Source: Acidimicrobiia bacterium
GTDB taxonomy: Bacteria > Actinomycetota > Acidimicrobiia > Acidimicrobiales > JAHEJN01
DNA: 48,086 nucleotides
Assembly: GCA_029861625.1 (NCBI GenBank)
Contig: JAOTZB010000001.1
Span: forward strand, 1-48,086
Reading direction: 5' to 3'
In this document: in pieces, positions 1-48,086 of the stretch
Numbering within the stretch: position 1 is the first letter of the stretch
Layout of the letters: every line of letters starts with the position of its first letter
Translations under genes and position numbers: made by a program
Notes under the pieces: model-generated
What the model was told of the DNA's origin: nothing
The model's input: the letters and a program-made list of their open reading frames with translations, nothing else
Database searches by the model: none

Positions 1-718
1 TCGCCAGCAGGGCCACGCCGAAACCCGCGGCCTCGACCTCGTCACGTTGGCTCCAGATCAGGCCGGCGACCAGGACGACCACAAGGGCGAGGTACGCGGC
101 GAGCCGGATGCCGGGGTGTCGAATCGGGGTCGTGCCGCGGGCGCGAAGGATCTCGTTGCCGCCGATCACCCGCGCCGCCAAGAGCGCGATCATGGCAGCG
201 CCGGCCAACACGAGCCCGCAGAGCTCGGTATCGGGGCACAACACGTCGCTCGCCAGCAAGAGCCCGCCCGAGAGCAGGAACAGGTGGTAACCGACCGTTC
301 GTGCGCCCCCGCCGACCAACAGCATCAAGAGCCCGAGGAACAGGGTCGCGGTCCCGGCGGCGAGGGCACCGGACCGGGCCTGCTCGGGTATCTGCCACGC
401 ATCGACCTGGTCGGTGAGGGTCGGGTACAACCAGGCGAATCCGAATGACGCGGTGACGAGCGGCAGCAGCCCCAGCCACTCGACGGGCGGCCACCAGTGG
501 CGACGGTGGGCGACCAGCAGCGCACTGAGCCCGGTGACCATCATCGCGATGACGCGCAGGATCGTGTTCGAATTCGCCCCGAACAGGGATTCGTCGACGT
601 TGCCGACCACCTGCCGGGCGAGCGCCATCGACGCCCCGAGCGCGGCCAGGATGAACCAACCCGCGCTGTCTGCTGCGGGCGTCTCGACCGGGGCGGTGGC
701 GGTGTCGGCGGATGTCAC
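1..718 (-). CDS. multi-pass integral membrane protein, family not recognised (3' end runs off the left edge of the window)
   Basis: Hand translation of the minus frame that is open at the window edge and so absent from the ORF track. GTG at 718, then VTSADTATAPVETPAADSAGWFILAALGASMALARQVVGN...LLVAHRRHWWPPVEWLGLLPLVTASFGFAWLYP... Several hydrophobic helices and strong third-position GC. The tracked 42..824(-) ORF is an Arg-rich shadow frame. Confidence 0.55.
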   Translation of the reverse strand, partial: MTSADTATAPVETPAADSAGWFILAALGASMALARQVVGNVDESLFGANSNTILRVIAMMVTGLSALLVAHRRHWWPPVEWLGLLPLVTASFGFAWLYPTLTDQVDAWQIPEQARSGALAAGTATLFLGLLMLLVGGGARTVGYHLFLLSGGLLLASDVLCPDTELCGLVLAGAAMIALLAARVIGGNEILRARGTTPIRHPGIRLAAYLALVVVLVAGLIWSQRDEVEAAGFGVALLA

Positions 719-853
719 GATGGAGTGTGCCGGCTCGAAGGTGGCGGCGCTGGGGACAATTCGAGCCTAGTTCGGGCCTCGATCGGGCGAGCGCGAACCC
801 GGTCTTACGCCCGGCCGCTCGCAACCGGCGATGCGATACGATGCTCGTTCCCC

Positions 854-927
854 GGACCGTTAGCTCAGTTGGCTAGAGCGCTCGCCTCACACGCGAGAGG
901 TCACTGGTTCAAGTCCAGTACGGTCCA
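854..927 (+). tRNA. tRNA-Val (anticodon CAC)
   Basis: The 74-nt cloverleaf folds by hand. Acceptor GGACCGT/ACGGTCC, D-arm GCTC/GAGC, anticodon stem CTCGC/GCGAG with loop CTCACAC (anticodon CAC), T-arm ACTGG-TTCAAGT-CCAGT, discriminator A. CCA is not encoded. Confidence 0.93.
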
Positions 928-930
928 CTC

Positions 931-953
931 GTCGTTGTCGGATCGACAACGAC
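931..953 (+). terminator. perfect 10-bp stem / 3-nt loop hairpin immediately after tRNA-Val
   Basis: GTCGTTGTCG-gat-CGACAACGAC begins 4 nt after the tRNA 3' end. No U-tract follows, so it could be a terminator or a processing signal. Confidence 0.4.
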
Positions 954-995
954 TGCGCTGGTCAGCGACGGCTCCGATTTGGCTGTGGAGGCGGG

Positions 996-1862
996 TTACC
1001 TGTCCGATTGGAGGAGCTTGCGATCGATCTTCCGAGCGATCGATCGGGTGACTCTGTCGGTCAGGCGCGGCGACAGCCGACAGAGGTACCACAGGGGCCT
1101 GGCGTTCGGTGGCTCCACGATGATCGGCCGCTTGCGCTCGACGCCGTTGAGCGCCCGCCGCGCGAACCTGTCTGCGTCGCTCGGGCGCATGCCGAGCACC
1201 GCGACGTACTCACGGGCGGTCACGGCCCGAGTCGACGTCTCGGGAAGGTCGGCGTCGGGCGGTCGGTCCAGTATCGGCGTCTCGACCGAGCCAGGACACA
1301 GGACGCTCACATCTACGCCCCGCAAGGAGGCCTCGGCTCGCAGTGACGTCGACAGCCCGACGACCGCGTGCTTGCTCGCGGCGTAGGCCGCGACGAACGG
1401 CGCGCCCACCAGGCCGACACCGCTCGCCGTGTTGACGATGTGACCGTGACCTTGGTCGACCATCTGGGGATAGACAGCCAACAACCCGTTGACGACCCCC
1501 TTGATGTTCACGTCGATGATTCGATCCCAGTGGGCGGCGGTGAGCTCGACTGACGGACCGCCCATCGAGATCCCGGCGTTGTTGAACAACAGGTCGATCC
1601 GGCCATCGCGGGCGACGACTTCGTCGACGACGGCACGGAAGGCACTCTCGTCGCGGACGTCGAGGCGGCATCCGAAGACCGACCCAGCGCGTCCATCCCG
1701 GGTCAACCTCTCGGCTTGCTCGTGGGCCGCGTCACCATCGATGTCAGCCAGAGTCACATGCGCACCGCGCTCCACAAGCCCCCGGCCCAGCGCCAACCCG
1801 ATCCCCGAAGCTCCACCGGTAACCACCGCAGATCTTCCGGAAAACGAGCTCGAACGACCCAC
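996..1862 (-). CDS. short-chain dehydrogenase/reductase (SDR family oxidoreductase)
   Basis: TGGASGIG Rossmann motif, NNAG, and the YAASK catalytic Tyr-x3-Lys in the tracked ORF 996..1931. The start is uncertain. GTG at 1862 leaves 13 aa before VVTGG. The TTG at 1931 adds an Arg-rich extension. Confidence 0.85.
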   Translation of the reverse strand: MGRSSSFSGRSAVVTGGASGIGLALGRGLVERGAHVTLADIDGDAAHEQAERLTRDGRAGSVFGCRLDVRDESAFRAVVDEVVARDGRIDLLFNNAGISMGGPSVELTAAHWDRIIDVNIKGVVNGLLAVYPQMVDQGHGHIVNTASGVGLVGAPFVAAYAASKHAVVGLSTSLRAEASLRGVDVSVLCPGSVETPILDRPPDADLPETSTRAVTAREYVAVLGMRPSDADRFARRALNGVERKRPIIVEPPNARPLWYLCRLSPRLTDRVTRSIARKIDRKLLQSDR

Positions 1863-2084
1863 CTCGGCAGAGTAGCGGTGCCGCTTCGGGGGCGCTGCCC
1901 GAACGTCCGAGTGGCCGCTCACAACCGGCAATCTGCGCTATCGGTCGGGCGGCCTGTAGTGGCGGTTGTCCATGAGCGCGGCCGCGGGCCTCCTTGGCAG
2001 GGTCGCATCTGCACGCCGGCTCGGCGTAGCCAGCGCATGAGATCGGCAGGAGAGGACCACCCGTGTCGGGCTCCAGCCGGTCGG

Positions 2085-3539
2085 TCATTCGTAACCGGGT
2101 GGTGTGATGAATCCCCCGAGCTCGCCCTCGATCAGGCGGGCAAAGGCCAGGCTGTCCCGATCACGGAGATAGGGGGCGATGATCTGCACCCCACACGGCA
2201 TTCCGCTCCTGGTCAGTCCCACCGGAGCGACCGTGCTCGGCAGATAGACCGTGCTGGAGATACCGGCCCAGAACAACTGATCCGGCGCCGGCTCGGAGCG
2301 ACCGCTCACGATGATGGTCCGCTCGGGTCGCTCTCCTTCGTGGTCGTGGGGAAAGGCCGTCGAAGCAGCAGCGGGGCACAGCAACAGATCGAAGCCCTCG
2401 AAGAAGTCGGCCCACGCAAGGCGCATGCGCTCACGCTCGTCATGGAGCTGGAACCACTCCCGGTGCGTCAGAGTCGTCCCCCGATCCGCGTATGCCCGGT
2501 AGCTCCGATCACCCTGCTCCCACGCCGCGACGCCGAGCTCGTGGCTGTCGTACTCCTCATCACTGGTGTGGACACCGGTCGCAGCCCGAAGCAGCAGCCA
2601 GAACACGTGGTGGGCACGCTCCATGTCCACCGACGGTCGTGCCGCCTCGTCGACGTGCATGCCGAGGTCTCGCAGCGAGTCGACAACCCCGAGGAGGTGC
2701 TCGGTCAGCTCGTCGTCTTGGGCGCAGCAGGGGCTGTCGAGCATGACGGCGACTCGCCAGTCCGACGGCGCGCGCCGCGGCGGTGTGGGAAGATCCAGAT
2801 GCCAGCCGCGGCGGTCGAGCTTCGACGGTCCGGCGATGACGTCGAGCGTCACCTCCAGATCTGTTGTGCTCCGCGCCATGGGACCGATGACGCTCATGTC
2901 GCTCGACGCGTGCTGGCCGGGGCGGTCGGGGCCACGATTCGAGACCAGGCCCATGGTCGGCTTGTGGCCGAAGACCCCGCAGTAGTGCGCGGGGTTGCGG
3001 ATGGACCCGCCGATATCGCTTCCCAGTTCCAGACCCGTCAGTCCTGCCGCCAGGGCTGCGGCCGAGCCTCCCGACGAACCGCCCGGCACGAGGTTCGGGT
3101 CCCACGGGTTGGATGTGGTCCCGGAGACGTCGTTGAACGATTGCCAGTCAGCGAGCAGCGCGGGAACGTTGGTCTTGCCGAAGATGACCGCACCCGCGCC
3201 GAGGAGGCTGTCGACGACCTCTGCGTTGGTCTCGGGGTAGTTGTCGGCCAGGCGGACGAGCCCTCTCGTCGTCGGCGTACCGACCCAGTCGAAGGCCTCC
3301 TTGATCGTCATCGGGACGCCATGGAGCGGACCCCACTCCTCTCCGGCAGCGGTCGCGGCGTCGGCCGCCTCGGCTCGCTGACGAGCCTCCTCGTATCGGC
3401 GGACGACGACCGCGTTGAGGACCGGGTCGTAGCGTTCTATTCGTTCGACATACAGATCCAGGAGCTCCCTCGACGAGATCTCCCGCTGTCGCACCGTCGC
3501 GGCCAGCTCGGTCGCCGATCGGAAGGCGATCTCGGTCAC
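2085..3539 (-). CDS. amidase (amidase-signature family)
   Basis: GGSSGGSAAALAAG amidase-signature block with conserved flanks (KEAFDWVG, GSDIGGSIRNPA). Start re-set to GTG at 3539 (VTEIAFRSATELA...). The upstream 54 codons of the tracked ORF are Arg-rich junk. Confidence 0.9.
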   Translation of the reverse strand: MTEIAFRSATELAATVRQREISSRELLDLYVERIERYDPVLNAVVVRRYEEARQRAEAADAATAAGEEWGPLHGVPMTIKEAFDWVGTPTTRGLVRLADNYPETNAEVVDSLLGAGAVIFGKTNVPALLADWQSFNDVSGTTSNPWDPNLVPGGSSGGSAAALAAGLTGLELGSDIGGSIRNPAHYCGVFGHKPTMGLVSNRGPDRPGQHASSDMSVIGPMARSTTDLEVTLDVIAGPSKLDRRGWHLDLPTPPRRAPSDWRVAVMLDSPCCAQDDELTEHLLGVVDSLRDLGMHVDEAARPSVDMERAHHVFWLLLRAATGVHTSDEEYDSHELGVAAWEQGDRSYRAYADRGTTLTHREWFQLHDERERMRLAWADFFEGFDLLLCPAAASTAFPHDHEGERPERTIIVSGRSEPAPDQLFWAGISSTVYLPSTVAPVGLTRSGMPCGVQIIAPYLRDRDSLAFARLIEGELGGFITPPGYE

Positions 3540-3553
3540 GTCGAGGCTCCGTT

Positions 3554-3826
3554 TCAGCCTGAACGCGGGTCCGGCGGGTCCGACACCGCGGTGTCGATCA
3601 ACTCGTCGTAGCCGACAGCTCCCAACCAGTTTTCTGGATCCTGGACGTATGTGGCGACTCGCCCGCAGCCGCCGCAGATGTCGAGCGTGCACCTCAGCCA
3701 CCGCTCTTTGTTCGATCCTGACTTGAGCAACCGTCCGCTTCCGAACTTGACGTCGAACACGACGTTGCGCTTGCGGAACACCTGAGTGCCCCCGCAGTTC
3801 TCACATGCTGCCATGACCTCTCCCAT
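3554..3826 (-). CDS. small zinc-ribbon-like protein (CxxC...CxxC), unknown function
   Basis: MGEVMAACENCGGTQVF...LDICGGCGRVATYV carries two CxxC pairs. It ends 15 nt upstream of the amidase start, so it is probably co-transcribed. Start is ATG 3826 or ATG 3814. Confidence 0.5.
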   Translation of the reverse strand: MGEVMAACENCGGTQVFRKRNVVFDVKFGSGRLLKSGSNKERWLRCTLDICGGCGRVATYVQDPENWLGAVGYDELIDTAVSDPPDPRSG

Positions 3827-3882
3827 CGCGGCCCCATCGAGGCGCCGGTTCCGACCCAGCCTTCCGCCGGGCCCGGCAAGGG

Positions 3883-4211
3883 TCAACTCGACGCACCAGC
3901 CGGGACTCGGGCGGTCATGCTTGGATCAGCCACTCGACTCGAGTCCATGACGTGGCGTAAGTGGAACGCGATCAGGACGGCGAAGGCGATGGCGATGTTG
4001 CGTTGTCCCGCGACGCCGATCGCGATCGCGCCACCGCCGAGAATCAGGAGCTCGATTGCCAGGCGGGTCCAGCCCGGACTTCGATGGGGGGTGCGCCGGA
4101 GCGGCTGGGGTCGTCGAGGACGTTGAAGACGCCCCACACGATCGCGGCGGCGAACCAATCCCTGGAATGTCTGCTTGCCGAGCGAATCGTTCTGTCCTCC
4201 GGGCGCTGCAA
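3883..4211 (-). pseudogene. small 2-3 TM membrane ORF split across two frames (possible frameshift at a G6/C6 homopolymer)
   Basis: Third-position GC is high in one minus frame for about 4070-4140 (DWFAAAIVWGVFNVLDDPSRSGAPP). It is high in a different minus frame for about 3900-4060 (WTRLAIELLILGGGAIAIGVAGQRNIAIAFAVLIAF). Adding one C to the C6 run (plus-strand G6 at 4086-4091) joins the two frames. Confidence 0.3.
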
Positions 4212-4450
4212 CCCCGGGGAACGGCGATTGGTCCCCGCGAGGAGGGTTGACCCTGGCGGCTGGTCAGCGATCGGGCCGAGGCGACCGGGTGGTTCTCGCC
4301 GTCGCCGTTCGGGCCACGGGCGACTGCCGGTCCGGCGATGGGTCGTCCGGCCCAATCGATCGCGCCGACCAAACGAAACGGGCTGCTCGTTCGTGGGTGT
4401 GGTCAAGCGAGACACGTAGCAGGTCGATCAGCCAGCGAGAGGAGGCCCCT

Positions 4451-4954
4451 GTGCAGCAGACATTCGACGACTTCTTCCGTCAGAACTACGACGACGTGGT
4501 CCACAACCTGGCCCGAGCCGGTTGTTCGGTCGATGTCGCAGGCGACTGCAGCCAGGAGGCCTTCATCCGGGCATATGCGCGGTGGTGGCGAGTCGGGCGG
4601 ATGCAGAATCCCGCTGCATGGGTGCAACGTGTCGCGAACAACATTCGCATCGATCTGGAACGGGGCCGTCGTCGCCATCAAGGAGCGCTCGCGGCCATCA
4701 CGTTCGAGTCGGTGGATGAACAGCCGCAACCGGATCCTGACATGGAACACGCGCTGGGCGCCCTTCCCGGCCAGCAGCGTGAGGCCGTCGACTTCTACTA
4801 CGGCCACGGCTACTCCACCGACGAAGGCGCCGCGGCGATGGGTATCTCGCCCGGCGCGTTTCGCTACCACCTGCATCGAGCACGGCGAAGCCTGCGCTCG
4901 ATGCTCGGCGGCCGCTCGAAGACGGGCGCCGCGAGATCGGAGGCACGAGGATGA
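4451..4954 (+). CDS. ECF-type RNA polymerase sigma-70 family factor
   Basis: Region 2 ([13 protein letters not shown]...[16 protein letters not shown]) and region 4 ([41 protein letters not shown]). GTG at 4451 is preceded by GAGAGGAGG. Confidence 0.9.
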
Positions 4955-6150
4955 CGAACGAACACCAACCCCGGACACCAGAACACGTCGAGGAGATGCT
5001 CGACTCGCTGCGGCCCCGCATGGTCTCGGCCCGCAAGCGGCACATACAACGCCTGGCCGGTATGGCCGTGCTCGTCCCCGCTCTCGTGCTCGGGGGCGGC
5101 GCCGCGTGGGCGGCAACCCAGTCGAGCCCAGGGGGTATCTCCATCGACGTCGCCGGACCGGCGAACGACGATGCGACGACCGATCACGACACCGAGCCGA
5201 CCGAATCGGCCGACAGTGCCGTCGAGGTTGACTCCGACTCCGATGAGCCTGTCGAGGACGCAGTCCCCGAGGTTCACGAGGTTGCCCTGGGGCTGGCCGG
5301 TACCGCATCGGTCAGTGAGCTCGACGGTGTGTTCGTGCTCGGTGAGGTCATCACGCAGCCGGGCTGGACCGACACGGTGATCGACGCCGAGGGCACCGAG
5401 CTCGCGGTGTTCCTCGAGCACGAGACGGGAGCGGCGTTCGCGGCTGTGATCGGTCTCGACGGCTCCGACGAGGTCGCCGTCGACATCCGGTTCCTCGAGG
5501 AGAACCCACCGAAGCCGGAACCCGAGCCGACGCCCGAGCCCGCCCCGGAGCCGAAACCCGAAGTCGTGGAGCCGGCGCCGGAGCCGAAGCCCGAACCGGA
5601 GCCGGCCCCGGAGCCGAAGCCCGAGATCGTCGAGCCGGCCCCGGAGCCGAAGCCCGAGCCGGAGCCGGTGATCGAGACCCGCAAGGAGATCGACATCAAC
5701 GGCATCGCCACGGTGGTCGTGGAACGAGGCGAGGGCTCAACGCTGGCCATGGCAGTGCTGTGGACCGATGTGGCATGGACCGCCGAGGTCGTCACACCGA
5801 ACGGTGACCAGGTCGTCGCCAACTTCTACGGCGACGGGATCATCAAACATTTCAAGGCGTGGATCGGCGAGGACGGCACGATCAAGTGGGAGATCCAGGT
5901 CGACGAAGCTCCGCAGACGGGGACGTTCGACGGTGTCGTGACGACAGACGTCGGCTCCTACGGCGTGGTGGTCGAGAACGGTGTCGCCACGATTGTCTGG
6001 GTCGAGCCGGCCGAGGGCTTCGAGTACTCGATCTACCAGGAGACCGGCGACTGGGTGAAGGTGAACTTCACCAACGGCACCGACGCCTGGTGGGTGAAGG
6101 CATGGCCCAAGAACGGCGAAGTGGTCTGGGAGATCTACGCCGCTGAATGA
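4951..6150 (+). CDS. single-pass membrane protein coupled to the ECF sigma (candidate non-canonical anti-sigma); PEPK-rich linker plus repeated beta-rich modules
   Basis: ATGA overlap with the sigma gene stop. A short cytoplasmic tail of about 35 aa is followed by the TM segment [20 protein letters not shown], then an extracytoplasmic region. No zf-HC2 motif. Confidence 0.75.
5505..5672 (+). repeat. in-frame tandem Pro/Glu/Lys repeat (EPAPEPKPE units, about 30-33 nt period)
   Basis: gagccggc(g/c)ccggagccgaagcccga... recurs at least three times. It encodes [50 protein letters not shown]. Confidence 0.85.
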
Positions 6151-6177
6151 CCGGCGCCGAGCAGTAGCCTCGCGAGC

Positions 6178-7311
6178 ATGGCTCGCCCCACGGTCTTGAT
6201 GGTGCTCGTCCTCCTCGCCGGTGCCTGCTCGAGCAGCACGAGCGACTCGCCGTCGCTCGCGACCGAGCCCACCGCCCAGGCCGAGGAGCCGGCGGTGGCG
6301 GAGCCCACACCGGCCGCCGAGCCCAGCGCCACCCCCGAGCCCACTGCGGTGCCCGAGCCCAGCGCCACGCCCGAGTCGACGGCGCTGCCCGAGCCCAGCG
6401 CCACGCCCGAGTCGACGGCGACTTCGGAGCCGGCAGCCGTCGCGCCGACGATCGACGAGCTGCTCGCCGAAGACTCGGTCGTCAACCTCGCCCATGCCGG
6501 CGGCGACCAGTCGTGGCCGCACTCCACGCCGTATGCGTTCGCGGAGGCGGTGAAGGCGGGCGCCGGTGTCCTCGAGCTCGATGTGCAGCTCACCGGCGAC
6601 GGGGTGCTCGTCGTGCAGCACGACGACACCGTCGACAAGACGACCGAAGCCACCGGACCGGTCATCGATCTCACGCTCGCCGAGCTCCAGGCCCTCGACA
6701 ACGCGTACTGGTTCTCGCCCGAGTGCTGGCCCTGCCAGGATCGGCCGCTCGACGAGTACATCTACCGAGGCGTGCGCACGGGCGACACGGAACCGCCCGC
6801 GGGCTACACCGCCGACGACTTCCGCGTCGCGACGTTCCGCGAGATCGCCGAGCGATTTCCGACGCTGCCGCTCGACATCGAGATCAAGGGGGAGCTGCCT
6901 CAGGCCGGCATCGTCGCCGAGGTCCTCGCGGCCGAGCTCGATGAGCTCGGCCGGACCGACTCCGTCGTCGTCGTCTCCTTCGACGACGAGGTCATCGACG
7001 CCTTCCGTGCCCTGGCTCCCGATGTGGCCGTCAGCCCGGGCACCACACGACTCACGACCTGGGTGCTCGCGGGGACGCCGCTCGAGGACGGATTCGAGAT
7101 CATCCAGGTCCCGCCCGAGTCATCGGGTGTCGACGTCGTCACGCCCGAGTCCGTCGCCAGGGCCCACGACGAGGGCCTCACGATCTGGGTCTGGCCGAAC
7201 GACGCCGAAACGCAGGAGAACGAGGCCTTCTACCGGCAACTGGTCGAGCTCGGCGTCGACGGCGTGATCGCCGGACGACCCGAGGAGATGGCCGCCGCCA
7301 CCGCGGGCTAG
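6178..7311 (+). CDS. glycerophosphodiester phosphodiesterase (GDPD family) lipoprotein
   Basis: Lipobox LLAGAC in MARPTVLMVLVLLAGACSSS. GDPD core NLAHAGGDQSWPHSTPYAFAEAVKAGAGVLELDVQLTGDGVLVVQHDDTVDKTT. Confidence 0.9.
   Translation: MARPTVLMVLVLLAGACSSSTSDSPSLATEPTAQAEEPAVAEPTPAAEPSATPEPTAVPEPSATPESTALPEPSATPESTATSEPAAVAPTIDELLAEDSVVNLAHAGGDQSWPHSTPYAFAEAVKAGAGVLELDVQLTGDGVLVVQHDDTVDKTTEATGPVIDLTLAELQALDNAYWFSPECWPCQDRPLDEYIYRGVRTGDTEPPAGYTADDFRVATFREIAERFPTLPLDIEIKGELPQAGIVAEVLAAELDELGRTDSVVVVSFDDEVIDAFRALAPDVAVSPGTTRLTTWVLAGTPLEDGFEIIQVPPESSGVDVVTPESVARAHDEGLTIWVWPNDAETQENEAFYRQLVELGVDGVIAGRPEEMAAATAG
6319..6426 (+). repeat. 3 x 36-nt in-frame tandem repeat (EPSATPE(P/S)TA(V/L)P) in the GDPD linker
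   Basis: Units occupy 6319-6354, 6355-6390 and 6391-6426. Units 2 and 3 are identical over their first 30 nt. Confidence 0.9.
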
Positions 7312-7321
7312 GTCCTAGCCC
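7305..7321. terminator. 17-nt palindrome containing the stop codons of both convergent genes
   Basis: GGGCTAGG-T-CCTAGCCC. The TAG of the GDPD gene and the TAG of the PPOX-like gene both lie inside the arms. Possible bidirectional terminator stem. Confidence 0.3.
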
Positions 7322-7764
7322 GACCCCACCTGCTCGCGCTCGGGCTCGTCGACCCAGGGGCCGACGCCGCTGATCCGGTCGATCTCCACCCGCACGACCA
7401 CGGCGGTCGCCGAGTCGCGGAGCGACAGTGGGTGGCGGCCGAGACCGACGTACTTGCGGGCGAGGCGATCCATCACGTCGGGCTGGGGTCCGTCCTCGAT
7501 CGTGGCTCGGCCACGGATCACCAGATGTCTCTGGAATCCCCGCTCATTGCGCTCGTCGTCCTCGATCGAGAGGATCACGCGCGGGTTCTGCCTGAGGTTC
7601 CTTGCCTTGTGGCTGGAGCCGTCGCAGCCGAACAGCACTTCGTCGTCCTGGACGATCACCCAGACGACCGACACCTGGGGGCTGCCGTCGGGATTCGATG
7701 TCCAGACGTGGGCGACGGCATCGGAGCCGAGCAACGCTTGAGCTGGAGCCGGAATCGAAACCAT
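7315..7764 (-). CDS. pyridoxamine 5'-phosphate oxidase-fold protein (PPOX-class, probably F420-dependent)
   Basis: AHVWTSNPDGSPQVSVVWV...LFGCDGSSHKARNLRQNPRVILSIED is typical of the actinobacterial PPOX-class split-barrel family. Confidence 0.8.
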   Translation of the reverse strand: MVSIPAPAQALLGSDAVAHVWTSNPDGSPQVSVVWVIVQDDEVLFGCDGSSHKARNLRQNPRVILSIEDDERNERGFQRHLVIRGRATIEDGPQPDVMDRLARKYVGLGRHPLSLRDSATAVVVRVEIDRISGVGPWVDEPEREQVGSG

Positions 7765-7832
7765 CGTCGACCTCCCAATGTCACGGTGGACCCGAAACTA
7801 GCCGACGGGGGGCGTCGGACACCGAAGAGGCG

Positions 7833-9020
7833 CTAGATCACCTCGATCTCGCGCAGCGCGGCGATGTCGTCCCAGCTGTACCCGTGCTCGAGGAGGACCT
7901 CCTCGGTGTGCTGGCCGAGCTCGGGTGTCCGCACGCCGGGCGACAGCGGCGTGGCGCTCATGCGAATCGGGTTGCCCACCACCTTGACCCGCCCGCGTTC
8001 GGCGTCGTCGACCTCGACGAGATACCCGTTCTCCCAGGCCCCGGGATCGGCGGCCACGCCTGCGTAGTCGCGAACGGGCGCGTAGCGGACTCCGGCGCCG
8101 TGCAACCGCTCGGCCCACTCGTCGGACGTCTTCGTGGGGAAGATCTCCTCGAGCAACGCGAGCTGCCCTGCGAGCTGCTGCGGTGTCGGGATGATGTCGC
8201 CGAACAGCGGGTCGTCGGCGAGCTCGGGCCGACCGAGGGCCTCGAGGAACGATGGCCGCGCCGCAGGCGGGATGCCGATGAGGCCGATCCATCCGTCGGC
8301 GGTGCGAAAGATCCGGTACGCGGCCGGGATCATCGGGTGCCCGTAGTTCGAGCGACCCGGAACCCGGTCGGTCATGAGGTAGTAGCTGAGCTCGGATGCC
8401 TGGGCCCAGATCTGGCCACCGAGCAGGGAGACCTCGACCTTCTGGCCGAGCCCGGTGTCGGCACGGGCGACGAGTGCGGCCAGTACCCCCGAGACGAGGT
8501 TGAGTGATCCGATGTGATCGGCGATGGTGACACCCACCGGCGTCGGCTCGGCGCCGTCACCGCCGGTCGTGCTGATGAGGCCGCCGGCCGCCTGGCCGGC
8601 GAGGTCGGCGCCTTCGCGTTCCCGGTCGGGGCCGACGGGCCCGAACGCGCTGCCGGCGGCCCAGATGATTCCGGGGTTGATCTCGCGGAGGGCCTCGTAT
8701 CCGAGGCCCCACTCGTCGAGTGTGCCGGTCTTGAAGTTCGAGATCACGATGTCGGCCGAAGCGGCAAGCCTGCGGAAGACATCGGCGCCCTCGGGCCGGC
8801 GGAGATCGATGGTCACGCTGCGCTTTCCCCGGTTGCAGCCCTCGAAGAAACCGCTCCGGGGGTCGCCGGGACCAAGCGGAATCCAGCGGGCCTGGTCGCC
8901 GACGCCGGGAAGCTCGACCTTCACGACGCTCGCGCCCATGTCGCGCAGGAGCGCCGCGGCCTGCGGCCCCTGCACCAACAGCCCGAGGTCGAGGACCGTC
9001 AGACCGTCGAGCGCACCCAT
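7833..9020 (-). CDS. family III CoA-transferase (CaiB/BaiF type)
   Basis: MGALDGLTVLDLGLLVQGPQAAALLRDMGASVVKVELPGVGDQARW. The ATG at 9020 overlaps the TGA of the upstream ABC ATPase gene (TGATG). Confidence 0.9.
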   Translation of the reverse strand: MGALDGLTVLDLGLLVQGPQAAALLRDMGASVVKVELPGVGDQARWIPLGPGDPRSGFFEGCNRGKRSVTIDLRRPEGADVFRRLAASADIVISNFKTGTLDEWGLGYEALREINPGIIWAAGSAFGPVGPDREREGADLAGQAAGGLISTTGGDGAEPTPVGVTIADHIGSLNLVSGVLAALVARADTGLGQKVEVSLLGGQIWAQASELSYYLMTDRVPGRSNYGHPMIPAAYRIFRTADGWIGLIGIPPAARPSFLEALGRPELADDPLFGDIIPTPQQLAGQLALLEEIFPTKTSDEWAERLHGAGVRYAPVRDYAGVAADPGAWENGYLVEVDDAERGRVKVVGNPIRMSATPLSPGVRTPELGQHTEEVLLEHGYSWDDIAALREIEVI

Positions 9021-10000
9021 CAATCGCGCTCGTGGGGGAAGTGGCAGGCGACCCAGTGGCCGGGGCTGACCTCGCGGACCTGGGGCTCTTCGACGCGGCA
9101 ATGCTCTGTCGCCTTCGGGCACCGGGTTCGGAAGCGACACCCGCTCGGGGGCTCGATCGCCGACGGAAGCTCTCCCTCGAGGAGGTCGGCCTGGCCGGTC
9201 ACCTGGGCGCCGGGAATCGCCGACATGAGCGCCCTCGTGTAGTGGTGCACGGGGTGGTCGAAGAGCTCGTCGGACTGGGCGATCTCGCACACCTTGCCCA
9301 TGTACATGACCATGACCCGATCGGAGACGTTCTTCACGACCGACAGGTCGTGGCTGATGAAGATCAGGCTGACGCCGTAGCGCTCCTTCATGTCCTCGAG
9401 CAGGTTCAGGATCTGGGCCTGGACCGAGACGTCGAGGGCCGAGACGGGCTCGTCGCAGATGATGACCTTGGGGTCGAGCACCAGCGCTCTCGCGATGCTG
9501 ATGCGCTGGCACTGACCGCCGGAGAACTGATGAGGCTTCCGTTCGCTGTACCGCGGATCGATGCCGACGGCTTCCATCAGCTCTTCGATGCGTTCCTCGG
9601 ACCACACGCCACGACCGCCCCACACGCGCAGTCCCTCCGAGATGATGTCGTGGACGGTGCGGCGCGGGTTCAACGACGAGATCGGGTCCTGGAAGATCAT
9701 CTGGACGTCGGGGCGGATCTTGCGCATCTCCTCGTTGCCGAGCGCGGTGAGATCTCGGCCCTGGTAGGAGACGGTGCCCGACGTGGGTTTCGGCAACTGG
9801 ATCACCGCTCGGGCCGTCGTCGACTTGCCACAGCCCGATTCGCCCACGATTCCCAGTGTCTCGCCCTCGACCAGATCGAAGCTCACGTCGGAGACGGCGT
9901 GGACGGTGCCGCCGGGAATGGAGAACTCGACGACCATGTTCTCGACGCGTATCAAGACGTCGGGATCGTCGCGCAGGTGGGCGGTGCCCGAGCCGGCCAC
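9020..10000 (-). CDS. peptide/nickel ABC transporter ATP-binding protein (DppF/OppF-like)
   Basis: Walker A GESGCGKST, signature FSGGQCQRISIARAL, Walker B VIICDEPVSALD, and a C-terminal oligopeptide-type Cys motif. The GTG at 10000 overlaps the TAG of the upstream gene. Confidence 0.9.
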   Translation of the reverse strand: MAGSGTAHLRDDPDVLIRVENMVVEFSIPGGTVHAVSDVSFDLVEGETLGIVGESGCGKSTTARAVIQLPKPTSGTVSYQGRDLTALGNEEMRKIRPDVQMIFQDPISSLNPRRTVHDIISEGLRVWGGRGVWSEERIEELMEAVGIDPRYSERKPHQFSGGQCQRISIARALVLDPKVIICDEPVSALDVSVQAQILNLLEDMKERYGVSLIFISHDLSVVKNVSDRVMVMYMGKVCEIAQSDELFDHPVHHYTRALMSAIPGAQVTGQADLLEGELPSAIEPPSGCRFRTRCPKATEHCRVEEPQVREVSPGHWVACHFPHERD

Positions 10001-11073
10001 TAGGACACGCCTTCGAGCTCGTCGTCGAGCACCAGACCCGCGGCCGTCTCTCCGGCAGCGAGGTTGGTGGCGAGCGCCTGATCGCCCTTGCTGGTGCCCA
10101 CCGGGTGGTGACAGGCGTGGAGATGATCGAACGGCACCAGCTCGAGCTGGGGTTTGATGTCGATGCAGTCGGCTTGCGCGTATCGACAGCGCGATGCGAA
10201 CGCGCAGCCGATTGGAGGGCTCAACAGGTCGGGAGGTCGCCCGGGGATGGGCTGCAGCCGGGTATGGCTCGGATGGCTGGTGTCGGGGATCGACTGCATG
10301 AGCGCCTCGGTGTACGGATGGCGCATGTTGGTGAAGATCTCCTCTGATGCCGCCTGCTCGAGGAGCCGTCCCGCGTACATGACCCCGATCCTGTCGGCGC
10401 GCCCGCGTGCCACGCCGAGGTCGTGGGTGATCAGGATCAGCGACATGTGCTGCTCGCGCCGTAGGTCGTCGATGAGGTCGAGGATCGTCTTCTGCACCGT
10501 GACGTCGAGCGCGGTGGTCGGCTCGTCGGCAATGAGGAGCTTCGGCTCGCACGCCAGCGCCATGGCGATGACCACCCGCTGGCGCATGCCCCCCGACAGT
10601 TCGTGGGGGTACTGGCGGAGCCGGCGCGCCGCCGACGGGATGTGGACCTGCTCGAGCAGCTCGACCGCGCGGTTGTTCGCGTCGGCCTTGGAGGCGCCGA
10701 GGTGGTACCGGATGGACTCCGTGAGCTGGGCACCGATGCGCTTCACCGGATTCAGCGACGTCATGGGGTCCTGGAACACCATGGCGACCTCGACGCCGAA
10801 GAAGTGCTTCCGCTCCGTCTTGGTGAGCTGGTCGATGTCGCGGCCGCCGATGCGGATGGTGCCGGTGCGAGTGCCGTTACCCGCGAGGATGTTGATGAGC
10901 GCTCGGGCCAGGACCGACTTGCCCGAGCCGGATTCGCCGACGATGCCGATGGCTTCTTGTTTGTCGAGGCTGAAGCTGACACCGTCGACGGCGCGCAGCG
11001 TGCCCCTCGGCGTGGCGAAGTCGACCACGAGGTTCTCGACCTCGAGCATGGGTCCGGCCGGCTCCGGTGTCAT
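10000..11073 (-). CDS. peptide/nickel ABC transporter ATP-binding protein (DppD/OppD-like)
   Basis: MTPEPAGPMLEVENLVVDF..., Walker A GESGSGKSV, signature LSGGMRQRVVIAMAL, Walker B LLIADEPTTALD. ATGA overlap with the permease stop at 11070-11073. Confidence 0.9.
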   Translation of the reverse strand: MTPEPAGPMLEVENLVVDFATPRGTLRAVDGVSFSLDKQEAIGIVGESGSGKSVLARALINILAGNGTRTGTIRIGGRDIDQLTKTERKHFFGVEVAMVFQDPMTSLNPVKRIGAQLTESIRYHLGASKADANNRAVELLEQVHIPSAARRLRQYPHELSGGMRQRVVIAMALACEPKLLIADEPTTALDVTVQKTILDLIDDLRREQHMSLILITHDLGVARGRADRIGVMYAGRLLEQAASEEIFTNMRHPYTEALMQSIPDTSHPSHTRLQPIPGRPPDLLSPPIGCAFASRCRYAQADCIDIKPQLELVPFDHLHACHHPVGTSKGDQALATNLAAGETAAGLVLDDELEGVS

Positions 11074-11951
11074 AGGGCGGACTCCCGGATGTCGTAGCGC
11101 TTGAGCAGCTGATCGCCGATGAAGTTCAGGCTCAGAACCGTCAGGAACAACACGACGGCGGGCAAGAAGACCATGTGCGGAGTCTCCTGGAACGAGATGC
11201 GACCCTCGGCGATGATCGATCCCCAGGTGATGGTGGGAGCCTCGACGCTCAGCCCGAGGAAGGACAGTGAGCTCTCGGCCACCAGGATGATGCCCGTCGT
11301 CAAGAACGCGAACGAGATCATCGTCGGCATCACGTTCGGGAGCACCTCGCGGAAGAGGATCGACAACCGCTTCGCTCCGACGACCTCGGCGGCCTTCACG
11401 TATTCGCGCTCGGCCACCTGCAGGGTGCTGGCCCGCACGATGCGGGCCAGCGCCGGAATGGCGAGAATGCACACGGCGAAGACGACCCAGAACAGCGACT
11501 GGTCGCGAACCGCCACGATGAAGATGACGAGCAGAAGGGCCGGGATCGACAGCGTGACGTTGATGATGAGGCGGACGATCGAGTCGACCCAACCCCGGTA
11601 GAAGCCGGCGAGCAGGCCGAGTGTGCCGCCGACGCCGATGCCCACGGCGGTGCCGATGGCGGCGACCCGCAGGGAGATCCGGCCGCCGACGACGACCCGC
11701 GAGAACACGTCCTGGCCGAAGGTCGCGGTGCCGAACCAGTTGTCCCAGCTCGGGCCCTTCTTGATGGTGTCGGCGTTCCGCTCGTTCGGATCGTCGACGA
11801 TCGGCAGCCACTCCCCGAAGATCGTGATCAGGAGCACCAGCACGAGCCACACAACCGCGAACCAGAAGATGTAGTTGCGGGGCTCCTTCCGGCCGCCGAC
11901 CGGAACGGCCTTGACCGCTTCGGCTTCGGCCATCGCCGCGGCATTGCTCAT
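11070..11951 (-). CDS. peptide ABC transporter permease (DppC/OppC-like)
   Basis: MSNAAAMAEAEA..., multi-TM, BPD-transporter-like segment. ATGA overlap with the upstream permease stop at 11948-11951. Confidence 0.9.
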   Translation of the reverse strand: MSNAAAMAEAEAVKAVPVGGRKEPRNYIFWFAVVWLVLVLLITIFGEWLPIVDDPNERNADTIKKGPSWDNWFGTATFGQDVFSRVVVGGRISLRVAAIGTAVGIGVGGTLGLLAGFYRGWVDSIVRLIINVTLSIPALLLVIFIVAVRDQSLFWVVFAVCILAIPALARIVRASTLQVAEREYVKAAEVVGAKRLSILFREVLPNVMPTMISFAFLTTGIILVAESSLSFLGLSVEAPTITWGSIIAEGRISFQETPHMVFLPAVVLFLTVLSLNFIGDQLLKRYDIRESAL

Positions 11952-13117
11952 TTCTCGTCCTCCGCACGTACTCGGGGGTCGACGGTGGTGTAGACCACGT
12001 CGATGACGGTGTTCGTCACGACGAACAGCACCGCGACCAGCGCCACGAGGGTCTGGACCGCGAAGAACTCGCGGCGGGCGACGGCCTCGATGAGGTAGCT
12101 GCCGACGCCGTCGAAGTCGAAGATGAACTCGACCACGATCGCACCGTTGACCAGCTGCGCGATGTTCAGCCCGGCGACGGTGAGGAGGGTCAGCGTCGAC
12201 GGGCGGAGGACGTGGCGGAGCAGGATGTGCCGGTTCGACATGCCCTTGGCCTTCGCGACCGCGACGAAGTCCTGTTGCAGGTTCTGGACCATGTCGGCCC
12301 GCAGGAGCCGCAGGTACACCGGTGAGACAGCCAGGCCGAGCACCAGCGCCGGAAGCCAGATCGAGCTGATGTGCGCGCCGACGCCCTCGTTCCACGGCGA
12401 GTACCCGACGAGGTCGTACCAGTCGTTCTTGATCGCGAAGAAGTACCTGAGCGTCTCGCCGAGCACGAAAACCGGGATCGACAGCAGCACGAACGCGCCC
12501 GTATTGACGGTGGAGTCGCCGCTCGGTCCGCCTCGTATGCCGTTGAAGACGAAGATCGGCACGAGTACCGACACGGTCAGGATTCCCGCGATGCCCCATC
12601 CGCCGACCACGGCGACCCCGAGCAGGGCCGCGATCGCGACAGGCAGTATCCACCGCGGAACGCCTCGGGGCGCGCGACCGCTCTGGTATGCCGCCCAGAT
12701 CCCCAGTGGTACGGCGACGGTCAACGCGATCAACTGGCTGTAGAGGAACAGCCATGCCGTGCGGGGCGCACGGTCCTCGAGGACATCGGACAGGGGCTCG
12801 CGATTCTTGTAGAACGCGAACCCGAGGTCGCCCGTGACCACATCGCCGACCCAGCCCGTGTACTGCTCGACCACCGAATCGTCGAGTCCCCGCTCGCTGG
12901 TGCACTCGGCGACTGCCTCATCGCTCGCGCCGGTGCCCAGCGCGGTGATGCAGGGATCGCCCGGCACCTGGCGCAGCATCAAGGTCGTGCCGAACGTGAC
13001 GATCACCAGGATCAACACCGCGCCGCCCAGGCGCTTCACCGCGAAGCGCGCGCCGGCAACCCGGACGACCCAGGCTGCCAGCAGCGCGAACAGCACGAGA
13101 ATGATGACGAGGACCAT
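11948..13117 (-). CDS. peptide ABC transporter permease (DppB/OppB-like)
   Basis: N-terminal FAVKRLGGAVLILVIVTFGTTLMLRQVPGDPC is typical of DppB-type permeases. Multi-TM. Confidence 0.9.
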   Translation of the reverse strand: MVLVIILVLFALLAAWVVRVAGARFAVKRLGGAVLILVIVTFGTTLMLRQVPGDPCITALGTGASDEAVAECTSERGLDDSVVEQYTGWVGDVVTGDLGFAFYKNREPLSDVLEDRAPRTAWLFLYSQLIALTVAVPLGIWAAYQSGRAPRGVPRWILPVAIAALLGVAVVGGWGIAGILTVSVLVPIFVFNGIRGGPSGDSTVNTGAFVLLSIPVFVLGETLRYFFAIKNDWYDLVGYSPWNEGVGAHISSIWLPALVLGLAVSPVYLRLLRADMVQNLQQDFVAVAKAKGMSNRHILLRHVLRPSTLTLLTVAGLNIAQLVNGAIVVEFIFDFDGVGSYLIEAVARREFFAVQTLVALVAVLFVVTNTVIDVVYTTVDPRVRAEDEK

Positions 13118-13179
13118 GAGGTCAGCCGGCTTTCGTCACTCGGATGTCGTCCCCCCGGTTGATCGTCTCTCCGCGCGGA

Positions 13180-14934
13180 TCAGCCTTCTATCCATGCCTC
13201 CTCGACCCAGGTCCGGCCGGCGAGACCGGTCTGGGCGAAGTTCCCGCTCGGCAGGGTCAACACGCCCACGCCGTGGACGTTGCCCTGATACGGGTTTGCC
13301 CACTCGGTGAAGTTCAGCCACAGGTTGTTGACGTTCTCGGCGAAGAGGCGGTTGATGTCCTGACCGAGCGCGTCGAGCTCGGCCGCGTCGTCCGTCGTCC
13401 ACGTGGCATCGAGCAGTGTGTCCAGGTCGGGCTCGATGATCCGGCCGAAGTTCAGGGCCAGGCCCTCGGCATGGCGGCTGTGCCACCAGATCTCCTCGAG
13501 CCCCGGGTTGCCCTGGCCGTGGTTGCGCCACAAGAAGACCTCGAACTGGCCGGTGATGGCCTTGGTTATCAGCTCCGACTGGTCGAACTGGTCGATCTGC
13601 ACGTTGAGCCCACAGTTCGTGGTCCACATGTCGACGAACAGCTCGGCAGTCAACAGGTTCGACGGCACGTTGGTGGTGCCGTAGGTGATCAGCTCGGGTC
13701 GACCGATCTCGTCGAGCAACGCGTTGCCGGCCTCGGGATCGAATTCGGGGAAGCCGGTGTCCTCGAGGAATCCGAGGGCGCCCTCGGCGAAGGGGCCATT
13801 GGCCTTCTGATTGGCGGGCGCCCGGAACTCGAGGTACTCGTCGCGATCGGTACAGAGAGCCACGGCACGACGCAGATCGGGATCGTCGAAGGGTGGCGCG
13901 CCGTTGTTGATCAGCAGGTACGTGGTCTCACGCGGTGGAGCTGGCACCAGGAGGTTGCCGCCGTTGTCGAGCCACTCGCCGTTCCAGAACGCCTTGTTCT
14001 CACCGAAGCTGTCCATGTTGACGTCGGCGTCGCCCGCCTCCATCGTCGCGCGGCGGGTCGAGACGTCAGGCACGGGCCGGAAGACGACACTGTCGAGGTA
14101 CGGGAGCTGGGTGCCGTTGGCGTCGGTGCGCCAGTAGTCGGGATTGCGCTCGAGAACCGTCTGTTCGCCGCGCGTCCACTCGGCCATCCGGAAGGCGCCG
14201 GTCCCGATCATGAGTGCGCCGGCACGGTCGGGGTCGTCCCAGAACGCCGGGGCAATCAGCCAGCCGGTGCGCTCGGCCACGACGCGCGGAAAGGTGGAGT
14301 AGGGCTTCGCGAACTCGACCGTGACGGTCATCGGGTCGACCAGCACGACGCTGTCCGGTCCCTCGACCAGATCGACCAGCACCTGACCCTGGAGGAGGCC
14401 ACTGGCCATCTCCTGGAGGCTGCGCTGCAGGGCCGCGCCGTCGGCCGGCGTGCCGTCGTGGAACAGGATGCCGTCCCGCATCGTCATCGTGAACATGGTG
14501 AAATCGGCGTTCGACTCGATCGACTCGAGGACGAAGGGTTCGACCTCACCGTCGCTGTTGATGATCGTCAGCGGGTCGGCCACCGCTCGCATGATGGTTA
14601 TGCACGACACGGCGCAGTTCGCACCGGGGATGTCCCAGGTGTCGGTCTCGGCCTCGACCAGGTAGGTGAGGGTGCCACCCATCACGGGGTCCACGCTGGC
14701 CATGTCGGCGTCTTCGTCGGCGGCGTCGGTGTCGGCCTCGGCATCGGCCTCGACATCGGCGTCGGCCTCGGCGTCGGCCTCGTCGACGGCGACCTGCTCG
14801 TCGGCCTCGCTGGTGGCCTCGCCGTCACCGCCGTCGTCGCTGCTGCCACAGGCGGCAGCGACGAACGTCACTGCCATGAGTACCGCCAGGAGTCGCATCC
14901 ATGTGGACGCGTGACGACCGCGATCTTGTTGCAT
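13180..14934 (-). CDS. ABC transporter substrate-binding lipoprotein, family 5 (peptide/nickel)
   Basis: Signal and lipobox MRLLAVLMAVTFVAAACGSS, followed by an acidic (D/E-A)n linker, then an SBP_bac_5-like body. ATG at 14934 is preceded by GAGGGGGA. The TTG at 14958 in the track is unlikely to be the start. Confidence 0.9.
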   Translation of the reverse strand: MQQDRGRHASTWMRLLAVLMAVTFVAAACGSSDDGGDGEATSEADEQVAVDEADAEADADVEADAEADTDAADEDADMASVDPVMGGTLTYLVEAETDTWDIPGANCAVSCITIMRAVADPLTIINSDGEVEPFVLESIESNADFTMFTMTMRDGILFHDGTPADGAALQRSLQEMASGLLQGQVLVDLVEGPDSVVLVDPMTVTVEFAKPYSTFPRVVAERTGWLIAPAFWDDPDRAGALMIGTGAFRMAEWTRGEQTVLERNPDYWRTDANGTQLPYLDSVVFRPVPDVSTRRATMEAGDADVNMDSFGENKAFWNGEWLDNGGNLLVPAPPRETTYLLINNGAPPFDDPDLRRAVALCTDRDEYLEFRAPANQKANGPFAEGALGFLEDTGFPEFDPEAGNALLDEIGRPELITYGTTNVPSNLLTAELFVDMWTTNCGLNVQIDQFDQSELITKAITGQFEVFLWRNHGQGNPGLEEIWWHSRHAEGLALNFGRIIEPDLDTLLDATWTTDDAAELDALGQDINRLFAENVNNLWLNFTEWANPYQGNVHGVGVLTLPSGNFAQTGLAGRTWVEEAWIEG

Positions 14935-14957
14935 CGATGAAATCCCCCTCAGGATCA

Positions 14958-14977
14958 AGTGTGACGCACGTTACACT
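14958..14977. promoter_or_regulatory. imperfect inverted repeat in the divergent SBP/thiN intergenic region
   Basis: AGTGTGACG-ca-CGTTACACT has 9-bp arms with one G/T mismatch. It lies 24-43 nt upstream of the SBP start. Confidence 0.3.
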
Positions 14978-15037
14978 GCAGCTCGGCGTCGCACACCTCG
15001 GGGGCCGTTCTTCGCGAGGGCGAACTAGCCTCGCTCG

Positions 15038-15694
15038 ATGGCAACGGTCGCGGTGTTCACCGGGGGGGCAGCGGTGCGCTCGGAGGAGGCCGCACTGGCC
15101 CGGGAGGCCGATGTCGTCATTGCTGCCGACCGGGGGTACAAGCTCGCGGTCGCCGCCGGTTGCGTGGTCGATCTGTTGGTGGGCGATCTCGACTCCCTGT
15201 CGGCCCCGACGGTCGAGCGGGCCGCCGAGGCCGGCGTCCCGATCGAACGGCACCCGATCGACAAGGATCAGACCGACCTCGAGCTTGCGCTCACGTATGC
15301 ATGTGCGGTCCCCGGCGTGAACCGCATCGTCGTCTTCGGCGCGGCAGGCGGCCGATTCGACCACATGCTCGCGAACATCGCCGTCCTCACGGCATCCGCG
15401 CCGGCGGGTGTCCAGGTCGAGGCGTGGGTCGATGGCACCCACATCTTCGTCGTTCGAGATCGCGTCGTGTTCGAGGGTGACCGGGGTGACACCCTCACGC
15501 TGTTGGCGTACGGGGGTCCGGCCCGCGGGGTCACGACGAGCGGGCTGCGCTGGCCGCTCGTCGATGCGACGCTGGATCCGTCGAGCGGTCTCGGCGTGAG
15601 CAATGAGCTGGTCGATTCGAGAGTCGAGGTCACGGTGGCGTCCGGCGTGTTGTTGGTGATGCACCTGCCGCAAGCGTCATCGAACGCGGGCTGA
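15038..15694 (+). CDS. thiN: thiamine pyrophosphokinase
   Basis: IAADRGY...LLVGDLDS...HPIDKDQTDLELAL...VFGAAGGRFDH are hallmarks of the TPK catalytic domain. Confidence 0.8.
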   Translation: MATVAVFTGGAAVRSEEAALAREADVVIAADRGYKLAVAAGCVVDLLVGDLDSLSAPTVERAAEAGVPIERHPIDKDQTDLELALTYACAVPGVNRIVVFGAAGGRFDHMLANIAVLTASAPAGVQVEAWVDGTHIFVVRDRVVFEGDRGDTLTLLAYGGPARGVTTSGLRWPLVDATLDPSSGLGVSNELVDSRVEVTVASGVLLVMHLPQASSNAG

Positions 15695-16465
15695 CCATCG
15701 GCCACGGGTGCGGTCGAGCTCGATGTCGAGTCCGAAACAGGCCGCCAGCGATTCCTCGGTCAGCGTGTCGCCGATCGGCCCGGCGGCCACGGCCCGGCCG
15801 TCGCTGAGCAACAGCACGTGGGAGAACGCAGGGGGGATCTCCTCGACATGGTGGGTGACGAGGACGGTCGGCGGCTGGGCCGGGTCGCGCGCGAGTCGGT
15901 CGAGCACGACGACGAGCTCCTCCCGTCCGCCGAGATCTAGTGCCGCCGTCGGCTCGTCGAGCAGGACGAGGTCGGGATCGGTCATCAGCGACCGGGCCAA
16001 CAGGATGCGCTGGCGCTCGCCGGAGGAGGCCAGGCCGAATGCCTGCTCGGCCAGATGTCCGCAGCCGAGCTGATCCAGTAGCGCACGCGCTCGGCCACTG
16101 TCCTCGTCGGTGTAGCTGTGCCACCAGGGTTCGAGGGCGCCGTGCTTCGCGGTCATGACGACGTCGGTCGCGACGAGCTGGGGACGCAGCTGGTCGGCGA
16201 GGGAGGCGCTGGCCAGGCCGATCCGGGATCGCAGCAGTCGGATGTCGGTGCGCCCGAGGGTCTCCCCGAGGACCTCCACCGTTCCGGCGGTCGGATGGAG
16301 CCGCAGTCCGGCGATTCGCAACAGCGTGGACTTCCCCGAACCGTTCGGGCCCAGAACCACCCAGTGTTGGCCCGGATCGATCCGCCAGTCGACAGCATCG
16401 AGGATGACCCGGATGCCGCGCTTCACCGAGATGTCCCTCAGGACGATCGTGGGTCCCGGGCTCAT
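15677..16465 (-). CDS. stand-alone ABC ATP-binding protein (no TMD)
   Basis: Walker A GPNGSGKST, signature SSGERQRILLARSL, Walker B LVLLDEPTAALD. ATGA overlap with the upstream exporter stop at 16462-16465. The 3' end overlaps thiN convergently by 18 bp. Confidence 0.85.
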   Translation of the reverse strand: MSPGPTIVLRDISVKRGIRVILDAVDWRIDPGQHWVVLGPNGSGKSTLLRIAGLRLHPTAGTVEVLGETLGRTDIRLLRSRIGLASASLADQLRPQLVATDVVMTAKHGALEPWWHSYTDEDSGRARALLDQLGCGHLAEQAFGLASSGERQRILLARSLMTDPDLVLLDEPTAALDLGGREELVVVLDRLARDPAQPPTVLVTHHVEEIPPAFSHVLLLSDGRAVAAGPIGDTLTEESLAACFGLDIELDRTRGRWSARVR

Positions 16466-18366
16466 GTTCCCCGTTCCCACGTCTGGTACATCTCGGCATA
16501 CCGGCCACCGGCGGCGACCAGCTCGTCGTGGCTACCCACCTCCTGCACGCCCCCGTCCTCGATGACGACGATGCGATCGGCTCGCTTTGCCGTTGCCAGT
16601 CGGTGGGCGATGAGGATCGCGGTTCGGCCGTCGAGAAGCGTGTCGAGCGCGCGTTCGATCTGTGACTCCGACTTGAGGTCGAGGTTCGACGTCGCCTCGT
16701 CGAGGACGAGGACCCGGGGACGGGCGAGGAATGCCCTGGCCAGGGCCAGGAGCTGTCGTTCACCCGACGACAGCGAGGTGCCGCGCTCGTGGACGGGTGA
16801 GTCGATGCCGTGAGGGAGGCCGGCCAGCAGATCGGCCATACCCACCGCTTCGGCGGCCTCGACGAGCTCGGCGTCTTCGGCGTCGGGTCGGGCCACCCGA
16901 AGGTTGTCGGCCACGGTGCCGTTGAACAGGAACGGCTCCTGGGGGACCACACCGAGCTGGCGTCGCAGTGACATCTGGGTGACGGTCGTGAGGGGGTGGC
17001 CGTCGATGCTCACGGTGCCGGCATCGGGGTCGTAGAACCGGCTGACCAGCTTCGCGACGGTCGACTTCCCTGCGCCCGTCGGTCCGACGATGGCAATGGT
17101 CTCGCCGGCGTCGATCGACAAGTCGACGCCCCGCAGCACGGGATTCTCGGGGTCGTAGCCGAAGTGCACCCCGGTGAGCTCGATGGCGCCGTCGACGGGT
17201 GGAAGATCGCCGGCGTCGAGCCGGTCGATGACCGACGGCCGCGTCGCGAGCAGGTCGCGCAGCTTCGACATGGCCGCTTGGCCCTGCTGGTAGGAGTTGT
17301 ACAACTGCACGAGTGCCGCGATCGGCGCGAAGAAGGCCGTGAGGTAGAGCGCGAACGCCGTGAGATCGCCGATGCTGAGACGGCCGTCGAGCACCATCCG
17401 GCCGCCGATCAACAGGACGACCGCCTGGCCGACGATGCCGACCCCCTCGGCCGCCGGTCCGAAGATGGCTGCGGCACGAGCGGTCTCGACGTTGGCGTCT
17501 CGGTAGTCGTCGACGATCTGACGGTGCCGGGCGACGTTGACGTCCCGCCGGTTGAACGCACTGATGACCCGGATCCCGGCCAAGCTCTCCTGGAGGTCGG
17601 AGAGCAGGTCGGCGATGCGGTCGCGGACCCGCAGGTACCCGATCTCGCTGGCGCGCTTGAACCAGATGGCGAGTGCCATCGTGGCCGGCACGACCACGAA
17701 CAGCGCGATCACTGCGAGCAGCGGATCGAGGATCAACAACACGGTGGCGATCACGACGAGCGTGAGCCCCTGCACCGCCATGTTGACGAGTCCCTCCTGG
17801 AACAACATGGTCAGCGCCTCGATGTCGCTGGTCATGCGGGTCATCAAGACGCCGGCCTTCTCATCGGTGTAGAAGTCGAGGGACTGCCGTTCCATGTGGC
17901 TGAAGACGCGAACGCGGAGCCGTTCCATGAGGGTCTCGCCGAGCCGGCCCGTGAACGAGATGCGCCACCAGCTGGCGCCGGCGTGGACCACGATGGTGGC
18001 GACGAAGACGAGGGCGACGACGACGAGGACGCTGCGATCTCCGGCAATGACGCCGCGATCGATCCCGATCTTGGTGAGCAGCGGGCCGGCCTGGAGCGCC
18101 AGGGTCTCGACGATCACGAGCGCGACCGCGAGCACGAGCTGGGGTCGATACGGCCGGAGGAACGACCGCAGCGTCAACAGCTCGGCCTCGTCGGCGGTGT
18201 AGTCGAACTCGATCACCGGCTCGGGGTGTTCGGGTTCGCGCTCGATGATCGCCGTCATCTGTTCGACCAGATGTCCGGGTACTCCAGCGTGCGGAAGGCC
18301 CGCAGCAGTGCTCGACTGCGACGCCGACGGACCGCCGAAGCCTCCCATTGGTCCTCCGAAACCCAT
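16462..18366 (-). CDS. ABC exporter, fused TMD-NBD half transporter (MsbA/MdlB-like)
   Basis: Six-TM ABC_membrane region followed by Walker A GPTGAGKST, LSSGERQLLALARAF and VLVLDEATSNLD. The ATG at 18366 overlaps the TGA of the upstream partner gene. Confidence 0.9.
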   Translation of the reverse strand: MGFGGPMGGFGGPSASQSSTAAGLPHAGVPGHLVEQMTAIIEREPEHPEPVIEFDYTADEAELLTLRSFLRPYRPQLVLAVALVIVETLALQAGPLLTKIGIDRGVIAGDRSVLVVVALVFVATIVVHAGASWWRISFTGRLGETLMERLRVRVFSHMERQSLDFYTDEKAGVLMTRMTSDIEALTMLFQEGLVNMAVQGLTLVVIATVLLILDPLLAVIALFVVVPATMALAIWFKRASEIGYLRVRDRIADLLSDLQESLAGIRVISAFNRRDVNVARHRQIVDDYRDANVETARAAAIFGPAAEGVGIVGQAVVLLIGGRMVLDGRLSIGDLTAFALYLTAFFAPIAALVQLYNSYQQGQAAMSKLRDLLATRPSVIDRLDAGDLPPVDGAIELTGVHFGYDPENPVLRGVDLSIDAGETIAIVGPTGAGKSTVAKLVSRFYDPDAGTVSIDGHPLTTVTQMSLRRQLGVVPQEPFLFNGTVADNLRVARPDAEDAELVEAAEAVGMADLLAGLPHGIDSPVHERGTSLSSGERQLLALARAFLARPRVLVLDEATSNLDLKSESQIERALDTLLDGRTAILIAHRLATAKRADRIVVIEDGGVQEVGSHDELVAAGGRYAEMYQTWERGT

Positions 18367-20224
18367 CAGCGACCCCCGTCCGCTGGTCCGGGCTCGGGCG
18401 TGACCGTCTCGGCCAGGACCTCCGAGTAGGCCGGCACGGTGGCAAGGAGGTGCTCGTGGGTGCCCTCGGCGGAGATACGCCCCTCCTCGAGGAGGACCAC
18501 GCGATCTGCCAGTCCGATGGTGGACATCCGGTGCGCGATGACGATGGTGGTGCGGTGCCCGAGCTGATCGCGGAGTGCAGTGTGGATTCCGGCCTCGACC
18601 TGGACGTCGACGGAGCTGGTTGCGTCGTCGAGGACCAACACGGTCGGTTCGACCAACAGGGCACGGGCGATGGCAAGTCGTTGTCGCTGGCCGCCCGAGA
18701 GCGTGTATCCGCGCTCGCCCGCGACCGCGTCGTAGCCATCGGGAAGCTCGATGATGAACTCGTGAGCGTGCGCGGCCCTGGCTGCGGCGATGACCTCGTC
18801 CCGGCTGGCATCGGGGCGGCCGTAGGCGATGTTGTCGTGCATCGACACCGAGAACAGGAAGGGATCGTCGAGGACCAACGCCAGACTCGACCGCAACGAC
18901 GACAGGCTGCGATCGCGGATGTCGATGCCATCGAGGATGATCGCCCCGCTGTCGATGTCGTAGAAGCGGGCGAGCAGCCTCGGGATCGTCGACTTGCCCG
19001 ATCCGGTGCGTCCGACGATGGCGATCGTCTCGCCGGGAGCGATGTCGAGCGAGAGGTCCCGCAGGATCTCCGGCCGTTCGTTTCCGCCGCCGTCCGTCCG
19101 GCCGGTGCCGGTCGGGTAGGTGAAGCTCACCGACCTGAGCTCGATGCGACCCTCGCTCGCGACGGCGTCGAGAGCGCCGGGCAGGTCGGTGATCTCGGGT
19201 TCCTGGTCGAGGATCTCGAAGACACGCTCGGCGGCGGCGCTCGCCCGCTCACTCTGGAGGATGAAGAACCCGAGCAGCCGGAACGGCAGCTGGAGCAGGA
19301 TCACGTACGCGCTGAATGCGAATAGCGTTCCGACGCTGACCGATCCGTCGATGGCGAGCCACCCGCCGTACGACAGGACGAGTGCGGTCCCGATGCGCGG
19401 CAGCGCTTCGATGAACGGGTTGTAGCGGGCTCGCGTCTCGATCGTCTCGGTCGAGCTCCAGCGCAGGCGCCGGGCCGCGCGGGCCAGCTTCGTGATCTGG
19501 CTGGGTTCGGCCGCGAACGACTTGACCACCCGTATCCCGTTGATGTTCTCGTCGACGATCGTGGCGAGATCGGCCATGCGAGCCTGCGACAACCACATCA
19601 GTGGGAACACCCGCTTTCTGAGGCCTGCGCGCTGACGAAGACTCCCGGAAGCGTCGACAGCGCCACCAACGTGAGCACTACGTCGATGGTGAGCATGTAG
19701 GCGAAGGCCAGCGCGAAAGTGACCAGTGACATGATCACGAGCGGAGCGAACGCGAGGTAGATCTGAATCGACCTGATGTCGGAGTTGGCGCGTGAGATCA
19801 CGTCGCCGGACTGCGTGCGATCCCAGTAGGCGAAGGACATCTCGGTCGTCTTGGCGTAGACGAGCGCGCGGAGATCGGCCTCGATGGCATAGGCCGCACG
19901 GAACAGCGTGAAGCGGTACGACCCGCCGAACACGAATCGGCCGAACCCGAGGGCGACCAGGATCAGTGCGGCGCGAGTCAGCCCGCTGCGGTCTCCGTCG
20001 GTTGCCGCGTCGATGGCCGTTCGGGCCACTGCCGGCGCTGCGACCTGGATGCTCAGTGCCGCCACCCCCAGACCGAGCGCGGCGACGAGACGCCACCGCT
20101 GCGCGGCGATCAGGGGACGCAGCCGCCGCAGCCAGCTCACCCGTTCACCCGCGTGCGCGGTGGGGAGGGGCTCGAGCGGGGGGAGCGACTCGGTGGTCGG
20201 AGCAGGGAGGGTGGTGGAAGACAT
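18366..20224 (-). pseudogene. ABC exporter half transporter (partner of 16462..18366) interrupted by an apparent 1-nt frameshift near 19627-19632
   Basis: The TMD N-terminus (MSSTTLPAP...LSTLPGVFVSAQASESGCSH*) is in the frame of ORF 19598..20362. The rest (LRKRVFPLMWLSQARMADLATIVDENINGIRVVKSF...GRTGSGKST...LSGGQRQRLAIARAL) is in the frame of ORF 18366..20096. The two frames meet at a GCGCGC run. Confidence 0.7.
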
Positions 20225-20406
20225 CCGTCCGCCGCAGGATACGTGGGCTGACATCACGTCATCGATGTCGGACGAGGCGACCGGTTGCGCCGTAGACTCT
20301 GGATCGTTCCGGCCGACACGTCGCATGACGAGAGCCGGCCCCTGAGGCTGTCGAGGTCCCAATCACAACTGCGCTCGGACTCGCTCTGGTTCTCCTGCTC
20401 GTCGGG

Positions 20407-21672
20407 ATGAACGGGTTCTTCGTGGCCGCCGAGTTCTCGCTCGTCGCGGTCGAGCGGACAACGGTCGAGCGCAAGGCGGCGACGGGTGCCAGACGGCCGC
20501 GCATCGTCAGCGGACTGCTGCGACGGCTCTCGTTCCATCTCTCCGGGGCACAGCTCGGCATCACCCTGACTTCGCTCGGTCTCGGTTTCGTCGCCGAACC
20601 GACGCTCGGTGAGCTCATCGAGCCTGCGCTCGAACCTCTCGTCGGCGAATCCTCGCGGGGCTTCTCGATTGCGCTCGCACTGATCATCGCAACCGCGTTC
20701 CAGACCGTCATGGGCGAGCTGGTGCCGAAGGTCATCGCCATTGCCAGGCCCGTGCCAGTCGTGCTCGCCGTGGCCGCTCCCTTCCGAATGGTGTCGCTCC
20801 TGATGGGACCCTTCGTGCGCGTGCTCGACGGGACCGCGAATGCAATCGTGCGGCGTCTCGGCGTCGAACCGGCGCACGAGCTGCGTGCGGGACGCTCGCT
20901 CGACGAGCTCGAGTTCCTCGTGCGGTCCTCCGGCGAGGAAGGCACGCTCGCAGCCGAGGAGGTGCGCATCCTCACGCGTGCGATCCACTTCGGCGCCAAG
21001 ACTGCGGCCGACGCGCTCACACCCCGGGTCGAGGTCTCGTCGGTCCAACCGTCGACCTCGCTCACCGAGCTGGCCGAGCTGTCGGTCGAGACCGGCTACA
21101 GCCGGTTCCCCGTCGCCGGGGCCGACCTCGACGATCTCCGGGGCGTGGTGCTCGTGAAGTCGATCTACGACGTCCCGGTGGCCGAACGGTCGACCACCGC
21201 TGTGCGGGCGATCGCCGACGATGCGCTGGTCGTTCCCGAGGGCCGCCATCTCGAGTCGATCCTGGTCGAGATGCGGTCGAGTGGCTCGCAGCTGGCTGTT
21301 GTCGTCGACGAGCACGGTGGAACCGCGGGCGTGCTCACCGTCGAGGACCTCGTCGAGGAGGTCGTCGGCGACATCACCGATGAGCACGACGCGCCCGAGC
21401 TAACGGTCATTCAGGAGAGCGGAAGTGTGGTCGTCGCGGCATCGCTGCACCCCTACGAGGTTCTCGAGGCCTGCGGTTTCGTTGTCCCGGACGGACCGTA
21501 CGAGACCTTGGCCGGGTTCGCGCTCGACCGTCTCCAGCGGATCCCGGTCGAAGGCGAGATATTCACCCACGACGGATGGCGGCTCGAGGTGGTCGAGATG
21601 GACCGTCTCCGGATCGCGACGATCAGGCTCAGCGCACCCGGCAGCGGCCGCTGGTCGGTGACGGCACCATGA
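20407..21672 (+). CDS. CNNM/CorC-HlyC family protein (DUF21 TMD + CBS pair + CorC_HlyC domain)
   Basis: NGFFVAAEFSLVAVE DUF21 signature, CBS region, and a C-terminal transporter-associated domain (DGWRLEVVEMDRLRIATIRL). The true start may lie upstream (see findings). Confidence 0.85.
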   Translation: MNGFFVAAEFSLVAVERTTVERKAATGARRPRIVSGLLRRLSFHLSGAQLGITLTSLGLGFVAEPTLGELIEPALEPLVGESSRGFSIALALIIATAFQTVMGELVPKVIAIARPVPVVLAVAAPFRMVSLLMGPFVRVLDGTANAIVRRLGVEPAHELRAGRSLDELEFLVRSSGEEGTLAAEEVRILTRAIHFGAKTAADALTPRVEVSSVQPSTSLTELAELSVETGYSRFPVAGADLDDLRGVVLVKSIYDVPVAERSTTAVRAIADDALVVPEGRHLESILVEMRSSGSQLAVVVDEHGGTAGVLTVEDLVEEVVGDITDEHDAPELTVIQESGSVVVAASLHPYEVLEACGFVVPDGPYETLAGFALDRLQRIPVEGEIFTHDGWRLEVVEMDRLRIATIRLSAPGSGRWSVTAP

Positions 21673-22718
21673 CGGTGTGGGCCCTCGTCGCCGCGGTGGT
21701 GTTGTTGGCGGCGAATGCGTTTTTCGTCGCGGTCGAGTTCGCGCTGTTGGCGGCGAGCCGGTCGGTCGTCGAGACACTGGCCATCACGAGCCGCCGCGCC
21801 CGTTCGGCCCTCGGTGCAATGAGCGACCTGAACCGGCAGCTGTCGGCCGCACAGCTCGGTATCACCATGGCGTCGCTCGGACTCGGGTTCGTCGCCGAAC
21901 CGGCGGTTGCCGACGTTATCGACCGTGCCATCGAGTCGTTCGGCGATCTGCCATCGGGGCTCCGGCACACGATCTCGTTCACCATCGCCCTCAGCCTCGT
22001 GGCATTCGTGCACATGGTGCTGGGGGAGATGGTGCCGAAGAACCTCGCCCTGGCCGGCGCGGAACGGGTGGTGGTGTGGCTCGCGCCTCCCCACGCGTGG
22101 TTCGTGCGTGTCCTCGCCCCGGTGATCTGGGCGGTCAACGCCACTGCGAGCGGCATCGTGCGGCTCGTCGGCATCGAGCCCACCGACGAGCTGGTCACCG
22201 CGCACACGCCGGAGGAGCTCTCGTCGATGGTCGACGCGTCGCGGGGCGAGGGCCTCATCGGCGAGTTCTCCCACGGCCTGTTGTCGGGCGCGCTCGAGTT
22301 CGGGTCGCGGTCGGTCGAGTCGGTGATGGTCGGCTGGGCCGATGTCGTGACGGTCTCGAGAGCGTCAACCGTCGCCGAGCTCGAGCGGATCATCGTCGAG
22401 AGCGGACACTCGCGGCTCCCGGTCATCGGCCTCGACGGTGACAAGGTCGAGGGCTATATCCATGCCAAGGATCTGCTCCGAATCCCCGAGAGCGTGCGGG
22501 CGGGCGGGGTGCCGGCGAGCCGGATCCACCCGATGGTCGTGCTGGGTCCCTCGAGCTCGTTGGCCGACGCGTTGGTGGCGATGCGGGGCCAGCGCAGTCA
22601 TGTCGCGTTGGTGCGAACCGATGGCAGGCCGGTAGGGCTGGTGACGCTCGAGGACGTCGTCGAGCAGGTCGTCGGCGATATTCGAGACGAGACCGACGTG
22701 CGGACCCGTTCGTCATAG
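21669..22718 (+). CDS. CNNM/CorC family protein (DUF21 TMD + CBS pair), shorter paralog
   Basis: MTVWALVAAVVLLAANAFFVAVEFALLAA. ATGA overlap with the upstream paralog stop. CBS-like C-terminus, with no obvious CorC_HlyC domain. Confidence 0.85.
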   Translation: MTVWALVAAVVLLAANAFFVAVEFALLAASRSVVETLAITSRRARSALGAMSDLNRQLSAAQLGITMASLGLGFVAEPAVADVIDRAIESFGDLPSGLRHTISFTIALSLVAFVHMVLGEMVPKNLALAGAERVVVWLAPPHAWFVRVLAPVIWAVNATASGIVRLVGIEPTDELVTAHTPEELSSMVDASRGEGLIGEFSHGLLSGALEFGSRSVESVMVGWADVVTVSRASTVAELERIIVESGHSRLPVIGLDGDKVEGYIHAKDLLRIPESVRAGGVPASRIHPMVVLGPSSSLADALVAMRGQRSHVALVRTDGRPVGLVTLEDVVEQVVGDIRDETDVRTRSS

Positions 22719-22755
22719 GAATGCAACAAAACGCGGCCCCGAGTAACCTGGACCG

Positions 22756-24033
22756 GTGACTGTGCACCGGCCCACCCGTCGCGCCTGCGGTGCGCTCGTG
22801 TTGCTGGTGTTGCTCGCGGTGCTGGTGGGACCGGTTGGTGCCGCCGCCCAGCCGCCGAGCGGCGCGGACTCGATCGACCGGGCCCGGGAGCAAGCCGATG
22901 CGGCCGCCGACGCGGTCGAGGCCGCCCAGCGACGAGCGAATGCGGCCGCCGAAGCCTGGCACACAGCATTCGAGGAGCTCGAGGGGCTCGGCGCGGACAT
23001 CGCTGTGCTCGAGACCGATATTGCGCGGGTCCGCGCCGATCTGGCCGTCCTCGAGGACGAAGTCCGTGAGTTCGCCATCAGCCAGTACGTGTCGGCCTCG
23101 ACCGGGCCGAGCTATCTGGCCGATACCGACATCAACCGTGGTGCGCGCGCCGATGCCCTCGCCCGGATGGTCGTCACCGGGCGGGCCGACTCGAGAGACC
23201 AGTTCCGGCTGGTCCGTTCGAGCCTCGAGGATCTCGAGGCCGAGCTGGCCGAACGGCGCGCCGACCAGGTCGAGCTGACCGCGGCAGCCGATGCCGCCCA
23301 GCAGGCGGCCTTCGACGAGCTCGACCGGCTCGCCGAGGTGCAGGCGACGCTCGACGCCGAGCTCGCACGGTTGGTGGAAGAGGAGCGCCTCAGGGCCGAG
23401 GCGGAGGCGCGACGCCTGGCCGAGGAGGAAGCCGCCCGCCGAGCTGCCGAGGAAGCCGCCCGAATCGCTGAGGAGGCGCAGCAGCAGGCCCAGGCGACAC
23501 CGGCGCCGGATGCCGATGGCGGCCAACCCGAACCGACGGCGGCTCCGCCCGACGCTCCGGTCGACGACGTCAGCCCGCCCGACGCTCCGGTCGACGACGT
23601 CACCCCGCCCGACGATGTGCCGCCCGCCGCCGCGCCGGCCCCGGTCGACGGGAGCTGGGTGTGCCCGGTCGCGGGGCCGCACAGCTTCATCGACTCCTGG
23701 GGTGCGCCCCGCCAGTTCGGTCGGTGGCACAAGGGAACCGACATGATGGCCGAGGAGGGAACGCCGGTCGTCGCGACGGTCGACGGGTTCGTCGAACATC
23801 GTGGCAACAGCGTAGGCGGTCTGTCGGCCCACCTCACGGCGTCCGATGGTCGCTACTTCTACTACACGCACCTGTCGGGATACGCCGAAGCCGGGAACGT
23901 CACCGCGGGTACGGTCATCGGCTACGTCGGGATGACGGGCAATGCCCCGGTGCCGCATCTGCACATCGAGTACCACCCCGATGGTCGCGGGAATCCGGTG
24001 AACCCGTACCCGACATTGATTCAGGTCTGCTGA
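22756..24033 (+). CDS. secreted M23 family metallopeptidase with long N-terminal coiled coil (EnvC/LytM-like)
   Basis: Signal-like ALVLLVLLAVLVGPVGAAAQ, a heptad-rich Ala/Glu/Arg segment, then the M23 core HKGTDMMAEEGTPVVA...GMTGNAPVPHLHIEYH. Confidence 0.9.
   Translation: MTVHRPTRRACGALVLLVLLAVLVGPVGAAAQPPSGADSIDRAREQADAAADAVEAAQRRANAAAEAWHTAFEELEGLGADIAVLETDIARVRADLAVLEDEVREFAISQYVSASTGPSYLADTDINRGARADALARMVVTGRADSRDQFRLVRSSLEDLEAELAERRADQVELTAAADAAQQAAFDELDRLAEVQATLDAELARLVEEERLRAEAEARRLAEEEAARRAAEEAARIAEEAQQQAQATPAPDADGGQPEPTAAPPDAPVDDVSPPDAPVDDVTPPDDVPPAAAPAPVDGSWVCPVAGPHSFIDSWGAPRQFGRWHKGTDMMAEEGTPVVATVDGFVEHRGNSVGGLSAHLTASDGRYFYYTHLSGYAEAGNVTAGTVIGYVGMTGNAPVPHLHIEYHPDGRGNPVNPYPTLIQVC
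23545..23616 (+). repeat. 2.4 x 30-nt in-frame tandem duplication (PPDAPVDDV(S/T))
   Basis: Units 23545-23574 and 23575-23604 differ at a single nucleotide (agc/acc). A partial third copy occupies 23605-23616. Confidence 0.9.
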
Positions 24034-24698
24034 GGCGGCACCCAGTCGACGCTGCGGGCCTTGGCCACTGCCGCGAGCTGTGATCTGACATCGAGCTTCG
24101 TGAACAGGCTTCGCATCTGGCTCCTCACCGTCGACACCGAGACGAACGATCTGGTGGCGATCTCCTCGGCGGCGTGGCCCCGCAGCAACGAGGCGAGGAC
24201 CTCGGCCTCGCGGGGCGTCAGCGACTCGAACGGCGCCAGATCGTTGCTCCTGGTTCGTTTGAAGTCGCGCCAGGCCCGATACCACGCGAACCGCGAGGAG
24301 TCGTCACCGATCTCCTCGCCGGCGCACGCCCGGGCGAGCTCGTTGGCGACGGCGTCGAGCGGGGCGGACTTGTGCAGAACCATCTCGGCGCCACGATCGA
24401 GGCACTCGCCGTAGAGCACCTTGTCGTTGATGCCGGTGAACACGATGACGCGGCAGCGGCGCTCGGTGATCGGACCGATCAGCGAGATGCCGGCCCGCAA
24501 ACCGTCGCCGAAGTCGGCGTCGAGCAACACGATGTCGGGCAGCGCGGCCTCGACGGCCTCGAGCACGTCGTTGACGGTCGGGTCGACGACGGTCGGTTCG
24601 GTGATGCCGCGATCAGCCACACACGCCGCGAGCCCCTGGGCGATGAGGAGGTGGTCGTCGATGATCATGAGACTGCGGGTGAGCTCGGCCGTGTTCAC
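24021..24698 (-). CDS. two-component response regulator, NarL/LuxR family
   Basis: Receiver (IIDDH, VLLDADFGD, VIVFTG, HKSA) plus LuxR HTH (LTPREAEVLASLLRGHAAEEIATRSFVSVSTVRSQMRSLFTKL). GTGA overlap with the kinase stop. Confidence 0.9.
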   Translation of the reverse strand: MNTAELTRSLMIIDDHLLIAQGLAACVADRGITEPTVVDPTVNDVLEAVEAALPDIVLLDADFGDGLRAGISLIGPITERRCRVIVFTGINDKVLYGECLDRGAEMVLHKSAPLDAVANELARACAGEEIGDDSSRFAWYRAWRDFKRTRSNDLAPFESLTPREAEVLASLLRGHAAEEIATRSFVSVSTVRSQMRSLFTKLDVRSQLAAVAKARSVDWVPPQQT

Positions 24699-26251
24699 GC
24701 CGTGTGGACCTCCCGCAGATTGACGACTTCGACGGCCGTGGAGTCGCTCGACTCGAACCCCTGGGGCCCGACGGGCCGAGCCAGCGGCAACGACAGCTCG
24801 AACGCCGCACCGCCCGCGGGGCCGGAGTACACGTCGAGCGTCCCGCCCATCCGCTCGGCGAGCGATTGGCTGGCGTGGAGGCCGAGTCCGGCGTTCGTGT
24901 CGGGTTTCGAGCTCACGCCCTGCTGGAAGATGGCATCACGTAGGGAGCTCGGCACGCCGGGCCCGTCGTCGGCAACGACGACGATGGACGAGGCGGGGTC
25001 CTGCCGGTGCGAGATCGTCACGGTCGCGTGAGGAGCGTGCTCCCGGGCGTTGTCGAGCAGGTTGTGCATGATCTCCCTGGTCGCGGCCGGATCGGCCCAG
25101 GCCACTGCGTTCGGTGACACGTCGATGTCGATCCTGCTCCCGTTGAGCTCGTGGAGGCGGGCGAGCGGTTCGATGACCTCACGGATCAGGAACGGGCCCG
25201 GATGGCCGGGCGCGGCACCGGACAGGAGCTCGCGCAGTCGACTCAGCTCGCTGGTCAGCGCTCGGTACACGGATCTGGTCTGCTCGAGGTCCTCGCCGTC
25301 GGAGTGGGCCTCGATGTAGCGCAGCCCACCCTCGATGGCGAGCAGGGCCGATCGGCCGTCGTGGGCGATCACCTCTCGATCGAGGCGTTCTGCCGTCAGT
25401 TCGTCGAGCTGGGCGAGCGCGGCCTGCTCGACCTCGGCCAGGTACGCCTGTTGTTCGGCGTGGAGCCGCACCAGATCGTTGTGGAGACCGGTCGCGACCA
25501 GGGCCACACCGACCAGGAACAGTGCCAGACCAGCGACGAAGTTGGCGTCGTTCACAGCTGACGCGTGCAGGGCAACGACGTCGACCGCGCCGACAACGAG
25601 GGCAAGCAGCCCGGCCCACATCCTGGTGACGTCGAGCGAGCGACGGCCGGCGAGGAGGCAGGCCACGCCGCCGATGAGCAGTGCCGCAACGCTGACGAGA
25701 CCCGAGATGTACAGCGCGCGTCCGCCATCGGCACCGCCGACGTGGCGCCCGTCGAGGGGAGTGACCATCGTCGCGGCGAAGGCCAGCGCGGCGATGGTGG
25801 TGCCGACGATCAGGATTCGGCCGGCTCGAGGCTCGCCCCGGCCGGTGGAGATGGCGAGGGTCGCGACCGCTGCGATGGCCACCAGCTGAGCGGAAGCCAG
25901 TGCGGAGTCGATCATTCCGGAGTGCGTCACCGACGACCATCCGTCGGCTGCTGCCACCAGATCGAGCGACCCGACGGCCAGTGAACCCGCCAGCGCAGCG
26001 AGCAGGACGGATCCGCCCGCCATACCTGCCCGCCAACGTTGGAGTGCGATTCCGGCGGTCGTCGCCATCATGATGGCTCCCGCGGTCACGAGCTGTGACA
26101 CCGGAATCGTCAAGGAGTCGGGGTTGTCGACGATCGCCTGCTTCGGCGTCGAGAGCAGGAGGATCGTGGCGACGATGACCACCAGTGCCGACACCGACGC
26201 GAGCCGGATGCGGCCGCGGTTGTCGGAGGCCGTTGGCCCGATGCTGGTCAC
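24695..26251 (-). CDS. sensor histidine kinase with a polytopic (about 7-8 TM) N-terminal sensor region
   Basis: H-box VIAHDGRSALLAIEG. HATPase_c motifs NLLDNAREHAP, VADDGPGVP and GLGLHASQSLAERMGG. Start set to GTG 26251. The tracked extension to 26479 runs through lower-GC DNA that does not look coding. Confidence 0.82.
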   Translation of the reverse strand: MTSIGPTASDNRGRIRLASVSALVVIVATILLLSTPKQAIVDNPDSLTIPVSQLVTAGAIMMATTAGIALQRWRAGMAGGSVLLAALAGSLAVGSLDLVAAADGWSSVTHSGMIDSALASAQLVAIAAVATLAISTGRGEPRAGRILIVGTTIAALAFAATMVTPLDGRHVGGADGGRALYISGLVSVAALLIGGVACLLAGRRSLDVTRMWAGLLALVVGAVDVVALHASAVNDANFVAGLALFLVGVALVATGLHNDLVRLHAEQQAYLAEVEQAALAQLDELTAERLDREVIAHDGRSALLAIEGGLRYIEAHSDGEDLEQTRSVYRALTSELSRLRELLSGAAPGHPGPFLIREVIEPLARLHELNGSRIDIDVSPNAVAWADPAATREIMHNLLDNAREHAPHATVTISHRQDPASSIVVVADDGPGVPSSLRDAIFQQGVSSKPDTNAGLGLHASQSLAERMGGTLDVYSGPAGGAAFELSLPLARPVGPQGFESSDSTAVEVVNLREVHTA

Positions 26252-26280
26252 GAGTGGGACCGCCCGACATCGTGGGGGAA

Positions 26281-26300
26281 GGCGATATCGCGATACCGCC
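26281..26300. promoter_or_regulatory. 20-nt near-perfect palindrome in the kinase/flp divergent region
   Basis: GGCGaTATCGCGATAcCGCC has a perfect 10-nt core (TATCGCGATA) that overlaps a second perfect palindrome, GCGATATCGC. It lies 30-49 nt upstream of the proposed kinase start. Confidence 0.4.
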
Positions 26301-26454
26301 CGGATCGCTGGTTCATTCTCTTGTTCAGCTTGTCTCGAATCCGCCCACCGAGAAATGAGCAGATGCACCCAGCCCGACTGGGGCCAGAGGTGATGGCTGG
26401 ACCGCTTGGCACGTGTCCAAATCACTGTGATAGCCGGGTGACACGAGCTTCGCA

Positions 26455-26470
26455 TCGTCAAAATTGACGA
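26455..26470. promoter_or_regulatory. perfect 7-bp inverted repeat carrying a -35-like TTGACG, upstream of flp
   Basis: TCGTCAA-aa-TTGACGA. A second TTGACC lies 23 nt downstream (26487-26492), giving the direct repeat TTGAC(G/C)AG. It is about 115 nt upstream of the flp-1 ATG. Confidence 0.4.
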
Positions 26471-26582
26471 GATGCGCATAGGTCGTTTGACCAGGGACGA
26501 ATTGCCACAGGTGGAGGCTGACCCGCGGTACTCCGGGGGCGGATGATGGCTCCGTCAGTTACCGACGCACCAAGGAACCCAC

Positions 26583-26768
26583 ATGTTGAAGATCTATACC
26601 CACATCATCACCCGTCTTGCCGACAGCGAAGAGCGTGGTGCAGTTGCGATCGAATACGCACTGCTCGCTCTGCTCATCGCCGTTGCGCTCGTGGTCGCAA
26701 TGACCGCCCTGCAGGTTGACATCGGCGAGGCCTTCGCCAAGGTCGGCACGGCTCTGGACGCGGCCTAG
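26583..26768 (+). CDS. flp: Flp/Fap family type IVb pilin (copy 1)
   Basis: 61 aa. Leader MLKIYTHIITRLADSEERG, then the Flp motif G/AVAIEYALLALLIAVALVVAM. Confidence 0.9.
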   Translation: MLKIYTHIITRLADSEERGAVAIEYALLALLIAVALVVAMTALQVDIGEAFAKVGTALDAA

Positions 26769-26784
26769 AACCGGTCTCGGTACT

Positions 26785-26825
26785 GCCCGGCGCCGCTCCG
26801 ACACCAGTCGGTCCCGGCGCCGGGC
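26785..26825 (+). terminator. strong GC-rich stem-loop between the two flp genes (attenuator/terminator or mRNA-stabilising hairpin)
   Basis: GCCCGGCGCCG pairs with CGGCGCCGGGC (11 bp). An inner CCGAC-acca-GTCGG stem sits within the loop. The structure begins 17 nt after the flp-1 stop. No U-tract. Confidence 0.5.
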
Positions 26826-26854
26826 AACGGCCGTTCCATCGAAATGGAGTGAAC

Positions 26855-27037
26855 GTGGCAATCGAATCTTCTTCAACCCAGCACGCGACTCGCACCGAAC
26901 GCGGCGCGGTCTCCATCGAGTACTCCCTGCTCGCCCTCTTGATCGCCGTTGCGCTCGTCGCCGCGATGACCGCGGTGCAGGTCGACATCACCGAAGTCTT
27001 CGGTCGGGCCGAGAGCGGCCTCGAGGCAGTCCTGTGA
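26855..27037 (+). CDS. flp: Flp/Fap family type IVb pilin (copy 2)
   Basis: VAIESSSTQHATRTERG/AVSIEYSLLALLIAVALVAAM. GTG at 26855 lies 5 nt after GGAG. The tracked GTG at 26849 is an alternative start. Confidence 0.88.
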   Translation: MAIESSSTQHATRTERGAVSIEYSLLALLIAVALVAAMTAVQVDITEVFGRAESGLEAVL

Positions 27038-27417
27038 GCCGTTCCGGCCCCGACGAGCGCGGCGTTGTCGCCGTTGAGCTCGCGCTGCTCCTGCCGTTCC
27101 TCGTCCTCATGGTCTGGGGGATCATCGAGTTCTCGCGCGGCTACAACGCCAAGGTCACCGTCACCCACTCGGCTCGAGAAGGCGTGCGAGCCTACGCCCT
27201 CGACGAGGATCCGGTCACTGCGGCCAAGAACGCAGCCGGAAGCCTCGACCCCAACAGCCTCACCGTCACGGTGTCGGGCGCACAACCGTGTACGACCGGC
27301 GAACAGGTGAGCGTCACCGTCAGCTACCCGATCGACTACGAGATCCCCTTCTTCGGGGGCGGGACGTGGACGGTGTCCGACACGGGCACGATGCGATGCG
27401 AAGCGGGCACGCCGTGA
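27034..27417 (+). CDS. tadE: TadE-like pseudopilin/minor pilin
   Basis: GTGA overlap with the flp-2 stop. N-terminus ERGVVAVELALLLPFLVLMVWGIIEFSRGY is the TadE-like domain. Confidence 0.8.
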   Translation: MSRSGPDERGVVAVELALLLPFLVLMVWGIIEFSRGYNAKVTVTHSAREGVRAYALDEDPVTAAKNAAGSLDPNSLTVTVSGAQPCTTGEQVSVTVSYPIDYEIPFFGGGTWTVSDTGTMRCEAGTP

Positions 27418-28460
27418 CACCCCGGACGAACGAGCGTGGCGTGGCGGCCATCATGGTCGCGCTCATGACCGTCGTGATCGTCGCATTCGCGGCGTACGCG
27501 GTCGATGCGGGCGTCCTCTTCCAGGAGAAGCGCGAGCTCCAGGTCGGCGCCGAGGCGGCGGCTCTGGCCATCGCCCAGGACTGCGCAGGCGGAAACTGCG
27601 GCACCTTCAACGGCACTGCGGAGACCTACGCCGACGCCAACGCCACCGACGACGAGGCCCGGGTCATCTCGGTGACCTTTCCCCAGGCGAATCAGGTACG
27701 AGTCGACGTGGGGAGCCGCAACGGCGGTGAGGACCGCGATGGCGATCCGAACACCGTCGACACGTTCTTCGCCCCCGTGATCGGCGTGAACGGTGTCGAT
27801 GTCCGGGCCTCGGCGGTCGCCGAGTGGGGGCCGGTCGGGTCGGCGCGCACCCTCCCGCTGATCTTCGGCCTCTGCGAATGGAATCAAGCAGTGGGCTCGA
27901 CGACGCTGCCCGTCGATCCGAGCGTGTTCCCGACCGCAATCGTCCCGATCGTCTTCCACTTCGGCAACGGCCCCGACGGGCCGAGCGAGTGCGCCTTCAA
28001 CGCCGGTCAGGACATCGATCCCGACGAGACCCGCCTTCCAGGAGGCTTCGGGTGGCTCGAGCAGACCAACTGCCAAACCGAGATCCTCGCCGGGAACTGG
28101 TTGAAGGCCAAGACCGGCGCCGGCGCACCGGGGAGCTGTGATCCGGCCGGGCTCGGCCTGGTGGTCGGCAATGTCGTCACCATCCCGATCTTCGACCAGA
28201 TCGTGAAGGGCGGCGACATCCCGGAGTGCTCGAGCGGCGGATTCTGCTACCACATCTTCGCCTTCGCCGGCCTCGAGATCACCGGCTTCCGGCTCCCCGG
28301 TGGCCAGGAGTGGCGCCAGGGCAACTACAGCGTCTGCGACGCGCTCGGTCCGGGCAACTCGACGACCTGCCTCGTCGGTCGCTTCACGGACGTGTTCGAA
28401 CCAGGAGCAATAACGGGCGGACCGAACCTCGGCGCCTTGACCATCAGCCTCGTCGGATGA
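27414..28460 (+). CDS. TadG-like/Tad_N-domain protein, Cys-rich (candidate minor or tip pilin)
   Basis: GTGA overlap with the tadE stop. ERGVAAIMVALMTVVIVAFAAYAVDAGVLFQEKRELQ matches the TadE/G-like N-terminal segment. The predicted extracytoplasmic body has 10 Cys. Confidence 0.7.
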   Translation: MTPRTNERGVAAIMVALMTVVIVAFAAYAVDAGVLFQEKRELQVGAEAAALAIAQDCAGGNCGTFNGTAETYADANATDDEARVISVTFPQANQVRVDVGSRNGGEDRDGDPNTVDTFFAPVIGVNGVDVRASAVAEWGPVGSARTLPLIFGLCEWNQAVGSTTLPVDPSVFPTAIVPIVFHFGNGPDGPSECAFNAGQDIDPDETRLPGGFGWLEQTNCQTEILAGNWLKAKTGAGAPGSCDPAGLGLVVGNVVTIPIFDQIVKGGDIPECSSGGFCYHIFAFAGLEITGFRLPGGQEWRQGNYSVCDALGPGNSTTCLVGRFTDVFEPGAITGGPNLGALTISLVG

Positions 28461-28479
28461 CGATGGAAAGGATTATTCG

Positions 28480-29376
28480 ATGAACAAGAAAGTATTGGGC
28501 ATCATCGTGGCCATCGCGCTCGCCGGGTTCGGTACGTTCGCGCTGGCCGCATACGTGGAGGGCGCCGAGGATCGGGCGCTCGAGGGCGAGGAGCTCGTCC
28601 AGGTGTACGTGGTCGAGGACCTGATCCCGGCGGGCATGCCCGCGGAGGACATCGTCGACCGGGTAGCCCAGGAGCGGGTCCCCGCCAAGATCGTCCCCGA
28701 CGGCGTGATCAGCGACCTCGACGTGCTCGAGGAGCTCATCGCCTCGGTCGACCTCCTTCCCGGCGAGCAGCTCGTCAGGGGCCGGTTCAGCACGCCGGCA
28801 GTGTTCGATCGTGAGCAGGCACGGGCGATCGACGTGCCGCCCGGGCTCCAGGAGGTGACGCTGTCGCTCGATCCCCACCGTGCGGTCGGTGGCAACATCC
28901 TGCCCGGCGACTCCGTGGGCGTGTTCTTGTCGTTCGATCCCTTCGACCTCGAAGGAGTCGTCGACATCGACAATGCCGAGGAGACCACGTTCTCCGATCT
29001 CGCGATCCAGTCGAGCCAGACCGACGACGGTTCCGGCGAGACGACCGAGGACGACGCGGAGACAACGGCACAGAAGACGCCGAACACGACCTCGCTGACC
29101 CTGCACAAGGTGCTCGTCACGAACGTGCAGCTCGAACGGCTCCCGGAGACGATCGAGGAAGAGTCGAGCGAGGGCATCAACTCCGAGACCACCCTGGCCC
29201 CCACCGGCAATCTTCTGGTGACGGTTGCGCTCGACACTGCCGACGCCGAGCGGCTCGTGTTCGGGGCCGAGTTCGGCCATGTCTGGCTGTCGTCGGAGTC
29301 CGAGGAAGCTCGGGAGCTCGGTGGACGCATCCAGACCCGGGCGACCGTCTACCTGGATCTCTCGAGGGTGAACTGA
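28480..29376 (+). CDS. cpaB: Flp pilus assembly protein CpaB/RcpC (SAF-domain)
   Basis: N-terminal anchor KKVLGIIVAIALAGFGTFALAAYV. SAF-like VYVVEDLIPAGMP...DLLPGEQLVRGRF. Carries an acidic/Thr-rich insertion. Confidence 0.85.
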   Translation: MNKKVLGIIVAIALAGFGTFALAAYVEGAEDRALEGEELVQVYVVEDLIPAGMPAEDIVDRVAQERVPAKIVPDGVISDLDVLEELIASVDLLPGEQLVRGRFSTPAVFDREQARAIDVPPGLQEVTLSLDPHRAVGGNILPGDSVGVFLSFDPFDLEGVVDIDNAEETTFSDLAIQSSQTDDGSGETTEDDAETTAQKTPNTTSLTLHKVLVTNVQLERLPETIEEESSEGINSETTLAPTGNLLVTVALDTADAERLVFGAEFGHVWLSSESEEARELGGRIQTRATVYLDLSRVN

Positions 29377-29377
29377 G

Positions 29378-30568
29378 ATGCGCGACGTTGTATTGGCAAG
29401 CGCCGAGACGGCGTTCGAGGATCGCATCCGCTCGGCCTTCAACGGAACGCTGAACGGGCAGCTCGCCCGAATCTCGGAACCGAATGTCGATCGCCTGATC
29501 GACCAGGACCCGGCGATCATCGCGCTCGGCCCCGACCTCCAGGTCGACGAGATGTTGACCGTGGTCGAGGAGATCGACCGGCGCCGGCCCGAGATCACCG
29601 TGATGATGATCGTCGAGCCCACCGCCTCGTTGTGGGAGCGGGCCCTCCGCGCCGGCGCCCGTGACCTCATCGATCCCGAAACCAGCGACGAGCTCCTCCG
29701 CGAGGCGATCGAACGGGCGATGAAGCGCTCGACCCGCCAGCGCCAGAACGTGGTTGCGCGGTACGAGCCGCCCGATGCACCGCCCGAGGTCGGACACGGC
29801 CGCATTCTGGTCGTGGCCTCCCCGAAGGGTGGCAGCGGGAAGACGATGCTCGCCAGCAACCTGGCATACGGCCTGGCCCGGCGACACCCGAGCGAGGTCG
29901 CCGTCGTCGATCTCGACCTCCAGTTCGGCGACATCGGCACGGCTCTGCGGCTCTCGCCCGAGTACTCCATGGCGCACGCACTCGAGTTCACCGACGATCC
30001 GGTGCAGCTGAAGAGCTTCATGACTGCGCACCCGGCCGGGTTCTGGGCACTCTGTGCCCCCGACTCGCCCGGTGTGGCCGACGAGCTGTCGGCCGAGGCG
30101 GTCCAGAAGGTGCTGGCGACGCTGTCGAGGGAATTCCCATTCCTGGTGGTCGACACGGGCGCGGGACTCGACGAGCACACGCTCACGGCTCTCGACATGG
30201 CGACGGACCACGTGCTCGTGTCGACCACCGATGTCACGGCGATCCAGAGCCTGCGCAAGGTGATGGTCGTGCTCGATCAGCTCGACCTCGAAGGTGCGAC
30301 CCGACACGTCGTGCTGAATCGGGCGAACGCCAAGGTCGGTCTGACCACCGAGGACATCGAGCGCACGATCGGCCTGCCGATCGAGACGCGGATTCCGAGC
30401 GCCCGCATCGTTCCGACCGCGATGAACCAGGGCACACCGATCCTCGAGGACAACGCACGCTCGTCGGTCGGTCGGTCGATCGACGGCCTGATCGAGCGGC
30501 TCGACCCTGTGCACGCCGACGGATCACGACGTTCGAGACGCCAACGACGAAAGGGAGCGGAGCAATGA
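29378..30568 (+). CDS. tadZ: TadZ/CpaE: receiver-like N-domain + ParA/MinD-type ATPase
   Basis: Deviant Walker A VVASPKGGSGKTMLASNLA. The N-terminal domain is about 120 aa and CheY-like. Starts 1 nt after the cpaB stop (TGAgATG). Confidence 0.88.
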   Translation: MRDVVLASAETAFEDRIRSAFNGTLNGQLARISEPNVDRLIDQDPAIIALGPDLQVDEMLTVVEEIDRRRPEITVMMIVEPTASLWERALRAGARDLIDPETSDELLREAIERAMKRSTRQRQNVVARYEPPDAPPEVGHGRILVVASPKGGSGKTMLASNLAYGLARRHPSEVAVVDLDLQFGDIGTALRLSPEYSMAHALEFTDDPVQLKSFMTAHPAGFWALCAPDSPGVADELSAEAVQKVLATLSREFPFLVVDTGAGLDEHTLTALDMATDHVLVSTTDVTAIQSLRKVMVVLDQLDLEGATRHVVLNRANAKVGLTTEDIERTIGLPIETRIPSARIVPTAMNQGTPILEDNARSSVGRSIDGLIERLDPVHADGSRRSRRQRRKGAEQ

Positions 30569-32016
30569 GACTCGGGGATCGACTCAAGCAGGTCCAGGAT
30601 CGTGAGCCGAGCGAGGGCGACGCGGCGGCGGTCACACCCGTGCCGGCGCCACCGGCGGGGACGGTCCAGGCGGTCAACCGCAACGGCGACGACGGCGCAG
30701 AGGTCCGCGAGCTGCCGGTGAACCCCCTGGTGGGGCTCCGGCTCCGGGCCCAGGAGGCGCTGTTCAGCCGCCTCGGGAGTCGCCTGCACGACTCGTCGTT
30801 GTCGGCCGAGCAGCTCCAGCGCCAGGTGCACGACGAGCTGCTCCAGATCGTCGACGCCGAGAACGCGCCGCTGAGCCCGAGCGAGCGCGAGACGCTCGTC
30901 TCGACCATGGCCCACGACATCTTGGGCTACGGCCCGCTCCAGGCCTACCTCGAGGACGATGCCGTCACCGAGATCATGGTCTCGAGCGGCGGACCGGTCT
31001 ACGTCGAGCGTGGCGGCGTGATCGAGGCGACGGGCTCGCGGTTCTTGTCCGAGGAGCACCTGCGCCGGGTCATCGAACGCATCGTGTCCGACGTCGGTCG
31101 GCGCATCGACGAGTCGTCGCCGATGGTCGACGCCCGCCTTCCCGATGGCTCCCGGGTCAACGCGGTGATCCCGCCGCTGACGGTCGACGGCGCGAGCCTG
31201 ACCGTCCGCAAGTTCTCCCGGCGTCCGTTCCTCATCGACGACCTCATCTCGAACCAGACGATCACGCCGCGCGTCGCGTCGGTCCTGGAGGCCTGCGTTG
31301 CCGCCCGTATCAGCGTGCTGGTGAGCGGTGGGACCGGCTCCGGCAAGACCACCTTCCTGAACGTGCTCTCGTCGTTCATCGGCGACCGGGAACGTGTCGT
31401 CACCATCGAGGACGCCGTCGAGCTCCAGATGCAACAGCCGCATGTCATCCGAATGGAGACCCGCCCACCCAACCTCGAAGGCACGGGACAGGTCACGATC
31501 CGCGATCTCGTCAGGAACTCGCTTCGCATGCGGCCCGATCGCATCATCGTCGGCGAGGTCCGCGGCGGCGAGGCCCTCGACATGTTGCAGGCCATGAACA
31601 CCGGCCACGAGGGATCGCTCACGACCCTGCACGCCAACTCACCCCGTGATGCGCTCGCCCGACTCGAGACGATGGTCCTGATGGCGGGCATGGACCTGCC
31701 GTTGCGAGCCATTCGCGAGCAGATCGCGAGCGCCATCGGTGTCATCGTCCACACCGCCCGTCTCAGCGACGGCAGCCGCAAGGTCGTCGGCGTGAGCGAG
31801 GTGACCGGCATGGAGGGCGACATGATCCAGCTGTCGGAGATCTTCTCGTTCGACTGGGACGCAGGCGTCGACCCGCACGGCCGGTTCCTCGGTGTGGCCC
31901 AGCCCACCGGGTTGCGGCCGACCTTCGCGAAGCGACTGGCCGAGCTCGGCACCGAGCTCCCACCCGACACCTACGGCAACTCACACGAGAAGCTGATCGC
32001 AGGGGGCTCGAGGTGA
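30565..32016 (+). CDS. tadA: TadA/CpaF secretion ATPase
   Basis: Walker A SGGTGSGKTTFLN, Asp box, Walker B RIIVGEVRGGEA and His box TGHEGSLTTLHAN. ATGA overlap with tadZ. Confidence 0.95.
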   Translation: MRLGDRLKQVQDREPSEGDAAAVTPVPAPPAGTVQAVNRNGDDGAEVRELPVNPLVGLRLRAQEALFSRLGSRLHDSSLSAEQLQRQVHDELLQIVDAENAPLSPSERETLVSTMAHDILGYGPLQAYLEDDAVTEIMVSSGGPVYVERGGVIEATGSRFLSEEHLRRVIERIVSDVGRRIDESSPMVDARLPDGSRVNAVIPPLTVDGASLTVRKFSRRPFLIDDLISNQTITPRVASVLEACVAARISVLVSGGTGSGKTTFLNVLSSFIGDRERVVTIEDAVELQMQQPHVIRMETRPPNLEGTGQVTIRDLVRNSLRMRPDRIIVGEVRGGEALDMLQAMNTGHEGSLTTLHANSPRDALARLETMVLMAGMDLPLRAIREQIASAIGVIVHTARLSDGSRKVVGVSEVTGMEGDMIQLSEIFSFDWDAGVDPHGRFLGVAQPTGLRPTFAKRLAELGTELPPDTYGNSHEKLIAGGSR

Positions 32017-33974
32017 AGCCCGGTCGCGACAACCAGGTCGCCGTCCTGTTGGCCACGCTGATGGTGAGCCTGTACGTGGTCGCCGGTCAGGGTTTCGTCG
32101 CGACCGCGCAGGAACCCTCCGAGCTGATCGTCGAACAGGTCGTCGACGACGACTTCCCGGTGGTCCAGCTGACCGTGACGGCGCCGCGTGCGCTCATCGG
32201 AACCGATCTCGTCGACGACGACTTCGTGGTCGTCGACGACGATGTCCCCCGCGACGTGCGGATCGATCGAGTCCCCAGCGACGACCTCGAGGTCGTCTTG
32301 TTGGTCGACACGTCGGGCAGCATGAGCGGGGCGCCGATCGCGCAGGCCCGAGAGGCTGCGTCCGTCTTCATCGACCAGCTTCCCCCCACCACGAGAGTCG
32401 CGGTCATGGGCTTCGGGTGGACGCCGGCCGTGGTCGAACCGTTCACCACCGATCTCGACCTCGCCCGGGCAGCCGTCGAACGGCTGGGCGCATCAGGGGA
32501 GACCGCGTTGTACGACGGGGTCTCGGCGGCCGTCGCGCAGTTCGACCTGACGACGAACGCTCAACGACGCATCGTCCTGGTCAGCGACGGTGGCGACACC
32601 GTGAGCGAGTCCGGTCTCGTCGCGACGAACGTATTGCTCGACTCCTCGGACCTCCAGCTCCAGGTGATCTCGCTGGTCACCGCCGAGTCGGACTCGTCTG
32701 CCCTCGAGTCGTTGGCGAGGAGCGGGAACGGGCGGGTGGTCGAGGCCAGCGACCCCGAAGCACTCACCGATGTGTTCGACGGCGTCGCCTCGGCCCTCGT
32801 GAACCAGTACCGGGTCTCGTTCGAGCTCGACGGAGGTGGTCGCACGATCATCGGGATCGGGCTCGACCGCGACGGAACCAGCGCGACGGCCTCGATCGAG
32901 GCGTCTTTCGCGGAGGTGGCGGCTCCCGCGACGCCGGCACCGGTTGCGAGCGAGCCGGCGGCCAGTCCGGCCGAGCCGGAGGTCGCCATCGCGCCGCCTC
33001 CGAGAGTCACCCCCGACACCGGCAGCAGCTGGTTGCTACCGGCCGGGCTGGGCGCGAGCTTCTTCGGGCTCGTCGTCCTGCTTGCTGTGCTCTTTGCGCC
33101 GGGCCGGCGTCAGAACGTCCTGCGGGACTGGGCACCGGCCGCGGCGACATCGAGTCGGGCGGTCGGGCGCTGGGTTCGCGGCACGCCGGGGTGGGTCATG
33201 TCGGCAGTCGACAGCACGCTGTCCCGCCGGGGCCGTGAGCGCCGGCTCGAGCTCACGCTCGCACAGGCCGGCATCGAGATGCGTCCGGCGGAGGTGCTGC
33301 TCTTGTCGACCGTCGCAACGCTCGTCGCCGTGCTGGTCGGCATGGTGTTCGGCGGGATCGTCGGCGGGATCCTCCTCGGGGTCACCGCAGTGCTGGTCGT
33401 CAGGACGCTCATCAAGCGCCGCGCCGAGGCACGGAAGGCGAAGTTCGCCGAGCAGCTGCATGGCGTGCTCCAGATGATGGCGGCATCGGTTCGGGCCGGC
33501 TACTCGATCGCTCAGGCGGTCGACACGGTGGCCCGGGAAGCCGAGTCGCCTGCACGCGACGAGTTCCAACGTGTTCTCGTCGAGGTCCAGCTCGGTCGCG
33601 ACATGACCGACGGCTTCGCGGCGCTCGCCGAACGGGTGGACAACGAGGACTTCCGGTGGGTGGTCGAGGCCATCGATATCAGCCGCGCCGTCGGCGGTGA
33701 CCTCGGTGAGGTCCTCGACAACATCGCGTCGACCATCCGAGACCGTGACCGGGTGCGGCGCCACGTCCAGACCCTCAGCTCGGAGGGCCGGCTCTCCGCG
33801 TGGATTCTCTCGGCGCTGCCGTTCGTCATGGCCGGATGGCTCGCCTTCGTCAATCCCGACTATCTGGCCCAGCTGACCGATCGCGGCAACGGCCGGGCGC
33901 TCATCGGATGCACGCTGATCCTGGTCGGCATAGGGATCGTGTGGATGCAACGCATCGCGCGGCCAGAGTTCTAG
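32013..33974 (+). CDS. tadB: fusion protein: signal/anchor + extracytoplasmic vWA domain + Pro/Ala linker + TadB (T2SSF) platform domain
   Basis: GTGA overlap with tadA. MIDAS motif VLLVDTSGSMSG...GETALYDG...VLVSDGGDT. Linker AAPATPAPVASEPAASPAEPEVAIAPPP, TM LGASFFGLVVLLAVLF, then the T2SSF block LQMMAASVRAGYSIAQAVDTVAREAESPARDEFQRV. Confidence 0.85.
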   Translation: MKPGRDNQVAVLLATLMVSLYVVAGQGFVATAQEPSELIVEQVVDDDFPVVQLTVTAPRALIGTDLVDDDFVVVDDDVPRDVRIDRVPSDDLEVVLLVDTSGSMSGAPIAQAREAASVFIDQLPPTTRVAVMGFGWTPAVVEPFTTDLDLARAAVERLGASGETALYDGVSAAVAQFDLTTNAQRRIVLVSDGGDTVSESGLVATNVLLDSSDLQLQVISLVTAESDSSALESLARSGNGRVVEASDPEALTDVFDGVASALVNQYRVSFELDGGGRTIIGIGLDRDGTSATASIEASFAEVAAPATPAPVASEPAASPAEPEVAIAPPPRVTPDTGSSWLLPAGLGASFFGLVVLLAVLFAPGRRQNVLRDWAPAAATSSRAVGRWVRGTPGWVMSAVDSTLSRRGRERRLELTLAQAGIEMRPAEVLLLSTVATLVAVLVGMVFGGIVGGILLGVTAVLVVRTLIKRRAEARKAKFAEQLHGVLQMMAASVRAGYSIAQAVDTVAREAESPARDEFQRVLVEVQLGRDMTDGFAALAERVDNEDFRWVVEAIDISRAVGGDLGEVLDNIASTIRDRDRVRRHVQTLSSEGRLSAWILSALPFVMAGWLAFVNPDYLAQLTDRGNGRALIGCTLILVGIGIVWMQRIARPEF

Positions 33975-33984
33975 GAGGAATCTC

Positions 33985-34896
33985 GTGCCTGTCATCGTCT
34001 ACATCGCCTCGTTCGCTATCGCCGTGTCGGTTCCGATCGCCTGGTGGTCGGTTGCGAGCTCTCGCGGCGGGCATCGGGCCCGCCAGCATCTGGTGGCTGC
34101 GGGCCGTTCGGCCGATCTGAGGAGTCTGAGACTCGAACTGCCTGCCGCAGACCGTGTCTGGGGTCCGCTCAGCGGCTGGGCTGTCGGCAAGGTCAGGCGG
34201 ATCACACCCGGTGGCGTCGTCGATCAGATGCAGCGACGGATCCACCTCGCGGGCATCAGCTCGAGATGGACCGTCGAGCGAGTGCTCGGCATCAAGGTTC
34301 TCGTGACGCTGACGTTGATCGCGCTGGGGCTGATCGGCGTGGCCTCGTCGCCGTCGCCGAGCAGCGGCCTGCTCGCGATCTCGATGGTCGGTGCCGGTTG
34401 GATCATGCCCGACGTCGTGCTCCGGCGGCGGGCCGACACCCGCCAGGCGGACATCCGACGTGACCTGCCCGACGTCATCGACCAGGTGATGATCAACGTC
34501 GAGGCCGGACAGAGCTTCGATGCTGCGCTCGACAGGGTTTCTCGCCGGGGGAGCGGCCCCGCTGCCGAGGAATTCCGGCGGGTCATGCAGGACATCCAGT
34601 TCGGCATGACCCGCCGCGAAGCTCTCGAGCTTCTCGTCGAACGCACCGATGTCCCCGACCTCCGCGAGCTCGTCCAATCGCTGGCCCAGGCCGAGCGGTA
34701 CGGCGTCCCCCTCGGACGTGTTCTCAGGGTCCAGGCCGACGAGCTGCGTGACAAGCGCAAGGAACGGGCCGAGGAACGCGCACAGAAGGTGCCGATCAAG
34801 ATCCTCTTCCCCGTGATCTTCTGCATCTTCCCGGCACTGTTCGTGATCATCCTCGGTCCCGGCATCCTCCAGGTCGTGGAAGACGGGGTCATCTGA
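33985..34896 (+). CDS. tadC: TadC (T2SSF-family platform protein)
   Basis: GTG at 33985 follows AGGAGG. T2SSF block DLPDVIDQVMINVEAGQSFDAALDRV...LAQAERYGVPLGRVL, with a C-terminal TM. Confidence 0.88.
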   Translation: MPVIVYIASFAIAVSVPIAWWSVASSRGGHRARQHLVAAGRSADLRSLRLELPAADRVWGPLSGWAVGKVRRITPGGVVDQMQRRIHLAGISSRWTVERVLGIKVLVTLTLIALGLIGVASSPSPSSGLLAISMVGAGWIMPDVVLRRRADTRQADIRRDLPDVIDQVMINVEAGQSFDAALDRVSRRGSGPAAEEFRRVMQDIQFGMTRREALELLVERTDVPDLRELVQSLAQAERYGVPLGRVLRVQADELRDKRKERAEERAQKVPIKILFPVIFCIFPALFVIILGPGILQVVEDGVI

Positions 34897-34897
34897 G

Positions 34898-35914
34898 ATG
34901 GCTCTGAACGCCGCACCCGGCCGATACATGGGCAAGTCGGTCTCGGTTCGCACGATGCTCGACCGGCTCGGACGCGCCGACCTCGTTGCGGTCCGCAACG
35001 GCGAGACGCCCGTCGCAACGGGCTTCGAGCCGCTCGATCGTGAGCTCGAGGGCGGCTTCCGGGCCGGCGAGCTCGCCGTGCTCGGCGGTCCGCCGGGCGT
35101 GGGCAAGACCGCTGTGGCCCTGCAATGGGCCCGCCATGCAGCCGCAGCAGGACGCGACGTTGCCTTCGTCTGCTACGAGCACGATCCCGACCAGCTCTTC
35201 GGCCGGCTCCTCGCCGCCGAGATCGGCGCTCTCGGCGCGGTCGGAGACGCCGACGAACGGGCGCAGCTCCGCGATGTCATCCGCGACGCGATGGCAGGGG
35301 CATGGGGAGCGCAGGGCCCGGCCAGCCGACTGCCGAGGGTGCGGGCCGCACTGTCACGGATCGACGTGTACGCGCACCACCTCCAGCTCATCGGCGGGTC
35401 CCGTCTCACGACGCTCGTCGAGCTCGAGCAGCTCTGCGTCGAATTCGGCGCCGCCAACGGGCTGATCATCGTGGACTACCTCCAGAAGCTCCCGATCCCC
35501 GAGCTCGCCGGCGACAGCAACGGACGCATGGTGGCCGCCGCCGAAGGGCTCAAGGACATCGCGCTCCGCCAGCACGTCGCCGTCGTGGCGTTGTCCTCGG
35601 CGGGCTCGCAGGCCCTACGCGAGCGCCGGCTCGGGTTGCCGTCACTCCGGGGAGCGGCGGCCATCGCATACGAGGCAGACATCGCGATCGTCATGAACGA
35701 AAAGCGCGAGATCGTCTCGCGAGTGCACGTCAACAGCGACCCGGCGCGGCTGCGATCGTTCGCGGGTTGGGTCGTGATGACCATCGAGAAGAACCGCCGA
35801 GGTCCGGCGCCGATCGACACCGAGTTCGCGAAGAATCTCGAGTTCTTCAGGCTCGAACCTGCCGGTCGTTACGTGAGCGAGAAGCTGATCGACGAGATCC
35901 TCTACCTGGAGTAG
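34898..35914 (+). CDS. stand-alone RecA-superfamily P-loop ATPase (DnaB C-terminal domain / KaiC-like), last gene of the tad operon
   Basis: Starts 1 nt after the tadC stop. Walker A GGPPGVGKT, Walker B LIIVDYLQK, and a DnaB_C-like block LSSAGSQALRERRLGLPSLRGAAAIAYEADIAIVMNEKRE. No DnaB N-terminal domain. Confidence 0.8.
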   Translation: MALNAAPGRYMGKSVSVRTMLDRLGRADLVAVRNGETPVATGFEPLDRELEGGFRAGELAVLGGPPGVGKTAVALQWARHAAAAGRDVAFVCYEHDPDQLFGRLLAAEIGALGAVGDADERAQLRDVIRDAMAGAWGAQGPASRLPRVRAALSRIDVYAHHLQLIGGSRLTTLVELEQLCVEFGAANGLIIVDYLQKLPIPELAGDSNGRMVAAAEGLKDIALRQHVAVVALSSAGSQALRERRLGLPSLRGAAAIAYEADIAIVMNEKREIVSRVHVNSDPARLRSFAGWVVMTIEKNRRGPAPIDTEFAKNLEFFRLEPAGRYVSEKLIDEILYLE

Positions 35915-35928
35915 GCCGGCTCGCAGCC

Positions 35929-36696
35929 CTACGCGCCGATGGCGTGGTACCCGCCGTCGACGTGCAACATCTCACCGGTCGTCTGCGGGAACCAGTCGGA
36001 GAGCAACGCGACACACGCGTTGGCGACGGCGCTGCTGTCGTTCACGTCCCATCCGAGCGGTGCTCGCGATTCCCACGCGTCCTCGAACTCGCCGAAACCC
36101 GGAATGGACTTCGCGGCCATCGTGCGGATCGGTCCGGCTGCGACGAGGTTGACGCGGATCTGCTGCGGGCCGAGCGCCCGCGCCAGATACCGACTGGCCG
36201 ACTCGAGGGCTGCCTTGGCGACGCCCATCCAGTTGTAGGCCGGCCACGCCACCGTGGCGTCGAAGTCGAGGCCGACGATGGATCCGCCGTCGGGCATCAG
36301 CGGGGCCACGACCTCGGCCACCGTCTTCAGCGAGTACGCGGAGATCTGCATGCCGACCGAGATGTCGTCCCAATCGGCGGCCATGAAGTCCTCGCCGAGT
36401 CCGATCTCGGGCATGAAGCCGATGGCGTGCAGGGCGCCGTCGATGGTCCCGAACTGGGTCGCGAGGGCCTCGCGCAGCGCGACCACCTGTTCGGCGTCGG
36501 TCACGTCGAGCTCGAGAACAGTCGGCGCGGTCGGGAGCTTGCGTGCCGTGCGTTGGGTCAGTCGTAGCCCGCGGCCCGCCCCGGTGAGAACCACCTCGGC
36601 GCCCTCCTCGATGGCCCGCTCGGCGACCCCGTACGCCAGCGACGCATCGGTGAGCACGCCGGTGATCAGTAGCCGCTTGCCGGCGAGAATTCCCAT
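35929..36696 (-). CDS. fabI: NADH-dependent enoyl-ACP reductase (FabI/InhA type)
   Basis: MGILAGKRLLITGVLTDASLAYGVA..., Tyr/Lys catalytic region. ATG at 36696 is preceded by AGGAGG. Confidence 0.9.
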   Translation of the reverse strand: MGILAGKRLLITGVLTDASLAYGVAERAIEEGAEVVLTGAGRGLRLTQRTARKLPTAPTVLELDVTDAEQVVALREALATQFGTIDGALHAIGFMPEIGLGEDFMAADWDDISVGMQISAYSLKTVAEVVAPLMPDGGSIVGLDFDATVAWPAYNWMGVAKAALESASRYLARALGPQQIRVNLVAAGPIRTMAAKSIPGFGEFEDAWESRAPLGWDVNDSSAVANACVALLSDWFPQTTGEMLHVDGGYHAIGA

Positions 36697-36795
36697 GGCT
36701 GTCCTCCTGGGTCGGGCGATCGTCACCCTAGCGATACCGTCCCCGTCGATCGGCCATCGCGTCGGCGCAATTCATCGCGAGAGCGCGGGGTCGGT

Positions 36796-37473
36796 ATGGT
36801 TGCGCTCGTGAAGATCGGAATTCTCGGCGCAACCGGTCCGGCGGGCCGCTCCTTGGCCGCACGGCTCGCGTCGGTCGAGTACACGACCGTGATCGGGTCC
36901 CGCTCGAAGTACCGCGGCATGGAGATCCGCGACCAGATCGTCGAGGCCTGGCCCGACATCACGCTCGACCTCGAAGCCGGCGACAACGAGAACGCGGCCG
37001 CAGCAGACGTGGTCGTCGTCGCCACTCCCTGGGACGCCGCCGCCGTGACCGTCCGATCGGTGGCGCCCCTGCTCGCGGGCAAGGTCGTCATCTGCATGTG
37101 CAACGCGCTGGCCAAGGTCGGGCACGAGTTCCAGCCCCTGGTACCGCCGCGCGGGTCGGTGGCTGCGAGCGTGCAGGCCGCCGTGCCCAAGGCCCGGGTG
37201 TCGGCCGCTCTCCACCATGTCCCGGCCCGCGACCTGGGCCAGCTCGACGAGCCGGTGCACAGCGATGTGCTGATCTGTTCCGATCACCCGTCGGCCACCG
37301 AGCAGACGACCGACATCGTGAGCCGGATCCCCGGCGTGCGCTCACTCGACGCCGGCGAGCTGTCGAATGCTGCGCCCATCGAGGCCTTTGCAGCCGTGCT
37401 GTTGCAGCTCAACGTTCGTTACAGGAGTCGGGTCGCGGTGCGCTTCACCGGCCTCGGCGACGAAGCGACGTGA
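36796..37473 (+). CDS. npdG: NADPH-dependent F420 reductase-like oxidoreductase
   Basis: KIGILGATGPAGRSLAARLA Rossmann N-terminus and an F420_oxidored-like body. An alternative GTG start is at 36808. Confidence 0.72.
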   Translation: MVALVKIGILGATGPAGRSLAARLASVEYTTVIGSRSKYRGMEIRDQIVEAWPDITLDLEAGDNENAAAADVVVVATPWDAAAVTVRSVAPLLAGKVVICMCNALAKVGHEFQPLVPPRGSVAASVQAAVPKARVSAALHHVPARDLGQLDEPVHSDVLICSDHPSATEQTTDIVSRIPGVRSLDAGELSNAAPIEAFAAVLLQLNVRYRSRVAVRFTGLGDEAT

Positions 37474-37490
37474 CAGACGCGGGCGGCCCG

Positions 37491-38609
37491 ATGCGGCTCT
37501 ACGAGACATCTCGACGCGAGGTCGTGCCGTTCACACCAGGGCCCATCGTGACCATGTACACGTGCGGCATCACGCCGTATGACGCCACCCATTTCGGCCA
37601 CGCGACCGTCTATCTGACCTACGACGTGTTGCAGCGGCGACTCCGCGACCTCGGCCACGAGACCCGTTGCGTGCGCAACATCACCGACGTCGACGACGAC
37701 TTGTTGCGCAAGGCCAGAGAGCTCGGCGTGCACTACCTCGACCTGGCCGCGGCCGAGACCGCCCGTTTCGACGACGACATGACCGCGCTCGGCATGCTCG
37801 AGTCGTGGAGCGAGCCCCGGGCGACGTCGGCGATCTCCGACATCCGCGGCTTCATCGGCATGCTGCTCGACACCGGGAACGCCTACCAGTCGGGCGGCGG
37901 GGTCTACTTCGAAGCCGCATCGTCGGATCGGTTCGGTCGGCTGAGCCACTTCGACCGCGACGAGATGCTCCGTCTCTCGGCGAGCCGGGGCGGCAACCCG
38001 GACGACCCGAACAAGCGCGACGCTCTCGACTTCGTCCTCTGGCAACCCTCGGCACCGGACGAGCCGGCATGGGACTCGTTGTGGGGACCGGGACGTCCGG
38101 GCTGGCACATCGAGTGCTCGGCGCTCGCGATGCGTGAGCTCGACACGACCATCGATCTGCACGGTGGGGGAGCCGACCTCGTGTTCCCCCATCACGAGTG
38201 CGAGGCAGCGCAGTCCGAGGCTGCCACCGGCCGCCCGTTCGTGCGGCACTGGATGCACCAGGCGATGGTGCGGATGGACGGGGAGAAGATGTCGAAGTCG
38301 CTGGGCAATCTCGTGTTCGTCAGTGACCTGCGCAAGACCCACGACACCCGGGCGATCCGGCTCGCCGCCATCGTCCACCACTACCGCGACGAATGGGAGT
38401 GGAACGACGAGCTCATGCCGACCGCCGATGCCCGGCTCGAGCGGTGGCTCGACGCCGGCGCGGGCGATGGCGCGTTGGCCGCGGTCCGAGCGGCTCTCGA
38501 CGACGATCTCGATACCCCGAGCGCCGTGGCGGCGATCGACGCCGCGGCGGCCCGGGCCGAAGGGGTCTCGGTCGCCGCGCACCTCCTCGGCGTCGATCTG
38601 CGAGACTGA
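37491..38609 (+). CDS. mshC: L-cysteine:1D-myo-inositol 2-amino-2-deoxy-alpha-D-glucopyranoside ligase (mycothiol ligase)
   Basis: CGITPYDATHFGHATVYLTYDVL, NITDVDDDLLRKA, GRPGWHIECSA and KMSKSLGNLVFVSDL. A CysRS-like catalytic core without an anticodon-binding domain. An alternative GTG at 37470 would give a GTGA overlap with the upstream stop. Confidence 0.85.
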   Translation: MRLYETSRREVVPFTPGPIVTMYTCGITPYDATHFGHATVYLTYDVLQRRLRDLGHETRCVRNITDVDDDLLRKARELGVHYLDLAAAETARFDDDMTALGMLESWSEPRATSAISDIRGFIGMLLDTGNAYQSGGGVYFEAASSDRFGRLSHFDRDEMLRLSASRGGNPDDPNKRDALDFVLWQPSAPDEPAWDSLWGPGRPGWHIECSALAMRELDTTIDLHGGGADLVFPHHECEAAQSEAATGRPFVRHWMHQAMVRMDGEKMSKSLGNLVFVSDLRKTHDTRAIRLAAIVHHYRDEWEWNDELMPTADARLERWLDAGAGDGALAAVRAALDDDLDTPSAVAAIDAAAARAEGVSVAAHLLGVDLRD

Positions 38610-38639
38610 CCCCGCCGCCGACCGGACGAAAGGAGAACA

Positions 38640-39392
38640 GTGGCGAGAGAAGTCGGACAGCTCTACGGCGTGGCCCGCACCGTGCTGTTCCCGTTGTGCC
38701 GGTTCGCGTGGCGACTCCAGACATCGGGGCTCGAGAAGCTCCCCACCGAGGGTGCAGCCATCCTCGCGCCGAACCACACGTCGGTCATCGACTCGTTCCT
38801 CCTGCCGGCCGTGCTCCCGCGCCGCATCACCTATGTCGGCAAGGCCGAGTACCTCGACGACTGGAAGACCAAACATCTGTTCCCTGCGTTGGGGATGATC
38901 GCCATAGATCGCAGCGGCGGCGACTCGGCCAAGGCGGCGCTCGATGCCGCCGCGACCGTGCTCGAGGACGGCGAGCTGTTCGGGATCTACCCGGAGGGAA
39001 CCCGCTCCCGGAGCGGAGATCTCCACAAGGGCCACACCGGCGTGGTCCGTCTCGCGATGCGCACGGGTGCACCGATCTTCCCCGTCGGCATCGTCGGCAC
39101 TCGCGACGTACAGCCCCCCGATCAACCCCTGCCCCGCCCGTTCATGACCGTCGGCATCGACGTCGGCGACCCGATCGACGTGCGGGCAACCATCAGCGAT
39201 CCCGACGATCCCCGCGAGTACCGCCGTATCGCCGACCGGCTGATGTTCGACATCGCTCTGCTCTCGGGTCAGACCTACGTCGACGAGTACGCCACGAAGA
39301 AGACGACACCGGTGGCACCATCCGATCCCGACGAGGCACCTCTCACCCGCCGGCGCTCCAGTGCCGACGTGCTCGCCGGAACCGCTGCCTGA
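38640..39392 (+). CDS. plsC: 1-acyl-sn-glycerol-3-phosphate acyltransferase family protein
   Basis: NHTSVIDS (HX4D box) and FGIYPEGTRSRSG motifs. GTG at 38640 follows AAGGAG. Confidence 0.85.
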   Translation: MAREVGQLYGVARTVLFPLCRFAWRLQTSGLEKLPTEGAAILAPNHTSVIDSFLLPAVLPRRITYVGKAEYLDDWKTKHLFPALGMIAIDRSGGDSAKAALDAAATVLEDGELFGIYPEGTRSRSGDLHKGHTGVVRLAMRTGAPIFPVGIVGTRDVQPPDQPLPRPFMTVGIDVGDPIDVRATISDPDDPREYRRIADRLMFDIALLSGQTYVDEYATKKTTPVAPSDPDEAPLTRRRSSADVLAGTAA

Positions 39393-39454
39393 CGTCGAGG
39401 GCCGGCCCGGAACCCTCCTTGGCGCAGCGGTCGCGCCGCTACGCTGACGCCACC

Positions 39455-41422
39455 ATGGCCGAGATCTCGATCACCCTCCCGGACGGCTCCTCACGCGCCC
39501 TTCCCGAGGGCGCGACCGGCGCCGACCTGGCCGCCGCAATCGGCTCGGGACTGGCCAAGGCCGCACTCGTCGTCACCGCCGACGATGTGGTCCAGGACCT
39601 CGATGTCCCACTCGTCGACTCCCAACGCGTGGCCGTCGTCACCGCCGACTCCGAGCTCGGGCTCGAGACACTCCGGCATTCGACCGCACACGTTCTCGCC
39701 CAGGCCATCCTCGACCTGTACCCGGGAACCGAGCTGGCCATCGGACCCCCGATCGAACACGGCTTCTACTACGACGTCGATCTGCCCGACCGCGCCACAC
39801 TGAGCGACGACGACCTCGAACGCATCGAATCGCGCATGCGCGAGATCGTCGCCGCTGATCAGCCCTTCACCCGACACGAGATCTCGGTGGCCGCAGCGCT
39901 CGAGCTGTTCGGCGACCACGTCTACAAGCGCGAGATCATCGAGCGCGTCGTCGGCGGCGACGGGGACGCCGAGCTCGCCGACGAGATCGGTGGCACCGAT
40001 TCGATCAGCTACTACGCCAACGGCGACACGTTCCTCGACATGTGCACCGGACCACACGTGCCGTCCACCGGTCGTCTCGGGCACTTCAAGCTCCAGAAGG
40101 TGGCGGGAGCGTACTGGCGCGGTGATGTCACCCGGCCCATGCTCCAGCGCGTCTACGGCACGGCATGGGCCTCCAAGAAACAACTGAAGCAGCATCTCCA
40201 CAATCTCGAGGAGGCAGAGAAGCGCGACCACCGCCGCCTCGCGACCGAGCTCGGGCTCGTGTCGTGGCCCGAGGAGCTCGGGCCGGGGCTGGCGGTGTGG
40301 CACCCCAAGGGGGCGATCATCCGTCGGATCATGGAGGACTACAGCCGCGATCGCCATGCCGAGGGCGGGTACGACTTCGTCTTCAGTCCCCACATTGCGA
40401 AGTCCGTGCTGTGGGAGACCAGCGGCCACCTCGACTTCTATGCCGACAGCATGTACCCGCCCATGGAGATGGACGGTGCGGCCTACTACCCGAAGCCGAT
40501 GAACTGCCCGTTCCACGTGATGATCTACAAGGGCGAGCAGCGGAGCTATCGCGACCTGCCGCTGCGCATGTACGAGCTCGGCACCGTGTATCGCTACGAG
40601 CTCTCGGGTGCCGTGCACGGCTTGATGCGCAGCCGGGGGTTCACCCAGGACGACTCGCACATCTTCTGCACCCGCGAGGACATCCAGGTCGAGCTGGCGT
40701 CGCTCCTCGCGTTCGTGCTCGACGTGTTGCGTGCGTTCGGCTTCGACGACTTCCAGGCCAGGCTGTCGACGCGTCCCCCGGAGAAGTCCGTCGGCAACGA
40801 CGACCTCTGGGACGAAGCCACCGATGGGCTCCGCGCCGCACTGGAGGCCGCGGCGCTCGACTACGAGCTCGACGAGGGTGGAGGCGCGTTCTACGGCCCG
40901 AAGATCGATGTCGACGTGCGCGACGCGATCGGACGAGCGTGGCAGCTGTCCACGATCCAGGTCGATTTCAACCTGCCCGAGCGCTTCGGTCTGGAGTACG
41001 TGAGCGGCAACGGCCAACGCCAGCGCCCGGTCATGATCCACCGTGCGCTGATGGGGTCGATCGAACGCTTCTTCGGCGTGCTCATCGAGCATTACGCGGG
41101 TGCGTTCCCAGCCTGGTTGGCGCCGATCCAGGCGCGCGTGCTCGCCGTGTCGGCCGACCACGAGGACCATGCGGTTGCACTGGTCGACGAGCTCCGGGCC
41201 GAAGGGTTCCGCATCGATCATGTCGTTGCCGACGATCCTCTGGGCAAGCGCATCCGCAATGCCAAGGTCGAGAAACTGCCGTATGTGTTGGTCGTGGGCG
41301 ACGACGACGTGGCGAACGGGACAGTCGGCGTGAACCCGCGGGGCGGCGAGGTCGAGCGTGACGTCAAGGTCAACGACTTCATCGCGCGCCTGGCCGACCA
41401 GGTCCTCAGTCACAGCGAATGA
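39455..41422 (+). CDS. thrS: threonine--tRNA ligase
   Basis: TGS start MAEISITLPDGS, editing-domain HSTAHVLAQA, class II motifs (FHVMIYK, GFTQDDSHIFC, GAFYGPKID) and a C-terminal anticodon-binding domain. The tracked 38393 start is a spurious extension. Confidence 0.97.
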   Translation: MAEISITLPDGSSRALPEGATGADLAAAIGSGLAKAALVVTADDVVQDLDVPLVDSQRVAVVTADSELGLETLRHSTAHVLAQAILDLYPGTELAIGPPIEHGFYYDVDLPDRATLSDDDLERIESRMREIVAADQPFTRHEISVAAALELFGDHVYKREIIERVVGGDGDAELADEIGGTDSISYYANGDTFLDMCTGPHVPSTGRLGHFKLQKVAGAYWRGDVTRPMLQRVYGTAWASKKQLKQHLHNLEEAEKRDHRRLATELGLVSWPEELGPGLAVWHPKGAIIRRIMEDYSRDRHAEGGYDFVFSPHIAKSVLWETSGHLDFYADSMYPPMEMDGAAYYPKPMNCPFHVMIYKGEQRSYRDLPLRMYELGTVYRYELSGAVHGLMRSRGFTQDDSHIFCTREDIQVELASLLAFVLDVLRAFGFDDFQARLSTRPPEKSVGNDDLWDEATDGLRAALEAAALDYELDEGGGAFYGPKIDVDVRDAIGRAWQLSTIQVDFNLPERFGLEYVSGNGQRQRPVMIHRALMGSIERFFGVLIEHYAGAFPAWLAPIQARVLAVSADHEDHAVALVDELRAEGFRIDHVVADDPLGKRIRNAKVEKLPYVLVVGDDDVANGTVGVNPRGGEVERDVKVNDFIARLADQVLSHSE

Positions 41423-41937
41423 GCCTCGAACGACTGTGGGCGACCTGGCGGAGCGACTACGTGGCCTCGATCGCACAGGCGCCGCCCCCCACCGGTGACC
41501 AGTCGCTGTTCGAAGGCATCCTCGCGAGCGGACTGTCCGACGAGGAGAGCGGCATCGTCTGGCGGGGACGGCACGCGTTCTCGCTCCTCAATCTGTACCC
41601 GTACACGAGCGGCCACGTGCTGGTGCTGCCGTATCGGGCCGTACCCGACCTCGGTGGGCTCACCGACGAGGAAGCGGCCGACCTGTGGCTGGGCATCCGG
41701 TCGGCCGAGGTGGCGATCACGAGTGCCTACTCGCCCGATGGCGTCAACATCGGCATGAACATCGGTCGAGCAGCCGGAGCGGGCGTGCCCGACCATCTCC
41801 ACGCCCACGTGCTGCCCCGGTGGGCCGGCGACACGAACTTCACCACCGCCATCGCCGAGGTCAGGTTGTTGCCCGAGTCGCTCGACATCACCTATCGCCG
41901 ACTAACCGAGGCCTGGCCCGATCACGGCGGCCGATAG
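41419..41937 (+). CDS. HIT family protein (Ap4A phosphorylase-like)
   Basis: LLNLYPYTSGHVLVLP and the histidine triad VPDHLHAHVLPRW. ATGA overlap with thrS. Confidence 0.88.
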   Translation: MSLERLWATWRSDYVASIAQAPPPTGDQSLFEGILASGLSDEESGIVWRGRHAFSLLNLYPYTSGHVLVLPYRAVPDLGGLTDEEAADLWLGIRSAEVAITSAYSPDGVNIGMNIGRAAGAGVPDHLHAHVLPRWAGDTNFTTAIAEVRLLPESLDITYRRLTEAWPDHGGR

Positions 41938-41946
41938 CGTGACGGC

Positions 41947-42477
41947 GTGAACGAAGACCTCCCGGGCGAACCCACCGACGAGGACGCAGGGGTGGACGAG
42001 GTCGATGCCGGCGATCGCTTGCCGGACGATCTCGACATCACCACGCTCGAGCTCCCGTACGTCTTCCCGAACAACAACCGCCGGCGACTCCCGGCGGTGC
42101 TCTACATCGCGACGGCGACGGTGTTCATCGCTGTGGCCCTCCTCGCCGACGGGAGTCCCCGTGTGAACTCGGGGTTCGTCGTCGCCGGCGTCTGCATCGC
42201 GGCGTTCGGCGTGTACAGCTGGGTGGCGGGCTGGAATCTCGACATCGACGAGCTCGACGCGCTCGCGATCGCCGCGAAGACGGTTGGTTTCCCCGTCGGG
42301 CATGCGTCCGCGCAGCTGGCCTGGCGTGGTGTGCTCAGCCGGCCGACCTGGCGCATACTCGTCTACTCGAACGAGCCCCAGCCCGAGCAGCGAGCGCTGG
42401 TCTTCGTCGACGGTGTCGACGGCGCGGTGCTCGACCAGATCGTGGAGGCGAACCCAGAGGACTTCTCCGAATACTAG
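41947..42477 (+). CDS. hypothetical 2-TM membrane protein with acidic N-terminus
   Basis: LPAVLYIATATVFIAVALLA and GFVVAGVCIAAFGVYSWVAGW helices. Good GC3 bias. No family recognised. Confidence 0.6.
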   Translation: MNEDLPGEPTDEDAGVDEVDAGDRLPDDLDITTLELPYVFPNNNRRRLPAVLYIATATVFIAVALLADGSPRVNSGFVVAGVCIAAFGVYSWVAGWNLDIDELDALAIAAKTVGFPVGHASAQLAWRGVLSRPTWRILVYSNEPQPEQRALVFVDGVDGAVLDQIVEANPEDFSEY

Positions 42478-42570
42478 GAAACCGGGGATCGGCCCGGTCG
42501 GAGCCCTCCGGAGTTTCTGGCGACTCGCCCGCTACTCTTGGCGTCAGGAAGCCCGGACGAAGGAGATCGG

Positions 42571-43260
42571 ATGTTCGACGGGCACTGGCGCGAGGCAGTC
42601 GAGAGAGCAGTCGACCCCATCGGGGCGTCGCTGAAGCGAACCGGCATCACTGCTGACGCACTGACGATCATCGGTGTGGTCGTTGCCGGCACGGCCGCGG
42701 TCGTCATCGGGAACGGCTACCTGCGAATCGGTTTCGTGTTGTTGTTGCTGGCGGGCATCCCCGACCTCCTCGATGGCGCGGTCGCGAAGGCCTCGGGCAC
42801 CACGTCGGTGCGAGGTGCGTTCTTCGACTCGACGTCCGACCGTGTCACCGACGCCTTGTTGTTCGGCGGCTTGAGCTGGTATCTCGCATCCAACGAGCCG
42901 GGCCGCATCTCCGTCCTCCCGGTCGCGGTGATGGGTGCGGCCATGCTGATCTCCTACCAGCGGGCCAAGGCCGAGTCGCTCGGATTCGATGCCAAGGGCG
43001 GCATCATGGAACGCGCCGAACGGTTCATCGTCCTGAGCATCGGATTGATCTTCCCCGAGATCCTCATCCCGGTGCTCTGGGTGATGCTCGTGCTCACGCT
43101 CGTGACTGCCGTCCAGCGGTTCGTGAAGGTCTGGCGCCAGGCCAGCGCGAGCCATCCGTTGGCCTCGGCCCGTCGAGCCGAACGTCGCCCGCGGGCGCGC
43201 ACCCGCGAACGTCTCGAGGCCAGGCGGGCCCGACGGGCCTCGCTTCGGCGTCGCAACTAG
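42571..43260 (+). CDS. pgsA1: CDP-alcohol phosphatidyltransferase (phosphatidylinositol-phosphate synthase type)
   Basis: Motif DLLDGAVAKASGTTSVRGAFFDSTSDRVTD (D-x2-DG-x2-AR...G-x3-D-x3-D). ATG at 42571 follows AGGAG. Synteny with thrS/HIT/patA/pimA matches that in mycobacteria. Confidence 0.85.
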   Translation: MFDGHWREAVERAVDPIGASLKRTGITADALTIIGVVVAGTAAVVIGNGYLRIGFVLLLLAGIPDLLDGAVAKASGTTSVRGAFFDSTSDRVTDALLFGGLSWYLASNEPGRISVLPVAVMGAAMLISYQRAKAESLGFDAKGGIMERAERFIVLSIGLIFPEILIPVLWVMLVLTLVTAVQRFVKVWRQASASHPLASARRAERRPRARTRERLEARRARRASLRRRN

Positions 43261-43272
43261 TCCCGACCCGCA

Positions 43273-44172
43273 GTGGTCGACCGGGCATACGCCCTGTACC
43301 GGCTCGGGTCGGCGGTCACGCGCGGCCTCCCGGCGCCCCTCGTCGACGCCGTCGGCGAGGTCGCGAGCCGCAGCGCCGCCCGCGCCGGGGGCGAGCGGCG
43401 CTTCCTCGTCGAGCGGAATCTCCGACGCGTGCTCGGGCCCGATGTGCCCCAGCGTCGGATCGATCGACTCGTCGGCGACACGTTCGCCGACTACGTCCGG
43501 TACTACACCGAGTCGGCCCGCCTGCCGGACATGTCGGTCGAGGAGATCGATGCCGGATTCACCTACGAAGGAGTCGGCAACATCGACCGTGCTGTCGCCT
43601 CGGGCATCGGCCCGATCCTGGTGTTGCCCCACCTCGGCGGATGGGAGTGGGCCGGGTTCTGGCTCACGCTCGTGCCGAGATACCAGGTCACGGTCGTGGT
43701 CGAGCCGCTCCAGCCGCCGGAGCTGCACGACTGGTTCGTTCGCTTCCGTGAGCAGCTCGGGATGAATGTCGTGCCGCTCGGCCCCGACGCGGCAGCCGAG
43801 ACCGTGCGGGCCATCAAGGCCGGACATGTCGTCTGTCTGTTGTCCGATCGAGCCGTCGGCGGCGCATCGGTCGAGGTCGACTTCTTCGGGGAGACGACCC
43901 GGCTCCCGGCCGGGCCGGCCACCCTCGCGCTGCGGACTGGTTGCCATCTGTTGCCCACCGGCGTCTATCACGCCGACCATGGCACCCATGCGATCGTGCG
44001 ACCGGATGTCGCCTACGAACGGCAGGGTCCGAGGCTTCGCGACGACATCACCGCGCTCACGCAGCTCCTGGCGCGTGAGATGGAATGGCTCATCCGTCAG
44101 GCGCCGGAGCAGTGGCATCTGATGCAGCCGAACTGGCCGAGCGATCACGAGGCCCTCGCCGGACTCGGGTGA
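43273..44172 (+). CDS. patA: phosphatidylinositol mannoside acyltransferase (LpxL/HtrB-type lauroyl acyltransferase family)
   Basis: VLPHLGGWEWAG motif of the Lip_A_acyltrans family. Sits between pgsA1 and pimA. Confidence 0.78.
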   Translation: MVDRAYALYRLGSAVTRGLPAPLVDAVGEVASRSAARAGGERRFLVERNLRRVLGPDVPQRRIDRLVGDTFADYVRYYTESARLPDMSVEEIDAGFTYEGVGNIDRAVASGIGPILVLPHLGGWEWAGFWLTLVPRYQVTVVVEPLQPPELHDWFVRFREQLGMNVVPLGPDAAAETVRAIKAGHVVCLLSDRAVGGASVEVDFFGETTRLPAGPATLALRTGCHLLPTGVYHADHGTHAIVRPDVAYERQGPRLRDDITALTQLLAREMEWLIRQAPEQWHLMQPNWPSDHEALAGLG

Positions 44173-44214
44173 GCCCGGGGTCACCGCTGTTCGCGGGCGC
44201 TAGCGTCTCGCGCC

Positions 44215-45285
44215 ATGCGGGTCGGGATCGTCTGTCCATACAGCCTGACCCTTCCCGGCGGCGTCCAGGACCAGGTCCTCGGCCTCGGTCGGGCGTTGCG
44301 CAGGCGGGGAGTCGACGCTCGGGTCCTCGGTCCCTGTGACGGCGCGCCGCCGGACCCGGCGATAACACCGTTGGGAAACAGTGTTCCCCTGGCCGCGAAC
44401 GGCTCGATTGCCCCGATCGCGCCCGACCCCGCCGCGACGCTGCGGACCATCCGGGCGCTTCGTGACGAACAATTCGATGTGCTCCACCTCCACGAGCCCC
44501 TGGCTCCCGGTCCGACCATGACGGCGATGTACGTCGACCCGGCGCCCGTGCTGGCCACCTTCCACGCGGCAGGAACGAGCGCGTCGTATTCGTATCTCCG
44601 CGGCATCGTTCGGCGTCTCGCGATGCACATCGACGTTGCCGTCGCCGTGTCCGAGGAGGCCCGTGACCTGGCGAGCCAGATCTACGCCGGTCCGATCGAG
44701 ATCACCTTCAACGGCGTCGACGTGGCGCGCTCTCGGGACGGTGCTGCCTGGCCCACCAAGGGACCGACGATCTTCTTCCTGGGCCGTCACGAACCTCGCA
44801 AGGGTCTCGGGGTGTTGCTCGACGCGCTCGACGACCTACCGGGCGACGTCCAGTGCTGGGTCGCGGGGGAGGGGCCCGAGACCGCGTCGCTCGCAGCCCG
44901 TTCGGCCGGGGATCCCCGCGTGGTGTGGCTCGGGCGGATCCCCGAGGCGGAGAAGCTCAGCCGCATGCGCGGCGCCGACGTGTTCTGTGCGCCGGCCCTC
45001 GGAGGAGAGTCGTTCGGCGTCGTCCTGCTCGAGGGAATGGCGGCGCGGACTCCCGTGGTCGCGAGCGACATCGCCGGCTACAGCGCGGTGGCGAGGGGAG
45101 GGAGCGATGCCCTGCTCGTAGCTCCCGGTGACGCGGCCGCACTGGCGGCCGCACTGCGTCTCGCGCTCTTCGACGCGGCCACGTCGGATCGGCTCGTCCG
45201 TGGCGGCGCGGAGCGGGCCGACGAGCTTTCGATGGCCGCGCTCGCTGCCGATTACGAGAAACGCTACGAGCGACTCCTCGGCTGA
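44215..45285 (+). CDS. pimA: GT4 glycosyltransferase, phosphatidylinositol alpha-mannosyltransferase-like
   Basis: MRVGIVCPYSLTLPGGVQDQVLGL, and a C-terminal E-x7-E region (ESFGVVLLEGMAA). Confidence 0.85.
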   Translation: MRVGIVCPYSLTLPGGVQDQVLGLGRALRRRGVDARVLGPCDGAPPDPAITPLGNSVPLAANGSIAPIAPDPAATLRTIRALRDEQFDVLHLHEPLAPGPTMTAMYVDPAPVLATFHAAGTSASYSYLRGIVRRLAMHIDVAVAVSEEARDLASQIYAGPIEITFNGVDVARSRDGAAWPTKGPTIFFLGRHEPRKGLGVLLDALDDLPGDVQCWVAGEGPETASLAARSAGDPRVVWLGRIPEAEKLSRMRGADVFCAPALGGESFGVVLLEGMAARTPVVASDIAGYSAVARGGSDALLVAPGDAAALAAALRLALFDAATSDRLVRGGAERADELSMAALAADYEKRYERLLG

Positions 45286-45447
45286 GCGTGACGGCCGACC
45301 CGGCGTCGCCGTCAACGCGATCGTTCCATCCGGGATGGAGCGCCGCGCGGCTCGATGCGCTCTACACTGTCCCCAGCCTGGCACCGGCCAGCGGGGCGGC
45401 CCCGCCAGCTCAGTGGTGCACGCTCGAGGCCCTCGGAAGGAGCCGAC

Positions 45448-45999
45448 GTGATCTTGTGGATCATCATCATCGTGGTGGTCGTACTGCTCGCCCTGTTCTT
45501 CGTGTTGCAGTACAACGGCTTGGTCCGCCTGCGGAATCGGTCGGAGAACGCATGGGCGCAGATCGACGTCCAGCTGCGGCGCCGATACGACCTCATCCCG
45601 AATCTGGTCGAGACCGTCAAGGGTTATGCCGCCCACGAGCGCGAGACGCTCGAAGCGGTCATCGCCGCTCGCAACGTCGCGATCGCCGCCGGCTCTCCGG
45701 CCGAGCAGGCCCAGGCCGAGAACATCCTGACCGGTGCGCTCCGACAGCTGTTCGCCCTCAGCGAGGCCTACCCGGACCTCAAGGCGAGCACGAACTTCCT
45801 CGAGCTGCAGGAGGAGCTGACCTCGACCGAGGACCGCATCGCCTACGCGCGGCAGTACTACAACGACGCCGTGTTGCGCTACAACAACAAGCTCCAGGTC
45901 TTCCCGTCGAACGTCGTCGCCGGCATGTTCAAGTTCGGCGAGCGTGAGTACTTCGAGACCGAGGGCGACACCCAAGAGCCCGTCCAAGTCGAGTTCTGA
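45448..45999 (+). CDS. lemA: LemA family membrane protein
   Basis: [67 protein letters not shown] at 45448 follows GGAAGGAG. Confidence 0.9.
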
Positions 46000-46012
46000 T
46001 CCGGCCCGACGC

Positions 46013-46762
46013 ATGCCCTCGCTGACCCGCTCGCTCAGGGTGCTCCTCGTGGAGTTGTTGATCGGAGCGCTCGTGATCTTCGCCGTCGAAGTCGCGGCCG
46101 GACTGGTCTGGTGGCTCGCCGTGATCGTCGCCGTTGTCATCATGGGTGCGCTCGGCGTGTACATCGTCCGCACCGCCCCCGCAGCGGTTGCGTCGATGGT
46201 GAAGGCCGAACCGGCCGATCCGGTTCGCCACGAGCGTCTGACCCACCTGGTCGCGTCGCTCTGCCTGGCCAACGGACTGGCCGAGCCCGAGATCCTGGTG
46301 ATCCCCGAGGCGGCCCCGAACGCCCTGGTCGTCGGTCGTTCCGCCCGCCAGTCGAAGCTCATCGTCACCGACGGGTTGTTGCACGTCCTCAACCGGATCG
46401 AGCTCGAAGGAGTGGTTGCCCATCTCCTCAGCCGCGTGCGCTCCAGCGAGGTGGGCAACGACACGCTGGCCGCGGTCGTGGTCGGCCGTTGGCTTGCTCC
46501 GTTCGTCGGTGTTCGCACTCAGGTTCTCCATTGGGTCGTCGGCCCGCATCATGCGATGCGTGCGGATTTCGAGGCGGTTTCGATGACCCGGTACCCCCCA
46601 GGACTCGAATCGGCGCTCGCGACGTTGAGCACCCACCACCAGTCAGTACGATCTGGCGGTCGTCCGACACAGCACCTGTGGATCGACGAACCCGTGGCAT
46701 CCCATGACGAGGCCATACACCTCCCACTCGCCGAACGCATCGAAGCCCTCCAGGAGATCTGA
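46013..46762 (+). CDS. M48/HtpX-like membrane protein with degenerate zinc-binding motif (HLLSR instead of HExxH)
   Basis: Two N-terminal TMs. HtpX-like PEILVIPEAAPNALVVG...IVTDGLL...ELEGVVAHLLSRV and the distal RADFEAVSMTRYPPGLESAL. Confidence 0.75.
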   Translation: MPSLTRSLRVLLVELLIGALVIFAVEVAAGLVWWLAVIVAVVIMGALGVYIVRTAPAAVASMVKAEPADPVRHERLTHLVASLCLANGLAEPEILVIPEAAPNALVVGRSARQSKLIVTDGLLHVLNRIELEGVVAHLLSRVRSSEVGNDTLAAVVVGRWLAPFVGVRTQVLHWVVGPHHAMRADFEAVSMTRYPPGLESALATLSTHHQSVRSGGRPTQHLWIDEPVASHDEAIHLPLAERIEALQEI

Positions 46763-46767
46763 CCCCC

Positions 46768-47892
46768 GTGACTCGTATCCGCGCTCTCCTAGCGCTCTTC
46801 ATCGTCTTCGCTCTCGCGGCTGCGGCGTGCGGCGGTGGCGACGACCCGATCCTCGATCCCGACGAGACAACACCTGTCGATGAGCCCGAGGAGGAGACGC
46901 TCGAGGCGGCCGATGAGGACGATGACGAGCCGACACCGACCCCCACGCCGACCGAGCCGATCCAGCCTCTGACCGGACTGCCGTTGGACGACCCGTCGAT
47001 CATGGAGCGTCCCGCGCTCATGGTGAAGATCGACAACTCTCCCGATGCCCGTCCTCAGGAGGGTCTCAACGAGGCCGATCAGGTCATCGAGCTTCTGGTC
47101 GAGGGCATCACCAGGCTCGCGTTCGTGTTCCACTCGACCGATACCGATCCGGTCGGGCCGATCCGGTCCGGACGCAGCAGCGATCCCGATCTCGCCGGCA
47201 ACTACAACCGACCGCTCTTCGCCTGGTCGGGAGGAAACGCGACGGTTCGAGGCGAGGTCCGACAGGGCGAGGTCGACGGCAAGCTCTACGACATCGGCGT
47301 CGACCAGTCGCCCCCCGACTACTACCGGGCCGGCTCGCCTCGCTTCGCGCCGCACAATCTGATGTCGACCACCGAAGCGCTGTACGCCCTGTCGCCCGAC
47401 GAGAACGAGCCACCGCTACAGATCTTCGACTACCGGGGTGAAGACGGCGACCTACCGTCGGATGCCGACGAGGTCCCGGGTATCGAGATCACGTGGCGAG
47501 GCGGCCTCCAGGTCCACTACGTCTGGAACGACGATCTCGGTGGCTGGTCGCGATTCCAGCGCGACACCCCTCACGTCGATGCCGAGGGCGTCCAGGCCAC
47601 GCCGCCGAACGTGGTCCTGTTCACGACCCCGTACGGCGCCTCCGCCGCGACGAGCTTGTCGCCCCAGGCACTCACCGTCGGCAGCGGCGAGGCATTCGTG
47701 CTCACCGACGGCATGGGAATCGACGGGGCCTGGAGCCGCGAGGATGCACTCGAACCGTGGGACCTCCTCGGCCTCGACGACGAGCCGATCGGTCTCACGC
47801 CCGGCCAGACATTCATCGGGCTCGTCGAGCCGGGCAACGTCCGGATCCTGACCCAGGCCGAGGCCGACGAGCTCCTCGAACAGGTCGTCTGA
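46768..47892 (+). CDS. DUF3048-like lipoprotein
   Basis: Lipobox FALAAAACGGG, an acidic/Pro-Thr linker, then PALMVKIDNSPDARPQEGLNEADQVIELLVEGITRLAFVF, typical of DUF3048. Confidence 0.72.
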   Translation: MTRIRALLALFIVFALAAAACGGGDDPILDPDETTPVDEPEEETLEAADEDDDEPTPTPTPTEPIQPLTGLPLDDPSIMERPALMVKIDNSPDARPQEGLNEADQVIELLVEGITRLAFVFHSTDTDPVGPIRSGRSSDPDLAGNYNRPLFAWSGGNATVRGEVRQGEVDGKLYDIGVDQSPPDYYRAGSPRFAPHNLMSTTEALYALSPDENEPPLQIFDYRGEDGDLPSDADEVPGIEITWRGGLQVHYVWNDDLGGWSRFQRDTPHVDAEGVQATPPNVVLFTTPYGASAATSLSPQALTVGSGEAFVLTDGMGIDGAWSREDALEPWDLLGLDDEPIGLTPGQTFIGLVEPGNVRILTQAEADELLEQVV

Positions 47893-47957
47893 CGGTCCGA
47901 CGGCGAGAAACTCTCGTGGGCGCGGGCCCTCGGGCTTCGCGGCCGTACACTGCGGAC

Positions 47958-48086
47958 ATGGCCGATCATCGAGAACAGGATCATCAGACACAGGGCGGCG
48001 TGTCCCGCGACACGGCCACCGTCCGCGTCAAGCGCGGCCTCGCCGAGATGCTGAAGGGCGGCGTCATCATGGACGTCGTCACCGCC
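47958..48086 (+). CDS. pdxS: pyridoxal 5'-phosphate synthase lyase subunit PdxS (5' fragment, continues past the right edge)
   Basis: Hand translation gives MADHREQDHQTQGGVSRDTATVRVKRGLAEMLKGGVIMDVVTA. The KRGLAEMLKGGVIMDV block is the conserved PdxS N-terminus. Confidence 0.9.
   Translation, partial: MADHREQDHQTQGGVSRDTATVRVKRGLAEMLKGGVIMDVVTA

Follow-up and report, generated by a model that had tools for sequence, protein, structure and literature searches.

The window analysed here is a 48,086-nucleotide stretch of DNA from an Acidimicrobiia bacterium, and it contains a Tad pilus operon whose last gene, here called gene X, encodes a protein related to the replicative helicase DnaB. By sequence, motifs and predicted fold, protein X is the C-terminal (RecA-core) domain of DnaB together with the preceding linker helix. 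The Tad parts list, considered settled, contains no RecA-superfamily ATPase. The sequence-only reading had held such a component to be new as far as known, and our literature search likewise retrieved no paper describing gene X. We conclude that a DnaB-derived ring ATPase has probably become a Tad-dedicated accessory, and that an additional ATP-driven component, hitherto uncharacterised, is probably part of this pilus machine. Tad pili are widespread organelles of adhesion, colonisation and, in Actinobacteria, DNA uptake; here an extra DnaB-derived ATPase is built into their operon across a whole, little-studied actinobacterial lineage.

The operon is organised in the order flp-flp-tadE-tadG-cpaB-tadZ-tadA-tadB-tadC-X. 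It comprises, together with its neighbours on both sides, the following genes.

24021..26251, minus strand: histidine kinase (24695-26251) and LuxR/GerE-type response regulator (24021-24698), divergent from flp
26583..27037, plus strand: two tandem flp pilin genes (26583-26768 and 26855-27037)
27034..27417, plus strand: tadE-like minor pilin
27453..28460, plus strand: tadG-like pseudopilin
28480..29376, plus strand: cpaB/rcpC
29378..30568, plus strand: tadZ, ParA/MinD-type
30565..32016, plus strand: tadA/cpaF secretion ATPase (T2SSE 212 bits; TIGR03819 347 bits; FlaI model 1.7e-59)
32013..33974, plus strand: tadB, with N-terminal signal/TM segment and extracytoplasmic VWA domain (MIDAS DTSGS)
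33985..34896, plus strand: tadC, T2SSF platform protein, with its stop 1 nt before the start of gene X
34898..35914, plus strand: gene X, stand-alone DnaB-CTD-like ATPase (ORF and translation, Pfam DnaB_C, AF2, Foldseek)
35929..36726, minus strand: fabI, convergent, 3' boundary of the operon (NF005908 392 bits, cut-off 299)

Compared with canonical Tad/Flp loci (flp, tadV, rcpCAB, tadZABCDEFG), the two flp genes, tadE, the tadG-like gene, cpaB, tadZ, tadA, tadB and tadC are common to both and stand in the usual order. The DnaB-like ATPase gene is extra here, and TadB bears the extracytoplasmic VWA domain. A secretin is absent, as expected of a monoderm, and there is no prepilin peptidase among the genes scanned. 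The best NCBIfam match of TadA is TIGR03819 ('heli_sec_ATPase'), a name that we take to stand for 'helicase/secretion neighbourhood'. The VWA domain of TadB was considered as a partner of protein X and ruled out, because it is extracytoplasmic (it lies between the N-terminal signal/TM segment and the next TM helix) and X is cytoplasmic, and because X also occurs with VWA-less TadB (loci L169 and L006). The kinase-regulator pair recurs near these loci (also in L081, L083, L084, L168, L169 and L170). A palindrome is present upstream of flp at 26456-26469 and was found again at one other locus only.

Gene X is the terminal and tightly joined gene of this operon, as had been proposed from the sequence: the operon genes upstream of it are Tad-type, and the convergent fabI follows, with the two stop codons 14 nt apart. 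The proposed ORF at 34898-35914 (plus strand) is present and codes for 338 aa. The stop of tadC ends at 34896 and the ATG follows at 34898 (junction tCTGAgATG), so that the claimed gap of 1 nt is real; the TGAgATG junction said to be shared with cpaB and tadZ indeed recurs there (aCTGAgATG at 29373-29380). A public gene caller chose the ATG at 34928 instead (328 aa, P0001). The start at 34898 is preferred, since a purine-rich SD-like stretch, GGAAGACGGGG, is located 10-20 nt upstream of it and none precedes 34928, and since, among 20 related loci, 15 show a possible start at -4 to +13 nt from the tadC stop. Whichever start is used, no more than 31 nt separate gene X from tadC, and both genes are on one strand. 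Its GC3 of 0.86 resembles that of neighbouring genes. A scan of 26000-37000 for promoters and terminators gave counts equal to shuffle expectation and nothing between tadC and X. Primase, replication and phage genes, earlier said to be absent from the vicinity, were not encountered among the window genes annotated or scanned.

Domain searches place protein X with DnaB over the whole domain. Pfam DnaB_C (PF03796) is matched at 1.8e-21 with 77.1 bits, above the cut-off of 27, and relatives of X align with positions 2-254 of the 255 in this profile. AAA_25 is also matched. The KaiC-type 'ATPase' family PF06745 (8e-8, 32 bits) is limited to aa 39-102, corresponding to profile positions 1-65 of 231, and KaiC_arch models cover aa 39-104 only. 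The AF2 model has a pLDDT of 87.9, and the top 50 Foldseek matches to it are all DnaB. Profile search with X retrieved DnaB at E 2.8e-25 across positions 5-315; FlaH/ArlH structures are absent among the matches listed (best 60 of 274). The label 'KaiC-like/ArlH-like' given by the sequence-only reading therefore denotes analogy and, beyond the superfamily, not homology, since DnaB_C matches the whole domain and KaiC models match only the Walker A segment. Its description of a stand-alone RecA-superfamily ATPase without the DnaB N-terminal domain is borne out: PF00772 gives no Pfam match, and just ~35 residues precede the core. No TM segment was predicted and no hydrophobic segment found, which indicates a soluble protein. 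The motif strings quoted for it (GGPPGVGKT, LIIVDYLQK and a 40-aa DnaB-like block at aa 232-271) are exact. The features of protein X are as follows.

34946..34975, plus strand: N-terminal helix, aa 17-26, aligned with the DnaB linker helix
35084..35110, plus strand: Walker A / H1, GGPPGVGKT, aa 63-71; K70 and T71 invariant in the family
35168..35185, plus strand: H1a, VCYEHD, with the catalytic Glu E94, aligned with DnaB SLEM
35462..35488, plus strand: Walker B / H2, LIIVDYLQK, aa 189-197; D193, Q196 and K197 invariant
35591..35710, plus strand: H3-H4 block; SSAGS in place of DnaB H3 SQLSR, basic loop and H4 LRGxxAxAYEAD retained
35786..35806, plus strand: EKNRRGP; K298 and R300 correspond to K418 and R420 of DnaB (arginine finger)
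35843..35911, plus strand: C-terminal extension past the DnaB end, FFRLEPAGRYVSEKLIDEILYLE

SF4 motifs H1, H1a, H2, H4 and the arginine finger all have counterparts in the alignment with DnaB and vary little or not at all; according to column frequencies in ~200 sequences, K70, T71, E94, D193, K298 and R300 are invariant. Judged by these motifs, the ATPase appears to be catalytically intact. The H3 motif SQLSR does not occur in X, the family consensus being xAADxxG. The column of A234, aligned with the H3 glutamine of DnaB, holds Ala in 187 of 202 sequences. In DnaB, this glutamine couples ATP to DNA binding. The N-terminal part of X (profile positions 5-112) aligns with residues 153-262 of Geobacillus kaustophilus DnaB, where the linker helix docks on the neighbouring subunit; the corresponding helix 17-25 has low pLDDT (~60) in the X model.

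A conserved basic loop, RRLRLHHLRGS, is located at what is presumably the position of ssDNA contacts in DnaB structure 4ESV. In most of the family, the Tad-unlinked clade included, its residues R244, R246, H249 and R251 show strong conservation. In the window's own subclade the loop has decayed, and the ATPase motifs and the operon position are still kept. The window protein carries changes R246->G, H248->P and H249->S, and R251 is changed to T/E in P0002, P0003 and P0005.

Several known systems resemble protein X in part. DnaB (PF03796; SF4) matches it in sequence and fold over the whole domain, linker helix included, and shares Walker A, the H1a Glu, Walker B DYLQ, H4 (LRxSxxIxxxAD) and the K-x-R arginine finger. 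Unlike DnaB, X has neither the N-terminal collar/primase-binding domain nor H3 SQLSR, contains insertions of ~14 aa and ~10 aa and a C-terminal extension of roughly 10 aa, and has its gene in a pilus operon, away from replication genes. Its score on the DnaB equivalog TIGR00665 is 66.9 bits against a cut-off of 385.25, over model positions 176-425 only. RecA-core-only DnaB-like proteins of mycobacteriophages (PMC4523182; phrog_243) are, like X, single-domain cores of ~270-340 aa without the N-terminal domain, and phrog_243 aligns at positions 18-254 of 273. These are phage replication proteins, whereas X is chromosomal, resides in a pilus operon and is only distantly similar (E 5.5e-12). RadA/Sms has a RecA/DnaB-like ATPase core of the same type and is linked to DNA uptake pathways, but its zinc finger and Lon-like domain are absent from X (no Lon_C or zinc-finger match), and TIGR00416 yields 28.9 bits against a cut-off of 403, over aa 33-100 only. 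ArlH/FlaH and the FlaH-like protein of Epd loci are, as X, stand-alone RecA-superfamily ATPases encoded with a TadA/ArlI-type ATPase and a platform protein, and ArlH/FlaH and X both retain the catalytic Glu. Nevertheless they belong to another family: X matches KaiC-type models over the P-loop segment only and possesses the DnaB-type arginine finger and H4 motif, unlike ArlH/FlaH. The Tad locus described here also keeps TadZ.

The gene X family is small and sharply delimited, with 332 cluster representatives among 1.84 billion proteins, and in the samples taken it is limited to two bacterial phyla, Actinomycetota and Chloroflexota. Actinobacterial carriers belong to Acidimicrobiia, Nitriliruptoria and relatives. 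The Actinomycetota-type clade is recognised by the signature P66/E216/H277/R318. In this clade, 45 of 48 informative loci (~94%) are linked to Tad genes, so that the expected enrichment next to tad is confirmed here, and in two arrangements: X follows tadC in 36 loci and is divergent from flp in seven. Other Tad genes are found in the flank of two loci, and none in the remaining three (L009, L139 and L153). Linkage is kept at 40-60% identity. Independent sampling seeded with TadC (five loci) found X directly after tadC in three and no gene X in the other two (L170 and L171). None of the Actinomycetota-type homologues resides in a phage or plasmid replication module, the location that would have spoken for a mobile origin.

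The Chloroflexota (Limnocylindria) clade, of the Q66 type, always shows the arrangement FtsH-M20 peptidase-X, and none of its ~100 loci adjoins Tad genes. The Tad association thus stands for the Actinomycetota clade and fails for the family as a whole, the large Chloroflexota clade never being next to Tad. The Tad-linked clade conserves residues E216, H277 and R318, and other residues take their place in the unlinked clade; R318, conserved only in the Tad-linked clade, belongs to the C-terminal extension. Rare members of the Chloroflexota clade (P0289 and P0293) retain the DnaB N-terminal domain along with the same CTD motifs. In NJ trees rooted with the E. coli DnaB CTD, the Chloroflexota clade, members with the N-terminal domain included, is nested inside Tad-linked diversity. 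This conflicts with parsimony for the N-terminal domain, and we do not regard the root as fixed by this rooting.

Three further observations from these surveys were set aside. A TadC-X fusion (P0378, 524 aa) was considered as Rosetta-stone evidence, but its N-terminal part looks like a frameshifted TadC without a Pfam T2SSF match, and the protein is cut by the contig end. TadZ-like matches 6-10 kb downstream of X in Chloroflexota are REC-ParA proteins beside NfeD/SPFH and ComM-like genes, with no Tad locus. An MrfA-like DEAD-box helicase occurs near X in Chloroflexota; no Actinomycetota-type flank contains it, and no inference is drawn from it.

What might a DnaB core do in a pilus operon? By analogy with the archaellum, we tentatively favour, at rather less than even confidence, a cytoplasmic ring ATPase that is accessory to one actinobacterial Tad subtype and modulates the TadA/TadBC motor. 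Such a protein would have evolved from a DnaB-type helicase, namely from its C-terminal motor domain, and would be made together with the platform protein TadC, given start and stop codons 1 nt apart. It may assemble into a DnaB-like hexamer via the linker helix and inter-subunit ATP sites (trans arginine finger) and dock on the cytoplasmic face of the TadA-TadB/TadC motor, where its nucleotide state could modulate assembly or direction of the single TadA motor. X would then be analogous in function, though not homologous, to the ArlH/FlaH ring, the partner of ArlI. ArlH forms a hexamer bound to ArlI (bioRxiv 10.1101/2021.03.19.436134). The archaellum had been put forward as the type IV filament known for a second, RecA-like ATPase; it is not alone in this, since archaeal Epd pili, the closest relatives of Tad, have a FlaH-like ATPase where Tad has TadZ (PMC6668835).

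Several results argue for this role. Linkage survives two different gene orders, which points to function rather than inherited synteny. Because E216, H277 and R318 follow Tad linkage, they mark a candidate clade-specific docking surface, and the C-terminal extension, owing to R318, is a candidate partner surface. An active oligomeric ATPase is supported by the six invariant catalytic and finger residues, the alignment of R300 with the arginine finger and the retained linker helix, and canonical helicase action is made doubtful by loss of the N-terminal domain, replacement of the H3 glutamine by Ala in most members and decay of the basic loop in the window's subclade. On the other side, the resemblance to DnaB counts against a motor modulator, since nearly every DnaB_C protein characterised so far works on DNA. 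Since H4 and the basic loop are conserved in unlinked members and in those with the N-terminal domain too, a shared substrate such as nucleic acid is suggested rather than Tad-specific regulation. The Chloroflexota clade works outside any Tad neighbourhood, and this also counts against a role at the Tad motor. Related Tad loci without the gene (L170, L171) indicate that X is not essential for pilus assembly. If X touches the motor, it bears on how one TadA/CpaF ATPase drives both extension and retraction; direction switching of the single Tad motor is still an open problem (PMC11300603). A parallel with the ArlH/FlaH partner of archaeal Tad relatives would also follow, by convergence and not by descent.

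Other explanations leave the pilus motor aside. X could be a housekeeping DnaB paralogue, acting in replication restart, repair or similar, with its position after tadC being inherited synteny of no functional meaning; the Tad-free FtsH-M20 peptidase context in Chloroflexota, the three unlinked Actinomycetota-type loci and the related Tad loci without X all fit this. We nevertheless regard it as unlikely, for linkage holds through 40-60% identity and through a move to the other side of the locus, start and stop codons adjoin or overlap at most loci, and clade-specific conserved residues tell linked from unlinked forms. Alternatively, as a KaiC-like 'signal hub', X could feed the histidine kinase and LuxR-type regulator controlling flp-tad transcription and leave the motor untouched. 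The pair recurs beside these loci; in L081 and L083, X has flp on one side and the two-component genes on the other, and L170 has the pair after tadC, in the usual position of X. Still, no domain connects X with two-component proteins, its KaiC similarity is confined to the P-loop segment and it is coupled to tadC instead of the regulator genes, so that we see little prospect for this proposal. Vertical descent from Epd pili, the presumed archaeal source of Tad, with retention of their FlaH-like second ATPase, would account for such an ATPase standing in Epd loci where Tad has TadZ (PMC6668835) and for the 1.7e-59 match of TadA to the archaellum FlaI model. A relic of this kind is very improbable: X is far closer to bacterial DnaB (77 bits, whole domain) than to KaiC/FlaH (65 profile positions), relatives with the DnaB N-terminal domain exist, and the family is confined to the two bacterial phyla in the samples taken. 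Finally, the match to phrog_19, a DnaB-like replicative helicase (9e-30), would suit a remnant of a prophage, plasmid or integrative element. Gene context effectively refutes this, as phage, plasmid, integrase and primase genes are absent among the window genes annotated or scanned and from related flanks, GC3 is neighbour-like, PADLOC gave just a marginal 17-bit match, and X has a stable place within a chromosomal operon flanked by housekeeping genes.

The most substantial alternative to the motor modulator is a pilus-coupled nucleic-acid (ssDNA) translocase or helicase, for example a motor for DNA uptake or processing by a Tad competence pilus, comparable to ComFA, ComM or RadA. Homology and fold shared with DnaB over the whole domain, with H1, H1a, H2, H4 and the arginine finger retained, speak for it, as do the conserved basic loop, at what we assume to be the ssDNA-contacting position, and the near relatives P0289 and P0293, which combine the DnaB N-terminal domain with the same CTD motifs. 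The name of TIGR03819, if its meaning is as we take it, points to another association of a helicase with Tad in Actinobacteria. Moreover, RecA-core-only DnaB-like proteins are able to unwind DNA (PMC4523182), phrog_243 is matched at 5.5e-12, and natural transformation of Micrococcus luteus, an actinobacterium, depends on Tad pili (PMC4322843). However, the M. luteus tad paper (PMC4322843) mentions no such gene, and comEA, comEC and dprA are absent from every annotated flank. The residue aligned with the H3 glutamine is mostly Ala, the loop arginines are gone in the window's subclade, and a DNA-processing enzyme would not usually be coupled so tightly to the gene of a membrane platform protein. 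We therefore consider a translocase possible, though on balance doubtful. Its specific form, in which a helicase motor domain was captured by the pilus and a DnaB-derived ring at the cytoplasmic face pumps or unwinds incoming DNA, is somewhat more speculative still. About as likely as this DNA-pumping ring is an ArlH-type second ring re-invented independently from DnaB to control a bidirectional TadA motor. Should X handle DNA, it would be a missing cytoplasmic motor for Tad-dependent transformation, and DNA pumping would represent a new kind of pilus-coupled uptake motor, in a phylum about whose competence machinery little is known. Under either reading this is plainly a replication-helicase domain put to use in a new cellular machine, and the case is testable since cultured carriers exist, namely Nitriliruptor alkaliphilus and Salsipaludibacter albus.

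Gene identities in the window were assigned from Pfam and NCBIfam matches. They delineate a Tad pilus operon that ends with the stand-alone ATPase ORF (gene X) and is followed, as the sequence-only reading had stated, by convergent fabI.

24021-26251, - strand, histidine kinase and LuxR-type regulator
26583-27037, + strand, two flp genes
27034-27417, + strand, tadE
27453-28460, + strand, tadG-like gene
28480-29376, + strand, cpaB
29378-30568, + strand, tadZ
30565-32016, + strand, tadA
32013-33974, + strand, tadB
33985-34896, + strand, tadC
34898-35914, + strand, gene X, ORF of 338 aa
35929-36726, - strand, fabI, convergent to gene X

Elsewhere the window has the content of an ordinary chromosome, with ABC transporters, CoA-transferase, cysS, thrS and a PIM-type lipid cluster. 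Among the window genes scanned, none is of phage, plasmid or replication type, in agreement with the reported absence of phage and replication genes near X. Genes located downstream of fabI in the window (about 37491-45300: cysS, acyltransferase, thrS, HIT, CDP-alcohol phosphatidyltransferase, lipid A-type acyltransferase, GT4 glycosyltransferase) form a cluster of the thrS-pgsA-pimA type that characterises Actinomycetota chromosomes, which supports a native chromosomal setting. The sole Rfam or ARAGORN match in the window is tRNA-Val (CAC) at 854-928. A perfect 14-bp palindrome, CGTCAAAATTGACG (26456-26469), is situated 114 nt 5' of flp1 and is possibly a regulator binding site. At up to two mismatches it matches the window twice (one site, both strands), against 0.13 matches expected by chance. 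A sequence similar to it, TCAAGATTGAC, precedes flp in related locus L169 and in no other locus.

The ATG of X lies 1 nt past the tadC stop (tCTGAgATG), and the cpaB-tadZ junction is of identical form. Both features had been noted before, as had the 338-aa ORF; the three strings reported for it (Walker A, Walker B and a DnaB-like block of 40 aa) are found exactly in the translation. The tadZ/tadA and tadA/tadB genes overlap by ATGA and GTGA, respectively. A public gene caller gave X as P0001, a protein of 328 aa that begins with ATG at 34928, 30 nt 3' of the tadC-abutting start. Since a purine-rich Shine-Dalgarno-like stretch is present upstream of 34898 (none is found upstream of 34928) and candidate starts lie -4 to +13 nt from the tadC stop in 15 of 20 related loci, we prefer 34898 as the putative start. 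Coupling of tadC and X is therefore hidden by automated annotation.

To which family does X belong? Pfam DnaB_C matches it with 77 bits, and its relatives align over positions 2-254 of the 255 in the profile. A 28-sequence profile retrieved DnaB from PDB (2.8e-25, positions 5-315), with the KaiC match limited to about 75 residues and no FlaH/ArlH entry among the best 60 of 274 matches. The AlphaFold model (pLDDT 87.9, pTM 0.85) resembles DnaB as well: the best 50 Foldseek matches are all DnaB chains (E down to 5e-17, TM about 0.7). KaiC-type and RecA models in Pfam and NCBIfam cover the P-loop segment only. On profile evidence X is thus a member of the DnaB_C domain family. Of the earlier assignment, the DnaB_C part stands and the KaiC/ArlH part does not: X is outside the KaiC/ArlH family, which it resembles by role and superfamily only, that is by analogy and not homology.

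Alignment with Geobacillus kaustophilus and E. coli DnaB reveals that the linker helix and Walker A are kept. Motifs likewise kept are, in X and in DnaB, CYEH and SLEM (catalytic Glu), VDYLQK and IDYLQL (Walker B), LRGxxAIAYEAD and LRESGSIEQDAD (H4), and EKNRRGP and GKQRNGP (arginine finger). By contrast, SQLSR, the H3 motif of DnaB, has been replaced, members of the X family carry two insertions and extend further at the C-terminus, and the N-terminal domain is missing, as had been proposed. Judged by H3, by the missing N-terminal domain and by a score below the equivalog cut-off, X is not a replicative DnaB. Residues K70, T71, E94, D193, Q196, K197, K219, D261, K269, K298 and R300 are invariant in about 200 family members. 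From its motifs X is a catalytically intact ATPase with the active site completed by a neighbouring subunit, and very likely forms a ring like the DnaB C-terminal domain (CTD). No hydrophobic segment is found in X, a soluble protein by sequence.

Exhaustive profile search over 1.84 billion protein representatives yielded 332 at E <= 1e-30 as opposed to 39,270 at 1e-10; the X family is therefore small and sharply apart from ordinary DnaB. Separate scans detected more than 530 relatives in GTDB species genomes and more than 530 in metagenomes, of which 160 loci, plus look-ups, were examined. Signature residues, and also trees (root not fixed), split them cleanly into two clades. The Actinomycetota type (P66/E216/H277/R318) occurs in Acidimicrobiia, Nitriliruptoria and others. 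Here X follows tadC in 36 loci, is divergent from flp on the opposite side of the Tad operon in 7 (among them cultured Salsipaludibacter albus L081, also L082, L083, L104, L110, L120), and has other Tad genes in the flank in 2; three flanks are too short to judge and three lack Tad genes (L009, L139, L153). The Chloroflexota type (Q66/N216/N277/C318; Limnocylindria) displays FtsH-M20 peptidase-X order in all of about 100 loci, none with adjacent Tad genes (L014, L018, L020, L022-L035, L037-L047, L049-L054, L056-L057, L059-L080, L105-L166, ranges interspersed with Actinomycetota-type loci). The proposed Tad association thus holds for the former clade and not for the family as a whole. Chloroflexota-type loci also exhibit a GxQGxGKT Walker A variant and a conserved, unannotated, convergent 427-aa ORF 3' of X.

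No canonical N-terminal domain was found in X proteins of the Chloroflexota/Limnocylindria loci. Two metagenomic relatives within this clade, P0289 (519 aa) and P0293 (491 aa), each of which scores about 342 bits against the family profile, carry the DnaB N-terminal domain (PF00772) together with a family-type CTD including altered H3, which indicates probable descent of the family from a full-length DnaB-like helicase.

Independent sampling through TadC, without reference to X, gave five loci. X follows tadC in three (L167-L169), is absent from L171, and in L170 its place directly after tadC is taken by a kinase-regulator pair. X is thus a widespread but non-obligatory accessory of this Tad subtype. 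Histidine kinase and LuxR/GerE-type regulator pairs recur by Tad/X loci (window, L081, L083, L084, L168, L169, L170) and probably control flp-tad transcription. In several Acidimicrobiia contigs, further Tad genes begin about 0.2-4 kb downstream of X: a second Tad locus (tadE-tadG-cpaB-tadZ-tadA-tadB...) in L021 (5325-10904), TadE/TadG genes in L003, and a flp-like ORF in L089 and L106. Such arrangements point to tandem Tad loci.

X, with its intact ATPase core of DnaB type, is a conserved member of a Tad operon, tightly joined to it in most loci, and the linkage has outlasted gene-order rearrangement. X is likely to serve the Tad system as a functional and dedicated accessory of one kind or another. 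In the leading but tentative model, X would assemble into a hexamer docked against the TadA-TadB/TadC motor from the cytoplasmic side, with E216, H277 and R318 of the Tad-linked clade and the C-terminal extension as candidate docking surfaces; its nucleotide state would modulate assembly or direction. ArlH does a similar job for ArlI (bioRxiv 10.1101/2021.03.19.436134), and the FlaH-like ATPase of Epd pili (PMC6668835) presumably plays a comparable role.

The main rival, that X still handles nucleic acid, we regard as rather unlikely. H4 and a basic loop (R244, R246, H249, R251) are conserved in both clades and in members with the N-terminal domain, core-only DnaB-like proteins can unwind DNA (PMC4523182), and actinobacterial Tad pili mediate transformation (PMC4322843). 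However, most members have Ala at the position that aligns with the glutamine of H3, and competence genes are absent from every annotated flank. In the window subclade, loop Arg/His residues have decayed (G246, P248, S249 in the window; R251 to T/E in P0002, P0003, P0005), yet ATPase motifs and operon position are kept. It is improbable that X is a hitchhiking housekeeping paralogue, and more so that it provides input to the neighbouring two-component system. Descent as a relic of archaeal FlaH is very improbable. A mobile-element helicase is the least credible. The closest parallels in architecture, mycobacteriophage RecA-core-only DnaB-like proteins (PMC4523182; phrog_243), are encoded in replication modules, unlike X.

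The locus is a Tad pilus operon with a DnaB-derived accessory ATPase. Canonical Tad systems have no X-like component; Denise et al. (PMC6668835) list TadZ as secondary ATPase. As the sequence-only reading anticipated, gene X appears undescribed: full-text searches of the literature on Tad/Flp with DnaB-like, KaiC-like or helicase proteins yielded no description of it, and NCBI names its homologues 'DnaB-like helicase C-terminal domain-containing protein', nothing further. X bears on Tad motor control or actinobacterial DNA uptake and offers a solid, testable comparative-genomic lead.

In TadB of the window (653 aa), a signal/TM segment at the N-terminus (aa 7-31) is followed by a VWA domain whose MIDAS motif is intact (DTSGS, aa 99-103). 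Next come a linker rich in Pro and Ala, a TM helix (aa 338-365) and then the T2SSF domain. Given the membrane segments on both sides, VWA should be extracytoplasmic, on the pilus platform. Because of this topology elsewhere, a 980-aa gene call joining TadA (T2SSE) and VWA in L083 (2547-5489) probably results from a frameshift or an error in gene calling. The VWA-TadB fusion is missing in L169 and L006 and present in most related loci (L081, L084, L167, L168, L170).
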